Shown: piece by piece, positions 1 to 64,000 of the stretch | Numbering within the stretch: position 1 is the first letter of the stretch | Layout of the letters: every line of letters starts with the position of its first letter | Source: Euglena gracilis | Taxonomy: Eukaryota | Direction: 5' to 3' | Assembly (NCBI GenBank): GCA_039621445.1 | Contig: CP154954.1 | Coordinates: 28,576,417 to 28,640,416, forward strand | Length of the DNA: 64,000 nt | Made by a program: the position numbers and the translations under genes | The notes under the pieces: generated by a model | The model's input: the letters and a program-made list of their open reading frames with translations, nothing else | Told to the model about the DNA's origin: nothing | Database searches by the model: none

Positions 1-631
1 TGCCAGTTGGAACACAAAGTCCTGGATTGCACCATGTCGCCGCGTGATGCCATTTGAGCTGCAGCATACAAGGTGATTACCCAGGTTGTCCATTGGCTTG
101 GTGCAGCGTGGGCACGTTGATCCCGTTGGTGGACAAACTGGTGCTCCCAGTGACCACTTTAGAAATCCTTGCGGCCCATGTTTGCGTTGGGGGAGTTCCT
201 TCGAGGATGGAGTTGGCAGAGGACAGGCACTCAGCAGTGTCTTTCGGTACTCCTCGGTCTGCCAGGCCCAGGGTGCGTCTGCCATTGCTGACAAACGTCA
301 CAATGCCGGATATACGTGCTGGGAGACGTTCCCGTGATGGGTCCCGAATTCCGAGTCCGCCATGACGCACGGGTAGGGTGGCCTGAGCCCATTGGTTGTC
401 ATCGATTGGGGATCCAACAATGTTGCTCATTGTGTTCCTGATTTCTTTGGTCAACAGAGCACATGCGTCATTTGCCTGCCCCAGTTCTGTTGCACGCATG
501 AGGTCATTAACTTTGCATGCATCTAGGCAGGTTCGTAAGAGGCAGAACTGAATATGGGCTTGCGGCAGGTTCAAAAGGGCCCGGCAAGTTCTGCACACCT
601 GTTGCACGTTCAGCCCACACTTCCCCCGCAA
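1..631 (-). pseudogene. Post-RT region and CCHC knuckle preceding the RLE (frameshifted, internal deletion near 120)
   Basis: QWAQATLPVRHGGLGIRDP in ORF 77..631; another frame gives CPRC...GNHLVCC...RRHGA. Collinear with the copy at 8700-9500 except for a missing block. Confidence 0.8.
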
Positions 632-2762
632 AGCCTCCGCTTTGTGGATGGCATACCGGGATTCCCAGGGCCCGTATACCAGAATTAGGGGAGTAATTCA
701 CGATTGGGACTGCACGAAGTGGGCTGTTTTGCGGCATTTCAGCACGATTGGCTTTTGTTGCTGCAGGGCCCCACGGGCGGCATTTTTTTGCGTTGAGGTG
801 TATGCCTAGTAGCGTCCCCTGTCGTTGAATTTCTGTAATTGCTGCATGTAATTGTGGGAGGGTTCCCAGCATGTGTCCATCATCCAAATACCACAATTGC
901 AGTGGCACCACGTCTTGCAAGGACTCGACGAGAGATTGCAACGCCAAGGCAAATCCGGCTGGGCCACAAGGGTCCCCTTGTTGTACGCCAGAGGCACTCC
1001 GAAGGTGTGATGACCCACAGAAGAGCGGGCTGTGTTCGGCGTAGCAACTCTCGAACCAAACGTACGCCTCCGGGCAACGTTTAGCCACTTCAGCAAGGAC
1101 TGTCTTTCTTTTTACGCAATTAAAAGCATTGCTGAAATCTACCTGTAACAAAGCCCAGGTGCTGTCTTGTTGCATGTGCAGGTGATTTACTTCTTGCTGC
1201 AGTCCCATAGCAATGAGTTCACATGCCCCCTGGACCCTTACACCGCATTGTAGTGGCTGCAGTTCTTTAAGGCGGTCCCTGATTTTGGGGTGCCTCATCA
1301 AATATTTGCCCACCAATCGGCGCAGGCATTCCCCAGCTGCAATTGGTCGCGTGCCGTCCTTCTTTGGGTCAGGAATGGGGTTGGTATTGCCAAGCTCAAG
1401 GTTTTCGCTTGGATTGCAGGGTTTTCGAAGAGGAGTCAAACGGGCACCAGCGAAAATCCATGCCGCAGAGTTGTGAATTCCGTTTGTCAAACATGTTCGG
1501 ACGAATTGGTCCAAAATTGTGAGGTGTTCTGATTGTGTCCCCAGGGGATCAGAGAGCATGTCTTTAAGATGATCTGGACGAAGTCCAGACGGTCCTGGTG
1601 AGGACTCCTTCGGGAAAGACATGACTGCTTTCCGTATTTCAATTAGGCGCTCCCTGGTTGCATCTTCACTGAGATCGAATTCGAGGCGAGGGAAGTCCGG
1701 AGGCAGATTTTGCCTTCCAGGTTGGGGTTCGGGAGGGTGCAAGGCAGCCAACCGTTCTAAGATTAGCGGTTCATCTGCATCTTGGATTCCATCAGAAGTC
1801 AGCATGCGGCAGGCTTTACTGACCGCCCCATGGCTGACCAGGCTTTGAACACGGTTGCACAATCTTTCTTGGCTTTCTGCATCGAAATTTTTTGTCTGAC
1901 TTCGTGTTCTCTTCTTTGGGTTTTGTGCATCGCGAATTTGGCGAGTCTCATCCCACGAATCTTCTGTGGACCGGTTGAGGTAGGCATTGGCTCTCTCAGT
2001 AATTTTCCGTCCAACTGCAGCCCAATGGCTTTTCCCGCTCCGCTTCAATGGAGCAAGCACAGCTTTTGGGAAGCACCAAAGTGCGTGTAGGGTCTCCCAT
2101 CCTGGCTTTGACACAAAGCGACCGAGGGTGCTGCAGAAGGCGAGCCCAACGTTTCGCAACGCTCCCCGTGGGATATGGACCAACGTGCCCCGAGTGTCTT
2201 GGGAAATTTCTTCCCAAGATGGCTGCATTGGTGGGCAAGGTTGCGAGAAGGGAGTAACTTGCAGCGTATCAGCGTTCGTCGAGGATTGCGCTGGTGCCGG
2301 AGCCACGGGGTGCTGCGGCCTTCGACCATTTTGGCACTCTTGCTCTTGCCCTTGTGGTGAGGACGGCACAAAATTCTCAAGCAACCCCTGGCCCTGCGGC
2401 GCACACCCGTGAATTTCGGAAATCGCTGAGCGCACCCGGGACTCTAGTTCGTCAATGACCATGATTTGTTCAGCTGCAGGTGCCCCGGGGCCCCCGTTCA
2501 AACTAGGAAACGGCATTATAGCCTGGGACAAAGTAGGCGAGAACAGCGGCGTCGAGTGCATTGGAAACCAAGATCCAAGGAGTGGTAGCTCCGTCGGCGG
2601 CACAGCAGAGGTCTGTGCGGCTGAGGCCATTTCAACGTCCTCCTGCTGGGGAGGGGGTTTCTGTGGGACCTGGGTTGCTTTCAATGTCGCCACAACTGGC
2701 AAGGCTTTTGCCCCTGCCACAACGGGGAGGACTGTACCCATACCGCGTTTTTTCTTGGTCAA
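507..2762 (-). CDS. Reverse transcriptase of non-LTR (CRE-clade-like) element; true frame probably enters near 2655 from the upstream 2A-bearing frame
   Basis: SPGPSGLRPDHL, RPIAAGECLRRLVGK, QVDFSNAFN, GVQQGDPCGP, WYLDDG, GIHLNAKKC. Confidence 0.92.
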   Translation of the reverse strand: MTKKKRGMGTVLPVVAGAKALPVVATLKATQVPQKPPPQQEDVEMASAAQTSAVPPTELPLLGSWFPMHSTPLFSPTLSQAIMPFPSLNGGPGAPAAEQIMVIDELESRVRSAISEIHGCAPQGQGLLENFVPSSPQGQEQECQNGRRPQHPVAPAPAQSSTNADTLQVTPFSQPCPPMQPSWEEISQDTRGTLVHIPRGALRNVGLAFCSTLGRFVSKPGWETLHALWCFPKAVLAPLKRSGKSHWAAVGRKITERANAYLNRSTEDSWDETRQIRDAQNPKKRTRSQTKNFDAESQERLCNRVQSLVSHGAVSKACRMLTSDGIQDADEPLILERLAALHPPEPQPGRQNLPPDFPRLEFDLSEDATRERLIEIRKAVMSFPKESSPGPSGLRPDHLKDMLSDPLGTQSEHLTILDQFVRTCLTNGIHNSAAWIFAGARLTPLRKPCNPSENLELGNTNPIPDPKKDGTRPIAAGECLRRLVGKYLMRHPKIRDRLKELQPLQCGVRVQGACELIAMGLQQEVNHLHMQQDSTWALLQVDFSNAFNCVKRKTVLAEVAKRCPEAYVWFESCYAEHSPLFCGSSHLRSASGVQQGDPCGPAGFALALQSLVESLQDVVPLQLWYLDDGHMLGTLPQLHAAITEIQRQGTLLGIHLNAKKCRPWGPAATKANRAEMPQNSPLRAVPIVNYSPNSGIRALGIPVCHPQSGGFAGEVWAERATGVQNLPGPFEPAASPYSVLPLTNLPRCMQS

Positions 2763-4937
2763 TCAGTTGCCGTACGTGGTTGGCGTGCCCTGGGGCCACA
2801 TTTGACAACTTAGAAGGCCCTGGGGCCATAGTGCAAGTTGGTCGTCAGCAATGGGGCCGGGTGCTAGGTCGCAGGGATAGGGGTCCTTCACGTGGGGTTA
2901 TCCGGTGAATAGGTCCTGGCTCAAGCTGAACGTCACCACAAAGTGTGACATCTTGGTGTGTGGGCCTCTCGGCTATGACAGCGTCGTTAGGGCTTATGTC
3001 ACCTTGTTGGTCACCTCGTTGGTCACCTCGTTGGTAGTTTGGTCGTCTTTGTGCTGTCCGTCGTGCCCTCCGGACGTGACGGTCAACTGAAACTACTGAC
3101 CTTGTCGGACGTAACAAGGCCATGATGCCCAGGATATCAACGGTGTGTACATTCAATGGGGAGAGGTCGGACGAGGAGGGCTCCGTTGGAGGTACTCTGG
3201 GGAAAGTGCCTCTCGGCCGGAGAACGTTGGGTAGTGTCATTAGGTGAATAGGGGGCAGGTAGAAGTGAAAGGCCTCGCCGATGTTTCATACTTCGGACGA
3301 TAAACAAGTCAGCAACCACATAATGGCATGCACACTCGATGGGGAGTCGTGACGTGGTGGTCGATGTGGCCATAGCCCTATGAGCACAAACAGAACTCCT
3401 CTCAAAACTTCCCAACATTCGGTGAGCTCATAGACGGTAGTGTCCTCAACCAGGACATCGGAAGGGAAGGCGTCTCGGAAAGTTTGAAGTTCTGCATCCA
3501 CCTCTTGAAGGCTCGCCAACAGTCTGTGCCAAATGAAGTTTTCTTGAAGTCCCCTGGAGACAGGGATTGTCGGTCTTTCCATGGTGGCCAGTCGGAGGTA
3601 GATGGGTCCTGGTTGTGTTTGGACGTCACCATGGGTGGTGATTCGTTCCCCTCTTCCAGTCGGCTGGTGTCTTTCTGAAAACTTTTCCCGGGTTTGTTCT
3701 ACGGTGTATCCTCGGCTTGTTACGGAGTGTACTTTTGCTGTCTCAGTAGATGGAAATACTGTGGCTGAAAAAACAGGGCAGGTTTCCCTGTGGTGCAGGC
3801 ACCAACCTGCCGAGGCAGTGATGGTTTCAATGTCACACAAAGTGCATTTCAGCCAGTATGTAGCTTTGGGAAGAAGTGAACGGGAGGAGCCATCGGGGCC
3901 TTGCCGCAATGGTATTTCGGCCTTGATCCGAAAGAAATCAGTCATGTTCATGGCAACAAGTTGGTCCAATAGATCCATGACTTCACCACAGGGTCCATTA
4001 ACTGCCGTCGGCGGGCCTGGATTGGTTTCCACATCACCCATTGTTGTCAGGGAATCACCTCGCCCCGTCTTCAGATATGCGTCTTCCGGCTTCTTCCCCC
4101 CGTGTGGGCCTGCAGAGCAGAGGTATATGTTGCCGACTGTTTCTGCCATGTGGAAATTTTTTGTGGCAGCACAAGAGTAATAGTCCGACAGGGAGTCATT
4201 TGAGTCTTCAAGATCGCTGGCGGTCCATACAGACGGGGAAAGACGATCAGCCAATCCAACCTCACACGCAAACTGTAACGGTCTGGGCATGTAATCCATC
4301 TGCCAAATTCTTGGGCAGTATCGCCAGGCAATGGGCAGGGTTGGTTCTCGGGAGGGTGTCAGCCTCTTCTGTGTCCTCGGGGGGGGGGGGACTGCTTCTG
4401 CTGCAGGCACCTTTTCTTTGATTTTTTGTGCGATAGCTCGGCGTACTTTTTCTATGTGCGACATGTCCACTCCCTCCTCACGTTGTTCCTCTGGTCGGTA
4501 TTGATGAAGAATCTGGGCGATTCTGATCCGTTCCAGGATGAGGTTCTTTTTTGGTGGGGGGGGGGCGACTGCACAACGTTTGGCGCTGCCAGTGGCAACG
4601 TGAGTTTCATGTCTGTGTGCACCATTTTTTGTGACTGCCGAATGTCCACTGTTCTGCCAATGTCGACCAACTTTTCCTGAATGTTGGCCAGTTTTCTGGC
4701 GACCATCTCGTGAAATAAAATGCCTCCTGCTTGCTGTCTCATGCGCCTTCTCCAAAAAAATTCTTCCCTGATGGACCGAAACTCTGGTTTTTCCCAAACT
4801 GGGACCCCTTCCAGGGAGGTGTTGGGTGGGGAGGCTGGTAAATCTGTTGCCTGGGGGGGGTCTTGCCATTGAAAGGGGCTGGGTTCCTCCTGCAGGATCA
4901 CTGTGCCCAGTTTTGCCCACTGTGTGCCATCAAACAT
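2632..4937 (-). pseudogene. N-terminal part of ORF2 polyprotein with Zn-finger-like motif and four 2A-like motifs
   Basis: ORFs 3286..4920, 2845..3240 and 2632..2829 share one frame, separated by single TGA codons. Likely ATG at 4937 (ccaccATG) with a shift in the G-run near 4560. CTLC..HHRETC motif. Confidence 0.7.
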
Positions 4938-4956
4938 GGTGGGTTTTGTTGGAATT

Positions 4957-6078
4957 TTAAAAATGCGAAATGGTGGGCCTGGCCCCCCCCCTCTTGCAGG
5001 GGGGGCTGATATTGGGGGGCTGGTGCTGAGATCTTTTGGGGTTGCATTTGGCTGGGGTTGACGATCCTCCTCTTTTGGGTGCGGGGGGGGGTTGTTTTGC
5101 AGACTCCTTTTGATTTGGAGTTGCCTTGGGATGAAATTCTTGATCCACTTGTTTTACTGGGTGAAGGTATTGTGTTGAATTGTCCCCTCTTTGGGGGGGA
5201 CTTTGTGAGACAAAAGGGAAAGCTGGGAAAGCTGCAGGCAGAAGAGAACATTGGAAGGCTGATGGTGATGCCAGTACCACATCTGGGATTAAGGGTGCTG
5301 GCAGGCCAGGGGTGTATAATGGTGTTGGGAGGGGGGGGACTTCTGTACTCTGGCCTGTGCTGAGAAAGGCTCTGAGGCTTCTGAAGAGTTCAGCCTCTCT
5401 CCTTCTCTGCTCTTCTTCTCTGATCCAATTCTTCCTCTGGTCATCTTCTCTGCTCCAGTTTGATTGCAGTGGTTGCTGAGATTGCTGGGGTTCACCCCAA
5501 AGGTTGGTCTGTGATGGAATGTACATTTGTATGATTGATGTGACAGATGGACATACTTGATTTCTACCCACTGGTGGGCATTGGAATGGGCTGTTCACTG
5601 GAATGCCCACTGATGGCCCTGACTGTGGAATGCCCACTGATGGGCTTGCTGTACAGGGGGGGCCCAGACTCACTTGCTGATGGAGCTGGGGCTGAGGAGA
5701 ACTCTGTTGAGATATATGATAACTGGGTCGACCTCTCTGCCATGGGGGCTTGTAATCTCTTCCAAACCTTCTCTGTAGGTACTCTTCATGCTCTTCCCTC
5801 TCTTGCCATGTCCTCTTCTTTCTCTGTGAGATGCTGTCTTGACTTTCTCTGTCACTATGTACAGGGCGGTCAGCAGTGAGTCGTTGTGCCACAGCAGTGG
5901 TTAGCACCGGCACCAACAGCGGTAACAACATCTTGGCCAGCAGCTCCAACTGTCCAGTGTCCACTGCAACAGTAGGTGTACTTGAAGGGTTGGTTGTGGT
6001 AGCAGCTTGGTTGACAAGGGGTGTATTGTCTTGAGTCTTGGGGCCTTCTGGAGGGCCATCCGGCCCCTTTGCAGCCAT
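4957..6078 (-). CDS. ORF1 of the non-LTR element, Gln/Pro-rich, function unknown
   Basis: ATG in ccaccATGg context 14 nt after the SL exon; open for about 373 codons. Confidence 0.7.
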   Translation of the reverse strand: MAAKGPDGPPEGPKTQDNTPLVNQAATTTNPSSTPTVAVDTGQLELLAKMLLPLLVPVLTTAVAQRLTADRPVHSDRESQDSISQRKKRTWQEREEHEEYLQRRFGRDYKPPWQRGRPSYHISQQSSPQPQLHQQVSLGPPCTASPSVGIPQSGPSVGIPVNSPFQCPPVGRNQVCPSVTSIIQMYIPSQTNLWGEPQQSQQPLQSNWSREDDQRKNWIREEEQRRREAELFRSLRAFLSTGQSTEVPPLPTPLYTPGLPAPLIPDVVLASPSAFQCSLLPAAFPAFPFVSQSPPQRGDNSTQYLHPVKQVDQEFHPKATPNQKESAKQPPPAPKRGGSSTPAKCNPKRSQHQPPNISPPCKRGGARPTISHF

Positions 6079-6092
6079 GGTGGTTATGCAGA

Positions 6093-6118
6093 CGAAAAAA
6101 AATAGACACTCAGAAAGT
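6093..6118 (-). other. Euglenid spliced-leader exon copy at the element 5' end
   Basis: Reverse complement reads ACTTTCTGAGTGTCTATTTTTTTTCG, matching the 26-nt Euglena SL exon as I recall it. Not followed by a GT intron. Confidence 0.9.
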
Positions 6119-6126
6119 CCTCCCAA

Positions 6127-6817
6127 CTTACCTTACCAACTGTCTAACTGACTTTTCTATTCCTAATTCGAACTTTTCGCCACTGGTCGGTGGATTCGGT
6201 TCGCCCCACCACCGTTCCCCTCTTCCAGACTTCCCCATTCGAACTTTTCACCCCGCAGGGCCCTGCAAGAGATGCGGGAGGGCCTATCGGTGACACTCAT
6301 GCGCCACTTGGCGCGACAGCTGGCAGCCAAGGACCGCGTGGAGGATGCCCTCCAACCATGGTAAGTCCCAGCCTCCACCGCAGACAACACCCAAGCCAAG
6401 CAAAGCCAAGACCAAAGCAACCCGAAGCGCGGAGGTTCACCAGGGAAACACCCCCACCCCCCACCAAAAGGCGGCCACCACAAAAAAAAAACCAGACCAA
6501 AAGAAACAAAAAAAAGACCCCGGTCGCCAAAAAAAAAACGCCTACACGCCAGGCCAAAGGCATCCGCCAAAAGGCGAAGGAGGGGAGTGGAGCCGGCAAA
6601 AGCAGCACACACAAAGGGTAGCCCGCCCGCCCTGGACTCCATAAAGCGAGACAGAGAGAGCACGCGCGACCCCACAAGCCGGCCGCAGACTGCTGGCTCA
6701 TGTGTTATGTCTCCACATTGATTGTGTTTTCGTCTTTGGGACAATTGGGATATCAAGAAAAACAAATTGGGAATCCGAGGATTTCAAGAAAAACAAAAGA
6801 ATATTCTGAGACGTCCA
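6127..6817 (+). repeat. Solo LTR of Gypsy family 3, interrupted by non-LTR insertions
   Basis: 6127-6178 and ~6684-6817 align to LTRs 43250-43454 and 50065-50271; ends gagacgtcCA. Confidence 0.85.
6259..6684 (+). mobile_element. 5'-truncated 3' end of a CRE-like element
   Basis: Encodes ALQEMREGLSVTLMRHLARQLAA..W*, similar to LSLTLAREVARQLAW of the copy at ~9880; ccgcag occurs on both sides. Confidence 0.6.
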
Positions 6818-6819
6818 CC

Positions 6820-8098
6820 TCCTATGTCCAAGTACCCAGAAAATTTTGGAATTGTGGGGGGTGTGTGGTGCTTCGGGATAATGGGAAGGACTATGTCCAA
6901 ATGCATCCCAAGTCACCACCGCACATGGGGCTGTTGTCTGCCGTCATAATTTTGATGGGATTCTTGGCATGAACCAAGAGGGGAGTGGGTATAAGTCCTT
7001 TGCGGAAAAGAAGGGGGATTCGACACCCTGTGTCGACTAAAATTTTGTCTTATGCACAAATATTTTGAGTTTTGATTTTTGCTTGTACCAAAAGTTCCAA
7101 GGGGGGTACGCAAAGCGAAGGGTCGGGTGTAAAATTGTTGTCGCGCGAACTGTTCCATGACCCTTTGCTTACTTTGCTCAACATTCCAAGCCAAAATTTG
7201 GCGCGGGAAGTGGGGGACCCGAAAATTTTCCGGGTACCGACCTGAAAGACCGATGGGCAGGGGGGGGGGCAGGGGTGATCAGTTCCTACCGCCATCTGTT
7301 CATCATCCCATAGGTCTGTGCCCTCAGACCTCGGGCTCACCTACTCCATATCCGAGTCGGCCTTTTGGTCTATGGTGGACTTCCTAGAATTAATTGCGCG
7401 TATCGCGCGAATCTCATTCCTGTCTTTCGTCAGCTCATCGTCGGTGCTCTCATCCCCCTCCCTGCCCGAAGCTAGGTCTTTTTCCTCGAAAGAGGATGCT
7501 TTGAAACCAACCCGCTGCCTATTGGCAGAACCGCGATTGGAATCGCGACGACCATGGCTAGGGCGGGGAGAACGAGAACGGGGGCACTTGGATGAATGGT
7601 GATCTTTAGACCCACAACGGGAACAACGGTTTCGCGATTGCGATGCCTTTTGGCATAATAGCGACGCGGGGAGCGGGAATCTGCTCGACCGCGGTCAGAT
7701 CGCGAAGAGGATGATCCACTTAGCGACCGAGATCGCGAAGAATCGCGATTCGTATCCCGATTGCGGGTAGGGGGGCGGGGGGCTGACCTTGAGGTTTAAA
7801 AACACGTCCGCTATTGCGGTGGGGTGAGCGAGAACGCGGTCTACCATCACCCGATCGGTATCTTGAACGCTGCGAGGGCGCAGATCGCGAAGAACGCGTC
7901 TCCAGGAAGAGAGGAATCCTCGGGGGCCCTTACTGCGCTTTCGGGCTTGGGGATTCGGACAATCCCGAGACATATGTTCCGGTTGATTGCACAAAAAGCA
8001 CACTTTGTCCGAAACTTGGTCCGAAGAGCGCGAATAGCGCGGTTTGGATTCCCGTGTGGAAGATTTGGGGTTTGAGCGCGGATAGCGCGTTTTGGAAT
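6820..8098 (-). pseudogene. Decayed gag-like region with CCHC knuckle and Arg/Ser-rich tail
   Basis: CFLCNQPEHMSRDC at ~7960-8003; nucleotide similarity to 39190-39300 (+). Confidence 0.65.
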
Positions 8099-8560
8099 CA
8101 GTGTCTCACATTGGCAAGAGAGGTGGCCCGCCAGCTGGCCTGAGGAACAGTGGCGGAGCCATCTGGAACGGTGGTTCCCACCACCCATTGCCCATATGAT
8201 ACGGAGTGAGCAATTTGACCACAGGGCCGAAGACTTCATGACCCACCAACCGTACGCATAACCAACCACAAGACTGCTTAAACCAAAAAAAACAAGCAAA
8301 TCACACCTTGCAACGAGTGGACCAAGTCTACAAAGACGTCCAAACCCTTACCGCACTGAAAACAGAGCCTTCCCTGCGCCAACTCCCCAAAACCTAAACT
8401 TGTCGCTGCCACAACCTCAACACCCAACAGTCCCCATGGCCGTTCCATTGAACCTTCCCTGCCGCTGTACACTTTCCTCTCACACTCGCTATCCCCCCTC
8501 CGTACTGTGCCCCTCACCGCCCTTCTACTTCACCCTGGACTCTCCCCCCTCCCACCTTGA
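8099..8560 (+). mobile_element. 5'-truncated CRE-like 3' fragment
   Basis: 8102-8210 closely matches 9882-9990; right boundary approximate. Confidence 0.7.
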
Positions 8561-8689
8561 GAACTTGGTATGTGCATAACTCTCACCCGCACAGGACTTC
8601 GGCTCGGAGTAATCCTCCTAGGCCGCTTGCTGCTATATACAAAGTTGGGAGGAGCGCCTCACCGGTGTCCGAAGGCGTGCCACCTGTTA

Positions 8690-10376
<1,687 letters not shown>

Positions 10377-10991
10377 TGTTGGGGGTCCGGGAGGACCCTG
10401 CTCGCCTGGGGGGGCTGCTTTCGCTGGGGCGACAAATTCCCTTTTCTGGCCCTGGTGGGCTCAGGCCAGGGCCTTTGGCAAGTTGGGCCCCGATTTCAAT
10501 TAAATCCACAGGCGGTAATGGGGGTGAGGTGTGCCCCCTGATGTGGGGTCTCCAGTTGCCCGCGTAGGATCTTTTTTTGCCACCATTGTTGGTTTTTCCC
10601 CATTTTCCAACTTGAACTTTTCAACTGAAAGGCTGAAGCAACAAAGACAAACCAACCCACCTACTTAGGTGAGCAAATCAGCAGCACAAGACAAACCTTG
10701 CTGAGAGGATGGGCAGGTACCTTGTGTTCACCTGCTGTTGGTGGGTAGGGACAAGTTGGAAAGCAATGCCTTGATTTCTTGAAAGAATTGGATTGATCCT
10801 TTTGATTGTTCAATACTTAGGTGACTTTTCTGATTCTGTGATTCTCAAATCGAATTCTCAAATTCTTCCCGGAATTTGCTGGGGTTCGAATTCAACTCGC
10901 GTGGCGGTTGACTTGCTTTGGTTATTCCTACCGGGGGTTTTTGGGAATTTTCTGGGAAATTTTTGGCTGCCGACGCCAGCTGCAGCCGACA
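10377..10991 (-). repeat. 3' LTR of family 2
   Basis: Direct repeat of 27823-28437; adjoining PPT AAGGGAGGGGG (10992-11002, minus). Confidence 0.93.
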
Positions 10992-12532
10992 CCCCCTCCC
11001 TTGCGACGTTAGTCGGACCAGTTTTTCTGCCCCCCCCCAAGCAAAAACGGGGAGAGTGAAATTGAATTTTTTTGTGGGGGGGGGCGAAAATTCTGCGGTT
11101 TTTTTTTGAAACGGGTCCTGTCGCTTTTTTTTTGAAAATCTGTGTTACGAGTCGGACCCCCCCCCCAGCCATATAATATCGGGCACCTTGGGGGACTCTG
11201 AAAAATCAGGTCTACAGCGGAAGCCGCCCCACCCCTTTCCTCCGACAAGCATGGGGAACGGGTCTTTGAACACAAAATCTGAAAAATCTGAGCGAAACCA
11301 ACTCTGGGCACTCTACCCCAAGGCCTAAGTCCCACGCTACCCCCTTGGTGAAAATCCTTTTTGGCAGCTTATGTGAGACTTCATTCGATTTCGACTTTTT
11401 TAAAAAAAATCAGGGACTTTGGCCAACAGTGCCTCAGAAAATCTCTTGTGTGGGGAAAGAAAAAGAGAAACCTAGGCATTCCTTTCCAATTCGGGACAGA
11501 AAGGGTAGGAAAAGGCAAACAGTGAATGGGTGCAATGGTGAGAGGGTAAGACGGTTATATACGGCGGGAATAGTGTACAATGGGTGTGCGGGTTCGTGTG
11601 CGTGTGTGGTTGTGTGTTTTGTGTGTATGCACGCTCGCTTCCTTGTCATGCATTCCAACCGAAAATGACTGGGCCGATCGATTTTTTTTTTGAATGCAAA
11701 GAGAACAGGGCTTCACATTGGCCCTCAGCCACTATATCACAGGGCTTTAGTGCCCACGTGGCTGGTTTTTTTTCTCATTGGCCCACACCAGGGCCTGTGG
11801 ACGGAGGAGGGGTCATCTCCAGTCCAGGGTCCCCCCCCCCCCCGAGTTCGGATGCCTCCAAGCTGTGTTCCATGAAAAAATGCCTTTGACCAATATCCAA
11901 TACTAGAATAGTCCAAACCGAATCAAAAAACTGAGTTTTAAAACTCCAACTCGTTTTGTCGTCCACCACAAAAATTATCAAAATCCCAGGTTTTTTCCAA
12001 CTCTTTGAATAAAAATCCTCCAGCAACAAAAAATCCTCAAAAAATTAAAAATTCTGGGTCCAACCCACAAGTCCAGGGCCTACAAAAGCCCTCAACAAAA
12101 TCCAATCGAGAATTCCAACCTGCCACATCCAACAAACAAAGTCCAATCGAGAGCAACCAACCCAACAAAAGCAACATCCAGCAGCATACCGTTGCATAGA
12201 GGCCAGGCCATTCCAGCCCAACCCTGGGCACAACCAATTCACAGCCGAAACCAACCAATTCGGCTTGCCAATTAAAATTCACTGCCCCCCCCCCCCAAAT
12301 CACACGGGGCAATGGGGGTCAAATGACATGGCAAACTCAAAAATACTGAAAATTCAAATCCAATTTTCTCAGCCAAGGCGATTTTTCGCTGCCCCCCCCC
12401 AGTCACATGGGGCCATGGGGGTCAATCTGGCTTCAGCCTCCAAACAAAAAAATCACAAACCTGGGCCGTAATATCCAAACCGGCTGAAATCTCACACACG
12501 TTAAAGGACGGGCCTTCACAGTGTCGCCCCCC

Positions 12533-13324
12533 TGTTCACCGGGTCCGCCCCCCCCGGGCCGCCGGTCGCCCCCGCGACCGCCGAGTCCCTTCGGGCCGAG
12601 GGCCCCGGGGGGTCCTCGCCGGTGGGGAGGACCACCGACAGGGGGGTGGTGTTTCCGGGGTGGGGCCTGCGCTTTCTCCGGGGGTTGGTGGGCTCAAGTC
12701 AACCCCTGTTTTTTCACCCAGGTGGTTTCCCCAACCCCAGCCGGTGCGTAGGATCGTTTTTTTAGCGGTTTCCGAAATTTTGCTCAAAATCGAAAAATCT
12801 GCCATTTGCATTGCAAATCTCACTTCTCTCTCTCACACACACACCTTGATGGCAAACCAACCCAAAGACCAACCACAAACCAACCCACTTTGGGACTTTG
12901 AGACCTTGGATTGAGAAACCGAAACTGTGAAATGTCCAAATGGAATGTGACAAACCTGGGGTAAGGAGTGGTCGTCGGGGGTGAAAGCGGAGGCGAAGGT
13001 GAAGATATAGGAGGGTGGGCGGTGGTGTTAAAGGCTCCTTCAATTCAATTGACTTCAATGAATCAATGACCAACAATGAAACTCAACCTGCCACTCCAAA
13101 TCAAAGTCCAATTGCCAAATTCAATACAATAGTATTCCTTCTTGCCAAATATTGGGGAAAACCCCTCAAGTTCTGTGAAAAATGACAAATTTGAAAGCGC
13201 AAACTAATTTGACCCGCTTCCAATTTAAGTCGCGGGTTTTTTTAACTGGTTGGCTGTTACCCGCGACTTTGAAATTTGCGCTTTCTGGCAATTTTTGGCT
13301 GCCGGCGAAAGCCGGCGGCCGACA
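12533..13324 (-). repeat. 3' LTR of Gypsy-1
   Basis: Direct repeat of 23838-24633. Confidence 0.95.
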
Positions 13325-13335
13325 CCCCCTCCCTT
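13325..13335 (-). promoter_or_regulatory. Polypurine tract of Gypsy-1
   Basis: AAGGGAGGGGG immediately before the 3' LTR on the minus strand. Confidence 0.85.
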
Positions 13336-13644
13336 GCGACCTTAGTCGGTCACCAAAAATTCGCCCCCCCCCCCGTTCCTCAACAACGGGGGGGAAATCC
13401 TCCATTCGGCACTCTTTCATCCAAAGCCTATGTCCCACACCCATTCTTCCTTGAATCAACAAATGGGAAACAAACTTCAGGGACTATGGCTTTCAAGTGC
13501 CTTCAAACCTTTGGGAAAAACTTGTTTCACCAAACAATGAATATTAGGCTGCCCCCCCCCCCCCGCTTCTCACGGGTGGAATGAGGGTCTTCACCAAGAT
13601 CTGCCCCCCCCTTCCAACGGTTCGGGGGACTTTTGGTAAAAATT

Positions 13645-13980
13645 CGGTTGGCGCCCCCCTCCCCCTCGGGTCGGGGGATTTTTGGTTCAAATTCGTCAAG
13701 CCCCCCCCCCCTCCTCGGGCCGGGGGGATTTTTGTCCAAAAATCAAACGCCCCCCCCCCCTCCTCGGGCCGGGGGGCTTTTGGTCAAAAATTCAAGCGCC
13801 CCCCCCCTCCTCGGGCCGGGGGGATTTTTGTCCAAGAATCAAACGCCCCCCCCCCCTCCTCGGGCCGGGGGGATTTTTGTCCAAGAATCAAACGCCCCCC
13901 CCCTCCTCGGGCCGGGGGGATTTTTGTCAAAAATTCAAGCGCCCCCCCCCCTCCTCGGGCCGGGGGGATGTTTGTCAAAC
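13645..13980. repeat. ~47-bp GC-rich tandem repeat (6-7 copies) in the Gypsy-1 3' non-coding region
   Basis: Unit approximately gcccccccc-ctcctcgggccggggggatttttgtccaaaaatcaaac. Confidence 0.9.
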
Positions 13981-14409
13981 CGAAGGGGGGCGCATTATGT
14001 GACCATGGACTCCCAACCACATCATCCACATATCCGATGCTTTGAAAAGGAATCCTTACAACACCACCATATGGGACGTGACGGCAATGTGGGGTAAGGT
14101 GTAAAGGCAGCGGGGTAAGGTAGAGGGAGGGAAGGGAGACAGCGGACGGCAATATAGCGTGCAGCGAATATACGGTGGTGCCCCGGCCCCCTTGCGGGGC
14201 CTTTTTCTACCTTTCTCCATTCTTACATTCTCAAATGCTTGCCTTTGTACATTCTTCCTTTCTCACACCCGTGCGCATGTGCGCACAAACACACACGGAC
14301 GTGCAAAGCCGGCTTTTGAATTTTTGATGTTGGGTTAAAAACAGCACTTTGCCTTCCCACTTGGCTCGCCGTAGAGCCTTTGACAGGGCCTTATGGCTCA
14401 CCTTAGAGC

Positions 14410-16389
14410 CTACGGCCCACCGTCAATTTTAAGTTCGGACATTATGTCCATTTTCACTTTTTTCTCACGGCAATATTTCACAAACTCCCCACTGAAACGG
14501 TGAATGAAATTTCCAGCCGGTTCCCAGGTCTCCTCCCAGTCCTCATATCCGACCCACTTGGTCAAAAATTCCCATTTTCCATCTTTTCCTTTCCGGTGCT
14601 TTAGAATTTTTTCCACCTCCCACTTATCAGGTAATGCCTCTTCTTCTTTTTCGGTCCGTTTATAGTAAAAAAGAGGCACCCCCTTACCTTCAACTTGGGG
14701 TTCCCGATACTCCTTCAAAAAACTCCTATGAGCTTTTGTCTCCACCCCAGATTTCATCTCAATTACATAACTCCGTTCCCCTTCTCTACCCTTCACGACC
14801 CCAGGTCCCACCCACCTAGAGTCAAGCTTCTCACCCGACCCTTCGGGTCTCCTATACCAAACCGTCGTCCCCACCTTTAGGGGTTCCATTTCTTTCCTCC
14901 CCTTATTTATCCTTGCCACCTCCTCCTCATGCTTTTTGTTGAGTATCCTAGCCACCCTCCCATCAATGTCTTGCATCCTTCGGAAAAACTCCACCGAATC
15001 CTCACATTCTTTGGGTGGTTGGTAGGGTACCCCTGCCAATGGTCTTTCCCTTCCAGTCACAATTTCATATGGGCTCAATCCGCTTTCCCCTTTTACGTCA
15101 TGAATTCGGTCCAAAACGTGGGGTAAAGCTTCAACCCAATTAATTTTTTCCTCCACATACAATTTTCTCAACACCTCCATTACCTGTTGTCCGGTTCTCT
15201 CAACCCTCCCGTTTGCTTGGTGGTGGTATGCTTGGGAATACGCTTGCCTAATCCCCAAAAGCGCACACATGTTTTTCCACCAAGTGCTTGTGAAATGGCT
15301 CCCTTGGTCACTTGAGATGACCGAGGGAACCCCAAAAGGCCTCCACTGATTTTTCACCATTTCCTTAGCCAACTTGGCACCGGTTAATCCCTTGTCCTTG
15401 CATGCAACCCCCACAATCCAACCCGAATGCCTATCCACACAAAGGGCTAGGGTGTCGTACTCCCCCCCATCGTGTAAAACCCTTGGCATTCGAAACAATT
15501 CGATTGCAACACTTGTCATTAGTGCATGGGGTATGGGTGTTGACTCGATCGGTCCTTTCAAACTCTCCCCCCTCACACTCGCTTGGCATGTGGAACAATT
15601 TTTGCTGCAATTTTGGTTGAGTTGCTTTGCAGCCTTTTCATCAGCCCAAACAAAACGGATTGTCATGTGTTTCCAAACTTTTTCAGGGCCAACGTGCCCC
15701 AAAAACTCGTGATTTTCTTGAATCACCAAGGGTTGGAAACTTTCAGGCACACACAACTTTTCCTCGAAAAACAGTTGACCGTTCAAGACTTTATAGCTTT
15801 TGGGCCAAACTGAACCACCTTTGGTAGCCTCCCATTTTTCTTTCCATGTGGGGCATCGAGAATATGCTTCCCCCCAATCACGCTCCCATACGGGCTTAAT
15901 ATCCTTAGGGGTCGTACTTGGCAGGGCGTCCCCCACTTCCATACGAGTGTCCCCCCTCGAACTTTCAGCCGTCTCCGGGACAGGGGTCGTCTCCCCCCCC
16001 ACTTTCTCATCCCAAAAATGAACTCGTTTCTTTTCTTTCCTGGGCCCTTGTGAGTGGGTGTCCACAGGGGTGTCTTTTCCTCCTGGGTCTACCCCACCCT
16101 CGGTTCCCCTCCTTGTGCACTCTCCTTTTTCCTCCTCAGGTGTTACGTTTTTGCCACTACGGGTTGTCACCCCCCGTATCCAGGCATTACGTAAATTGGG
16201 CTGGTTTTTGATTCTTATCTCCAAACACTGTTTTTCCTCTTCTTTTTCCTCCCGGATAAAATTTTCCATTTCATCCTTGTCTTCGGCTGACCCGTGCTTA
16301 CTTATGTCCCTTAGGGCCTGTGAAGCTGGGTATGCCCACCGACTAAGGATATCGGCTATGGTGTTTTCTTTACCCAGGATATATCCCAC
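14410..16389 (-). CDS. RNase H C-terminus, linker, integrase and chromodomain
   Basis: GKENTIADILSR; HEFLGH..CSTC (HHCC); SSDQGSHF..ANGRVER; WVGP; WEVEKILKHR..EFLTKWVGYEDWEETWEP. Confidence 0.95.
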   Translation of the reverse strand: MGYILGKENTIADILSRWAYPASQALRDISKHGSAEDKDEMENFIREEKEEEKQCLEIRIKNQPNLRNAWIRGVTTRSGKNVTPEEEKGECTRRGTEGGVDPGGKDTPVDTHSQGPRKEKKRVHFWDEKVGGETTPVPETAESSRGDTRMEVGDALPSTTPKDIKPVWERDWGEAYSRCPTWKEKWEATKGGSVWPKSYKVLNGQLFFEEKLCVPESFQPLVIQENHEFLGHVGPEKVWKHMTIRFVWADEKAAKQLNQNCSKNCSTCQASVRGESLKGPIESTPIPHALMTSVAIELFRMPRVLHDGGEYDTLALCVDRHSGWIVGVACKDKGLTGAKLAKEMVKNQWRPFGVPSVISSDQGSHFTSTWWKNMCALLGIRQAYSQAYHHQANGRVERTGQQVMEVLRKLYVEEKINWVEALPHVLDRIHDVKGESGLSPYEIVTGRERPLAGVPYQPPKECEDSVEFFRRMQDIDGRVARILNKKHEEEVARINKGRKEMEPLKVGTTVWYRRPEGSGEKLDSRWVGPGVVKGREGERSYVIEMKSGVETKAHRSFLKEYREPQVEGKGVPLFYYKRTEKEEEALPDKWEVEKILKHRKGKDGKWEFLTKWVGYEDWEETWEPAGNFIHRFSGEFVKYCREKKVKMDIMSELKIDGGP

Positions 16390-18168
16390 CGCAAATCATA
16401 CTTGGAGAAAATTTGGTGCCATCTCGCCCTCCTCCCAACCGGACCACTGGGGGTGTCTAGGACTTCCCTTGTCCAAGACTCCAAACTTTGGTGGTCGGTT
16501 AAAACCAAAACGGGTTGCAATCCAATCCAACTCTCCCATTTTTGTAGTGCCAAAATTATGGCGTACGTCTCCAACTCCCTGGGGGTCCATTTTCTTTGCC
16601 CCTCGGTCAATTTTCGAGACATAAAAGCCACTGGCACAGTTTTTTTTCTCAATCACATCCTGGGCTGTGGGTCTTCCTCCCCCCTCCTTCATTTGCTCTA
16701 ACGTTGCCCCCACGGCGTACCCACTGGCATCAACCCTTAGCACAAAGGGTTTATCTGGGTCTACCCGTTGCAACATTAGGCCCGAACACAACCTTTTTTT
16801 CAGCTCCTCAAAAGCTTTTAAATCCTCCCCATCAAATTCCACAGGTTTTCGACTTCCTTTCTTTCCCACCTCCCTGGGGACTTTCAACTTGTCTTGCAAT
16901 TGGGCAGCTACTTCCGCATACATGTGAATGTATGCATTGTAATAATTTGTGAATCCCAAAAAGGCTCTCAAAGCCGTAATTGTTTTTGGAACCTCCCACT
17001 TTTCGATCGCTCGTAACTTACCCGGTGCAGGCCTCCTAGTCCCGTTTCCTAAAATCTGTCCACAAAATTCGACCTCCTCAACGAAAAGTTTGGCTTTGAA
17101 TTCATCAGCCACCAAAAGTTCTGTTTTCAGCACCTCCAACACCCTCCTCAAATCTTTTTCGTGTGCCCCCACCAGGTCCTCCCCTTCCCCGACCGTTGTC
17201 CCCACCAGTATATCATCTATGTACCCTGTGGCGATATCCCTTACTGGTGTCAAACGGTCGTCGATCATTTGCTGAAATTGCTGGGGGGCATTTGTCAAAC
17301 CCATTACATTCACCCTCCACTGAAAAATGCCTTTGGGGGTGAAACAACACGTTATGGGTCGACTTTCTGGGTGTAAAGGTTGTTGGTGAAAAGCTTGCTT
17401 CAAATCGATGATCGAAAACATTTGGTTTGCACCATGTTTGACCAAAATGTCTTCAATTTTGGGTAGGGGGTAGTTGCATCGCCTTGTTTGGCTGTTTGGG
17501 CCCCTGAGGTCCACCACCCCCCTCCAAGGAAAATCGTTGGATTTTTTTGGAACTGGAAAAGTCTGGGACAGCCATTCTGAATTTTTGGCTGTGGCTGGCT
17601 CAATGTATTTTTTGTCAAGCCAGTCTTGTGTGATTTTTTCAAGTGCCTCTTTCCGCTCACCGTGCATGAAAAAAGGCTTCTGTCTGGATGGTTTTGCCCC
17701 CTCCTTCAGCGGTATGTATGCATAACCATATTGTCCTCTTTCGGGGGGGTCTGGAAATGGCGATGACCGAAATACCGTCCCCCTGTAATCTTGCAAAACT
17801 TGTTCCCTCAACTTAACCACCCGTTCCTCCTCTTTTTTGTCCTCCCCCTCCCTTGCAATTATCATTCGGTTGATAACTTGCACCGGGGGGTCACTTCCCT
17901 CCAAATTTGTGGCAACCTCCCCCAGGTCCTCATCGCTCAAAAATTGAAATTCCTGGTCCAACCCTTCCAAAGGCAAACAAAGACCAAGTTTTTGCAACCC
18001 AAACGAAGACCCGTCCGCCACAGTCACATTGTCCACTGAAAAATTTGTGTCATCCCTGAATTTTTGCGGACCCCACCGTCTTTCAACACCCCGCAAAAAA
18101 ATCAGGTCGGGGCTGTCTTTCACCAACGCCTTGTGGTGTGGAAAAATTCCCAATTTTGCTTCTGCCAA
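16356..18168 (-). CDS. Gypsy reverse transcriptase and RNase H (frameshifts near 16645 and 16390)
   Basis: WRGVVDLRGPN, IDLKQAFHQ, MGLTNAP, YIDDIL, FLGFTNYY, VDASGYAVGATL; RELETYAII..TDHQSL in ORF 16356..16652. Confidence 0.95.
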
Positions 18169-18558
18169 CCATGGATAAGAAAGAATGGCATCAACTTTAA
18201 TGTTTGCCTCATAAAATTAAAATTCGTATTCCACACACTCAATTTCCCTTTCCTCATTCCAGTTTTGTTGAAGGATCATTTTCACCTTTGCACATCTGCT
18301 CCCCCCCGCCAAAGTTTGCCCATTGGCAGTTTCAAACCTTAACGGGTCCTTAGCAGGATACATTAGGTGGTCCCCTATCAACCCTTGTCGAATGAGGTTT
18401 GCCTCCGCCCCCGTGTCAATCAAAATTCTGGCCGTTTTTTCCTCCCCATTTGCCAACTTGATCTGGGTTTTTAACAGCAGTTGTCTGTCCTCCCCAAGTT
18501 TCTTCGATCCTCCCCGAGTTTTCGTCCCCCTCAACATTCTTTTTTTCAGCCGCACCAA
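18169..18558 (-). CDS. Aspartic protease (one in-frame TAA at 18217-18219)
   Basis: ILIDTGAEANLI; DAILSYPW follows the stop in the same frame as RT. Confidence 0.9.
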
Positions 18559-18594
18559 TTTTTTCTTCCCTGGGGTTGCCCCCCCCTGGGAGGG

Positions 18595-20271
18595 TTACCT
18601 TCTATCGATCAACAAGGCCCACACCCCCCAACGGGTACCCCTCAAAATCCTCCCATCAGCCTCAAACAACTTTGTCCCCTTGGGAAAATAAATCTTTTTG
18701 ACAGCCATAGCCACCAGATTTTTCACCCACCTCCTATTCCAGTCTGGGCATATGCAAATCGCCCGACAATTGGAATTTTGCAATTTTTCAGCCACCTCAG
18801 GCCACAAAGTCCAGGGGGGGTTCATCCACAACGTTTCCTCCGCCCCCCAATCCTTTTTCATGGCATCATCATCCTCCCCGTAAAACTTTTCACACCTGGT
18901 ATTTTGGCTGGTTGCAAAACAATCCCGTTCCGCCTTAACCCGAAATTCCTTCTCAATTTCCTCCATACAAACTTTCCTAACAGCATAATCCTCCCTACGA
19001 TATCCGCTTTTTCGTTCCAACACGGTTAACAAATACTCCACCAGTTGTTTGGGCATCCTCCATTTTTTCTGGGTGCCAACTGTCATTCCATATCCTCCCA
19101 ACTTTTCTCGGTGACTCCTCCCTCCAGGAATCAAATTCGGGCAGGTCTGGCCATCACAAAGTTTGCTTTGTAGCTTGCTCAGATTTTCGCTCCCCCAGAT
19201 TCGGGTGGGCTTTTGATATCCCCAATCTGAAAACTGACAATAATCAACATCGACAAAAGTCAGATTTTGAACACAGGGTCTTTTCCGCAAAAGTCCATGA
19301 CGGGGATTTTCAATCCACCACAATTTTGGCTTGAAATATTCGACAATCTCCAAAGTTTTTTTGACCAGCCGATCTGCCCCCTCCAAATTTCTGACTCCCA
19401 ATGTTTTGGCCAAGCTATATTCTGTACAGGGCACCCCCGCAGCGATGATCTGAAAATATCCGGGGGGGTACCTCCAATATCTCCACTCCAAAATATTTGT
19501 ACAGTGGGTTGGGTTAAATCTGGGGTTTATGTCCACTGACACAACCTTAAACCCCTGCTCTCTCAGGCAATCCCCAACCGAGCCTTTACCGCAAAAAAGG
19601 TCTAAAGCTCTTTTCTTTACGGAAGGCTGTGCACGATCCCTTATGGGATCTGATTTTTTACAGATTTGGGCCGAGTCACAGATTTGCACGTCACGCACAC
19701 ACACACCCGACACACTGGACACACCTTGTGCAGAGCTCTCCTGGGATGGCAGATTTTTCATCGTGGTTTCACTCGCACGAGAGTTTTCTTGCCACCTGGG
19801 ATTTGCGTAGGTCAAGTCAAGTGGAGTATACGCGAGAAGGAAACCTACGCAATCGTGCTTATACTCCAGAAATTCCGCAGCTGGGTTTCCTTTCCCCCTT
19901 CCTTTGCCTTTGCCTTTTCCACCGTCCTGGCCCTTTCCCCTAGACCAGTCATTTCCATTGTTTCCTTTCCCCCAAGAATTTTTTCCTTTGCCCTTTCCTT
20001 TGCCTTTGCCTTTGCCACCACCAGACTGTGAATCAAAATTCTGTTGATTTGAGTTCCACCACTGATTTCCCTGAAAATTGGCATTGGCATTGGAATTCCA
20101 CCCAGAATCGTTTCTCCATCCACCCCCATTGCCAAATTGAGATTGCTGGGGGGGTGGCAATGACTGTGATCGAACCACTGGCACTGGATTTTGCACGGGG
20201 GGGTTCACGTTTGCATTGGTCGCAGGAGCTGCCACCTGTGAATCTGATTTTCCAACGGACGGTTTTGCCAC
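18595..20271 (-). CDS. Gag C-terminal GK-rich tail fused to C5-cytosine DNA methyltransferase (~19027-19611) and N6-adenine-type methyltransferase (~18598-18995)
   Basis: C5: ALDLFCGKG (I), VDI (II), GVPC (IV), IENP (VI), QKPTRIW (VIII-like). N6: DCFA..N..DAM..W..WMNPPW..ICPDW. Confidence 0.9.
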   Translation of the reverse strand: MAKPSVGKSDSQVAAPATNANVNPPVQNPVPVVRSQSLPPPQQSQFGNGGGWRNDSGWNSNANANFQGNQWWNSNQQNFDSQSGGGKGKGKGKGKGKNSWGKGNNGNDWSRGKGQDGGKGKGKGRGKGNPAAEFLEYKHDCVGFLLAYTPLDLTYANPRWQENSRASETTMKNLPSQESSAQGVSSVSGVCVRDVQICDSAQICKKSDPIRDRAQPSVKKRALDLFCGKGSVGDCLREQGFKVVSVDINPRFNPTHCTNILEWRYWRYPPGYFQIIAAGVPCTEYSLAKTLGVRNLEGADRLVKKTLEIVEYFKPKLWWIENPRHGLLRKRPCVQNLTFVDVDYCQFSDWGYQKPTRIWGSENLSKLQSKLCDGQTCPNLIPGGRSHREKLGGYGMTVGTQKKWRMPKQLVEYLLTVLERKSGYRREDYAVRKVCMEEIEKEFRVKAERDCFATSQNTRCEKFYGEDDDAMKKDWGAEETLWMNPPWTLWPEVAEKLQNSNCRAICICPDWNRRWVKNLVAMAVKKIYFPKGTKLFEADGRILRGTRWGVWALLIDRR

Positions 20272-23200
20272 CGTTTCGACCCCTTGGCTGACCGTGTTGG
20301 GGAGGGTGTCCTGGACCCCTTGGCCCGATCTGCCTTAGCAGACCTGGCCCTCCGGTTTCCAAATGCATTTGGCTCCCTGGAACTGTGTATCATGTCTTGA
20401 GAATCCCTGGAAGACAATTTTCGCTCAACAAAACGGAAAATTTCTTCAACTCCCATTTTTGGCTGTTCCTCCACAATTTTGATCCTTTTATCCGTGCCTG
20501 TGATTGGTTTCCCACTGACCTCTTTCAGTTTGTCGCAAATCGTAGTGTTGGGCAAAAAGACTTCGAACTCCAGCGGTGAAACTTTCGAAACCTTGCAGGG
20601 CTTTTCCCCAGTGACACGTTCCACAGCACAAATAATGTTTTCCTCGGTTGCAGGCACTCCAGGGTACATTTTGACTTTCGGTCCACATGTTGATTTCCTT
20701 TCCTCCTCATCGGCGACCCAATGCAAAATGAAATTTGGCAGTTTTCCCTTGACCAGTCTTTCTGCCTCATCGTCAGTGGCGCTTTTCACCTGTCTCCAGG
20801 CTATTCTGAAATTTATGACAAAATCTCGCCATTCCTGTACGGTAATTTTCCCTTGGTTCACGAGGTTCACATCATACCATTTTTTTCTGGCACACTCGGA
20901 TTGAGTTCCAGCATATTTCCCCTCAAGCCTGTCAAATTCCTCCTCGAAAGATGTTTTTCCGTTCAATTCCAGTCGGAATTGCAATTCCTTTTTATTTGTG
21001 TCGTCCAGCGTCATTGCAAAAAGCTGAAGCTTGAGTGAATCAGACATATGTCCATTTTGCAAAATAACCAACGTCCTGAAATATTGATCCCAATCCCGCA
21101 CAAAGGACGACCAGTCTTTTGGCTGTCCAGAAAAATTTGGAGCTACCAGGTTTTTCATCAATTGATGCGTTGCCACTGCATTTGATGAAACCAGCCCTGC
21201 ACCTGCAGGCACTGCCCCCACAGGTCGTGCACAAACCTGCCTGACATGTGTCGCATGTGATCCTGGTTCAGCGTATTCATAACCCTCAATTTTAACCGGA
21301 TTTTTCTCAATCGCAGGTAAATCGTTGTAACCAAAAAGATCAAACTCCTCGATTTCTGAATTTCCAGCTGATTTTTCTCCCGTTTCCTTTGTCAGATCCA
21401 CCGTCGCAGATTTGGCAGATTCAGCTTGCTGATTTTTCATCACCAAAAACTCAGCGTGAAATAAATCCAGCTTTTGTTGCAATTTTTTCCGCTCCTGCTG
21501 TTCTTTTCGAAGTTCAACGCACTGCTGTTGCAGTAAAACTCCAACCTGCTGTTTCATCGAGTTTTCCATTTCAGCCCGAACTTTTTCAAACTGCCCCTCC
21601 CTTTCACTCAGCCTCAACCTTTCCTGCAACATTTCACTGATAATGACCTCCAAATTCTTTCTCGTTTGCAGCCCCAACTCCCTTTGCACCTCCAACCGAA
21701 TTGTTTCCTCACTCTTGTTAATCAGGTCACAGACTTTCTCAATGGGAAAATCTTTCCGACCCAGAAAATTCTCCAACCTCCCCAAACGATCATTCAGAGC
21801 TTTGCTCTCTCGCTCCAGGGACTGTGAAAATTCCTTCAATTTCTCAGCCTGTGCCTGAAAATTGGCACACTCAGTCTCCCCCAAACCTTTGCATTGCTGA
21901 AAAATGATCCCAAAACGTCCCTCCAGATCAGAGCTTAGCTCACCAACTGCAGATTTGACCTGATTAACAGCAATTTCCTGCTGTTTTTCCTTCTCCCCCA
22001 CTTGTTGCACCACCATGTGCATCTCCCCCACAGATTTTTCCAAAAACGACAGCTTCTGAGAAAAATCCCTCTCATTTTTTCTCAACCCCTCAACCTGGGC
22101 CTCAAAAAACGTGTTTACTCCATCCTCCACTTTCTTCACTTTTTCAGCAAACTGCCGTTCCATTTCCACACTCAACAAATGCCTTTGGCATTGGGCCAGA
22201 TTTTGCACCATTTCACCATTTTTCTGAAACTGCAAAAGCAAGTCGTTTACGGTTGAACTCAGTTCAGCCTGAATTTCACGTTTCACCATGGCAATGTGAT
22301 CAGCCACTCGCTGATCATGCATGCCCAATGCCTCATTGACCAGATTCAATGCCTGCCCATTTGACATGGCCAATGCCTGATTTAGCCTGTTTTCTGCCTC
22401 ACCCACCAGAATTTCAGCCATTTTTTCAGGATTTTTTCCTTCCTGCACCAAAAGCCTGCCATGTAAACATTCAATTTTACAACTGATTTCTTCACCCCAA
22501 TTGTTCCAATCATCATCAGATTGGCCATAGCCCGATTCCATTTCCACATCATGCTGATTTTCAGGGTTTTCGGACCCAGTTTCTGCAGAAAAACTAGTAT
22601 TTGGCTGTAAATTTTGTGGCTGGGTCTGTGAAAAATCTGGCTGAATTGGTCGAAAAACCTGGGCTGGGCCTGTGTTTGAAGACATTGTTAACGTTGGCTG
22701 AAAAACCTGCCCACTCATCTGGGATGGCCCCATGATTGCTGGAACAGATGACCCAGCCGAAAACTGCTGGGCTGGCTGAAAAACCTGTGAAGTCATCTGG
22801 GCTGGCCCCATGATTGCTGAAACAGATGACCCAGCCGAAAACTGCTGGGCTGGCTGAAAAACCTGTGAAGTCATCTGGGCTGGCCCCATGATTGCTGAAA
22901 CAGATGACTCAGCCGAAAACTGCTGAGCTGGCTGAAAAACCTGCAGCTGGGCTGCAGCTGGCTGTGCTGACTGCGTTTCTGAACTCTGTGTTAACAGCAA
23001 TGGTTCTGGCTGGGCTGTTAAACACAAAATTTTTTGTTCTGGCCCTGGGCTGCTGTCTCGTGACGACACAGAAATTCGCTGAAAACCTGAAAAATTTACT
23101 GGCCACATGCCAGCAGCTTTCATCCTTTGCATAACCATTTGCTGAATAATTGCGTTTTCAGCCTGTTTTTCTTCCTCTGTTTCGCTTTCATAAGCTGGGG

Positions 23201-23774
23201 GGTCTGATTCGTCGTCACTGCCATGCAGTGGAATCAGCTGTAAATTTTCTGGCCCTGCCACTGTGATGGGCCTTATGCATGTAATTAACCCCCTCTCCGA
23301 ATCAGAATCAGATTCTGATTCCTGTGTCGATTCTGAAAATCCTGAAGCCGATAAAGTTTCTGCAGCCTGAAAATTGTTTTCTGCCACAGATTCCATCATG
23401 ATTTGCAATGATGCCACAGGTTCTGAAAACTGGGCTGCAGAAAATTCAGTTTCCTTTTCGTTCTGAAAACAGCTTTCTGCCAAAGATCTCAGAAAATTTT
23501 CATCACAACCTGAAATTCGGACAGATCGGCCGGGAAACGAGCAGATTTCTGCAGATTCTTGTGAAAATTCACAGACCACTGGGTTGGTGAAACTGTCCTC
23601 GTGTACCATTCTGCTGGCACAGCCACCAGAACAAATCTCTGTGACCGTGTCGACCGTCTCTGAAAAATTTTCTTCTGACTGGGTCTGTGAAACAACCTTT
23701 GCTTGTGATGTCAGCCGAATCTGAAAACTTTGCACTGATTCTGCTGGCTGAGCCAGCGGAACAAATCTCAGCAA
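20205..23774 (-). CDS. Large Gag-like protein (26-aa repeats, coiled coil, capsid-like region)
   Basis: Position after PBS; APNFSGQPKDWSSFVRDWDQY; 78-bp repeats at ~22695-22940. True start probably the ATG at the LTR/PBS junction. Confidence 0.8.
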   Translation of the reverse strand: MLRFVPLAQPAESVQSFQIRLTSQAKVVSQTQSEENFSETVDTVTEICSGGCASRMVHEDSFTNPVVCEFSQESAEICSFPGRSVRISGCDENFLRSLAESCFQNEKETEFSAAQFSEPVASLQIMMESVAENNFQAAETLSASGFSESTQESESDSDSERGLITCIRPITVAGPENLQLIPLHGSDDESDPPAYESETEEEKQAENAIIQQMVMQRMKAAGMWPVNFSGFQRISVSSRDSSPGPEQKILCLTAQPEPLLLTQSSETQSAQPAAAQLQVFQPAQQFSAESSVSAIMGPAQMTSQVFQPAQQFSAGSSVSAIMGPAQMTSQVFQPAQQFSAGSSVPAIMGPSQMSGQVFQPTLTMSSNTGPAQVFRPIQPDFSQTQPQNLQPNTSFSAETGSENPENQHDVEMESGYGQSDDDWNNWGEEISCKIECLHGRLLVQEGKNPEKMAEILVGEAENRLNQALAMSNGQALNLVNEALGMHDQRVADHIAMVKREIQAELSSTVNDLLLQFQKNGEMVQNLAQCQRHLLSVEMERQFAEKVKKVEDGVNTFFEAQVEGLRKNERDFSQKLSFLEKSVGEMHMVVQQVGEKEKQQEIAVNQVKSAVGELSSDLEGRFGIIFQQCKGLGETECANFQAQAEKLKEFSQSLERESKALNDRLGRLENFLGRKDFPIEKVCDLINKSEETIRLEVQRELGLQTRKNLEVIISEMLQERLRLSEREGQFEKVRAEMENSMKQQVGVLLQQQCVELRKEQQERKKLQQKLDLFHAEFLVMKNQQAESAKSATVDLTKETGEKSAGNSEIEEFDLFGYNDLPAIEKNPVKIEGYEYAEPGSHATHVRQVCARPVGAVPAGAGLVSSNAVATHQLMKNLVAPNFSGQPKDWSSFVRDWDQYFRTLVILQNGHMSDSLKLQLFAMTLDDTNKKELQFRLELNGKTSFEEEFDRLEGKYAGTQSECARKKWYDVNLVNQGKITVQEWRDFVINFRIAWRQVKSATDDEAERLVKGKLPNFILHWVADEEERKSTCGPKVKMYPGVPATEENIICAVERVTGEKPCKVSKVSPLEFEVFLPNTTICDKLKEVSGKPITGTDKRIKIVEEQPKMGVEEIFRFVERKLSSRDSQDMIHSSREPNAFGNRRARSAKADRAKGSRTPSPTRSAKGSKRWQNRPLENQIHRWQLLRPMQT

Positions 23775-23824
23775 TAACGTTCACCGAATCTGAAAAAACC
23801 TCACTGACGAAGTCAGTGAGCCGA

Positions 23825-23837
23825 CCTCTGCTAACCA
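23825..23837 (-). promoter_or_regulatory. Primer-binding site, tRNA-iMet-like with one extra base
   Basis: TGGTTAGCAGAGG directly after the 5' LTR. Confidence 0.75.
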
Positions 23838-24633
23838 TGTTCACCGGCCCCACCCCCTGAGCGCCGCCGGTCGCCCCCGCGACCGGCGAGTCCCGGTGGG
23901 CCGAGGGCCCGGGGGGGTCCTCGCCGTCGTGGCAAACCACCGACAGCCGGGGGGTGGGTGTTTCCGGGGAGGGGCCTGCGCTTTCTCCGGGGGTTGGTGG
24001 GCTCAAGTCAACCCCCGTTTTTTCACCCAGGTGGTTTCCCCAACCCCAGCCGGTGCGTAGGATCGTTTTTTTAGCGGTTTCCGAAATTTTGCTCAAAATC
24101 GAAAAATCTGCCATTTGCATTGCAAATCTCACTTCTCTCTCTCACACACACACCTTGATGGCAAACCAACCCAAAGACCAACCACAAACCAACCCACTTT
24201 GGGACTTTGAGACCTTGGATTGAGAAACCGAAACTGTGAAATGTCCAAATGGAATGTGACAAACCTGGGGTAAGGAGTGGTCGTCGGGGGTGAAAGCGGA
24301 GGCGAAGGTGAAGATATAGGAGGGTGGGCGGTGGTGTTAAAGGCTCCTTCAATTCAATTGACTTCAATGAATCAATGACCAACAATGAAACTCAACCTGC
24401 CACTCCAAATCAAAGTCCAATTGCCAAATTCAATACAATAGTATTCCTTCTTGCCAAATATTGGGGAAAACCCCTCAAGTTCTGTGAAAAATGACAAATT
24501 TGAAAGCGCAAACTAATTTGACCCGCTTCCAATTTAAGTCGCGGGTTTTTTTAACTGGTTGGCTGTTACCCGCGACTTTGAAATTTGCGCTTTCTGGCAA
24601 TTTTTGGCTGCCGGCGAAAGCCGGCGGCCGACA
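23838..24633 (-). repeat. 5' LTR of Gypsy-1
   Basis: Direct repeat of 12533-13324. Confidence 0.95.
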
Positions 24634-26740
24634 CCCCCCCCCCACCGTCAACCAGCGGGGAGGGTCACGGGTTAAAAATTCCTGGCCGCAAAACTGAAAT
24701 CCCCGTTCGATGAAAAAAAATGGGAAAATGGAAATTTGATCAAACCCCGTCACAATCTGGGGTGTGACCAAAAACTGTCACGGTCACAAAATGATGCATT
24801 CCTGTCCCCACCCAAACGTCTCACAGGGTATCCAATTTTCTGAGTCAAAAAATTCCAACCGTAAAGCCAAAACTGATTTTGATCCAGCACACCAACAAAA
24901 AAACAGAGCTCAACACAGCCCCCCCCCCCCAGCTGCACGAGGAGGGAGAAAAAATGGCTCCAAACCACATGCAAAATCCTGAGGCCCAAAAACATGAAAA
25001 ATCTGATTCAGCGCTGTGGGAGCAGCCAACCTGGGCCTGGACCTGGGCTTTGGCCGTGCATCGGGCCACTGCCCACTGCAGGCTCTGTGAGGTCATTAAG
25101 CTTCTCTCCCCCAGCACTTCAGTAAAATAAATGCATCCACCACAAATTTTGTATGAAAATGCACAGCGATGTTCGCTTCAAAATGTATCCACCATACAAT
25201 TCACAATTCGTAATCATGACAATCGTAATCATGTGATTAAATTGGGTCTCATAAATGTCATTGAAATCTGTTCACCATCTCATTGAACTGTCATCATGTC
25301 ATCATCCCAGTCTTTGAAGTCGATTCTTTGCAAACTGTTGAAATCCTTGAATTCAATAAATCCAATCAAATTCCTTGATGACTTGTCTGCTTTAGATCTC
25401 AATGTTATTCAATGTCAATGTAATCATCATTGTCCCAGTCAACAAACTTGAACTTGTTGAACAAATCAACCTTGAAATTTTCAAATTCTTTTGCGTTGAT
25501 TCTCTTCGGAGCTTCTGATTGCTTGAACCTGCATGACGAAGACACACACACGGCACAAAATTCAGCGCTGGCACCACGGAAGGCAGATTTCTGAATTTCC
25601 ACACTGAAAAACCACTGAACTCTGAACCAGAACGGCACTTAAAAATCTGATCTTGATCTATCAAATGGGTCACACGAAAACTGTATAAGCAAGTCTCAAA
25701 CTGCAAAAATTGCCTTTGGAATTTTTCATTGTGAGGCGTCCCCCACTTCTGAGTTTTTTTCCCATAACCAAACTCCACAGCCGAAAAAAAAGAAAGTGTC
25801 ACCCACAGATCAACAGATTTTTCACTGAAAACTGAACCAAATGATGATGATGCCACTGATGGGCCCAAAAAATGAATTTTACTCAGGGGTGTCTTTTCCT
25901 CCTGGGTTAATCCACCTTGGTTCCCACTTGGACTGAAAATTGAAAACTGTTTCCTGAGCCCTTAGATGGGTGGCCACAGGGGTGTTTATTCCTTGCCTGT
26001 GTCTAGCCCCACCCTCGGAACCCCTCTTTGCGCGCTTTCCCAAAAACTTTTTGGTTCGAGTGGTCCATCAGAGGTCCCCCCTCCTCAGGATTTGGCAAAA
26101 ACCCAGATAAAACCTCCACAGGCCTGCTGGGCTGCCACACTCGAAAACCACAATGAAACTGGACTGAAAAATCCCAAAAAACTGTGCCGATTCTCCAACG
26201 TATGTCCCTGTCCGGGGGTAAAGTTTCTCTCTGAAAAACTGTCCCGTGACAAAAGGGACCAGCAAAAACACAAACAATGATCCCACCTGAAATGCCTGAT
26301 TTGTCCCCGTCAGGGATGGTGACACATGCCAACGTGCCCCACCCCAAAATGACATTCGGGACAAGAACCGAAAACTGAAAACTCTGAAACTGAAAATGAA
26401 AGATCATTGATCTGGCTGCCTGAACACTAGGAGAAATTCCCAAGCATCGTGGCTGGGCGTCTCCGTTTAAGTGGAAAGCAACTGGGGAAAAAACATATAC
26501 CCCAGAAACCAGATTCAAAAAATGTTTGACTTGGCTGTTTTTTCATACGCCAAACTCTGTGAACTGAAAATCCAGATTTAAATTCTGGCTGATTGCGCAT
26601 CTGCCTCCAACACCAGATCACCATGAGAAGTGTGAAACAACAATCACAAAGCCACAAACAAACCACAAAAACACATTGATGCCTGTAAAATGCTGTGCGG
26701 TGCCAGTCAGTGGTTAGACCTGTGAAAAGACCTCAAAAAA

Positions 26741-27823
26741 TCACCACCACCACTGATGCAGTGGATACCAGCCCCAGCTGTTCCAGGGATTTAAATGCCA
26801 GTCCCAACCCCACCAATCTTGAAACCAACGTGGTCTCAAAAACTGAAAGTCGTTCCAACTGCTTTTGGCTGGCCTCCAGAATTTTTTTGTCTGTCTGAAT
26901 TTCCTTGGCTGCGTGGCAAAATCTGAGGAAGATTTTTCAGAAGACACTGATGACGGCTGTAGATTTGTGACATGTCCAGAATTCAGGTTCACGGACACAA
27001 AATTTTCTGGACTTGGTGGTTTTATTTCACTGGGCTGTAACTTGTCAGCGATTCGTAGTTCAAACGTTTTCAGCCGTTCCTCCAGAACCTTTTCTTCACT
27101 CTCCAGCCGTTTTGACAGAGCCTCGCCCTTCTCACACAGGGACTGGATGCTTTCAGAAAAACGGTGTTCAATTTCACTGCAAGTTCGTGTCAAAAAGTCA
27201 TGAAAACCATCTGCCAAATTTCTCAGACGGGTTTCAATTTCAGCCATCCGTCCCTCCAAGTGGCTGGACTCACTTTGGCTGGGCACTTCCTCCAGTTTCG
27301 TCAGCCTCTCGTTCAGAGAGAAAGTGTTTGAAAACATTTCTGTGATACCTGCCTCAACTTTTTGCCACCACTCATCCCAAGAGTAATTAAAAGTTTCAGG
27401 TTTTGTGACCTCTGAAGTTTCCACACTGTCTGATTTGACACTCAGCTGTCCGGATTCAGATTCACACCGCACAACTCTCATTTGCAAAACATTTGGACAA
27501 GGGCCAAAACTTTCTTGTTTAACTTCAGGTTCTCCTGGCAGTGAGCTTGTTGGGCTTACCCCTGACGGTTTACAAGATTGACATGGAGAAGGTGAGTCAG
27601 GGCCATGAGAATGTCCAATGGCTGCTTCACATCTGAGTTTCCAAAACTACCTCTGAGACGCCAGAAGTCCAGCCTCCCTTTTTCTTTGTTCCTCTGTTTG
27701 GGTATCACTGAATTCAATTCCCAACAATTTGAATTGGTCACAGTATTCTTTGATTTCTTTTTCATCAACGGAATCTAAAAATTCTTCACTGACAGAGTCA
27801 GTGAAGCCACCTCTGCGTACCAT
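26741..27823 (-). pseudogene. Gag N-terminal/coiled-coil remnant of family 2
   Basis: Starts MVRRGGFTDSVSEEFLDSVD, similar to Gypsy-1 MVSRGRLTDFVSEVFSDSVN; heptad-rich ORF 26741..27487. Confidence 0.6.
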
Positions 27824-28437
27824 GTTGGGGGTCCGGGAGGACCCTGCTCGCCTGGGGGGGCTGCTTTCGCTGGGGCGACAAATTCCCTTTTCTGGCCCTG
27901 GTGGGCTCAGGCCAGGGCCTTTGGCAAGTTGGGCCCCGATTTCAATTAAATCCACAGGCGGTAATGGGGGTGAGGTGTGCCCCCCCGACCCGGGGTCTCC
28001 AGTTGCCCCGCGTAGGATCTTTTTTTGCCACCATTGTTGGTTTTCCCCATTTCCAACTTGAACTTTTCAACTGAAAGGCTGAAGCAACAAAGACAAACCA
28101 ACCCACCTACTTAGGTGAGCAAATCAGCAGCACAAGACAAACCTTGCTGAGAGGATGGGCAGGTACCTTGTGTTCACCTGCTGTTGGTGGGTAGGGACAA
28201 GTTGGAAAGCAATGCCTTGATTTCTTGAAAGAATTGAATTGATCCTTTTGATTGTTCAACGCTCAGGTGACTTTTCTGCTTCTGTGATTCTCAAATCGAA
28301 TTCTCAAATTCTTCCCGGAATTTGCTGGGGTTCCAATTCAACTCGCGTGGCGGTTGACTTGCTTTGGTTATTCCTACCGGGGGTTTTTGGGAATTTTCTG
28401 GGAAATTTTTGGCTGCAGACGCCAGCGGCAGCCGACA
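27823..28437 (-). repeat. 5' LTR of family 2
   Basis: Direct repeat of 10377-10991; followed on minus strand by PBS TGGTACGCAGAGG. Confidence 0.93.
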
Positions 28438-28486
28438 CACTGTTCGAAAAATGCCAGAAGGGAGCAAGATGGAGCACAAAAAAAAA

Positions 28487-31400
28487 TAAGGTAAGGAGGT
28501 CAGCAAATAGTTCGCACACGCCCCCCATGCCGGAGGACGCGGCGCCACAGGCACAGGACGAAACGGCATCACACCACAAAACAAAATGGCCTTACTGTTT
28601 TTCAAGCACCGATGTTCAACACGAACTGTCCACAAAAAGGTTCAGAACGACAAATGTCAACACAGAGGAAGGTAAAATAGGTTACTTCCGACTTTCACCG
28701 TGGTCCCTTCGCTTCGTGGTTGGCTTGCCATTCAAAGAAAGCAATCAAAGGTTAGACAACAATCCACCCATGGCGAGGAGGGTTGGTGTCTCCTGAGCCG
28801 AAAAACCATCCAAAAGGCCCCCCTGGGGGGCATGACTTTCCTCCCGCGTGACTGAAATCATGATCAAAACATTTGGGGGAAGGCCAGGCTGTCTCTTGAT
28901 ATGCCAACCGCCATTCACATTCTACAACGTTGCCACACATTCCCATGTGCCTGGTGTAGGATCGATTGTAAAGTGTGATCCACGCAATAATTCTTGAAAA
29001 CCTCATTCATTCTGCCTCCTGGTTGCACAAACGAAGCCACAGGCTCCCATGTACTGCTGCTTGCCAGAGAATTCTCCAACCAAACCAAAAATTTCCATCC
29101 CCCTTGGCACTTCTGCTTCAACATCTTGTAAACATTGTATAAACCCAGTTGTGCTTGTTATCCTTCTGACATCCGAAGGGAGGGTCCCCTCCCTGGTCTG
29201 GCATGGGGGTGTCACCCTCCACTGGGTCTCCCACAACCACATCACCGGTCAAAAGGCCTGGATCTTCTTCCAAAAGATTTTCTTCATTCAAAGCAATCTC
29301 CCACTTTTTGTACAAACCGAAAGAAACTTCAATGACCCCTCCCAAAGGTGCACTGCTTGCAATTTGCACTGAATTGAACCTCGATTTGAGAACTCGCCTG
29401 GGGGGGGGAAGCTTGGGCCATGATTTGTTTGGCCATCTTTTGTTGTGAACCAAAACACAGTCATCTTCTTGTATTTTTGCTAGTACCCTCCCTTTGTTGG
29501 CAATCTCAAAATCTTTTTTTCTCAATTCTTTCAATCTCTGGGAAAGTCTGTCTTGAATTTCAATTTGGGTCAAAAGCCAGGAATGGGTTTCTGGGTTTGT
29601 CACCGGTTCTGGGGGTAATTCAAACCTTCAAGCTGGTGTTCCTAAAAACATTTCATGGGGTGACAACATTGTTGTGCGGGAAATATGTGAATTCATCAAA
29701 AATGTACAATAGGGAATCAGTTGAACCTAATTTTTGTCCTTGGAAGGAGGGCTCAAAGCTCTCATGTTCTGCAAAAACATTTTGTTGACATTTTCAACCA
29801 AACCGTTTGAACTGGTGTTCCGGGGTAGCGAAAACGATAATTTCACGTCTAGAGCTTGAAACACTGTCGGGTAAAAACCACTGAGCTGTCTGAATGGCAC
29901 GTCGTTGTCAGACCTCACAACGGACGGTATTCCAAAAACATAAATCCACCGGTCTAAAATAAGCCTCAAAACACCTTCTCCAGTTACCGTTTTCTGTGTG
30001 GGGATGAATTGGCAAAAATGGGACAAATTGTCGACCAAAATAAGCACGTAGTCAAAACCATTGTAGGGGTCCATTTGCACAAAGTCCGAACACAAAACTT
30101 CATTGCTCACTGTTGGAATCAGTAAAGAACCCACCTTTCCTTGGTCACTGGGGCGGTTTTGTTTTGAAAGGGTGCAAATTTCACAGGTCATCACAGTGGC
30201 CTTGCAAATTTCCAGCATGTCTTTCTTGGAAACCTCGGACTGAAAATGACTCTTAGAAACAACACTGTCCTTTCAGCACCAACATGGTTGCTTGCCTTGT
30301 GACATTCATCCAACGAACCTTCAACAAATGAGACGGAACAACCAACTTTCCTTGACAGTACCTGGCCTTTTCAGGTCTGGACCGAACTCGTTGTCGATGT
30401 AACAGGGTTTTGAAACCTCCACTTTTTCCCACAATCCTTCAGCTCTGAATTCAAATAATCCTTTTCTGACACTTGCACTCTGTGGTACAAACTGAAAATC
30501 TTTTGCAAAAACAGGTCAAGCTGCACATCCATTTTCTGAAAAGCATTCCTTGCTTCTTCCTCAAAACGAATTTCAAATTTGTTGTCAAAATCAGCACGAG
30601 ACAAAAAATCACACAATTCATTTTTGCAACCTGCCACATGAACGATATTCAGTTTGAACTGGTGCAAAAACACATACATCCTTCTCAGCCTTTTGTTGAG
30701 GTGGGGTTCACCCTTTAGAAAAGAGGTGGCTGCCTCATTGTCCGTCATCCACACAATTGGCAGATTTTGCAAAATCCTTGTTTGTGAAGCAATGGTCGGC
30801 TCACCACTCAAAATTTCCTTTTCCCAGGTGGCGTATTTTTCTCTCGCCTCACTCCATTTCCAGTTCTAGTGTCCCAAGGGCACCAACCTCATTTCACTGG
30901 GGTAATTGTTTTTCAGGGTCCCATCCACCTTCACACCACTTGTTCTCAAATTCTCAGGAATTTGTGTTTGTTGGAGATTTTGCCACTGAAACAAAGCAGA
31001 ACCACCCCCAAATCCGAACTGTCAGTCACCAAAACAATCTCTCCTGAACTCCTGGGGGTACCCAAAACATCAAGGGATGATAATTTCCTTTTCAAAGCAT
31101 TCAAACAACTCTCCTCCTTTTCAGTCCACCTCCCTTTCACATTCTTTTTCAGAAGATCTGTCAGTGGGGCTGAGTCAAAGTAAAACCTTTTACGTGTCTG
31201 CGGTAGAAATTCATGGCTCCCAAAATTCGCCTCTAATCCCTTTTATTCTGAACTCGAAAACTCAGAATTGGTTCAGTGTGAGTCATGGCCAGTTTCCCCC
31301 CCCCAGGACCCCCCAGGACCCCACCCCCCCAGGACCCCACCCCCCCAGGACCCCCCCAGTACCCCCCCAGGACCCCCCCACGACCCCCCAGCACCCCCCC

Positions 31401-34400
31401 CGGACCCCCCCAGGACCCCCCCAGGACCCCCCCAGGCCCCCCCAGGACCCCCCCAACCCCCCCCAGGACCCCCCCAGGACCCCCCCAGGACCCCCCCAGG
31501 CCCCCCCCAGGACCCCCCCAGGACCCCCCCAGGACCCCCCCAGGACCACCTCAGGACCCCCAGCGAGTCCTACCAAAACCAAATCAAAAGAAACTAACAA
31601 AACCCCTGTTTCACGACAGGCTGACCCTGTGTAGGGTGGACGGGTGATGACTCATTTGGGACGCACAGCCATTCTCCAATTCATACGTTGCAGTGTGCCG
31701 CACTCGTGCTGCTTGTCGTCGTTGAACTCAGCTTCCACTGGCAAGCAGCGCGCCATGAACATCACACACCATGAGTGGTGGTGCTATTGTTCGTGGACCA
31801 CCCGTCCGGGACAAGGCTGTCACGAGGCCTCGACAGCATGGCCTCGCCCGCCTCCTCCACAAACACGCTGCCGGACAGCCGGGACATCCAGTCCTGCCAC
31901 CCCAGCAGGGCCAAGGAGATGGTTCGCTGGTACTACGACGGCGGTCTTCCGGGACTGATCAGTCGCTCCAGGTGCATCAGCTCCCGTGGATCCGGAGCAT
32001 AGCTTGGAGGTGCCCCCATCCCCGTCCGGTTTTGAACCCGTGTCCCTCGCATGGGCACCGCAGCCGGGGACCACTTGGCCAGGGGGCGGGGGCAATGGTT
32101 GTATGTGCCGTTCACTCCCCTTTCCGCCCCGGGCGGCGGTGGTGCCGTGCTTGTTGCGTCAGAAAGTAAGCAGGCCAGAAAACTCAGCTTAATCATAATC
32201 CGGGTCCCGGCTGTTGCGGCAGACCCGTGCGAATTCGGCCTGGAAGCCCTCCCGGCCCGCCCGTCTGACCACCTTGGTCCCGGCAGGACAGGTGCCGAGA
32301 CAGAAGAAACACCACTCCTCGGCGTCGCACAGGCCCCGCCACACGCCACAGTACCCACTGACCGTGGAGTTCCGGGCGCCTTCGGCGCCCGCTACCGGGG
32401 GGGGCTCCCGCCCCCCCCGGACCCCCCCAGGCTTCAAAAAAACCTCATTGTGCAGCAAAATTTTTGCCAAAAAGGAGCAGGACCGCCCCCCAACAACCCA
32501 CGGATGCTCACTCTGGCCCCGGGAGGGCAGGTGCCGAGTAAGGCAGAGAAAACACCACTCCTCGGCGTCGCACGTGCCCCCCCGCACGCCACAGTACCCA
32601 CTGACCGTGGAGTTCCGCGCGCCTTCGGCGCCCGCTACCGGGCGGGGCTCCCCCCCCCCCCCCCGCCCCCCCGGGTTTCAAAATAACCTCATATTGTCCT
32701 GCAAAATTTTTGCCAAAAAGTAGCAGGACACCCACAGGGACCACCCCATGACCATCCCAGGACCCCCCCAACACCCCCCCAGGACCCCCCCAAGACCCCC
32801 CCCAGGACCCCCCCAACGCCCCCCCAGGACCCCCCCAGGACCCCCCAGGACCCCCCCAACGCCCCCCCAGGACCCCCCCAGGACCCCCCCAGGACCACCC
32901 CAGGCCCCCCCCCACCCCCCCCCAGGACCCCCCCCAGGACTCCCCCAGGACCCCCCCAGGACCCCCCCAGGACCCCCCCAGGACCCCCCAGGACTGAGTC
33001 CTGGGGGGGAAAACTGGCCATAAGTGTTCAGTGTTCCTCTTGTTTGCCTGCCACATTCCCCATCCCAACGAGAATTCCAAGTAGTCAATAGTCTGATTCA
33101 GAAAAGAACATTTGCTCAATTTGATTCTCACTTGGTTCTTTCTGCAAACTTCAAACCTCTTTTCCAAAAGATGCAAATGGTCCTCCTCAGAGTTTGCACG
33201 AACCCCTGTGTCATCAAAAAAAGAAGCCAGGTGTCCATCTTTCAAAATCTCTCTTACCCTCAAATCCGTTTTGCACTGGGAGGTTAGGATTTCCATCAAC
33301 TCCTGAAAGATCCCTGGGGCATTCATCAACCCAAACATCATATTTTTGGACGAAAACACCTCCCTGAAGGAATGCAAAATGCAGACAAATTTGCTGATCT
33401 TTTTGTGATTGGGATTTGCTAATACCCACTCCTCATGTCCAGGGTACTTTTAAACCGACACTTGGCCAAACTTTCAATCAGAATTTCCATGTTTGGCAAA
33501 AAACCTGCATGTGCTTTGCTTCTGGAATTCAATTTTCCATAATTAATGACCATCGTTCTGGTACTTGACCCTTTTTTGTCCACCAAAAATGTGGGGCTGC
33601 ACACCTGGGGAATTTCACCAAAGGGGAATTGCTCAATCAACCCTGACTTTAGCAATTCTTCACACTGAAGGTCTAATTCTTTTTCATCCTCCTGGGGCAT
33701 GTGCCAACACTTTTGCCTTAGGTGTTTCCCTTCCCATTCAGGTTTCAGCTCAATGTCCATCAAAACAGGCAGGGGGGAAGACTCACAAATTGTGGGCAAT
33801 CGTCCAAAAACATCAGAAAGGTTCACCAAAAGCTCATACAAGATGGGGTGGTCTCTGACTTTCTCAACTTCCTTCTCAAATTATCCACTCAGATTCTCAG
33901 TAAACATTTTGCTGCCTTTTTCATCAGCCTTTTTCTGAGCCTCCAAAGTCCAAATCTTTCATGTAAAACTTGGGAAATGCTTTTGAGTTCATCCATCTTG
34001 ATTGTTGCCTTGAGATTCTTCACAGGTTTTGCAAACCGAACATCTTCCACAGGCTGGGACAGCTCACCTCCACATCTTTTCTCACCTCCTGAAAAAGACT
34101 TAGCTCACTTTCAATGTCCTTTGTCAATTCAGCAAAAAATTGATGTTTTCATGCTCACTCATCGGTTCAAACACCGCCACCACCACGTTGTCCAACGATT
34201 CTTTCACCTTTTTTTCTGATTCCGTGGGGGGAACACTCTCCAAAGGAAAACTTGGACTTTCAAAAACTTGCTTGTCTGCAGGTGGTTTGGCAGGTTGGTG
34301 TGCCTGCTGCTGCTGGGGGACGTCGGGAACCTCTGGGAAGTCAAATTGAATTTCATCCTCCACTGTGGGGTGCTTCCTGATCTCACCTCTCAGTTCATCC

Positions 34401-36770
34401 AAACTCCAATTTCTTGAAACTTTCCTCAGCCAACTGACAAGTCTGGGGTCCAAACACTCTAAATACACTTTGAATTGCACTGTGTCCACCACACTCACAA
34501 AAATGTTCCGCAGGGGGGAGGGCAGCAACTTTTTGCACCTGTCACCCACAAACAAGGGAACCCCACTCGAAATTTTCACCCTGGCCACCGTTACCCTTTC
34601 CAGCAGGGGGGACCAGTACTGGTCCACCCAGTCTGGGTGCACCAGGACCATTTTTGTTCCTTCAAGGCACAACTTGGTCACCGCTTTGCTTAGTTGTCTG
34701 AAAGGGGGGGTTTGCCCACAGAAACTTGGTGGCACCAATGTCACACAACAATTTTTCCCACTAATACCTGTAGGCTGAATTTTCTTTAGTCATGTACAAA
34801 GACTGTGTGTGGTTCAGGTGATTTGCAAAAAGATCAATGCAAATCTGAAGCTCAGAAATCTTCAATTCTTCCAAAGCTTTTGACTTCACTGGCTTGACCA
34901 AAGTGAAGCTTTCTGTCTTGAAAAGTCTGAAAATTCTTTTGATGGTGTGGTCCCCATCATGGCTGTGAAGTAAAAACTCCTCACCTTCGATGATGATTCT
35001 GGGGGGTCTGGTCAATAACCCTCCAAAAAACTCACTTTCTGTGAAGTAAGTCCGCAAGAAAGCCTCAAAGGCACATGTATCCACCACAATAGCTTACAGT
35101 TTCAAAAACTTGGACCCAAACTGCAAACACATCTCACACATTATCTCGGAGAGAACGCACTCCCTGTTGCCGGTCTGCAGGGGTACGGCAGCACTCCGCT
35201 GAAGTTTATTCTCAGGAACACATTTCTTAGAAACTGCAGTAATGGTTGCCCCTGTGTCCAAAATGGCTTGAACATCCTTTCCATAAACCTTCACTGGCAA
35301 AAGATAAGTTTTACACACAATCTGGAGCAATTGCAAAGCATCAGCTTTTCTCTTTTTGGGGGTTCTCACCCAGGGAGGTAACCTGGGTTTGCACTCCCTG
35401 GGGTTGAACCGAAGGGGTCCCTTTGCCTGCCCTCTTCTGGGCTGCTGCCTTCTTTTTCTCAAACTTTCCTTTTGACCAACATCTGTCTTCATAATGCCCC
35501 TTTGTGTAACAAAATAGACAGAAAATTGTTGCTCCAAATCGTGGGGCTGCGGTGTCATCAACTTTTCTTTCACCCTTGCCTTTGCCTTTTCCTTTGCCTT
35601 TTCCTTTTCCACCAAATTTTCCACGTTTTCCAGATTCTGGGACACTTTCACAAAATTTTTCAGATTGATCAGGGGGTCTTTCAATCAGGGGTCTGAGATT
35701 TTCTTTTTTAAGCAAATTCCTCTCCAACAAATGTTCAGAACTTTTTTCCAGTGAATGTCTCAGAACGATGTGTAAAATCCGTCTGCCCTTATGTCTGCAT
35801 ACATTCTGGGGTGTAATTTCCTCAGCAAAACCAGAAACTTTTCCTGTTCACTCATGGCCTTGGGGCTCAACCTGGCCACCAAATTGTGCAATTCAATGAA
35901 AGGTTTTTTGATGTCTTGGGGTTCAGGGTTCTGTGAAAGTGCTGGCAATTTCTCAATGGCAGATCTCAAAGTCATGTCATTTTCCAGTGTTGGGAACAAT
36001 TTTGCAATTTCCAACAGCACTTTTGCAAAATGATCATTCTCTTCCATCACTTTTTCAACCAGTTTTTTCACCTTGGGGGTGCAACATTCCAACATCCAAT
36101 CCTTTTTCTGGACATTTCCAAGTGCAACAGCACCATTTAACCTCAACCATCTGCCAAAATCTTTCAAAAACTCTGGTTAGTTTGCACCATCGAACTCTGG
36201 CAATTTCACAGTGGGTAACCTTGAACTTTGGGGTGAAGTTTGGCTGGTCAGCAAGATGATGAAGGTCTTGCGTCCACCATGATCTTGTTCTGGACAGCAA
36301 TGTGAGCAGCAGCACTAGCAGCTTCAATAACCAAGTATCCAGTACAACTACTGTTGAATTCTCCACTGGGAACCTGTTCGCCACAGCTTGAATGACAACT
36401 TCCTGTTGAAGATGTTGTTCTGTACCAGCAACTCGGTTAACCTTGCCTTCAGGAAGACCAACTTCTGGAACTTCAACAACAACAACAACAGCCAGTGAAA
36501 CAATGATCATTCTCCTCGAAGACGTCTTTGACGATTGGAACAACCTACCTCTGCTACCAAATTTGGACGTCTCAGAATATTCTTTTGTTTTTCTTGAAAT
36601 ACTCGGATTGCCAATTTTCTTGATATCCCAACTGTCCCAAAGACTTAAACACAAATCAATGTGGAGAAATAACACAAGAGCCAGCAGTCTGCGGGGGGGA
36701 AAAGTTTGAATTAGGAATACAAAAGTTAGTTCGACAGTTGGTAAGGTAAGCGGTCAGCAAATAGTTCGCA
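28487..36770 (-). mobile_element. Decayed chromodomain Gypsy, family 3 copy A (3' LTR truncated)
   Basis: 5' LTR 36564-36770; PBS TGGTAGCAGAGG at 36548-36559; CLFCYTKGHYEDRC; ILDTGAT; IDLFAN (MTase); LDMRSGY, FFDDTG; RSDND; KFLVW..STWEP. Confidence 0.9.
31280..33025. mobile_element. Non-autonomous TIR element with 9-bp target duplication (Mutator-like), inserted in Gypsy RT
   Basis: GTTCAGTGT at 31271-31279 and 33026-33034, single in copy B; inverted termini atggccagtttcccccccc-aggac; (GGACCCCCCCA)-like arrays at ~31296-31563 and ~32755-32995. Confidence 0.8.
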
Positions 36771-36799
36771 GGAGACGAAGATCGCTGGTTCTGATGCGA

Positions 36800-39700
36800 T
36801 ACTTGGTTTTCCATTCCTACGGCAACACCGATTGGTGGTGGATTGTCCTTCGCACGGTTCTGGGCTCTACCCACCGCACACACACTTTTTTGAGAGAGTG
36901 TTGACAGTATTTTGCGCATCCAACTCCCAAAAAAATTACAACAAATCCTGTGAAACACTGCATGAAGCGGAAACACGGAATGATTCAAAATTTTCTGCAT
37001 GTGCAAGATGGTATGAGCCATTTTTTGCCAAAGTGGAATCTTGTTCAACAATGCTACTGCAATTGCAGCAACAGTTACACGCGCAAAATGCCACTCCCAA
37101 AATGCTGGAAATTGGTAACTTTGTCGAGGTTGAGCTTTCTGCCACACTCACCACTTCTTTCCAAGAAACCCAATAACGCACTTCGCATCTGTGCTCGGAA
37201 ATCGAGCATTTGAAGCAATTTCAGGCGAAAGTGCAAGAAAATTTTGTTCCCCGTACACAAACTCAGCTTTGGAGGAACGAATCTTACACCTGGAGCAGAA
37301 ATACTGCCATTGTGCCGCAAATCAGGAAGGATTAACCTCCCTGAACGCGAAAATCGCGGATTGCGCACAACGGTTAGATTTCGCGCAACAACAACTGCTA
37401 ACGAAAATTGGCGGTATTCATGCCACCGTTGTCGGTTTGCAGGAGCATGTGTCTGCATTTTCAAAGCAAATTCTCGAAATTAGTGGTATTCAAGCCGCTA
37501 CTGGGAATTATAAACCCGTTGAACCTTGTTGTCGACCACATTAGCGGAAATGCGCTTACCTCCCAATGTTTAGCGCGCTGGGATATCCGAGTCACCGGAA
37601 TTTCGCACCTTTTAAGACAAAATGCTTGGTAACAACAAGGAAACCTTGCGAGGATTTTGCACGACTTTGATTCAACTTACGGCCTCTGTGAATCGGAATT
37701 CTCGGACCATGCAAGATATATATAAACATATATATATGGATATATATTTTTATATATATATAATATAACCAAAAATATATAAACACAAGATATATATAAA
37801 CATCCACCCCCCCCGCTAATAGAAATATCTCAATAAAATTATGCTCAACTCTCTCTATATATTCATATTATTCTTCTATCTATTTTTTCTCACTCTCTCT
37901 CTCTATTTTTTTTTTCCTCCTCTCTCCTCTCTTATTTGCTATTTTGTTATGAAGAAATGTATGTATGTATGTCTGTCTGTCGTTGTTGTATGTATGTCCC
38001 TCCGGTCCGCCGCCAACGCTGCGGGCTTGGTATTCCAAATGTCCCGGAATCGCGTTCTCAATTTACCGTTTCTGGAGTAGGAATCCCTACGTCCACCGCA
38101 AACTTGGTACAACCACCCGCGAAAACGCGAATTGGACCACCTTTGCTTTTGCCCACACCACCAACCCACTTTTCGGAGGACATTTCCGATGCGGAATTTG
38201 GTACCCTGCTCGAAAATTCGAGTCTCCCCCAAGATATTTAACATTCCAACCATTGTGCGAGGAATGAGCCAACACCCTACACCTGGTATTGGTCATGTGT
38301 CGCATTCACGATTCTACCAACCACCATCGGGTTCTGTATTCCCAGGTGACTCATCGGGTTTTCGGCGGGAAATCCGCCCCACCGGGAGAATTTCACCACG
38401 TTTTTCGCATTTAACGCAGGAAACTCCTGCTAACCTTACACTTGGTGCGGGAAATCCTTCACGGGTCACACTTGGAGCGGAAAATCCGCTAAGAAGTGCG
38501 TTTGGTGTTAGGTATTACCGGGACAAAACCACCTTGAATACCACAGAGGGTCAACAGGTTACTCAGAAAGATTTCCTGGGCACCTTCGCAAACGAGAAAA
38601 AGGTGAGCTGGAGACAATTTTTTCGGTACTGGGAGTACTACTGGGCACTAAAGGGGCCCACCCAAGACTCGAACCCTTGAGGTAGTCAAGATGGAATTCA
38701 TCGATTACCTACCAAGGGAGGAGAGAGAACGCGCACGTCACTTGGTGATACGTAATCGCGTATCATTTGACGACCTGATTGAGCAATACGCTTCAACCAA
38801 CTCAAGTTTGGTATCCAGGATTACCCTGGAAAGAAATGGCGACAATGTGCACCCCCGGATCGCAAATGGAAATCCATTGACCTTTGTCATGCGAAATGGC
38901 TGGCACTTGCTTCTGAAGTTGATGAACTTTGTGAGAAGCAAATGCGTGAACAATTCGATGCGGTTTTGATGCGTTTTACACCATCCCTCGTGAAGGATAT
39001 CCATCGCGAGGAGTTTGCGGGGCATGAGATGACTCTTACCCAACGTTTGAATTATGTGTCAAAGCAACTCAAGCTCACACAAGTTTTGGGACAAATACAG
39101 TCTGCTTTCCAAACGCATCCCCCCGCGTGAAGCCCTGCGGGTGCGGTAAGTGCGTTAAAGAATCACCCACGTCACCATGGTAACCCACCACGGGATCCAG
39201 GACGCGGAATCAGCGTTCTTCGGACCAAGGCACGGATAAACTGTGCTTTTTGTGCAACAAATCTGGTCACATGTCTCGGGAATGCCCGAGTCCTGATGCA
39301 CGAAAGTGTATTCAAAGTCCTATGGGGCCCGATCTCCTCACGAGAATCAAATTCCTCGGGTTTTTCGCGCCAATCGGGCGCTGCACGGTATTCGGAGAAC
39401 CGTTTTAGCGGTAGTAGGCCCAAGTCACCGTCGCGTTATGGACGGGAAACCCGTACCTCTCGCGGTCGGTGACCTGGTACCCCTACCCGGAAACGGGACT
39501 TCAATCACGATACTTCACGATCTCATTCGTGAAGCTGATTATCCTCTTCGCGCGTTTCACCAGGAAAGCACCGGCACACCAGTCATGGTCGACGGAAAAC
39601 CCGTTCACCACGACAGTATGACGGTAGAGCAGAATACCGTTCTCCCCGTCACACCGAATCCCACCGTCATCCCACAGTAACGATGTTCACTGTGCGGTTC

Positions 39701-40000
39701 AAAGGACCACCACCCATCCATGTGGCCCAGAACTGGTTCCCTCCGGCCCGCCTACGGAAATCGCGGTAAGCACCGCGAGGCCCGTGGTTACTCCTCCAAC
39801 CAGCAAGAAGTCGGCTTCAAGGTATCTTGTTTGGAGGAGGACACCCCAGCTTCGGGCAGGGAGGGGGATGAGACCTCGGACAAGGAATTCAACGAGGCCC
39901 GTATGACGGTCCGCAAACTGAATTCCATATATTCCACCAAGCGATGTGCCGGCTATGCGGCCGGTTCTGATCAGGAGTGATGGTTATTTCAAGCACAGAC
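36800..40000 (+). pseudogene. Decayed gag-like element (coiled coil, capsid-like stretch, CCHC knuckle); boundaries approximate
   Basis: ALEERILHLEQK..; WRQFFRYWEYYW; CFLCNKSGHMSREC at ~39242-39283; related to 6820-8098. Confidence 0.55.
37715..37995. repeat. AT-rich low-complexity tract: (TA)n, (CT)n, (GTAT)n
   Basis: Direct inspection. Confidence 0.85.
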
Positions 40001-40854
40001 CCTGGGCAGGTGAACAGCTGGAGGTGGGACTTGATCACTCCCGCACCACCTGCCAATCCGCCTGTGGTATGTACTCAGAAATTGCCCCCCCCCACCACAG
40101 CCCTGAAAATTCACACATAGTAACCACAAACTGTGTGGTGTGTGCTGGGGAAACCCCTGCCCATCAGCCCCAACAATCACTCCCCCCAAAATTCCAACAT
40201 TTCAATGGTCAACAATCAAATTCTGACGTAACTTGGGGATACCCCATTTTACGGCTTTACCGTCTGGTAGTACTGGTAAAACTAGAAAGCCACTGGAAAG
40301 CCACTCAAATGCTTGGCACACACCACTCCACTGTTCACCGCCTCCAAAACCACCTCACCGCTGGCGTCCACCAGGACGGCCACCACTTTTCCAACACCGT
40401 TAGCCGCCACGGTAACAACCGTTTTCCGCACCGGGTGTACGAGAAAGTCGGACCCCTGCCCAACACACACCAACATGCGTTCCACACGAGGCAGGGCACG
40501 CGAGTAGCGGTACCCCTCTCGTTCCACTGGATTACAAGACGAAAGCCCAAGTATCCGAAGTTATAACGGTGTCGAGTAGTCGCCCAGCCACACAACACCT
40601 CAGTAACTCACCAGTTGTGTCGAATCAGACACACCTGTACACGACTCCACGGCTAATGCCTCTCACACCCACAATCACACACGCCTGCAACACCACACCA
40701 CTTCCCTCCAATGTGTGTCCCGTGGGAGAAGCACCACAAAACCAGACCAAGATTCGGCAAGTTAATAAAAAAAAGCCAACACTATGCACACAACCCGAAG
40801 CGTACATCCAAGCCTCAAGCCCGCAAAACGCGGTGGTGGGTCACAAATGTCAAC

Positions 40855-41562
40855 GTCACGAAAAAAATTTCAGATTCGCGAAAATCGTGATCTGAATTGC
40901 GGAAATCGCGGGTGGCATCGTGAAAAGCCCGATTTCCGTCGCATTTCCCACGAAAATTTTTTCACTTTCACGAAAAAATTTCAGATTCGCGAAAATCGTG
41001 ATCTGAATGGCGGAAATCGCGAACAGAATCGTGAAAAGCACGATTTCCGTCGCTTTTCTCGCGACAAATTTTTCACTTCCTCAAAAAAATTTTCAGATTC
41101 ACCAAAATCGCGATCTGAATCGCAGAAATCGCGGATGGAATCGTGAAATGCACGATTTCCGTCGCCTTTCCGCGAAAAAATTTCATTTTCACGAAAAAAT
41201 TTTCAGGTTCGTGAAGAACGCGATCTGAATCGCGGAAACCGCGAGCTGAATTGTGACAAGCACGATTTCCGTCGCATTTCCCGCGAAAAAAAATTCACTT
41301 TCACAAGAAAAAATTTCAGATTCGCGAAAACCGCGATCTGAATCGCGGAACTCGCGAGCGGAATCATGAAAAGCACAATTTCTGTCGCATTTCCCACGAA
41401 AATTTTTCACTTTCACGATAAATTTTTAGACTTTTTTCATAATAGCGGAAATCGCGATCTGAATCGCAAAAAAAGAGCGGAATCGTGAAAAGCACGTTTT
41501 CCGTCGCATTTCACGCGAAAATTTTTTCACTTTCATGAAATTTTTTTCATATTCGCGAAAAT
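40855..41562. repeat. ~112-bp tandem repeat, about 6 copies
   Basis: tttcagattcgcgaaaatcg(t/c)gatctgaat recurs near 40868, 40979, 41091, 41201, 41314. Confidence 0.92.
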
Positions 41563-43249
41563 AGCGGGCCAAAAGCCTCCACCAAATAATGAGTCTGTTT
41601 CTCAGCTCTTTCACAGATACTTCCGAGAGGGTTGTTGAATTTCTGATGACATTCTCCAGGATATCAGTGGGGTCCCAAATATGGTCATACTTGAAGACAT
41701 TGGAATTCCATTCTTTTTCTTTTCAATGGAGACAAAAAGAGGGGAAACCGTCAATCACCCAAACTCTGGGAGTAACAATGCTGCTGCACATGCATTTCGT
41801 GCAGTGTTGAGGCTGTGAACAGCAAGATCAAGGATGGCCTCAGCCATCCTGTGGACTGTGCAGTGCTATAAGGGCACCCCTTTGTTCAACGATTGGCCCA
41901 CCAATGCCCTGAAGGCTGAGTCCTATCTGTTGACGTTTCGCAAATTGTTTATGTAAGTGTCGATACTGGACATCGAAACTTCCTGGGATTGTAGTATTTG
42001 CCTGACACAATCCAGCAGGCCAAATTCCACCTTTGGGGGGGCCATATCCTCCCCCCAGCAGTTGGTGAACAGACCCCACTGGGGGGGTACCAGCAAAGCT
42101 CTGCTGCCTGGCTGCCTGATTGACATTAATTGGCGCCACCATGATGTCGAAGCCCAGTGGAGTACGATCAACAGACAAATGAGGTCTGGGTTTAACGTTA
42201 ATCTCTGAACCCGATGCTCCAGGGAGGGTTGGCATAAACTGGGGAGAGGCCCCTTAAATCTGTCTTCAGAGCATCCACCAACAAGGCCCCTTGGTGGGGG
42301 TATCGACAAATGAACTTGGGTAATTTTTTGTTGCTGGGTGTGCAAAACATGTCCACCTCTGGGGTGATGCCTTTTTGAAAGATTTCAATAGCTGGTGAAA
42401 AATGCTTTTGTTTAGAGTATAATCCCCTAGATCTTTTTGCTCCCTGGTCAGGGAGTCTGCCAATTGCTCCTGGGTGGGAAACCAAACCACCTGCAAATTT
42501 ATTTGCCTTTCTTGGCAATGATACAGAAGGGGTTTCAGGATGGAATTTAGGTATGGCTTTTTGCCTCCACATTTTGTTAAATAACTTACTGCCACCTGGA
42601 TGTGCACATGAAGAAAAGTTGTTTGTTTTGGTTTTGCGAAAGGCTTTACAGTTTCCACTGCAGACATCAATTCTTTTTGTTGATATGAAGGACATGCAGG
42701 TCCTTCCAGAAATCTTGGACCTCCTGACGTGAGTTTTTGTCCAGCCCCCCCCCCCACTGCCAGGTGCTGCTGTCTGAGAACAGTTCTTGTGATTGAAATG
42801 ACCTGCCCACACCAGGCTATAAAAATTCTTTTAGTTCCATAATCTGATCCTTGACCCCTTGTGGACTGGTCGGGGTGTGGTCGCAACCCCACTTGGTGTG
42901 CAGCTCCGCCATTTTGCAAAGTTGATCTGTCAGAATTCTTAGAACTGGCATTGAGACTAAATAGCTTCTGACTTGCCCCACAATGAAACTGCGTTTTCTG
43001 CAGCTTATTTTTTGTGCTCTGAGGATTTCTCAAGCGTTTAAGTTTCTCCCGAGGAATTTAGAGTTGTACTGCTTTTCAAGTTGATACACTGGCCCAAATG
43101 TTTTAACACCTGTGTGGGTTCCAGACAGGATTTGGGGAGGTTTAATCTGAAACCTGCCAGAAAAGGTCCTTTTTTATTTCTGCCAAACCTTTGGCTGCTG
43201 AATTTTTGCTGGGGGCTAAAATTAAAATGTCGTCCAGGTAGATGAAAAC

Positions 43250-46200
43250 TGCGAACTATTTGCTGACCTACTTACCTTACCGCCTGCGGAACTGACTTTG
43301 TATTCCTACTTCGAACTTTTCCCCCGCAGACTGCTGGCTCTGGTGTTATGTCTTCAAATTGATTTGTGTTTACGTCTTTTGGTCAATAGAGATATCAGGA
43401 AATTTGGGAATCCGAGTATTTCAAAAAAAACGAAGGAATATTCTGAGGCGTCCAAAGTTGGTCGCAAAGGTTTGTTGTTGCAATCGTCCAAGACGTGTTC
43501 GAGGAGATTTGTCATTGTTTTACTGGTTGTTGAAGTTCCAGAAGGTTGTCTGGTCTTCCTGAAGGCAAGGTTAACCGAGTTGCTGGTACAGAACAACATC
43601 TTCAAAAGCAAGTTGACATTGAGGCTGTGGTGAACAAGTTCACAGTGGAGAATTTGTCAACAGTTTTTGTACTGGTTACAAGGTTGTTGAAGCTGGTGGT
43701 GCTGCAGTTCTTCTTGCTGTCCAGAACAAGATCCTGGTGGAGACAAGATCTTCATCATCTTGCTGACCTGTCCTGAACTAAGTGGTTGGTCTTCTGTTCT
43801 GGTTTCTTCAGTTTTTTTTCTCTTTTTGGGTTGGCCAGTGTTTTTCCCAGTTTCCAGTTTCAAGAGCCAGTAGTTGAGTTTTTTTTTTGCAAGTGATCTG
43901 CAGAAATGTCTTCCATTGAAGATTTGGAAAGAAGGTTACAAGAATTGGAAATCAAATCAGCCAGCAGCAGCAGTCAGTGTTTACCCCTGTGAACCCCATC
44001 ACCCACGTGGAAACATTTCTGAAGCAAATTGTGGAACAAAACTCCAACAACCCCAGCCAAAGTGCAACCCAAAGTTCAAGATTACCCCCTGTGAAATTGC
44101 CAGAGAGATGGTGCAAACTGGCCAGAGTTTTTGAACGATTTTGGCAGATGGTTGAGGTTAACTGGAGCTGTTTCACTTGGAAATGTCCAGAAAAAGGATT
44201 GGCTGTTGGAATGTTGCACCCCCAAAGTGAAAAAAACTGGTTAAAAAAGTGATGGAAGAGAATGATGATTTTGCAAAAGTGCTGTTGTAAATTGCAAAAT
44301 TGTTCCCAACACTGGAAAATGACATGACTTTGAGTTCTGCCATTGAGAAGTTGCCAGCACTTTCACAGAACCCTGAACCCCAAGACATCAAAAAACCTTT
44401 CATTGAGTTGCACAAGTTGATGGCCAGGTTGAGCCCCCAGGCCTTGAGTGAACAGGAAAAGTTTCTGCTTTTGCTGAGGAAATTACACCCCAGAATGTAT
44501 GCAGACATAAGGGCAGACAGATTTTTCAAACATTGTTCTGATACATTCACAGGTTTCAGGAAAACAATTTTGAAAAAAGTTCTGAAGATTTGTTGGAGAG
44601 GAATTTGCTGAAAAAAGAAAATCTCAGACCCTTGGTTGAAAGACCCCCTGACCAATCAGAAAAAGTTGGTGAAAGTGTCCCAGAATCTGGAAAACGTGGA
44701 AATCTGGAGAAAAAGTTGGTGAAAGTGTCCCAGAATCTGGAAAAGGCAAAGGCAAGGGTGAAAGAAAAGTTGATGACACCCCAGCCCCACGATTTGGAGC
44801 AACAATTTTCTGCCGATTTTGTCACAAAACGGGGCATTATGAAGACAGATGCTGGTCAAAAGGAAAGTTTGAGAAAAAGAAGGCAGCAGCCCAGAAGGGG
44901 GCAGGCAAAGGGACCCCTTCGGTTCAACCCCAGGGAGTGCAAACCCAGGTTACCTCCCCGGGTGAGAACCCCCAAAAAGAGAGAAGCTGATGCTTTGCAA
45001 TTGCTCCAGATGGTGTGTAAAACTTATCTTTTGCCAGTGAAGGTTTATGGAAAGGATTTTAAAGCCATTTTGGACACAGGGGCAACCATTACTGCAGTTT
45101 CTAAGAGATGTGTTCCTGAGAACAAAATTCAGTGGAGTGCCGCAGTACCTCTGCAGATCGACAACAGGGAGTGCATTTTCTCCGAGGGGACTTGTGAGAT
45201 GTGTTTGCAGCTTGGGTCCAAGATTTTGAAATTGAAGGCTGTTGTGGTGGAGAATTGTGCCTTTGAGGCAGTTTTGGGGACTGACGTCACAGAGTGTGAG
45301 TTTTTTGGATGGTTGCTGACCGGAATCCCCAGAATCATCATCGAGGGTGAGGAGTTTTTACTTCAGAGCCATGATGGGGACCACACCATCAAAAAAATTT
45401 TCAGACTTTTCAAGACAGAAAGTTACACTTTGGTCAAGCCAGTGAAGTCAAAAGCTTTGGAAGAATTGAAGATTTCTGACGTCCAAATTTGCATTGATCT
45501 TTTTGCAAACCACCTGAACCACACACAGTCTTTGTACATGACTAAAGAAACTTCAGCCTACAGGTAATCGTGGGAAAAATTGTTGTGTGACATTGGTGCC
45601 ACCAAGTTTTTGTGGGCAAACCCCCCTTTCAGACAACTAAGCAAAGTGGTGACCAAGTTGTGCCTTGAAGAAACAAAAATGGTCCTGGTGTACCCAGACT
45701 GGGTGGACCAGTACTGGTCCCCCCTGCTGGAAAGGGTAACGGTGGCCAGGGTGAAAACTTCGAGTGGGGTTCCCTTGTTTGTGGGTCACAGGTGCAAAAA
45801 GGCACTGCCTTCCCCCTGTGGAACACTTTTGTGAGTGTGGTTGACACAGTGCAATTCAAAGTGATTTTGAGCTTTCTTACCCCAGAATTGTCAGTTGGCT
45901 GAGGAAAGTTTCAAGAAATTGGAGTTTGGATGAACTTGGAGGTGAGATCAGCAAGCACCACACAGTGGATGATCAAATTCCAGTTGATTTCCGAGATCTT
46001 CCTGATGTTCCCCCCCCAGCAGCATGCACTGCAATCTGCCAATCCACCTGCAGCCCAGAAAGTTTTTGAAAGTCCAAGTTTTCCTTTGGAGAGTGTTCCC
46101 CCCACGGAATCGGAAGAAAAGGTGAAAGAATCGTTGGACAACGTGGTGGTGGCGGTGTTTGAACCGATGAGTGAGCATGAAAACATCAATTTTTTTGCTG

Positions 46201-49200
46201 AATTGACAAAGGACATTGAAAGTGAGCTAAGTCTTTTTCACGAGGTGAGAAAAGATGTGGAGGTGAGCTGTCCCAGCCTGTGGAAGATGTTCGGTTTGCA
46301 AAACCTGTGAAGAATCTCAAGGCAACAATCAAGATGGATGAACTCAAAAGCATTTCCCAAGTTTTACATGAAAGATTTGGACTTTGGAGGCCCAGAAAAA
46401 GGCTGATGAAAAAAGCAGCAATTGTTTTACTGAGAATCTGAGTGGAGAATTTGAGAAGGAAGTTGAGAAAGCCAGAGACCACCCCAGGTTGTATGAGCTT
46501 TTGGTGAAATTTTTTGATGTTTTTGGACGATTGCCCACAATTTCTGAGTCTTCCCCCCTGCCTGTTTTGATGGACATTGAGCTGAAACCTGAATGGGAAG
46601 GGAAACACCTAAGGCAAAAGTGTTGGCCCATGCCCCAGGAGGGTGAAAAAGAAATTGTCCTTCCGTGTGAAGAATTGCTAGTCAGGGTTGATTGAGCAAT
46701 TCCCCGTTGGTGAAATTCCCCAGGTGTGCAGCCCCACATTTTTGGTGGACAAAAAAGGGTCAAGTACCAGAACGATGGTCATTAATTATGGAAAATTGAA
46801 TTCCAGAAGCAAAGCACATGCAGGTTTTTTGCCAAAAGTGGAAATTCTGATTGAAAGTTTGGCCAAGTGTCGGTTCAAAAGTACCCTGGACATGAGGAGT
46901 GGGTATTGGCAAATACCAATCACAAAAAGAGCAGCAAATTTGTCTGCATTTTGCATTCCTTCAGGGAGGTGTTTTCGTCCGAAAAGGATGATGTTTGGGT
47001 TGATGAATGCCCCAGGGATCTTTCAGGAGTTGATGGAAATCCTAACCTCCCAGTGCAAACGGATTTGAGGGTGAGAGAGATTTTGAAAGATGGACACCTG
47101 GCTTCTTTTTTCGATGACACAGGGGTTGGTGCGAATTCTAAGGAGGACCATTTGCATCTTTTGGAAAACAGGTTTGAAGTTTGCAGAAAGAACCAAGTGA
47201 GAATCAAATTGAGCAAATGTTCTTTTCTGAATCAGACTATTGACTACTTGGGCTTCTCGTTGGGATGGGGAATGTGGCAGGCAAACAAGAGAAACACTGA
47301 ACCAATTCTGAGTTTTCGAGTTCAGAATCAAAGGGATTTGAGGCGAATTTTGGGAGCCATGAATTTTTACGGCAGACACGTGAAAGGTTTTACTTTGACT
47401 CAGCCCCACTGACAGGTCTTCTGAAAAAGAATGTGAAATGGAGGTGGACTGAAAAGGAGGAGAGTTATTTGAATGCTTTGAAAAGGAAATTATCATCCCT
47501 TGATGTTTTGGGTACCCCCAGGAGTTTAGGAGAGATTGTTTTGGTGACTGACAGTTCGGATTTGGGAGGTGGTTCTGCTTTGTTTCAGTGCAAACCCTCC
47601 AACAAACACAAATATCTGAGAATTTTCGAACAAGTGGTGTGAAAGTGGATGGAACCCTGAAAAGCAACTACCCCAGTGAAATGAGGTTGGTGCCCTTGGG
47701 CCACTACAACTGGAAATGGAGTGAGGCGAGAAAAAAATACACCACCTGGGAAAAGGAAATTTTGAGTGGTGTGCTGACCATTGCTTCACAAGCAAGGATT
47801 TTGCAAAATCTGCAAATTGTGTGGATGATGGACAATGAGGCAGCCACCTCTTTTCTGAACCCCACCTCAACAAAAGGCTGAGAAGGATGTATGTGTTTTT
47901 GCACCAGTTCAAACTGAATATCGTTCATGTGGCAGGTTGAAAAAATGAATTGTGTGATTTTTTATCTCGTGCTGATTTTGAGAATAAATTTGAAATTCGT
48001 TTTGAGGAAGAAGCAAGGAATGCTTTTCAGAAAATGGATGTGCAGCTTGACCTGTTTTTGCAAAAGATTTTCAGTTTGTCCCTGAAAGAATTTTTAAAAA
48101 AGTGGAGGTTTCAAACCCCTGTTTCATTGAGAATGAGTTCGGTCCAGACCTGAAAAGGCCAGGTACTGTCAAGGAAAGTTGGTTGTTCCGTCTCATTTGT
48201 TGAAGGTTCGTTTGGATGAATGTCACAAGGCAAGCAACCATGTTGATGCTGAAAGGACACTGTTGCTTTTTATGAGTCATTTTGAGTCCAAGGTTTTCAA
48301 GAAAGACATGCTGGAAATTTGCAAGGCCACTGTGATGACCCGTGAAATTTGCACCCTTTCAAAACAAAACCGCCCCAATGACCGAGGAAAGGTGGGTTCT
48401 TTACCTATTCCAACAGTGAGCAAAGATGTTTTGTGTTTGGATTTTGTGCAAATGGACCCCTACAATGGTTTTGATTATGTGCTGACTTTGGTTGACAATT
48501 TGTCCCATTTTGCCAGTTCATCCCCACACAGAAAACGGTAACCGGAGAAGGTGTTTTGAGGTTATTTTGGACCGGTGGATTTCTATTTTTGGAATACCGT
48601 CCGTTGTGAGGTCTGACAACGACGTAAGGTTCAGACAGCTCAGTGGTTTTTATCAAACAGCTTTTAAAGGTTTAGACGTGAAATTATCGTTTTCGCTACC
48701 CTGGAACCCCAGATCAAACGGTTTGGTTGAAAATGTCAACAAAGTGTTCTTGCAGAATATGGGAGCTTTGAGCCCTTCTTCCAAGGACAAAAATTAGGTT
48801 CAACTGATTCCGTATTGTACATTTTTGATGAATTCACATATTTCCCTCACAACAATGTTGTCACCCCATGAAATGTTTTTGGGAACACCAGCTTGGAGTT
48901 TTGAATTGCCCCCAGAACCGGTGACAAACCCAGAAACCCATTCCTGGCTTTTGTCCCAAATGGAAGTTCAAGAAATACCTTCCCAGAGATTAAAAGAATC
49001 GAGAAAAAAAGGATTTTGAGAGTGCCAACAAAGGGAGGGTACCAGCGAAAATACAAGAAGATGACTATGTTTTGGTTCACAACAAAAGATGGCCAAACAA
49101 ATCGTGGCCCAAGCTCTCCCCCGTGGCAAGGACCTTTTCGGGTTCCCAAATCGAGGTTCAATTCATTGCAAATTGCAAGCAGTCCATCTTTGGGAGGGGT

Positions 49201-50271
49201 CATTGATGTTTCTTTGGGTTTGTGCAAAAAGTGGGAGGTTGCTTTGAATTAGAAAGTCTTTTGGAAGAAGATCCAGGCCTTTTGACCGACCAGTGATGTG
49301 GTTGTGGGAGACCCAGTGGAGGGTGACACCCCCATGCCAGACCAGGGAGGGGACCCTCCCTTCAGATGTCAGAAGAAGAACGAGCACAATTGGGTTTTTA
49401 CAATGTTTGCAAGGTTTGGAAGCACAAGTACCAAGCAGGATGTAAATTTTGGTTTGGTGGGAGAATTTTCGGGCAAGCAGCAGTACATGGGAGCCTCTGG
49501 CTTCGTTTGTGCAACCAGGAGGCAGAATGAATGAGGTTTTCAAGAAATATTGTGTGGATCACAATTCACAATCGATCCTACGCCAGGCGCTCAGAATGTT
49601 TGGCAACGTTTCAGAATGTGAATGGGGGTTGTCATCTCAAGAGACAGCCTGGCCTCCCCCCCAAATGTTTTGATCGTGCTTTCAGTCACGCGGACCCCCA
49701 GGGGGCCTTTTGGATGGTTTTTCGGGTCAGGAGACACCAACCCTCCTCACCATGGGTGGATTGTTGTCTAACCTTTGAAGGCTTTCAGTCACAAACCTGC
49801 AATTGATGCGAGGAGTTTCGCCCAGGTTTGTGTTACCTTTGAATGGCAAGCCAACCACGAAGCGAAGGGACCACAGTGAACGTCGGAAGTAACCTCTTTT
49901 ACCTTCCTTTGTGTTGACATTTGTCGTTCTGAACCTTTTCGTGGACGATTGGTGTTGAACACCGTTTATCAGTGCTCGAAAAACAGTAAAGCCATCTTGT
50001 TTTGTGGTGAGATGCTGTTTCGTCCTGTGCCTGTGGCGCCGCGTCCTCCGGCATGGGGGGCGTGTGCGAACTATTCACTGACCTGCTTACCTTACCAACT
50101 GCCTAACTGACTTTTGTATTCCTAATTCGAACTTTTCCCCCGCAGACTGCTGGCTCTGGTGTCATGTCTTCACACTGCTTTGTGTTTACGTCTTTTGGTC
50201 AATTGGGATATCAAGAAAATCGGGAATTCGAAGATTTTTCAGAAAGACGAAAGAATATTCTGAGACGTCTA
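43250..50271 (+). mobile_element. Decayed chromodomain Gypsy, family 3 copy B, both LTRs present
   Basis: LTRs 43250-43454 and 50065-50271; 5-bp TSD AAAAC (43245-43249, 50272-50276); ILDTGAT, WANPPF, FFDDTG, RSDND..SNGLVE, STWEP. Confidence 0.93.
45420..45850 (+). pseudogene. N6-adenine-type methyltransferase domain between protease and RT
   Basis: IDLFANHLN..SAYR*SW..LWANPPF..LVYPDWVDQYW; NPPF at 45619-45630. Confidence 0.8.
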
Positions 50272-52404
50272 AAAACTACCTTTCCTTCCTTTCTCCATTT
50301 TTTCCCCCAGACTCTCATGAGAGTCATAAAATTCTGTGGCAGGCTGCTTACACCAAAGCATGCAGCTTGTAATTGCCAAGTTTCCTCCCCACTTGCATGC
50401 AAACGTGTTTGTCCAGGCTGCTGTGCAGTTTTAAGTGGAAATAAGCATCTTTCAGATCCATTGTTCCCCAGAACCAACCTTTTCTTAAATATGGGAAGAT
50501 GTTTCCCATTTGTTCCAGTCTGAACTTCTTGGGGGTGAAATGGAGATTTAACTGTCGACAATCTGAAATTAGTCTTTCCTTTGTCTTTTCCCCTTCTTTT
50601 TTTGGAAATGATAAAATAAGGGACAAAATGTTTTGCCTCCTCTGGGGGGATTTGCCTGGTTGCCCCTGCTCATTGGTATTCTCTCAGAATTTTCTGGGCA
50701 GTCATTACTTCTTGACGAGTTTTGAAGGGAAATTTTAAGGGCATCTGAGGGGAGAGGGGAAGATCTGCCATAACCCCTTCCCTTATCAGGTTTAATACCT
50801 CCCTGCTGGCTCCTGCCTTGACCCAATGGGGAATGCTGGCTTGCAGGGCTCTGTAGGGGGGCACCCCTGGGTGTAATGTTTCTGGGATTCCACAGCCCCC
50901 ATCACTGGGGTCCTTCCCCTTGGCTGCCCCGTCACTGGGGTCACCTCTGGCCCTGCCATAGGGCTGCTCAAGACCAGGCTTTCCCCCTGTTTTTGAAAGA
51001 GGGGGGAAGGTCTGTGTCTGCAGTGGGGTGGTACATAAATGGCCGGGAGGGGTGGTCTGATTATCACCTGGAGGGAGCCTGCTGCAGCGAATCTTGGGCC
51101 TCCACCTCAAGGGCTGATGTGGTGATCTTGAATGCAGTGGCATTCACTGGTCTTCTGATTTTGAATCATATATTGGCCTCCAAAGGCCTCCTGATTTTGA
51201 TTGAAATGGCCTCCACTGTCCTTGAGGTCTTGATGCCTCCCCTGGCCTCCATTGGCCTCTTGATTTTGAATACAATGGCCTCCATTGGCCTTCTGTCTTT
51301 TGAAGGGGAGGCTGCTTGCTGCATTGATGTGCAGCTCCTGAGGGGTTCATTTGGGAGAGCTGTGGGGTAAGTTGGACGTACCTTTCCACAGTGGCCGTTT
51401 TGCAGCATGAGCTTCTGTGCAGCTGGGCTCCATGCCCTTGATGGTGGTGATGGCTCCATAGCCTTTTTGAAAAGGGTCTCCATGCCCTTGATGCCGTTCA
51501 TTTTCCCTTGGAATATTCCCCCTTTGTGGGGGGTAGGGATGTGAAAATGGGGGGGTGGTGTTCCCGGACCTGTCTTCCCATTTCTTTCCCTCTGGGCGGT
51601 GGGCTACTGGTGTCTTTGTCTTCCCGAATTTCCGGCCACTACTGTCTAGGGTCCATGGCCGTCGTTCAATTGTTGGAATTGAAATTTTTTGGGGAAAATG
51701 GAAGGTGGGGGGATGCGACAGCCACGGACTGGCGCTCTGCTCTTGCCCCGTCATCGTCTCCAGCGCCTGCTGCTCCTCCACTCTTCTTCACTTCAGGTTT
51801 CTTCCTTGAAATTCCTTGTAATGCCGCTTAACAGTTTGGTTCCATGTTGGTTGCTCCGGCGCCTTCTGGAACTCCGTCTTCTCCAGCTTCTGCTGCCTTC
51901 GCTGGGGTTCTTTCTCGCTCCGCTGGGCCGCTGGACACCAGGTATGTTGCATCCTTCATGGAAATCAGACTTTTCTTCATCCGCTTTTCCTTATCGTCTG
52001 AATTGCTTTTGCTCCTCTGTATTGATTTGTCGTTCCGTTGAACGTTGTTGAACTCGTTGAGATGAAATTCTTTCTCCTTGAGGTCGAAGGGCAAAAATTA
52101 GGAGTCAGCCAACTCCGGCAACAAAAAGCAGTTAGAAGCACCCCACACGCACACACAAACACACCAGAGCAGAGCAGCCGGGAAGGAAAGCAGGGCCTCA
52201 CCATCTCGCAGTGCGGAGTCCCGCACGCACACACAAACACACCAGAGCAGAGCAGCCGGGAAGGAAAGCAGGGCCTCACCATCTCGCAGTGCGGAGCCCG
52301 AATGGTCCGGCCAGCCTGGACCCGACTTTATTTTCACTCGACCCCCGGGGGGTGCTCCCAGCTGCTGGCTGGCTGGACACCCCCCGGGGGTAGGGTGCGA
52401 CCCC

Positions 52405-53507
52405 CCCCCCTACCTGATGCCTTAAAAATGGCCTTAGGCCTGGAGTTACTGGAATATGAAAATAGGCATCCTTTAGGTCTATTTTTGCTTCCCAGTGGCC
52501 TTTTTCCAAAACTGGGAAAATGTGTTGGATATGATCCAACTTGAAGGGTTTTACTTGAAACTGCTGATTTATTTCTCTGCAGTCGCTGATCATTCTCCAT
52601 TTGGTTGTTCCCCCTTCTGGTTTTTAAATTAAAAACCAGGGGATCAAATGCTGGGTTTCTGAATCCCAAACTCGTTTCACTGACCCAGTTTTTTCGTAAT
52701 CCAGCAGAGTTTTTTCTGCCTGGTTCAGGTCCAGGTTGGCCCTGGGTTTCAGGTGGGTGGACAATTTTGGGGGATTCACCCAGGGGAGTTGAATTCCATT
52801 TTTTTTTATTGACATGTTGCTGGGGGAGCATTTTTTGTCCACCATTTTAGACTTTTCTGAAGTCTCTGGTACAGGGGGGTGTCTCCCCATTTTTCCTCCA
52901 TGGAATGTATTTTCCCAACTAGATGATTTTCTGGGTGCTGGGTGGGGGTGTTGGACATTGCACCCCTGGTCCCCCTGGGGATTGAGCATTCTCTAAAAGT
53001 GGCTGGGGGGGTGTGCATGCTCTGCTCACAGGCTCTCTGATCCTCCACTTTGTCATTGGTGTTGTCGATTGACATACCATAGGGGCCCCTTTTTGGGTCT
53101 CTCCCTTGTTTTGGTTTGCCCCTGCCATGGGCACCGACAAAGAATGTTGAGGGGGGGTTGCCCCCTTGTCCTCCACTGCCCCTTTGGGGGCATCCTCCTG
53201 GGGCTGCCACTGTACATTGAAACCCCCTGCTGGGGGACAGCCTGTTGGCTTCTGGGGTTTTCCCCCTTCTGATAATTGATGGCCCCAATGGCCTTGAAAT
53301 TTTTGATGTTGTTGATGGTAAATCTGGCCCCACTGGCCCTCTTGACGTTGGCTCCACTCTTGAAACTTTGATAGTCCCCATTGACCTCTGTCGGATGGGG
53401 CGCCATGCCCATGGATTGATTGTCGTCGTCTTTTCTCAATTGGTGAGGTCTTTGAAGTTCCTTTCTTCTGGGTGTCGAAGGGCAAATTCGGAATCAGCCA
53501 ACTCCGG
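52405..53507 (-). mobile_element. Fragment of a divergent DIRS subfamily (copy C): gag-like region and RT N-terminus
   Basis: ISDCREINQQFQVKPFKLDH..AKIDLKDAYFHIPV. Confidence 0.75.
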
Positions 53508-53772
53508 CGAGACCATTCGGGCTCCGCACTGCGAGATGGTGAGGTCCTGCTTTCCTTGCCGGCTGTTCTGTTCTGGTGTGTTTGTGCGTGCGCGGGGGGT
53601 GCTTCTTACTGCTTTTTGTTGCCGGAGTTGGCTGATTCCTATTTCTGCCCTTCGACCTCAAGGAGAAAGAATTTTACTTCTACGACTCAAGTGGACGAAA
53701 ATTTTCGGAACTTCAACTACCTGACGGAAGAATTCAACTTTTCGAAGATCAACAACGAGACTTCTATGAAGA

Positions 53773-54798
53773 ATGAATTTCAAAGAACCATTGAATTTCA
53801 AGAAGAACTTCAACGGACTTCCAAGAAGTCAACTGAAGCTGGGGAAGGTGGAGACACAGCAGCAGCTGCAGCAGCTGGAGGGGCGGCAACAGCTCGTCAG
53901 TCCGTGGCCATCGCAACCCCCCCACCCCCCAACGCTTCAGAGATTTCAAAACTCCAGGTTTCAGACTCCCCCACTAACAATGATGGCCATGGACCATGGA
54001 CAACTGTGGTCAGGAAGAGACGACAGAGGGGGACCACCATCACAGGTCCAACAGACTCCACCCCTTTTTCTCAGTTCCTCCCCTTTCAGGGGAAAAAGCA
54101 AAGGCTATGGCAGCCTCAATCCAAAGGATTCAAATCCAAGTCAAGGCTATGGCAGCCATCATTGGACAGGGCCTGGGGCCCAGAATCATGGCTATGGAAG
54201 CCATCATCCAAGAGGGCAGTGGGCCCAGGAGCAAGGCTATGGTAGCCTGTGTCCAAACCTGGGAAGCTCCCATGGGGGAAAGGTATGTCCAACTTACCCC
54301 ACAGCTCCCTCAATCACAAACCCCTCAGGAGCTGCACATCCAGGCAAGCAACCCCCCCTTCAGGGGAAGGCCAATGGAGGCCATTATGTGCAAGAGGCCA
54401 ATGGGGGCCAGGGGAAGCATCGAAATATCAAGGCCAATGGAGGCCATTATATGCAAAAGGCCAATGGAGGCCAGGAGAAGCATCAAGATTTCAAGGCCAA
54501 TGGAGGCCATTTCAATCAAAATCAAGTGGCCATTGGAGTCCAATGCATTCAAGATCACACCAGCCCTTGGGGGGGAGCCCCAAGATTGGCTACACAAGGG
54601 CCCCCCCAGAAGGTAATCAAGCCAAACCCCCCAGCTATATATGTACCTCCCCATTGCAGACACAGACTTTCCCCAATCTTTCAAAATCAGGGGGAAAGCC
54701 TGTCTTTGGGCAGCCCTATGGCAGGGCCAGAGGTGACCCCAGTGATGGGGCAGCCAGGCAGGACCCCAGTGATGGGGCAGCCAGGCAGGACCCAGTGA
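53773..54798 (+). CDS. DIRS gag-like ORF with ANGG repeats (probably frameshifted)
   Basis: Position between ITR and RT; homologous region in copy B. Confidence 0.5.
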   Translation: MNFKEPLNFKKNFNGLPRSQLKLGKVETQQQLQQLEGRQQLVSPWPSQPPHPPTLQRFQNSRFQTPPLTMMAMDHGQLWSGRDDRGGPPSQVQQTPPLFLSSSPFRGKSKGYGSLNPKDSNPSQGYGSHHWTGPGAQNHGYGSHHPRGQWAQEQGYGSLCPNLGSSHGGKVCPTYPTAPSITNPSGAAHPGKQPPLQGKANGGHYVQEANGGQGKHRNIKANGGHYMQKANGGQEKHQDFKANGGHFNQNQVAIGVQCIQDHTSPWGGAPRLATQGPPQKVIKPNPPAIYVPPHCRHRLSPIFQNQGESLSLGSPMAGPEVTPVMGQPGRTPVMGQPGRTQ

Positions 54799-54904
54799 TG
54801 GGGCAGCCAGGGGAAGGTACCCCAGTGATGGGGCCTGTGGACTCCCCAGACACATTACACCCAGGGGTGCCCCCATTCAGGGCCCTGCAGGCCAGCATTC
54901 ACCA

Positions 54905-56785
54905 TTGGGTCAAGGAAGGGGCCAGCACAGAGGTATTAAACCTGATAAGGGAAGGGGTCAGGGCAGATCTTCCCCTCCCCCCTCAGATGCCCTTAAAATT
55001 TCCCTTCAAAACTCCCCAAGACATAATGACTGCCCAAAAATTCTGAGGGAATACGAATGTGCAGGGGCAACCAGGCAAATCACCCCAGAGGGAGCAAAAC
55101 ATTTTGTCCCCTATTTTATCATTTCCAAACAGGAAGGGGGAAAGACAAAGGAAAGATTAATTTCAGATTGTCGACAGTTAGATCAACATTTCACCCCCCA
55201 GAAGTTCAGACTGGAACACATGGGAAACATTTTCCCATATCTCAGAAAGGGTTGGTTCTGTGGAAAAATAGATCTGAAAGATGCTTATTTCCATTTAAAG
55301 CTGCACAGCAGCCTGGAAAAGCATGTCTGCATGCAAGTGGGGGGGGAAACTTGGCAATTTCAAGCTGCATGCTTTGGGTTAAGCAGCCTGCCACAAAAGT
55401 TTATGACTCTCATGAGAGTCTGGGAAAGGAAATGGAGGAAGGAAGGAAAGGTAGTTTTCATCTACCTAGACGACATTTTGCTGTTAGCCCCCAGCAAAAA
55501 GACAGCAGCCCAGCATTTGGCAGAAATGAAAAAAGATCTTTTACTGGCAGGTTTCAGAATAAACCTCCCCAAATCATGTCTGGAACCAACACAAGAAATA
55601 CAGCATTTGGGCCAGTGGATCAATTTGAAAAAAGGCCAGCTGGAAATTCCACAGGAAAAATTAAAATCCCTAAGAAAGGAATCAGGAAAGGTGCTGACAG
55701 CACAAAAGATGAGCTGCAGAAAACTCAGCTCTATTGTAGGGCAAGTCAGAAGCTATTTAGTTTCAATGCCTTTTCTCAGAATTCTGACAGATCAACTTTG
55801 CAAAATGGTGGATTTGCACACAAAGTGGGGTTGGGACCACACCCTGACCATTCCCCAGGGGGTCAAAGATCAAATTGTGGAGTTAAAAACGTTTTTGCAG
55901 CCAGGTGTGGGCAGAGCCTTTCAATCCCAGGCCTCTCAGGAACTGTTCTCAGACAGCAGCACCTGGCAATGGGGGGGGCTGGACAAAAAGTCTGGTCAAA
56001 AGGTCCAGGATTTCTGGAGGGACCTGCATGTCCTGCACATCAATCAAAAAGAATTGATGTCTGCAGTGGAAACTGTAAAGGCTTTGGCAAAACCAAAACA
56101 AACCATTGTTCTTCATGTGGACAGCCAGGTGGCAGTCAGTTATTTGACAAAATGGGGAGGCAAAAAGCCATATTTAAATTCCATCCTAAAACCCCTTCTG
56201 TACCATTGCCAAGAAAGGCAAATCAACTTGCAGGTGGTTTGGGTTCCCACAAAAGAACAATTGGCAGACTCCCTGACCAGGGAGCAAAAAGATCCAGGGG
56301 ATTATACCCTGAACCTGACCATTTTTCACCTGATTCTGAAGTTTTTCAAAAACCAGATCACCCCAGAGGTGGACATGTTTTGCACACCCAGCAACAAAAA
56401 ATTCCCCAAGTTCATTTGTCGATACCCCCACCAAGGGGCTTTGTTGGTGGATGCTCTGAAGGCAGATTTAAGGGGTCTCCCCCAAGTTTATGCCAACCCT
56501 CCCTGGAGCATCATTCCCCAATGGGTTCAGAGATTAATGTTAAACCCAGACCTGAGTTGTCTGTTGATTGTACCCCACTGGGCTTCGACATCATGGTGGC
56601 GCCAATTAATGTCAATCAGGCAGCCAGGCAGCAAGGTTTTGCTAGTACCCCCCCAGTGGGGTCTGTTCACCAACTGCTGGGGGGAGGAGATGCCCCCCCC
56701 AAGGTGGAATTTGGCCTGCTTGATTGTGTCAGGCAAATATTACAATCCCAGGAAGTTTCGATGTCCAGTATCGACACTTACATAA
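54905..56785 (+). CDS. DIRS RT-RNase H-N6-adenine-type methyltransferase
   Basis: IDLKDAYFH, FGLSSLP, IYLDDIL, FSDSS, HINQKEL, VDSQVA, LADSLTR, EVDMFC..DAL..YANPPW..IVPHW. Confidence 0.95.
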   Translation: MGQGRGQHRGIKPDKGRGQGRSSPPPSDALKISLQNSPRHNDCPKILREYECAGATRQITPEGAKHFVPYFIISKQEGGKTKERLISDCRQLDQHFTPQKFRLEHMGNIFPYLRKGWFCGKIDLKDAYFHLKLHSSLEKHVCMQVGGETWQFQAACFGLSSLPQKFMTLMRVWERKWRKEGKVVFIYLDDILLLAPSKKTAAQHLAEMKKDLLLAGFRINLPKSCLEPTQEIQHLGQWINLKKGQLEIPQEKLKSLRKESGKVLTAQKMSCRKLSSIVGQVRSYLVSMPFLRILTDQLCKMVDLHTKWGWDHTLTIPQGVKDQIVELKTFLQPGVGRAFQSQASQELFSDSSTWQWGGLDKKSGQKVQDFWRDLHVLHINQKELMSAVETVKALAKPKQTIVLHVDSQVAVSYLTKWGGKKPYLNSILKPLLYHCQERQINLQVVWVPTKEQLADSLTREQKDPGDYTLNLTIFHLILKFFKNQITPEVDMFCTPSNKKFPKFICRYPHQGALLVDALKADLRGLPQVYANPPWSIIPQWVQRLMLNPDLSCLLIVPHWASTSWWRQLMSIRQPGSKVLLVPPQWGLFTNCWGEEMPPPRWNLACLIVSGKYYNPRKFRCPVSTLT

Positions 56786-57610
56786 AAAATCTGGGAAATG
56801 TCAAAAGATATGACTCAGCCTTCAGGGCATTGGTGGGTCAATTATTGCACAAAGGGGTGCCTCTGCAGCAGTGCACAGTCCCCAAGATGGCTGAATCCAT
56901 CCTTGATCTTGCTGTTCATAGCATCAATACTGCACGAAATGCATATGCAGCAGCCTTATTACTCCCAGGGTTTGGGTCTTTGAGATTTTCACCCCTTCTG
57001 GCTCCATTGAAAAGGAAGTGGAATGCCAATGTCTGCAAGTATGCCCACTTTTGGGACCCCACTGATTTCCTAGAAAACATCATGAGGAATTCCACACCCC
57101 CCTCAGACCTATCTGTGAAAGAGCTCAAAAACAGACTCATCATCTGTTGGAGGCTTTTGGCCCTCCACAGGGGGGTTGATTTAGCCAGGACACAAATTTT
57201 CATTTTATTGCAAAGGAAAGGGTGGCAATTCCCAAAATGGGAAGAGATGTTGAATTTGCCACACACCCCCCTCATCAGCCCATGGCATTTATTGAAAGAG
57301 TATGTGGAAAGGACAGCCCACATGGTTGGGCACAAAAATAATTTGTTGTGGTCTTTGGATGGTAAAAGACCTTTGACATCAGAAAGGGTGAATTCCCTAA
57401 CCAAAGAAATTCTGCAGGAGGGGGGGTGGACACCACCCACTGGAAACCCCACAGCACCAGAGGGGCTGGGGTCTTATGGTGGAAAAATGCTGGTTTGCAA
57501 GTGGAAGAAGTCCAGCAGCTGGGTCAGTGGAAAAATTTTGGTGCCTTCCAAGCTCATTATTTGAGGCTGGGAGTCGTGTCAAAAATTCAAAATATTATGG
57601 CCCAAAGGGG
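55057..57610 (+). CDS. Tyrosine recombinase ORF overlapping pol; frameshift in G-run near 57420
   Basis: LHRGVDLAR; then HSTRGAG..QLGQW..FQAHY in ORF 57426..58112 (R..HxxR..W..Y set). C-terminal end uncertain. Confidence 0.85.
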
Positions 57611-58514
57611 GGTGCACAGTACCTCACCATCTCGCAGTGCGGAGCCCGAATGGTCTCGGACTCCCACGACAAAGGAAGGGGGAGGAAGGGACCAAGAGGG
57701 CGAAGCACAAGAAGATGGTGAGCCCATCCCTCCCACCCAAAAAATCAGCAGAAAAAGAAAGACATCCCAACCAGAAAAGGGACCCCCAACCAAGCAGCCC
57801 CAACCACCCACCCAGAAACACAGAAAGAGACCACCATCCCCATCAGGGGGGGGGGGGGGCCACCAAGCGACCATGGGAGAGGGGGGGGGGCGGGGCCACG
57901 GCGGTTCAGCTTCGCCAAGGTGTCGGAGGAGGCCTCATCATCGCCAACTCCGGCAACAACGGCGCAGTAAGAAGCACCCCCCGCGCACGCACAAACACAC
58001 CAGAACAGAACAGCCGGCAAGGAAAGCAGGACCTCACCATCTTCTTGTGCTTCGCCCTCTTGGTCCCTTCCTCTCCCTTCCTTTGTCGTGGGAGTCCGAA
58101 AAAAGGCACTAAGCGGGACCTCCTAACCTAGCGCAACGAACAATCCAAGCAGCACCGCCGGCGAGCAAGGCATGGCCTTACAAGGGCAAAGTGCGGAGCC
58201 CGAGGTGTCGCGCGGAGATTGAGGTGTCTGTTCCTGTCTTCTGGGTGTCCAAAGGTTAATTCGGAATATGCTTACTCCGGCGAAAAATGCACTTATGCGA
58301 TCCAAAACAACACCGCTGGCAAAAAGCCCTGGCCTCACAAAGGGAAAGATGCGGAGCCCAAGGTGCATGTCCTACCCCCGTGCCAAGGGTACCGGGGTAG
58401 ATATAGTTCGGGGGGTTTTCAACTTTTCTTTGAAATGCAATTTGAAAAAAAATCATTAAAACACTGAAAAAAATCACAGAATGCTTTTAAAGAAATCTTG
58501 CTTTGTGGAAATTA

Positions 58515-58914
58515 CCCCCCCCCCTATGTGCAATGACCGGTAACCTCTGTCCTCTGACTGGGGGGGGGGGTTGGTCGTTGGACATAGGGTAGTGACCATA
58601 AAGGTGTCCTCTGACCGGGGGGGGGGGTGGTCGTTGGACATGGGGTCAAATGAAAATTGGTGGGTACCCGGGTCCCTACCCCCCCCAAAAATGCCCAAAT
58701 TTTCCCTTCCGGCGCTTTGCGCCGAAAATTTTGGGCAATTTTGACAAATTTTTGTCCAAAAAAGTGTCAAAAATGGCATTTTGGCCAAATTTTTGGCCAA
58801 ATTTTGGGCAAAATTTTTCGTCCCGGCGCAAAGCGCCGGGACCAAAGATTTGGTCAAACCTCCGAAAAGGTGTCCTCTGGCCGTGGGGGTGGTCGTTGGA
58901 CATAGGGGGGGGGG
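58515..58914. mobile_element. MITE-like element, TA flanks
   Basis: TA|C10-tatgtgcaatgacc ... ggtcgttggacata-G10|TA. Confidence 0.7.
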
Positions 58915-61089
58915 TACGCCTTAAAGCAAAGCCTTCCTCCCATCTCTGCTGATGAAGATGTGAAACTTGGAGGCCCAGAGATGTGCCCATCAAAATTGTG
59001 TGTTGGGTGTTGTGGACATGCTGTGATCCAGGAATTGAATTCGCAAACATCGTTCAGTTCAATCGCATTTAATGGTAAGCAAAGCACAGACAAAGCAATG
59101 GCGGGGTGCAGAGCTTTGGGTTGCAGGGCTTTCATTTGTTTCCGTTATTCCATCAGGTACCCCGAAGCATTTTTTTTGGGTGGAAGATCTCTTTCAACGC
59201 AGAAGGAATTTCACTTTAGATGTTTATGGTCAGTTTTTCGGCTTACAAAAGGGAAGCGGAACTGCACAAACTTTTTCTCTTTTGACCGAAACACCCACGC
59301 ACTCCTGGCAGATTGGGACCTCCTAGAAAATTATCGCACTTGGGGTTTTCTCAAAGACCCGGGGGGAGGGAGCTGGCTCAGTTTGGTCCCCGTCCCAGAA
59401 GAAATTTTTAGGTCGCACTTTTTCGGAATTTTACCAAAAATTCACCGTAAATTCTGAATTTCCTAAAAATGGTGATCCTCCAAGAATCCGGTCGGAACTA
59501 TCCCCCGGAAATAACCCAGACTTTCCCCCGACGTCGGACCGGGGTTCCTCATACGACCCCCCCCCCTTGCCTTCCCCTGGGAGCCGAGTAGAAGGCAGGC
59601 TGCCTTCGACTTTTTGGTATGAGGCTGATTAAAGGCAGTGCCGACCCCACCCTGGGGGGGGGGGGGGGCTGCCTGGGCAGGCACTCCAAGGCACCCAGAT
59701 CCGACCTCCCGGGGGGGCATAGCCAAAAGTGCCTGGGCACTTGGCCAGAGCACTTCCAGCGCCGTATGCCCAGAAAAGGCCATCTTTGGGCATTTGGCCC
59801 ACCACCAGGCACTCCAGGGCATTCCAAGACCCCCTCCCCCCCCCCAGGGTTGGTCAATTTCAGCCTGGTTCAAGCTTGGCTCAACAGCAGATGGGGGACC
59901 CCTTTGGGGGGGGGTCCACCAGCCAGCAGCATGCATCTCTTTAAGACCCCCCCCGGGGGGGGGGGCTGCTGCTGCTGCCAGCCCCGATTTTGGCTGCAGC
60001 ACCCCAAGGGCCCTGCCAGCCAGCCCCTTTTTTGCAAGGTTCAGCTCAAAATTTTAGGCGCAAAACGCCGAAAATTTTGGAAAAGGGGTGCAAAAAATGG
60101 CCACAAACGGTGCCTTGGGTGTGTCTTCGGCGTTTTGGGGGGGCTGTCAGACGTTCAAAACTGTCTTGCAGGTCATTTTTCAGGGCAATTGTGCTGCAGA
60201 CGCCCACAGGGGTTTTTTTCAGTCTTGGACCCCCTCCCCCGGGGGGTTGGGGGTAGGGGCTGGTGGGTATTTCAGGCCAGCCCGGCATCGCAGGTCGGAC
60301 CCAACATTGGGGGAGGTCCACAAGCTGGCTGGCTTGAAAAAGCTGGCGGGGCCCCACTCTTCGACGACAAAGCAGGCTCAGAGCCAGAAAATTTGGGTTG
60401 CTGGATGGGGGGTGGGCTAGACTAAAAATTTGGACTGGTTTACCCCCCCCCGAGGGGGTCTGGACCCTGGCTGGACCTGAGGTGGGTCCATACAATTGCT
60501 TACCGACCCCCGGGGGGGGGGGAGGGGGGTCACTCCACTTTTTTAAAAACCAGTCAGTCACTCATTTTCAAAAAACCAGCCAGTCACTACCCCCCCGGGG
60601 GGGGGGGTCGGCCACTCAGAAAAACGGCCACTTTCCAGTCACTTTAGGCCATTTTAGGCCCAAAAATTTTTTTCCGGCGCCTTCGGCGCCGGGGTCACTC
60701 AAGCCACTTTTGCCCACCCCTGGCCGACCCCCCCCCGGGGGGGGGGGGGGGGTCCGGGCCAAAAACCAGTCAGTCACTCTGAAAAAACCAGTCACCCACC
60801 CCCCGGGGGGGGGGGGGTCGGTCAGTGCTTAAGCAATTGCCTGGCCCCAGGACGCGGAGATGGCCTGGGTGGGTCACTCTGTTCAGACCAAATGTAATTG
60901 AAGACAAATTGGCATGTGGAGAGAAAATGAACTCTGTCCGGGTGACCATGCTCTCCCCACCTCCCTGGGACACAGGTGGGTCGGAGTCAGAGTGTAATCA
61001 AAAATGTCCACCAGCCAGAACCACCAACCAACCTCCAGTTTTTTCCCCCTCTAACTCTTCAATTTTTGAGACCTTTCTCAGATAAATTC

Positions 61090-61290
61090 TCAAACAGACT
61101 TTTATTTAGTGCGCCGCACAATTTTTTTTTTCCGCGGCGCACAATCGAATTTTTGCCGCAGCACACCCGCGGCGCACCTGAAACGCTGCCGCAGCGCACC
61201 AAATGGGGATAATTGGGATGGCTATCCCGCGGTGCATACGGCGCAGAAAAAAAAAAATTCCGCGGCGCACTAAATGAAAATCTGTTCTCA
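61090..61290. repeat. Inverted repeat, possible MITE
   Basis: aacagacttttatttagtgcgccgc..T-run mirrored by A-run..gcggcgcactaaatgaaaatctgtt. Confidence 0.6.
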
Positions 61291-64000
61291 AATGCACTTT
61301 TGACAATTTTGAGGGAGGAGGAAAAGATGGGTCTCTGGTCTCTGATCCTCAAAGCGACCTGTGACACAGCATTCAAACGGTTCTCTCAAACCCACCATCG
61401 AACAAATACCAATGAGAGGGCTGCCTGTCTGCAACAGCCGGTCGATCGGAAGCAGCCTGCCAACTACGGTGACCGGTTCGGACACAGCTTGGCAGTCTTC
61501 GGCTGACACACAGTAAAAATTGCAGCCTGGTACAAAACACATCTTCTTGCCCGGCCACAAGGCATCGTGTGGCATTTGGAGAAACCAACCTGACTGACGT
61601 TGCAGCACCCCCAAAGAACTTTGTCTGGATCTCTGGTTTGGCAAATCCTCAGATCCATTTCGGCCGACATTTGGATTGGGGAGCATAGGGGTCCACGGCA
61701 AAATGGAATCCTGCTGATGAGGATGCCTGAAGAATTCTCTGAATGGGAATTTCACAAGGACCTCTCCCACCCACCCCCAATGATTGATCACCAGAGATAC
61801 CTGAGATACCTTGGGAGATCGTTCTAGGGAGGTGAGGTTGTTCCCGGAGGAGCAACAGGCGGGCATGGAATGGGGAAGGCTTGGACCTGGGAAGCACGGG
61901 AAAGAGCCATTGGGGGAGGATATTGAGCTTCAGGTTCCAACAGGTCCAATAATCGCCCCAAAAAAGGCAAGCAGGAACAATGCCTTTAAAAACCCTGAAA
62001 AACGCCTTAAAATTTGAAAATTTACACCTTAAAAATATATCCCCTGGTCTACGGTTGTACAGGAAAGCCTGGGGGGGGGGGTCGAACCCCCCCCAACCAC
62101 CACAGCACCTGCGCAGGGAAAAACTCCTTTGGCGCCGAAGGACAATTTCAACAAAAAATCAGCGCCCCTGGATATACAGGAAGGCCTGGTGGGGGGGGGG
62201 GTCGGCCCCTCCCCAACCACCAGGAAGGGGGACTGTCGACCCCCCCCACCCACCACCCATAGGGTTGCGGGGATTCCCGCACAGCCCTGCCCTGGTTCAA
62301 ACAAACAGACATGCAGCCAAGATGACCAACTTTTGGCCAAAATTTTTCCGAAACCCCAAAATCAACCCAGATGCCGTTTTGGGCACCTTTGGCAAACTTG
62401 CGAAAATTTCCAAAATTATTTCGGTGCAAATCGCCTAAATAAAACTTGACCTTGGGGTGGGGTCCGGCCACAGCGGGGTCTGGCAGTCAAGAAGGGGTGA
62501 TACCCTCCTTATGTAGAACCAAACCTCCACAGGGATTGATGGGAAGCCCGTCGGTATCGAATCAGGCAGTGGGGGGTTGCCGACCCTCCCCCCCTGGATG
62601 TTGGGGTGTATCCAGACCCTCCTCGGCAGGTTTCAAAAATGGCAATTTTTTCCCGCGCTGCGCGCCGGAAAATGAACAAAAAAACAACTTCCTCCCTCAT
62701 TTTTGAGCATATTGCCAATTTTTTTGATGGTTTGGTGTTTTCCGCATGAGGAGCGTTCAAAAAAATTCAAAAAATGAGCATTCTGTATTCATTTTTAAAG
62801 CAAAATCAGGCATTTTTGAAGCGACCCCCAGAGGTCCGTGTCCCATCCCAGGGTCAGCCCGACCCCCCAGGATGGTCACCCCAGAATCCGCTCAAAGCCC
62901 TCAGAAGGGGCTATTCCCTTCCGGGCCCAAGGGTTTTGGGGGGAGAGTCTGTCGTGAGATAACAGACAAAAATTTTGGGCTATTTCAGGAGTAGGGTCAG
63001 GGTAAGGATTTTAGCTTGACCCTGACTTCGATGCAAACACGTGTCCAGAACGCTGGTTCGGGCGGCAACCTGAACCGGCGTTCTGAGTGTTTGCCCGTCC
63101 TCAAAACCAAAAATTTCCGGGTCAATGTCAGTTTCGAGGTGCTTTTGCTCACCGACCGGGTTCCTACAACCCCGACGGGGGGGGGGGGCATACACACCCC
63201 CTGACCTGAAAAAACCCCTGTTTTCCTAAGGTCACCTACAACCCCGACCACGGGGGGCGGTCATGCACACCCCCTGATCTACAACCCCCGACCGGGGGTT
63301 AGGGGTGGTCGTTGGGCAAAGGGGGGGTACCCACCCTGTCCTCTTGTCCACCGACCACCCCTATATACCGACCATTGCTTAAGCCCCCGGCCGGGGGTGA
63401 CCATCTGGTCAGGCCATTGCTTAAGCCCCGGGAGGCAGGGGTCCACTGGCTAGCCATTTTGCTGGACACGGGAAAACAGCCACCAGCCAGCCCCCTGTGT
63501 GCACTGTGGCTGCCTTTTTGGTGCCCTTTACCCCTTCGTCCGACCTGGCCACCAGCCCCGGGGGGGGGGGGGTCCAGGGTCCCCCTGATGGTGTGTGCAC
63601 ACCATCACCACCGCCAATGCAGGGGGGGGGGGTAGTCAACCCCCCCCCCACACCACCACCCTGGCGGTTTGGCCGATTCCCGTTCTGCCCTAGGTTTGAC
63701 CCACCAATTTTCAGGTGTCCTATTATGCCCACTATTATTACTGTAAGACCTCCCCAAAAGGAAGCCCCCCCCCCCCCACTGGGCCGACAAAGAGAAAATC
63801 AAAAAAATCAAGACCCCCCGCCAATTCCAGACTCCCACTGACGGTGCAAAGACTCCCACTGACTCTGGAGATGAAAATTTTTCCTGGATTACAATTATTT
63901 GACACTTTTGAAGCACAACAACACTGGGGGAATTCAATTTATAACACACATGACACATGTTGTTGACACATGGCGTGGAGCACAGATGAAAAATTTTGGG

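Follow-up and report, generated by a model that had tools for sequence, protein, structure and literature searches.

A dead RLE-type LINE copy in Euglena gracilis from a family likely to encode a spliced-leader-capped polyprotein divided by 2A-like sites

A 2A-like sequence was reportedly found in an L1Tc-type element by Heras in 2006. According to the available text of two further sources, L1Tc/Ingi and other APE-type non-LTR elements carry such sequences, which are reported there for APE-type clades only, while RLE ("REL-endo") elements are described as single-ORF (PMC3708506, PMC3894237). Until recently, descriptions of 2A in retrotransposons were limited to one site at the N-terminus, in APE-type elements. 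Serial sites are known from multi-2A picornaviruses such as aalivirus and DERSV, with accessory-like tracts of about 50–150 aa upstream of the replication proteins, as given in the accessible portion of PMC11512398. A preprint (10.64898/2026.09.24.754024) lists 580 contigs in which an RT occurs together with 2A peptides, about 79% of which are non-LTR-like, and considers the distributed arrangement suggestive of polyprotein processing; the part of it that is available gives no endonuclease type, module content or host mechanism, and the Euglena family described here may be included in its set.

The stretch of DNA analysed here, referred to as the window, comprises 64,000 nucleotides of the E. 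gracilis genome (GCA_039621445.1 CP154954.1:28576417-28640416). Positions 1–6118 hold, on the minus strand, a dead, 3′-cut copy of a multi-copy RLE-type non-LTR retrotransposon. The family ORF is likely a spliced leader (SL)-capped polyprotein divided by 2A sites, at which ribosome skipping is inferred from the sequence. The family shares with L1Tc/Ingi the non-LTR type, a D(V/I)ExNPGP site in-frame upstream of the RT, and a place in Euglenozoa with SL trans-spliced mRNAs. It differs from them in having an RLE instead of an APE endonuclease, and 3–5 sites bracketing accessory proteins instead of a single 2A near the ORF2p N-terminus. Within Euglenozoa, 2A sites now connect two unrelated types of retrotransposon, the kinetoplastid L1Tc/Ingi and the RLE-type element described here, with its putative virus-like serial polyprotein. 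The multi-2A picornaviruses, in contrast, have RNA genomes and encode an RdRp and proteases, whereas the Euglena element resides in the chromosome as a retrotransposon and encodes RT-RLE; in the portion of the picornavirus source at hand, the inter-2A tracts have no database matches, while those of the Euglena family are partly recognisable (SLBP-like, Dam-like). Literature searches covering SLBP-like domains in retrotransposons, Euglena non-LTR elements and NPGP together with RLE returned no account of this architecture, and supplements of 2A surveys may list such sequences. The features are collected in Table 1.

Table 1. Features of the element and of a second copy in the window (positions counted from the first letter of the window).
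Feature	Position	Strand	Description
Spliced leader (SL), exact 26-nt E. gracilis sequence	6093..6118	-	Start of copy
Likely start codon	6076..6078	-	Context ACCACCATGG; 14 nt after SL; MAAKG at 6064-6078
N-terminal P/Q/S-rich region	4066..6075	-	Three frames: 4957-6132, 4452-5153, 3286-4929
2A motif 1	4012..4065	-	GRGDSLTTMGDVETNPGP; canonical core DVETNPGP
Conserved small module	3658..4011	-	2A motifs on both sides; GP(S)G and invariant C-x2-C-x14-H-x3-C (about 3778-3846)
2A motif 2	3604..3657	-	GRGERITTHGDVQTQPGP; variant core DVQTQPGP (E to Q, N to Q)
Segment	2959..3603	-	In-frame TGA 3286-3288; GDQR tandem repeat near 2998
2A motif 3	2911..2958	-	HQDVTLCGDVQLEPGP; variant core DVQLEPGP (E to Q, N to E); without GRG stem
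Short segment	2719..2910	-	In-frame TGA 2845-2847
2A motif 4	2665..2718	-	GRGKSLASCGDIESNPGP; canonical core DIESNPGP; immediately upstream of RT protein
2-base deletion site	2654..2655	-	Private to window copy or minority of copies; GC inserted behind 2654 elsewhere
N-terminal extension and reverse transcriptase	507..2664	-	RVT_1 about 777-1367; YLDD 879-890
Thumb/linker, shifted frame	77..697	-	Compared with other copies, 2 bases deleted at 588 and an internal deletion at 170/171
CCHC knuckle (61-114) and RRH (34-42)	1..165	-	Precede RLE; element leaves window here
Second copy, 5′-truncated, related subfamily	8663..9990	+	Thumb, CCHC, RLE
RLE part of second copy	9311-9796	+	CPGC..H..C, RPGD, VDVTV, K

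Six-frame translation of the 64-kb window recovered all four 2A-like peptides that the initial annotation had placed at these positions in a single minus-strand frame. The loose pattern GD[VI]xx[NQE]PGP matched four times in this translation, each match being one of motifs 1–4, against an expectation from composition of 0.0016 per window and one match altogether in 300 dinucleotide-preserving shuffles; the strict pattern D[VI]ExNPGP matched twice in the window and never in the 300 shuffles. A chance origin of the four motifs is excluded. Synonymous codons differ between them, both for GRG (GGG CGA GGT, GGA AGA GGG and GGC AGG GGC) and for PGP (CCA GGC CCG, CCA GGA CCC, CCA GGA CCT and CCA GGT CCC), which places the likeness at the peptide level and argues against a recent DNA duplication.

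As had also been noted, two motifs (1 and 4) fit D(V/I)ExNPGP, the class A 2A core with its break at NPG/P, and the other two are variants; motifs 2 and 3 deviate at both E and N. Since these two residues are described as critical in the available portions of the literature, motifs 2 and 3 are probably inactive for skipping and likely decayed sites. The deviation is not private to the window copy, as a 90% identical copy (P0024) keeps motif 2 unchanged. P0024 reads NPGL at its motif 1, and another relative, P0030, carries a canonical cousin of motif 2, GRGERITTDGDVEQNPGP. Such canonical/degenerate pairs of one site are among the dozens of natural 2A variants that this family offers for StopGo sequence rules. 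The form GRGxxLL(S/T)CGDVExNPGP presumably resembles the 2A of insect viruses (T2A).

The motif frame is interrupted by the TGAs at 3286–3288 and 2845–2847 and ends at a stop at 2632–2634, and the RT ORF (507–2762) lies in a different frame from the motifs in this copy. The window copy cannot express anything, being broken by both TGAs, four or more frame shifts and an internal deletion. The shift near 2655, singled out in the initial annotation as possibly absent from a family consensus, is indeed gone in most other copies, where two extra bases at 2654 put motif 4 and the RT ORF in-frame. The GC behind 2654 accounted for 28256/45712 of the depth (62%, four contigs) in sequencing run X1, for 146/146 (one contig) in run X8 and for 2.4/4.8 (half) in run X18. 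Two bases at 588 (CT behind 588) and two fewer at 4556 likewise rejoin the remaining frames in other copies. The comparison with other copies covered 40 of 419 base differences, and none of these 40 falls on the TGA sites. Metagenome contigs scanned with window 2848–3285 and with P0024 yielded no locus, and when 2632–3657 was translated through both TGAs (as X) and searched against proteins, P0024 alone matched, so that no second copy spanning both TGAs was obtained. Contigs of run X18, an RNA-seq metatranscriptome, and of run X15, guessed to be RNA, match the element at 95–99% likeness; as DNA carry-over is possible in both, they were not counted as expression.

The assignment to RLE-type non-LTR elements held up in the domain searches. 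RVT_1 (PF00078) was found in the window ORFs with Pfam at E 3.4e-13, and the RT relatives are 43–51% identical to the window RT. The family profile aligned to R2, its best solved relatives, at E 1.5e-22 over the RT, with a second stretch on the CCHC-RLE (i-Evalue 4e-4); L1 ORF2p ranked below R2 and was covered in the RT only. An APE domain (Exo_endo_phos) was found neither in the window ORFs, searched to E 0.1, nor in eight relatives, searched to E 0.01. The rDNA-specific, RLE-type R2 (PDB 9nl3, 9dou, 8gh6) resembles the Euglena family in its domain order, with a CCHC knuckle and then a PD-(D/E)xK-like endonuclease downstream of the RT. It is nevertheless distant, as P0017 used as a single sequence misses R2 at E 0.01; moreover, Pfam detects no R2-like N-terminal zinc-finger/Myb DNA-binding region in the Euglena family, and R2 lacks a 2A array.

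Among the RLE-type elements of Euglenozoa, the CRE clade of trypanosomatids (CRE1/2, SLACS, CZAR), to which the window element may belong, as the initial annotation proposed, is tied to the spliced-leader sequence: its members insert inside SL RNA genes and split the SL exon. In the window, in contrast, all 26 nt of the SL are present and abut the element 5′ UTR, as would be expected if the element RNA was trans-spliced before its reverse transcription. The exact SL occurs once in the window and in none of 100 shuffles, and it matches the E. gracilis SL printed in PMC6242988. In run X8 (record 30), a contig from another copy terminates at 6117, and the shared sequence reaches the 5′ end of the SL. 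The sequence preceding the SL is an unrelated repeat, not recognisably an SL gene, and an Rfam scan together with a tRNA scan of the 64-kb window returned no RNA gene. No Pfam domain was detected in the P/Q/S-rich region (4066–6075). The first frame shift in this region is confined to 4960–5153, where homopolymer runs of 7–9 bases occur; P0024 fuses the second and third frames, and a 10-base homopolymer at 4556–4565 (C10 on the minus, G10 on the plus strand) is two bases shorter in some copies.

Intact copies of the architecture come from the relatives, 18 of which (out of 35 fetched) carry a total of 45 loose-pattern 2A motifs with the common form (T)GRGxxLL(S/T)CGD(V/I)ExNPGP. Intact ORFs of 1613–1849 aa hold 3–4 motifs upstream of RT-CCHC-RLE, and by tblastn these relatives are colinear with the window, so that the motifs and the downstream RT form one element, as proposed initially. 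In these single ORFs the 3–4 canonical sites are in-frame with the RT, bracket Pfam domains and precede the RT, and thus lie between functional parts. Three motifs each plus a full RT-CCHC-RLE were found in P0017, P0018 and P0019, three in P0006, whose ORF ends within the RT, and four in P0020. A query with the RT found 23 proteins, seven of them with 2A motifs, among which are all four of the closest long ones, P0006, P0017, P0018 and P0019. Phmmer with the upstream ORF found 12 proteins, and ten of these, P0024 and P0031 being the exceptions, consist of arrays of 1–4 motifs, with extra off-pattern 2A-like sites visible in their sequences; the arrays flank a module homologous to window 3658–4011. 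In alignment A3, the 2A residues GRG, GD and PG are invariant against a mean column identity of 31%. Between the motifs, Pfam recognises SLBP_RNA_bind in P0017, P0019 and P0032 and Dam in P0017 and P0018. The called ORFs of P0001 and P0002 (43–48% identical in the RT) have no motif, and neither do the more distant P0012, P0021 and P0022, so the arrays are not universal in the wider clade.

The invariants of the module at 3658–4011 were read from alignment A3, in which its homologous segments in relatives are included. Its predicted model reaches a pLDDT of 85–95 across about residues 11–90. Foldseek with this model gave no match at E ≤0.001, the weak rows including several dsRBDs and zinc ribbons; VIA-align gave a best Z of 4.3 (spliceosomal and TUT zinc-finger proteins) and no convincing fold match, and an ESM Atlas look-up returned scores of ≤0.85 only, in clusters without names. 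For the segment at 2959–3603, P0024 is the sole relative found, and a 12-nt length variant at 2998 occurs among copies.

In the proposed expression strategy, the element RNA would receive the host spliced leader, and its one long ORF would be read through from a single AUG. At the 2A/StopGo sites, the ribosome would free the nascent chain after ...NPG and resume at P, so that one mRNA could give first a P/Q-rich protein from the N-terminus, then at least one small accessory protein and finally the RT-CCHC-RLE enzyme. The accessory products would be the CCHC module in the window subfamily and, in relatives, also the SLBP-like RNA-binding and Dam-like domains. In the window subfamily, the canonical core appears to be kept at motifs 1 and 4 only; with motifs 2 and 3 probably decayed, the stretch between motifs 1 and 4 would be released as one protein. 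If skipping occurs in this way, several proteins would arise from a capped monocistronic mRNA, the upstream products being at least as abundant as the RT. The initial proposal of a serially skipping RLE polyprotein thus stands for the motifs, the frame and the RT-RLE linkage, the latter two as seen in relatives, and has to be narrowed in that two of the four window sites probably do not skip.

The motifs could instead act as translational attenuators, with release at NPG and little restart, or with lowered abundance, and so set a low dose of RT-RLE. In the available part of a 2026 preprint (PMC13405545), most retrotransposon 2A-like peptides tested cut protein abundance and gave no clean skipping, the reduction being seen for 59–70% of the ORF1p-/ORF2p-associated peptides; some picornavirus 2A sequences, too, terminate without detectable re-initiation according to the accessible text of PMC11512398. 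We nevertheless regard attenuation as an unlikely main role: the RT-RLE lies downstream of every site, so transposition requires read-on translation, and each of the folded domains (SLBP-like, Dam-like, CCHC module) has a site before and after it, as one would expect of proteins that are to be separated. Attenuation and separation could also go together.

It is far less probable that the motifs have lost their role in this lineage and persist as relics, the polyprotein staying whole or being cut otherwise. Of the window motifs, two are degenerate, one of them also in P0024, whose motif 1 ends in NPGL, and the domain searches gave no protease match, although a protease may have escaped them; yet the 18 relatives with their 45 motifs keep the core invariant between flanks of about 31% identity, the window motifs differ by synonymous codons, and motif 4 is in-frame with the RT in most copies. 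The upstream part might also be an endogenous viral element, left over from the polyprotein of an RNA virus and by accident next to an unrelated LINE, a reading that could draw on the presumed likeness of the motif form to insect virus T2A. This we rejected as extremely improbable. The upstream ORFs contain no RdRp, capsid or other Pfam domain, in the intact relatives a single uninterrupted ORF, colinear with the window, runs through the arrays and the RT-RLE, and the whole unit from the SL onward is common to other copies, with contigs spanning 4914–6117.

The preferred reading, an SL-capped polyprotein divided by 2A sites, would offer a possible route by which an ORF1-less LINE makes an RNA-binding partner and helpers from one capped trans-spliced mRNA. 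A wider extension, which we put forward tentatively, is that RLE LINEs of euglenids and other protists may encode SL-capped modular StopGo polyproteins in which cassettes of a 2A plus an accessory protein, such as an SLBP-like RNA binder, a Dam-like methyltransferase or a CCHC module, are gained, lost and shuffled as in multi-2A picornaviruses. If true, 2A would let a LINE capture extra genes where all mRNAs are monocistronic, and such LINEs could be a source or sink of viral 2A cassettes.

At the 3′ side of the main copy, residues 1402–1556 of P0017 align to 607–149 and residues 1623–1681 to 165–1; from the gap between the two alignments, about 67 aa are missing from the window copy, and other copies show loose contig ends on both sides of 170/171. 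The RLE of the main copy falls past the window end and was seen in relatives and in the second copy. This second copy ends in A11, behind which some 50 CA repeats form a (CA)n array (about 10060–10150) that is a lead only on the target.

Strand reading and a six-frame motif scan confirmed the four 2A-like peptides of the initial annotation, with all of them lying in one minus frame of the LINE copy at 1–6118. The 2A array is real and far exceeds chance: the pattern GD[VI]xx[NQE]PGP matched four times in the six-frame translation of the entire 64 kb, each match being one of these motifs, against an expectation from composition of 0.0016 and a total of one match in 300 dinucleotide shuffles. The strict form D[VI]ExNPGP was found exactly twice in the window and never in 300 dinucleotide shuffles, bearing out the earlier reading of two canonical peptides and two variants. 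Residues common to the four motifs are encoded by differing synonymous codons, and their likeness is therefore maintained at the peptide level. The class A core fits motifs 1 and 4; motifs 2 and 3 deviate at both the E and the N, which the literature calls critical (Sharma 2012, as cited), and therefore sites 1 and 4 alone would be expected to act in the window's subfamily. Motif 2 is unchanged in P0024, another copy of the element (~90% identical), and a canonical version of this peptide is kept in the relative P0030.

Coordinates of annotated features in the window
Feature	Position	Strand	Evidence
Exact 26-nt spliced leader (SL), 5′ start of the copy	6093–6118	−	1 exact match to published E. 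gracilis SL
ATG, context ACCACCATGG, 14 bases past SL	6078–6076	−	Strand reading
P/Q/S-rich region after ATG, spread over three frames here		−	Pfam search, no domain in this region
Order downstream: motif 1, 118-aa module, motif 2, 215-aa stretch with TGA, motif 3, 64-aa stretch with TGA, motif 4	Motifs 1–4: 4012–4065, 3604–3657, 2911–2958, 2665–2718	−	Cores DVETNPGP, DVQTQPGP, DVQLEPGP, DIESNPGP
RT protein past the frame shift	YLDD at 879–890	−	RVT_1, E 3.4e-13
CCHC knuckle, two further breaks after RT	61–114	−	Strand reading
Second copy, related subfamily, 5′-truncated	8663–9990	+	CCHC and RPGD / VDVTV / K endonuclease motifs
Integrase and chromodomain	14410–16395	−	ORFs of LTR/chromovirus-like element
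RT and RNase H	16396–18216	−	ORFs of LTR/chromovirus-like element
C5 DNA methylase and Dam-like domain	18595–20334	−	ORFs of LTR/chromovirus-like element
Further RT and protease ORFs	32508–33449; 44542–45567		
ORF with RT and weak Dam match	54773–56785	+	RVT_1, E 2.8e-14; Dam, E 0.0011

The restriction-like endonuclease (RLE) of the main copy lies beyond the window, which ends just past the CCHC knuckle. A family profile built from six RT-RLE relatives matched R2 proteins (E 1.5e-22) over the RT and, in a second stretch, over the CCHC-RLE (i-Evalue 4e-4), and L1 ORF2p more weakly and in the RT only. Neither the ORFs of the window nor the eight relatives examined showed an APE domain. The element is thus supported as RLE-type, in agreement with that part of its initial label; the CRE-type assignment made there is putative.

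In collections of metagenomes and genomes, the RT ORF matched 23 proteins, of which seven carry 2A motifs, including all four closest long ones. Three motifs precede a full RT-CCHC-RLE in P0017 (1849 aa), P0018 (1736 aa) and P0019 (1613 aa); P0006, whose ORF is cut within the RT, also has three, P0020 has four, and P0023 two. In every one of the seven, the final motif precedes the conserved RT N-terminal extension, by ~30 to 210 residues in the six proteins measured (P0006, P0008, P0017, P0018, P0019 and P0026). No motif was found in the called ORFs of P0001 and P0002 (43–48% identical) or in the more distant P0012, P0021 and P0022. With the upstream ORF (3289–4929) as query, a full phmmer search recovered 12 proteins, P0024 among them; P0025 to P0035, except P0031, bear arrays of one to four motifs plus visible off-pattern 2A-like sites. 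In total, 45 motifs occur in 18 of the 35 relatives fetched, most commonly as (T)GRGxxLL(S/T)CGD(V/I)ExNPGP. The motifs of P0019 and P0020 have the form W(V/I)xxLxxxGD(V/I)ExNPGP; having W(V/I)xxL ahead of a GD(V/I)ExNPGP core, they resemble the chimeric class A/B peptides of preprint 10.64898/2026.09.24.754024.

At least 10 relatives have segments homologous to the module between motifs 1 and 2 (3658–4011), each segment with a 2A motif at both ends. In the protein alignment of the module (mean column identity 31%), the 2A contributes an invariant GRG, GD and PG, and the other invariant columns are the first P, a GP and C-x2-C-x14-H-x3-C. AlphaFold modeled a confident alpha-beta-beta-beta-alpha-alpha core, for which no match stood out in fold searches. 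We infer that the module is probably a small zinc-binding protein, possibly binding RNA. Between the 2A sites of relatives, Pfam identified SLBP_RNA_bind in P0017, P0019 and P0032, and Dam in P0017 and P0018; for P0017, human SLBP was a further match among PDB entries (E 4e-6). Our literature search returned no link of SLBP domains to retrotransposon ORF1 function. In protein searches, the other two inter-motif segments of the window had no relatives besides P0024.

The window copy is dead. Its motif frame is broken by TGAs at 3286–3288 and 2845–2847 and reaches a stop at 2632–2634, and its RT ORF (507–2762) is in a different frame from the four motifs. The element stretch is present in 20 of the 24 sequencing runs listed, 19 sharing one organism label and one being a metatranscriptome. 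Contigs of four runs were placed on 1–6300 at a likeness of at least 85%, and the 6144 contigs from run X1 alone indicate a multi-copy family. Most copies have two extra bases at 2654 (depth 28256/45712 in X1, 146/146 in X8, and 2.4/4.8 in the metatranscriptome X18), which by frame arithmetic bring the RT ORF into the frame of motif 4, so that the shift noted initially near 2655 is gone in most other copies. Likewise, the RT frame is joined to the next by two additional bases at 588, and a 10-base run at 4556 that is two bases shorter connects the second upstream frame with the third, a state also found in P0024. Among the 40 of 419 base differences listed, none falls at either TGA. Contigs have loose ends to either side of 170/171, and the window copy lacks 67 aa there relative to P0017; the two observations show an internal deletion in the window copy.

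Nine homopolymer runs of 7–12 bases lie in the upstream coding region (4379–5662), eight of them being C in the minus-strand reading. One of these runs contains the frame shift at 4556, and another may contain a shift within 4960–5153. Assembly error could therefore underlie part of the apparent damage. The 26 nt at the 5′ end are printed as the invariant SL of Euglena gracilis mRNAs in PMC6242988 and served as an SL primer in PMC5654406. An exact, complete SL joined to the 5′ UTR implies that the retrotransposed RNA had been trans-spliced, which fits better than insertion inside an SL gene, although the 3′ junction lies outside the window; it also suggests that the host is a euglenid. A contig of another copy spans 4914–6117, stopping at the SL 5′ end, and therefore the repeated unit begins with the SL.

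The initial proposal of a serial-2A polyprotein holds at the family level in its motifs, frames and conservation, from which skipping would be predicted. If host mRNAs carry an SL cap and translation begins at the first AUG, a retrotransposon needing an RNA-binding partner, helpers and an RT would have to make all of them from one ORF of its full-length RNA, since the 5′ part would be lost through any internal SL acceptor. The 2A sites would then divide the product, with upstream products at least equal to the RT in amount; Luke and colleagues make a related argument for APE-type elements in PMC3894237.

According to PMC3708506 and PMC3894237, the non-LTR elements with 2A are L1Tc/Ingi and members of several APE-type clades, in which the site is single and N-terminal, and RLE-type elements are plain single-ORF elements. 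In a 2025 survey, no eukaryotic gene had more than three 2A instances. Of two 2026 preprints, one notes 2A in ORF2p-like proteins, among them Dualen/RandI and a protein of Symbiodinium (PMC13405545), and the other reports it in 580 RT-bearing contigs in a distributed arrangement (10.64898/2026.09.24.754024). Our literature search found no RLE-type element in which SLBP-like, Dam-like and CCHC modules are bounded by serial 2A sites, nor an SL-capped one, although supplementary lists may contain such sequences. The closest design analogue is the multi-2A region of some picornaviruses, as outlined in PMC11512398.

The window is largely a retroelement mosaic. The LTR/chromovirus-like element at 14410–23780 (minus strand) resembles the ‘EpiLTR’ elements of Euglena gracilis and Cymbomonas, as described in 10.64898/2026.05.21.726589. 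The 5′-truncated copy ends in A11 followed by ~50 CA repeats (10023–10150, plus strand), a possible tail or microsatellite target of its subfamily. A short repeat adjoins the 5′ end of the main element (6127–6181 and 6683–6800), interrupted by 500 bp of a second, very abundant repeat (6182–6682, also at 10322–10375), and recurs three times ~6.7 kb apart, at 36581–36750, 43267–43437 and 50086–50254.

Follow-up and report, generated by a model that had tools for sequence, protein, structure and literature searches.

The question raised by this locus is how a complete spliced leader (SL) exon came to head a retroelement at a place in the Euglena gracilis genome which is not an SL RNA gene. The element lies on the minus strand of the window (by which we mean the whole 64-kb stretch of DNA that was analysed), and extends from 6118 to the left window edge. 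At 6093-6118(-) its sequence, which in the sense of the element reads ACTTTCTGAGTGTCTATTTTTTTTCG (6118-6093), matches the published Euglena gracilis SL at 26 of 26 positions, and the features at this 5' end are the following:

6127-6817, plus strand: copy of an unrelated 209-bp TG...CA LTR without its first 21 nt, split by a 501-bp insertion at 6182-6682 (self-BLAST)
6119-6126, no strand assigned: spacer of 8 bases, on the plus strand CCTCCCAA (sequence, alignment)
6093-6118, minus strand: complete SL exon of 26 nt, the 5' end of the element (exact match; PMC6242988)
6079-6092, minus strand: 14-nt 5' UTR TCTGCATAACCACC, containing neither GT nor AG (sequence read)
6076-6078, minus strand: ATG of ORF1 (sequence read)

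Read in the minus sense, LTR-derived sequence continues to 6127 and is followed by the eight bases 6126-6119, the SL, the 14 nt and the ATG at 6078-6076. An earlier sequence-only reading of this DNA had described a 26-nt SL followed by 14 nt and the ORF1 ATG, without an SL intron and within 6076-6126; the order is confirmed by the sequence and belongs to the minus strand (that reading gave no strand), and the interval proved exact. It had also proposed a comparison of the 26-mer with euglenid leaders, and this identified the exact E. gracilis SL, the 26-mer being letter-identical to the SL printed in PMC6242988 and contained in the SL primer of PMC5654406. In the 64-kb window this is the sole match at up to three mismatches, with no further SL copies or relics at that threshold, and none of 100 dinucleotide shuffles contained any match. 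Shorter SL sub-motifs, searched at mismatches set per motif, again matched only 6093-6118 in the window. A scan of the window with a 13-mer of the SL at two mismatches gave eight sites versus 3.7 expected, two of the eight having been inspected. One of these two, the sequence ACTTTCTTTTTTTTCG in a T-rich stretch at 25782-25797(-), resembles an SL minus its middle nine bases, and could be a relic or a chance match.

The bases directly 3' of the SL are TC and not GT, the canonical dinucleotide with which the intron of the Euglena SL RNA begins (PMC10679874), and the SL intron is absent. Euglena SL genes are mostly found in approximately 300 tandem SL-5S units of 0.6 kb, with some dispersed (PMC2784804). 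A search of the 64-kb window with Rfam at gathering thresholds gave zero families, hence no 5S rRNA, and of this result only the absence of 5S is informative, as Rfam possibly holds no model of the Euglena SL RNA. Since neither 5S rRNA nor any other RNA family is present in the window, the copy is located outside the SL-5S array. The locus has neither the GT intron after the exon nor the 5S linkage of a functional Euglena SL RNA gene, with TC after the SL and no Rfam family, and it does have what marks an SL-tagged retrocopy, namely a complete intron-less SL exon at the exact 5' end.

Upstream of the SL, the sequence-only reading had seen a few bases and then an unrelated LTR, and had placed the insertion outside the SL array. 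Both points hold: there are eight bases and then a 209-bp LTR of the type which bounds a 7-kb element, and this LTR flank and the lack of Rfam families in the window agree with an insertion outside the array. The flanking LTR was aligned to the LTRs at 43250-43456, 50065-50273 and 36562-36770, and the spacer was rejected as a part of the LTR, as it agrees with the aligned LTR sequence at only 3 of 8 positions. The first five bases of the spacer, CCTCC (6119-6123), equal 6818-6822, just past the other end of the LTR; this could be the target duplication of the solo LTR itself or a chance match, and if it is the duplication, the SL would abut the target site of the LTR. The 12-mer AAGTTGGGAGGA, which runs from the edge of the LTR across the spacer to the first base of the SL, is present in exact form at 6118-6129(-), 8642-8653(+) and 19093-19104(-), and at one mismatch it has four sites versus 0.96 expected, a number reached by 4 of 100 shuffles. 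A scan of 5900-7000 for bacterial promoters and terminators was set aside as meaningless for a eukaryote.

With regard to the element itself, the coding parts which can be recognised downstream of the SL, and a related fragment elsewhere in the window, are the following:

4957-6078, minus strand: ORF1, 373 aa, a P/Q/S-rich orphan protein, TAA at 4957-4959 (ORF translation)
3286-4869, minus strand: first part of ORF2, in the frame of ORF1, first ATG at 4869, ending at an in-frame TGA at 3286-3288 (translation)
4012-4035, minus strand: 2A-like DVETNPGP, canonical (regex over translation)
3604-3627, minus strand: 2A-like DVQTQPGP, degenerate (regex over translation)
2911-2934, minus strand: 2A-like DVQLEPGP, degenerate (regex over translation)
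2665-2688, minus strand: 2A-like DIESNPGP, canonical (regex over translation)
507-2762, minus strand: reverse transcriptase (RT) frame of ORF2, Pfam RVT_1 at E 3.3e-13, 44-51% identity to relatives (Pfam, protein search)
1-616, minus strand: post-RT region in two further frames, 616-143 and then 165-1 (tblastn of P0082, P0081, P0001)
8561-10030, plus strand: 5'-truncated fragment of a related LINE, approximately 52% aa identity (tblastx, sequence, ORF translations)

ORF1 is closed by two stops, the second lying nine codons past its TAA. It contains zero Pfam families, it gave one weak partial match (E 1.6e-6, aa 210-261 only) among 1.84 billion representative proteins, and an Atlas protein search with it returned no usable match. 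The first part of ORF2 contains a module consisting of a 2A, a zinc-finger-like sequence and another 2A, and the frame is continuous from 4929 through this module. In the stop-to-stop frame 3286-4929, residues 288-452 align with residues 190-339 of the relative P0081 (32.5% identity, E 1.5e-11) and the 2A stretch matches P0011, and the first approximately 290 residues of ORF2 have no counterpart among the LINE relatives, with similarity beginning at the first 2A. When D(V/I)ExNPGP in frame within the predicted polyprotein is taken as the form of a 2A peptide, two of the four motifs are canonical and two are degenerate; DIESNPGP is located downstream of a second in-frame TGA (2845-2847), just before the frameshift into the RT frame. 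The tblastn homology of the RT frame spans 2318-588, the post-RT region lacks approximately 66 residues relative to P0082 near 150-165, and the window edge truncates the element before the CCHC finger and the RLE domain. The copy carries at least five disabling lesions (TGA 3286, TGA 2845, frameshifts just after 2665 and near 600, and the gap of approximately 66 residues). GC and GC3 stay level from ORF1 over the N-terminus of ORF2 and the 2A module to the RT (GC3 0.47-0.49), which may weakly support ORF1, ORF2 and RT as a single unit.

Judged by its sequence, the element is a non-LTR retrotransposon (LINE) of the R2 group, with the architecture RT, CCHC and C-terminal RLE, and it is assigned to this group because a CCHC finger and a PD..D nuclease are present in its relatives, the profile of which matches R2 proteins. 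The RT region has 79 relatives at E <= 1e-3, with identities of up to 51%; nearly all of these are unnamed, and in both protein searches (79 and 46 matches) scoring was limited to the 8000 candidates with the most words in common. Those relatives of the RT region that bear names come from dinoflagellates or, as EukProt 'Em' entries, presumably from a sponge, and one relative bears the database name '132 kDa protein', presumably the Swiss-Prot name of SLACS ORF2. Neither CRE or NeSL names nor trypanosomatid CRE proteins are among the 79 and 46 matches listed. Full-length relatives (P0001, P0002, P0081-P0083) have 2A motifs before the RT, and a CCHC finger and PD..D nuclease after it. A profile of 16 relatives matched the solved structures of R2 proteins (9nl3_A at E 8e-29, 9dou_A at E 1e-28) from the RT through the endonuclease, with L1 ORF2p scoring lower in the same search (E 2e-7), and the RT frame of the window alone had zero matches to solved structures. 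Both RVT_1 and this profile indicate the LINE-type RT of the R2 group, and RVT_1 is the only Pfam family in six ORFs of the element and the fragment, with no N-terminal apurinic/apyrimidinic endonuclease (APE) found there. As to the single ORF of the R2 group, the decayed copy shows an ORF1 closed by two stops before ORF2, in the same frame.

The related fragment at 8561-10030(+) carries a CCHC finger and a PD..D restriction-like endonuclease (RLE) at 9311-9796, and its end is an A-run adjoining (CA)n at approximately 10040-10150, and not an SL gene. Another piece of this related LINE family, very short and 3'-terminal, was also seen (8103-8213 and 9881-9991(+), 87% identity), as is expected of heavy 5' truncation. 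Among the relatives, P0006, P0011 and P0081-P0083 have several 2A-like peptides upstream of the RT, like the window LINE (2665-4035(-)), and they differ from each other upstream of the first 2A, where P0082 and P0083 have a precomputed Pfam PF15247 and P0082 also has a Dam domain, PF05869, between 2A sites.

A scan of a prokaryotic genome collection with the 26-mer gave a single locus, on the 988-bp contig JALQXU010000217.1 (L001). This has an exact, intron-less SL at 791-816 with a G before it and an ATG 68 nt downstream, and has only the G and the SL (27 nt) in common with the window, the downstream sequence being different. The contig is filed under a Pontimonas MAG, degenerate TAGGGG-like repeats precede its SL, and an ORF starts after it; a tRNA scan gave zero genes, and Rfam at E 0.01 zero families. 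The contig is probably of euglenid origin and was assigned to a bacterial genome by mis-binning, and it would fit leaders on different RNAs being written into DNA, but it is short.

We consider it probable, if by a good way not certain, that the locus is an old broken copy of an R2-group LINE of which the template RNA was trans-spliced with the host SL and reverse-transcribed to its 5' end. A source copy would have been transcribed, probably within a longer read-through transcript, and trans-splicing would have joined the 26-nt SL to an acceptor located 14 nt before the start of ORF1, yielding a capped RNA with a defined 5' end; in E. gracilis, the share of mRNAs that are trans-spliced is estimated at more than 70% (PMC10679874). 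The AG acceptor of the source copy would sit directly before TCTGCATAACC. The proteins would then have been translated, with ORF2 as a polyprotein cut at the 2A sites, target-primed reverse transcription would have proceeded to the very 5' end of the RNA and so written the SL into DNA, and the new copy would have been inserted outside the SL-5S array, in or beside the solo LTR. We infer all five steps; what is directly visible is the SL-UTR-ATG anatomy, the absence of the intron, the flank which is not an SL gene and the family of the element. As there is no AG between SL and ATG, the new copy would have lost its acceptor and could not have been re-spliced at the same place, and the SL-headed copy has since decayed.

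Several features of the sequence support this reading. The SL is exact and complete and ends at the last exon base, which is the boundary predicted by trans-splicing; it is flanked by 8 nt and an unrelated LTR without any Rfam family, whereas SL genes are mostly in SL-5S repeats; and the SL of L001 is joined to a different sequence, as is expected for SL tags on different mRNAs. The 14-nt leader after the SL would also be short for a natural 5' UTR of a LINE. Counting against it are the observation of a single copy of the element and the 988-bp length of L001, as well as the inclusion in the R2 group of clades which target SL genes and the relative named '132 kDa protein'. One decayed copy and one short foreign contig make this a lead rather than a result.

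The main rival to trans-splicing of the element's own RNA starts from those SL-gene-targeting clades. The family would, like CRE/SLACS/CZAR and NeSL, target SL RNA genes, and a parent copy at the exon-intron boundary of an SL gene could have given an RNA which ran from the gene start and included the exon (5' transduction); this RNA could then have been inserted off-target at the present site. We regard this as unlikely. Of the earlier inference from the letters, it leaves standing that an intron-less SL exon heads a retroelement outside the SL array, and takes away the certainty that the element's own RNA was trans-spliced, as an SL-gene parent gives the same 5' end. The element belongs to the R2 group by the profile of its 16 relatives (9nl3_A, 9dou_A) and by the CCHC and PD..D of the relatives and of the in-window fragment, and within this group CRE and NeSL insert into SL exons (PMC3636483, PMC12278014), R2 itself is co-transcribed with its target (PMC3636483), and some of the Euglena SL genes are dispersed (PMC2784804), all of which suits such a parent. 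It would however have to be inserted exactly at exon base 26/27, the window copy is not in an SL gene, the related fragment 8561-10030 ends at (CA)n and not at an SL gene, and the SL of L001 is joined to a different sequence; the lack of trypanosomatid CRE proteins among the matches listed also points away from it, weakly so with only the 8000 top word-sharing candidates scored.

The absence of LINE counterparts for ORF1 and the ORF2 N-terminus raises another matter, as the SL-bearing 5' part could then stem from another RNA. The RT may have switched from the end of, or a break in, the LINE RNA to a trans-spliced host mRNA, in which case the SL, together with the 14 nt, ORF1 and maybe the N-terminal part of ORF2, would be of host origin and would tell nothing about splicing of the RNA of the element itself; we think this improbable. 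That ORF1 and the first approximately 290 residues of ORF2 (the 5' 2 kb) match no LINE relative, with similarity from the first 2A only, counts in favour of such a chimera, and the region before the first 2A varies among the relatives (PF15247 in P0082/P0083, PF05869 in P0082). Set against this, ORF1 matches no conserved host protein (the one weak partial match in 1.84 billion representatives), no break is seen in the ORF2 frame between 4929 and the end of the 2A module, the parts are alike in composition, and a layout of ORF1 plus ORF2 is ordinary for LINEs. There is finally a very slight chance that the junction of SL and genomic sequence is an artefact, either of misassembly or of cDNA contamination of the library. 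Nothing specific favours this beyond the location in a nest of repeats, where assemblies are least reliable, and the stops, frameshifts and deletion indicate an old genomic copy and not fresh cDNA; misassembly is unlikely because the copy is decayed, and the independent contig L001 also has a genomic intron-less SL.

Returning to the trans-spliced template RNA which we favour, it has parallels in other systems. A DinoSL encoded in the DNA at the 5' end of retro-copied transcripts is a mark of retroposition in dinoflagellates, and DNA-encoded leaders are established as such marks for dinoflagellate retrogenes (PMC6050394). The window copy is like these in that a trans-spliced leader is DNA-encoded at the 5' end of a retrocopy, and differs in being a retrotransposon of a euglenid with one complete leader, where the DinoSL cases concern host genes with relict leaders which are often repeated or truncated, and re-spliced. 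As the Euglena SL ends in CG and no AG precedes the ATG, re-splicing at the same site would not be expected here, unlike with DinoSL. In parasitic flatworms, 597 SL-like loci with partial leaders have been reported within LTR and LINE elements, as a by-product which was set aside in a search for SL genes (PMC12582326, 2025); the same explanation by trans-spliced RNA was offered there, and the SL-tag idea has thus already been proposed for flatworm transposons (PMC12582326). Where those leaders are partial, the one in the window is complete and stands exactly at the 5' end of an R2-group element of Euglena which has been characterised.

Within the R2 group, the CRE and NeSL clades are specific for SL genes (PMC3636483). 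The window element is like the CRE clade (SLACS, CZAR, CRE1/2) and NeSL in the order of RT and then RLE, in having an SL-using host and in the physical link of element and SL. In contrast, CRE and NeSL are located within SL RNA genes, where they disrupt the exon; in the window copy the exon is complete, the intron is missing, and the flank is an LTR and not an SL gene, with no 5S in 64 kb. The resemblance to animal R2 lies in the profile of the relatives, which matches solved R2 proteins from RT to endonuclease. The target of R2 is 28S rDNA, and self-cleavage, a ribozyme step, defines the 5' end of R2; in the Euglena element trans-splicing would define this end and cap it. With regard to the 2A peptides, these are described for APE-type LINEs, and L1Tc/ingi of trypanosomes are euglenozoan LINEs with 2A peptides. 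The window LINE shares the 2A peptides with L1Tc/ingi, and would differ from L1Tc in that the latter is APE-type, with an internal promoter (Pr77) and unspliced transcripts (PMC1874656). R2 has no promoter of its own, and relies on co-transcription and 5' processing (PMC3636483).

More tentatively, and with considerable doubt on our part, SL trans-splicing might be the regular route to a capped 5' end for a promoter-less R2-group LINE family of Euglena, with mature trans-spliced RNAs as the usual templates in euglenids. If true, trans-splicing would take the place of the ribozyme cleavage or the internal promoter of other LINEs, and the DNA-encoded SL would be a genome-wide tag of retroposition, of transposons as well as host genes, as DinoSL is in dinoflagellates. 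Should the favoured reading of the locus hold, Euglena transposon RNAs would enter host trans-splicing, the reverse transcriptase would copy capped mRNAs to their very end, and an intron-less SL in DNA could serve as a marker with which retroposition can be counted and dated, and source copies separated from those dead on arrival. The matter is also relevant to the expression of promoter-less R2-group elements at sites other than rDNA and SL genes. No description of an SL-headed LINE in Euglena was found in the open-access literature searched.

The sequence-only reading had also taken its leader as pointing to a euglenid host, and this fits both the exact SL match and a Ty3-like element in the window with Dam, DNMT and chromo domains. 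This retroelement, at 14410-23780(-), has ORFs with integrase, chromodomain and RT/RNase H, and one of its ORFs matches a Dam-type adenine methyltransferase and a C5 cytosine methyltransferase together, an architecture described as 'EpiLTR' in E. gracilis in a 2026 preprint. Other repeats of the window were seen as well. The 209-bp LTR bounds an apparently intact 7-kb LTR retrotransposon at 43250-50273(+), with the duplication AAAAC and an aspartic protease ORF, and a second copy of this 7-kb element, inverted and rearranged, is present at 28487-36771(-), interrupted by tandem repeats at approximately 31300-33000. The 501-bp insertion in the LTR next to the SL starts with CCACTGGTCGGTGGAYTCGG, a terminus shared with another repeat at 10342, and the body of the repeat 10340-10992 recurs at 27823-28438 with 97% identity.

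What the first reader, a model, noticed from the sequence alone, without database searches (positions are those of the whole stretch)
18595..19611. Chromodomain Gypsy element encodes a tandem cytosine + adenine DNA methyltransferase
Seen: one open frame between gag and protease holds a C5-MTase (LDLFCGKG, catalytic PC 19426-19431, ENP 19303-19311, QKPTRIW) followed directly by an amino-MTase (DCFA, NPPW 18811-18822, PDW). The integrase of the same element ends in a chromodomain, and the LTRs are nearly identical, so the insertion is young. Known: C5-MTases occur in dinoflagellate and charophyte retrotransposons, and Dam-like domains in DIRS. I do not know of a tandem C5+N6 module in an LTR element, or in euglenids. 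Inference: the particle could pre-mark its cDNA with two modifications while the chromodomain reads chromatin.
Basis: partly seen in the sequence, partly recalled or inferred. Interest (0 to 1): 0.92.

Follow-up and report, generated by a model that had tools for sequence, protein, structure and literature searches.

The report
Euglena retrotransposon with two DNA methyltransferases
This is a broken copy of a jumping gene that carries both a cytosine and an adenine methyltransferase plus a chromatin-reading domain, a real and unusual design that a May 2026 preprint already described in Euglena gracilis as "EpiLTRs".

Summary
On the minus strand, one open frame (18598-20334) upstream of the protease holds a C5-cytosine methyltransferase domain followed directly by a Dam-like N6-adenine methyltransferase domain. 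Every motif sits at the stated coordinates. Pfam, high-confidence AlphaFold models and fold searches support both folds. The catalytic residues are almost invariant across about 280 (C5) and 65 (Dam) relatives.

The host element is a 12.1-kb chromodomain Ty3/Gypsy LTR retrotransposon (12533-24633).

- **The copy is defective.** It has two premature TAA stops and a pair of frameshifts in RNase H. Its LTRs are 96.8% alike overall, with the differences packed into the last ~135 nt.
- **The architecture is in print.** bioRxiv 10.64898/2026.05.21.726589 describes Euglena gracilis LTR elements with chromodomain + DAM + DNMT and calls them "EpiLTRs". A protein labelled EG_transcript_113 matches the window's Dam part at 99% and continues without breaks through protease, RT, RNase H, integrase and chromodomain.

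Three things are not in the preprint's main text:
- relatives are common in metagenomes;
- they occur in two domain orders, DNMT→Dam→PR and PR→Dam→DNMT;
- the closest solved fold to the Dam-like domain is the RNA cap adenosine methyltransferase PCIF1.

Enzymatic activity and substrate remain untested.

The parts
23838..24633 (-). 5' LTR (796 nt), starts TG and ends CA
23821..23837 (-). putative primer-binding site, starts TGG directly after the LTR
   Evidence: read directly from the sequence; the matching tRNA was not identified
20205..23780 (-). gag-like ORF (1191 aa stop to stop, first ATG at 23609, ends TGA). No Pfam hit. Holds 3.2 copies of a 78-nt repeat at 22695-22943
20205..20334 (-). 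gag/pol overlap; pol is in the -1 frame. One extra G in the G-run at 20280-20283, seen in part of the family, would fuse gag and pol into one ORF
19855..20025 (-). Gly/Lys-rich basic tract upstream of the methyltransferases (approximate bounds). No CCHC zinc knuckle seen
   Evidence: bounds worked out by hand
19015..19617 (-). C5-cytosine methyltransferase domain (about 200 aa): motif I FCGKG, motif IV PC, motif VI ENP, motif VIII QKPTR, short Cys/His-containing recognition loop, C-terminal RMPxxLVxYLL helix
18598..18987 (-). Dam-like N6-adenine methyltransferase domain (about 130 aa): DCFA, NPPW, PDW
18595..18597 (-). premature TAA. Nearly all family contigs in four runs read CAA (Gln) here
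18085..18594 (-). aspartic protease (DTGA), interrupted by TAA at 18217-18219. Relatives read Glu there
17053..17550 (-). reverse transcriptase core (RVT_1)
16156..16830 (-). RNase H, out of frame between about 16640 (1 nt extra in an A-run) and about 16391 (1 nt missing)
15223..15750 (-). integrase: H2C2 zinc domain and DDE core (rve)
14506..14622 (-). chromodomain at the C-terminus of the integrase
13654..13979 (.). 49/96-nt tandem repeats in the 3' untranslated part of the element
13325..13335 (-). polypurine tract AAGGGAGGGGG directly before the 3' LTR
12533..13324 (-). 3' LTR (792 nt)

Best explanation
Window 12533-24633 (minus strand) is one defective genomic copy of a very high-copy chromoviral Ty3/Gypsy LTR retrotransposon, most likely of Euglena gracilis. 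It belongs to the kind recently named EpiLTR. Its order is LTR, PBS, long gag, a Gly/Lys-rich basic tract, a minimal C5-cytosine methyltransferase, a minimal Dam-like N6-adenine methyltransferase, protease, RT, RNase H, integrase, chromodomain, PPT, LTR. Shown here: both methyltransferase domains are encoded in the pol frame, fold confidently, and keep the SAM-binding and catalytic motifs that are almost invariant in the family. Inferred: in intact family members the two enzymes are made as part of Gag-Pol, so they are packaged with the RNA. They then methylate the element's own nucleic acid, namely newly made cDNA or the fresh insertion, at C5 of cytosine and N6 of adenine, while the chromodomain steers integration to marked chromatin. 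In a genome where the preprint reports 5mC as the near-default state at CG and 6mA as marking a promoter subset, this would let a new copy set its own epigenetic state. This particular copy cannot make pol products beyond the Dam domain, because of stops and frameshifts.
For: Domain calls: Pfam Dam, DNA_methylase, aspartic protease, RVT_1, RNase H, rve and Chromo in one frame. AlphaFold of the 351-aa module: mean pLDDT 92.6; Dam domain alone: 94.4. Foldseek: DNMT1, DNMT3A and M.HhaI at E 6.5e-8 to 1e-7, probability 1.0, over 163-185 alignment columns. Dam model: adenine-N6 methyltransferases on top, with PCIF1 Z 10.5, ErmE 9.0, T4 Dam 9.0 and EcoDam 8.6. Motif conservation among the retrieved relatives: catalytic Cys 279 of 282, Glu of ENP 285 of 288, Arg of motif VIII 267 of 278, Gly of motif I 234 of 237; Dam Asp 66 of 67, Phe 68 of 68, Asn 64 of 65, and the two Pro 66 of 66 and 64 of 66. 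The same collinear architecture occurs as an intact 1804-aa ORF at 60.6% identity over 1802 columns (P0244), and also in P0247 and P0248. 30 of the 301 proteins held (the window's own included) show DNMT then Dam. P0267 (eukprot:EG_transcript_113) is 99% identical over the Dam part and reads through both stop positions and the RNase H region. LTRs with TG..CA ends, a TGG-starting PBS and a PPT. Copy number: 47,361 contigs of run X1 laid at 90% likeness or more. Of the 34 best-supported differences between this copy and the family in the pol frame, 21 are synonymous against 27% expected, p = 2.4e-5. Prior description of the architecture in E. gracilis, with 6mA enrichment on DAM-LTR insertions.
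Against: No activity data exist for either domain of this family. The preprint's E. coli assays of other eukaryotic DAMs showed no rise in 6mA. The DNA_methylase Pfam score sits at the threshold (21.8 vs 22 on the ORF), and only the N-terminal third of the Pfam model is matched. Motif VIII is QKPTR rather than QxRxR, and no canonical motif X (GN) is present. The Dam domain reaches 37.7 bits against the 97.05 cut-off of the phage equivalog TIGR01712. Within the methyltransferase part alone, only 4 of 7 differences are synonymous (p = 0.09). The preprint reports low or undetectable LTR expression in E. gracilis.
Confidence: 0.85

Rival explanations
1. The Dam-like domain is not a DNA 6mA writer. 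Either it methylates RNA (cap-adjacent or internal adenosine of the element's transcript) or the RNA:DNA hybrid made during reverse transcription, or it only binds the transcript, as proposed for DIRS1 methyltransferase domains placed in the PCIF1 clade.
For: The best structural match by both methods is PCIF1/CAPAM, the cap-specific adenosine methyltransferase: Foldseek E 1.8e-4, TMq 0.61; VIA Z 10.5, rmsd 3.0, 130 residues aligned, 1.5 above the next row. rRNA adenine methyltransferases (ErmE, DIMT1, KsgA) rank beside T4 and E. coli Dam. Iyer et al. 2016 (PMC4738411, passages read) place DIRS1 MTase domains in the PCIF1 clade and call them likely inactive. The preprint's E. coli DNA assays were negative, and its authors themselves suggest a DNA-RNA hybrid substrate.
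Against: By sequence the domain belongs to phage-type Dam PF05869 in 19 of 21 members (best E 1.6e-13). PCIF1_WW matches 3 of 21 (best E 0.0081) and MethyltransfD12 5 of 21. NPP and DxF are almost invariant, which argues against an inactive binder. The preprint reports 6mA enrichment on DAM-LTR insertions, including in E. gracilis. No PF05869 member showed up among solved structures, so the fold ranking may be biased.
Confidence: 0.2
2. The tandem is an artefact: a nested insertion, a chimeric assembly, or a chance juxtaposition private to this copy.
For: The preprint warns of nested insertions and assembly artefacts among E. gracilis DAM-LTRs. The window is crowded with other retroelements.
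Against: There is one continuous frame with no break between the two domains. Collinear intact polyproteins from independent metagenome contigs have the same order (P0244, P0247, P0248). 30 of the 301 proteins held (the window's own included) have this order. Contigs of four sequencing runs cover the domain junction at 95-99% likeness (table 8: records 12 and 30).
Confidence: 0.02
3. The in-frame TAA codons are read as sense, or read through, in this organism, so the copy is functional.
For: Both in-frame stops between the methyltransferases and RT are TAA, and gag ends with TGA.
Against: At 18597 practically all family contigs in four runs read the base that gives CAA. Relatives have Gln at the first site and Glu at the second. 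These are ordinary nonsense substitutions at conserved sense codons. The RNase H frameshifts break the frame regardless.
Confidence: 0.03

Closest known systems
EpiLTRs of Euglena gracilis (Fernandez-Moreno et al., bioRxiv 10.64898/2026.05.21.726589, May 2026; abstract and sections 7-10 read in full, passages elsewhere)
   Same: An LTR retrotransposon that combines a chromodomain, a DAM adenine methyltransferase and a DNMT cytosine methyltransferase. Same presumed host. NPP catalytic triplet conserved.
   Different: Nothing essential; the window holds a defective copy. The preprint's main text does not contain the words protease, gag, metagenom- or PCIF1. The position between gag and protease, the environmental spread, the two domain orders and the PCIF1 fold match may therefore be additions. 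Its figures and supplements could not be seen and may show some of this.
Cymbomonas tetramitiformis EpiLTR (same preprint)
   Same: Chromovirus-like element with DAM + DNMT + chromodomain. The preprint reports its DNMT as monophyletic with the Euglena one.
   Different: There the DNMT is appended to the 3' end of pol. Here both methyltransferases lie upstream of the protease.
DNMT-bearing retrotransposons of Symbiodiniaceae and charophytes (de Mendoza et al. 2018, PMC5890265; search listing and passages seen)
   Same: A C5 methyltransferase encoded inside a retrotransposon polyprotein, and the idea that new copies are methylated by their own enzyme.
   Different: No adenine methyltransferase. 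The words chromodomain and Euglena do not occur in that text. The 2026 preprint calls the DNMT acquisitions distinct.
DIRS elements with a Dam-like/PCIF1-like methyltransferase (Iyer et al. 2016, PMC4738411; passages seen)
   Same: A small adenine-methyltransferase domain inside a retroelement polyprotein.
   Different: DIRS elements use a tyrosine recombinase. This element has a DDE integrase and ordinary LTRs. The DIRS1 copies were judged likely inactive, whereas here the catalytic motif is conserved.
Chromoviruses (chromodomain Ty3/Gypsy elements)
   Same: PR-RT-RNase H-IN order, chromodomain at the integrase C-terminus, LTRs with TG..CA ends.
   Different: About 350 extra residues of two methyltransferases before the protease; an unusually long gag; a Gly/Lys-rich tract where a zinc knuckle would be expected.

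Membership tests
Ty3/Gypsy chromovirus | Direct LTRs with TG..CA ends, a PBS after the 5' LTR and a PPT before the 3' LTR | tested here: met
Ty3/Gypsy chromovirus | Domain order PR-RT-RNase H-IN, with a chromodomain at the integrase C-terminus | tested here: met
   collinear with P0244
Ty3/Gypsy chromovirus | Target-site duplication | tested here: inconclusive
   Both flanks are G-runs (GGGGG), so a 5-nt duplication fits but cannot be told from low complexity
C5 DNA methyltransferase (PF00145) | Pfam gathering score | tested here: inconclusive
   21.8 bits vs 22 on the 579-aa ORF; 23.1 vs 22 on the 351-aa segment; 16 of 20 relatives match
C5 DNA methyltransferase (PF00145) | Motif I (FxGxG), motif IV (PC) and motif VI (ENV-type Glu) | tested here: met
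   FCGKG, PC and ENP at the stated coordinates, almost invariant in the family. Motif names are recalled from the literature.
C5 DNA methyltransferase (PF00145) | Motif VIII (QxRxR), target-recognition domain, motifs IX and X | tested here: inconclusive
   QKPTR keeps the last Arg (267 of 278). Only Pfam model positions 3-118 of 324 are matched. There is a short loop and a C-terminal helix instead of a full recognition domain.
C5 DNA methyltransferase (PF00145) | Fold of solved DNA C5 methyltransferases | tested here: met
   DNMT1, DNMT3A/B and M.HhaI, probability 1.0, E about 1e-7
C5 DNA methyltransferase (PF00145) | Methyl transfer to cytosine C5 in DNA | not testable with these tools
   needs an enzyme assay or methylome data
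Dam, phage-type N6-adenine methyltransferase (PF05869) | Pfam gathering score | tested here: met
   40.3-44.6 bits vs 28.1; 19 of 21 relatives
Dam, phage-type N6-adenine methyltransferase (PF05869) | NPP[YFW] catalytic motif and DxFA motif | tested here: met
   NPPW and DCFA; N, P, P invariant in 21 sequences; 64 of 65, 66 of 66 and 64 of 66
Phage N-6-adenine-methyltransferase equivalog (TIGR01712) | NCBIfam equivalog cut-off | tested here: not met
   37.7 bits vs 97.05; only model positions 30-71 of 165 matched
EpiLTR (as defined in the 2026 preprint) | An LTR retrotransposon that encodes DAM, DNMT and a chromodomain together | tested here: met
   definition read
EpiLTR (as defined in the 2026 preprint) | DNMT sister to the DNMT4 clade | not tested
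   No reference DNMT set was at hand. The weak top PDB sequence hit is DIM2 (E 0.1).
DIRS retrotransposon | Tyrosine recombinase instead of a DDE integrase | tested here: not met
   rve and Integrase_H2C2 found, no tyrosine recombinase
PCIF1/CAPAM clade | Sequence membership (PF12237) | tested here: inconclusive
   3 of 21 relatives at E 0.0081 or worse, and not the window's own domain. The fold match is the best of all solved chains.

The most novel reading that the evidence does not exclude
The DNMT+Dam cassette is not a curiosity of two algae. It is a widespread module, shuffled in order, in chromoviruses of many uncultured protists, with two main lineages of opposite orientation around the protease. 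Its 'Dam' half is a PCIF1-fold enzyme that marks the element's RNA or the RNA:DNA replication intermediate rather than duplex DNA. That would explain the negative E. coli assays.
Probability: 0.15. Interest if true: 0.6.

Novelty: already known. Interest (0 to 1): 0.3.

Why it matters
A mobile element that carries writers for both eukaryotic DNA methyl marks plus a histone-mark reader could set its own epigenetic state at birth. That bears on how transposons survive in heavily methylated genomes. The design is real, conserved and abundant, but it has been described. What remains open, and is testable with this family, is whether the two enzymes are active, on which nucleic acid, and why two domain orders persist.

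Tried and rejected
- **Own-genome search.** No genome is held for this window, so genomic copies could not be collected and no per-copy dN/dS was possible.
- **Metagenome locus scan.** It returned only 5 loci, all DNMT-only at 48-57% identity. These are useless for dN/dS.
- **Rfam on the whole window.** 0 matches.
- **PDB by sequence.** Only weak hits: best E 0.1 to DIM2. The Dam profile gave nothing meaningful.
- **Earlier scan notes.** None found.
- **Sequencing-run search.** The organism names were coded, so it did not name the host.
- **TAA reassignment.** Considered and rejected (see rivals).
- **Programmed -1 frameshift at the gag/pol overlap.** Considered. I found no canonical slippery heptamer by eye. 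A G-run length difference at 20279 fuses the frames in 26-29% of DNA contig depth and in all contigs of the two runs flagged RNA or RNA? that cover the site. Relatives such as P0247 start just before the DNMT, while P0152 has about 600 residues upstream in the same ORF. The question is left open.
- **Second TAA in the laid contigs.** The state of 18217-18219 was not among the 40 of 557 differences printed. It rests on P0267 and P0003 only.
Full report
**Anatomy**

The feature lies on the minus strand. Stop-to-stop ORFs and Pfam give, from high to low coordinates:
- a 1191-aa gag-like ORF (20205-23780) with no Pfam hit;
- a 579-aa ORF in the -1 frame (18598-20334);
- then, in that same frame, an aspartic protease (18220-18594), RT plus part of RNase H (16399-18216), and integrase with H2C2 and rve domains ending in a chromodomain (14413-16395; Chromo E 2.4e-9).

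LTRs of 796 and 792 nt lie at 24633-23838 and 13324-12533. They start TG and end CA. The 5' LTR is followed by a TGG-starting primer-binding site. The 3' LTR is preceded by the purine run AAGGGAGGGGG. Both outer flanks are G-runs, so a 5-nt target duplication is possible but not provable. The element is 12,101 nt long.

**The two methyltransferases**

The 579-aa ORF begins with a Gly/Lys-rich tract. It then holds a DNA_methylase match (aa 243-351) and a Dam match (aa 457-509).

On the 351-aa segment P0001:
- Dam scores 42.4 bits against a cut-off of 28.1;
- DNA_methylase scores 23.1 bits against 22;
- NCBIfam gives the phage N6A methylase model and the dcm superfamily as the top two hits, both far below their cut-offs.

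AlphaFold with 47 aligned relatives gives mean pLDDT 92.6. Foldseek against the PDB returns DNMT1, DNMT3A/B, M.HhaI, DIM2 and MET1 at probability 1.0 and E about 1e-7, over 163-195 columns. The first domain is therefore a compact C5 methyltransferase of about 200 residues with a very short recognition loop.

The Dam part folded alone gives pLDDT 94.4 and pTM 0.89. By Foldseek it matches PCIF1/CAPAM best (E 1.8e-4, TMq 0.61), then KsgA, DIMT1, ErmC' and METTL16. An all-against-representatives search gives PCIF1 Z 10.5 (rmsd 3.0, 130 residues aligned), ErmE 9.0, T4 Dam 9.0, DIMT1 8.8 and E. coli Dam 8.6. The fold is that of adenine-N6 methyltransferases; it does not decide between DNA and RNA as substrate.

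By sequence the family is phage-type Dam. PF05869 matches 19 of 21 members, MethyltransfD12 matches 5 of 21, and PCIF1_WW matches 3 of 21 at E 0.0081 or worse.

**Is it more than one odd copy?**

A word-indexed search found 207 proteins of 193-615 aa with E ≤ 1e-3, many carrying both Pfam families. The exhaustive HMMER search found 3748 cluster representatives at E ≤ 1e-3 and 261 at E ≤ 1e-30. The search among longer proteins found 62, including full polyproteins.

P0244, P0247 and P0248 show DNMT, Dam, RT, RNase H, integrase and chromodomain in the window's order. P0244 is collinear with the window at 60.6% identity over 1802 columns.

When all retrieved proteins are aligned to P0001, the catalytic residues are almost invariant:

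| Domain | Residue | Conserved |
|---|---|---|
| C5 | Cys of PC | 279 of 282 |
| C5 | Glu of ENP | 285 of 288 |
| C5 | Arg of motif VIII | 267 of 278 |
| C5 | Gly of motif I | 234 of 237 |
| Dam | Asp of DxFA | 66 of 67 |
| Dam | Phe of DxFA | 68 of 68 |
| Dam | Asn of NPP | 64 of 65 |
| Dam | first Pro of NPP | 66 of 66 |
| Dam | second Pro of NPP | 64 of 66 |

This is the pattern expected of working enzymes.

**Host and expression**

No tool names the organism. P0267, labelled eukprot:EG_transcript_113 (1540 aa), is 99% identical to the window over the Dam part. It continues through protease, RT, RNase H, integrase and chromodomain without a break. In a single frame it is 91.7% identical to window 18966-14413, a figure that includes the frame-shifted stretch. 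I read EG as Euglena gracilis from memory of that transcriptome's naming, and this fits the preprint.

Nineteen sequencing runs of one coded organism hold at least half of the sampled words. One leaf-litter metatranscriptome holds 0.44. Laid on the element, run X1 alone gives 47,361 contigs at 90% likeness or more, so the family is very abundant. Contigs from the RNA library X20 and the probable RNA run X15 cover the methyltransferase region at 98-99% (table 8). An RNA library can carry DNA, so this is only a hint of transcription. The preprint reports low or undetectable LTR expression in E. gracilis.

**State of this copy**

- **First TAA, 18595-18597.** At 18597 practically all family contigs in four runs read the base that makes the codon CAA. 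P0267 and P0003 have Gln there.
- **Second TAA, 18217-18219.** This site corresponds to Glu in P0267 and P0003.
- **RNase H frameshifts.** RNase H is out of frame between an extra base in an A-run near 16640 and a missing base near 16391. The repaired states are seen in 56-69% and 42-50% of DNA contig depth respectively. If those depth shares can be trusted, many other copies share these two defects, which suggests a defective subfamily that spreads with proteins supplied by intact copies.
- **gag/pol junction.** A fifth G at 20279, which would fuse gag and pol, is present in 26-29% of DNA depth.
- **LTRs.** They are 96.8% identical overall. They differ at one position in the first ~660 nt and at about 20 positions in the last ~135 nt. 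I cannot explain this clustering.
- **Synonymous excess.** Of the 34 best-supported differences between this copy and the family in the pol frame, 21 are synonymous, against 27% expected (p = 2.4e-5). In the methyltransferase part alone it is 4 of 7 (p = 0.09). The 34 are the pol-frame rows among the 40 differences that the tool printed out of 557.

**Prior art**

A full-text search found bioRxiv 10.64898/2026.05.21.726589 (22 May 2026). I read its abstract, sections 7 to 10 and passages elsewhere. It reports the following:
- DAM domains occur in LTR retrotransposons of several eukaryotes.
[quoted passage not shown] These, with Cymbomonas elements, are named EpiLTRs.
- The EpiLTR DNMTs form a clade sister to DNMT4.
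- The NPP triplet is conserved.
- Tested eukaryotic DAMs did not raise 6mA in E. coli.
- DAM-LTR insertions are more often 6mA-methylated, including in E. gracilis.

The term EpiLTR occurs in this sense in only one of the two library papers that hold it.

Two older papers bear on the rest. De Mendoza et al. 2018 (PMC5890265, passages) covers DNMTs in dinoflagellate and charophyte elements and mentions Dam-like domains in DIRS. Iyer et al. 2016 (PMC4738411, passages) place DIRS1 methyltransferase domains in the PCIF1 clade and consider them probably inactive.

**What may go beyond the preprint's main text**

The words protease, gag, metagenom- and PCIF1 do not occur in the preprint's main text. 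Its figures and supplements were not visible and may cover some of this.

1. **Breadth.** Relatives are abundant in metagenomes.
2. **Two orders.** Of the 301 proteins held, the window's own included, 30 have DNMT before Dam, 29 have Dam before DNMT, 5 have DNMT only with at least 200 flanking residues, 8 have Dam only or a fragment, and 229 are too short to tell. P0256 is an intact 1896-aa ORF with PR, Dam, DNMT, RT, RNase H, IN and chromodomain.
3. **Order tracks lineage.** A quick maximum-likelihood tree was built from 47 complete DNMT domains; 17 of the 64 classified proteins were dropped for incomplete domains. The order labels need 9 changes, against a shuffled mean of 18.9 (as low in 0 of 200 shuffles). 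One clade holds 20 DNMT-first rows plus 2 DNMT-only rows (SH-aLRT 94). Another holds 14 Dam-first rows plus 1 DNMT-first row (SH-aLRT 89). The window sits in a starred set of 14 DNMT-first rows (97). Kin share labels, so this shows clustering, not the number of rearrangements.
4. **PCIF1 fold match.** PCIF1 is the closest solved fold to the Dam-like domain. This keeps an RNA or hybrid substrate open.

**Verdict**

The element is a defective member of an already described kind. The mechanism remains inference.

Noticed in passing
window 44542-49010 (+): A second retroelement with protease followed directly by a Dam-like stretch (45031-45780, 26% identical to P0012), then RT (46730-47056) and integrase (48516-49010). 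No C5 methyltransferase was detected, so this looks like a DAM-LTR without DNMT.
   Followed up: partly
window 54773-56782 (+): An ORF with RVT_1 followed about 250 residues later by a weak Dam match (E 0.0011). P0001's Dam part hits 56300-56731 at 26% identity. The order RT then Dam resembles DIRS-like elements.
   Followed up: partly
window 12533-12670 and 23838-23975: Nearly all differences between the two LTRs lie in their last ~135 nt, while the first ~660 nt differ at one base. Uniform decay does not explain this. Gene conversion, recombination with another copy, or error in a GC-rich stretch are possible.
   Followed up: no
window about 16391 and about 16640: The two compensating RNase H frameshifts appear to be shared by a large part of the family's contig depth in two DNA runs. 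This suggests a defective subfamily that amplified with proteins supplied in trans. Depth sums over contigs are a rough measure.
   Followed up: partly
P0122: A 719-aa Dam-then-DNMT relative is filed at NCBI as a hypothetical protein of the carnivorous plant Genlisea aurea. This may be DNA of a trapped protist in that assembly rather than a plant gene.
   Followed up: no
window 22695-22943 and 13654-13979: There are 3.2 copies of a 78-nt repeat inside gag (26-aa units, 95% matches). A 49/96-nt tandem array lies in the 3' untranslated part, between the chromodomain stop and the polypurine tract.
   Followed up: no
window 29484-30245 (-), 32511-33754 (-), 510-2762 (-): Further integrase-like and RT-like fragments. 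The window is largely a patchwork of retroelements, with CpG observed/expected 0.53 overall.
   Followed up: partly
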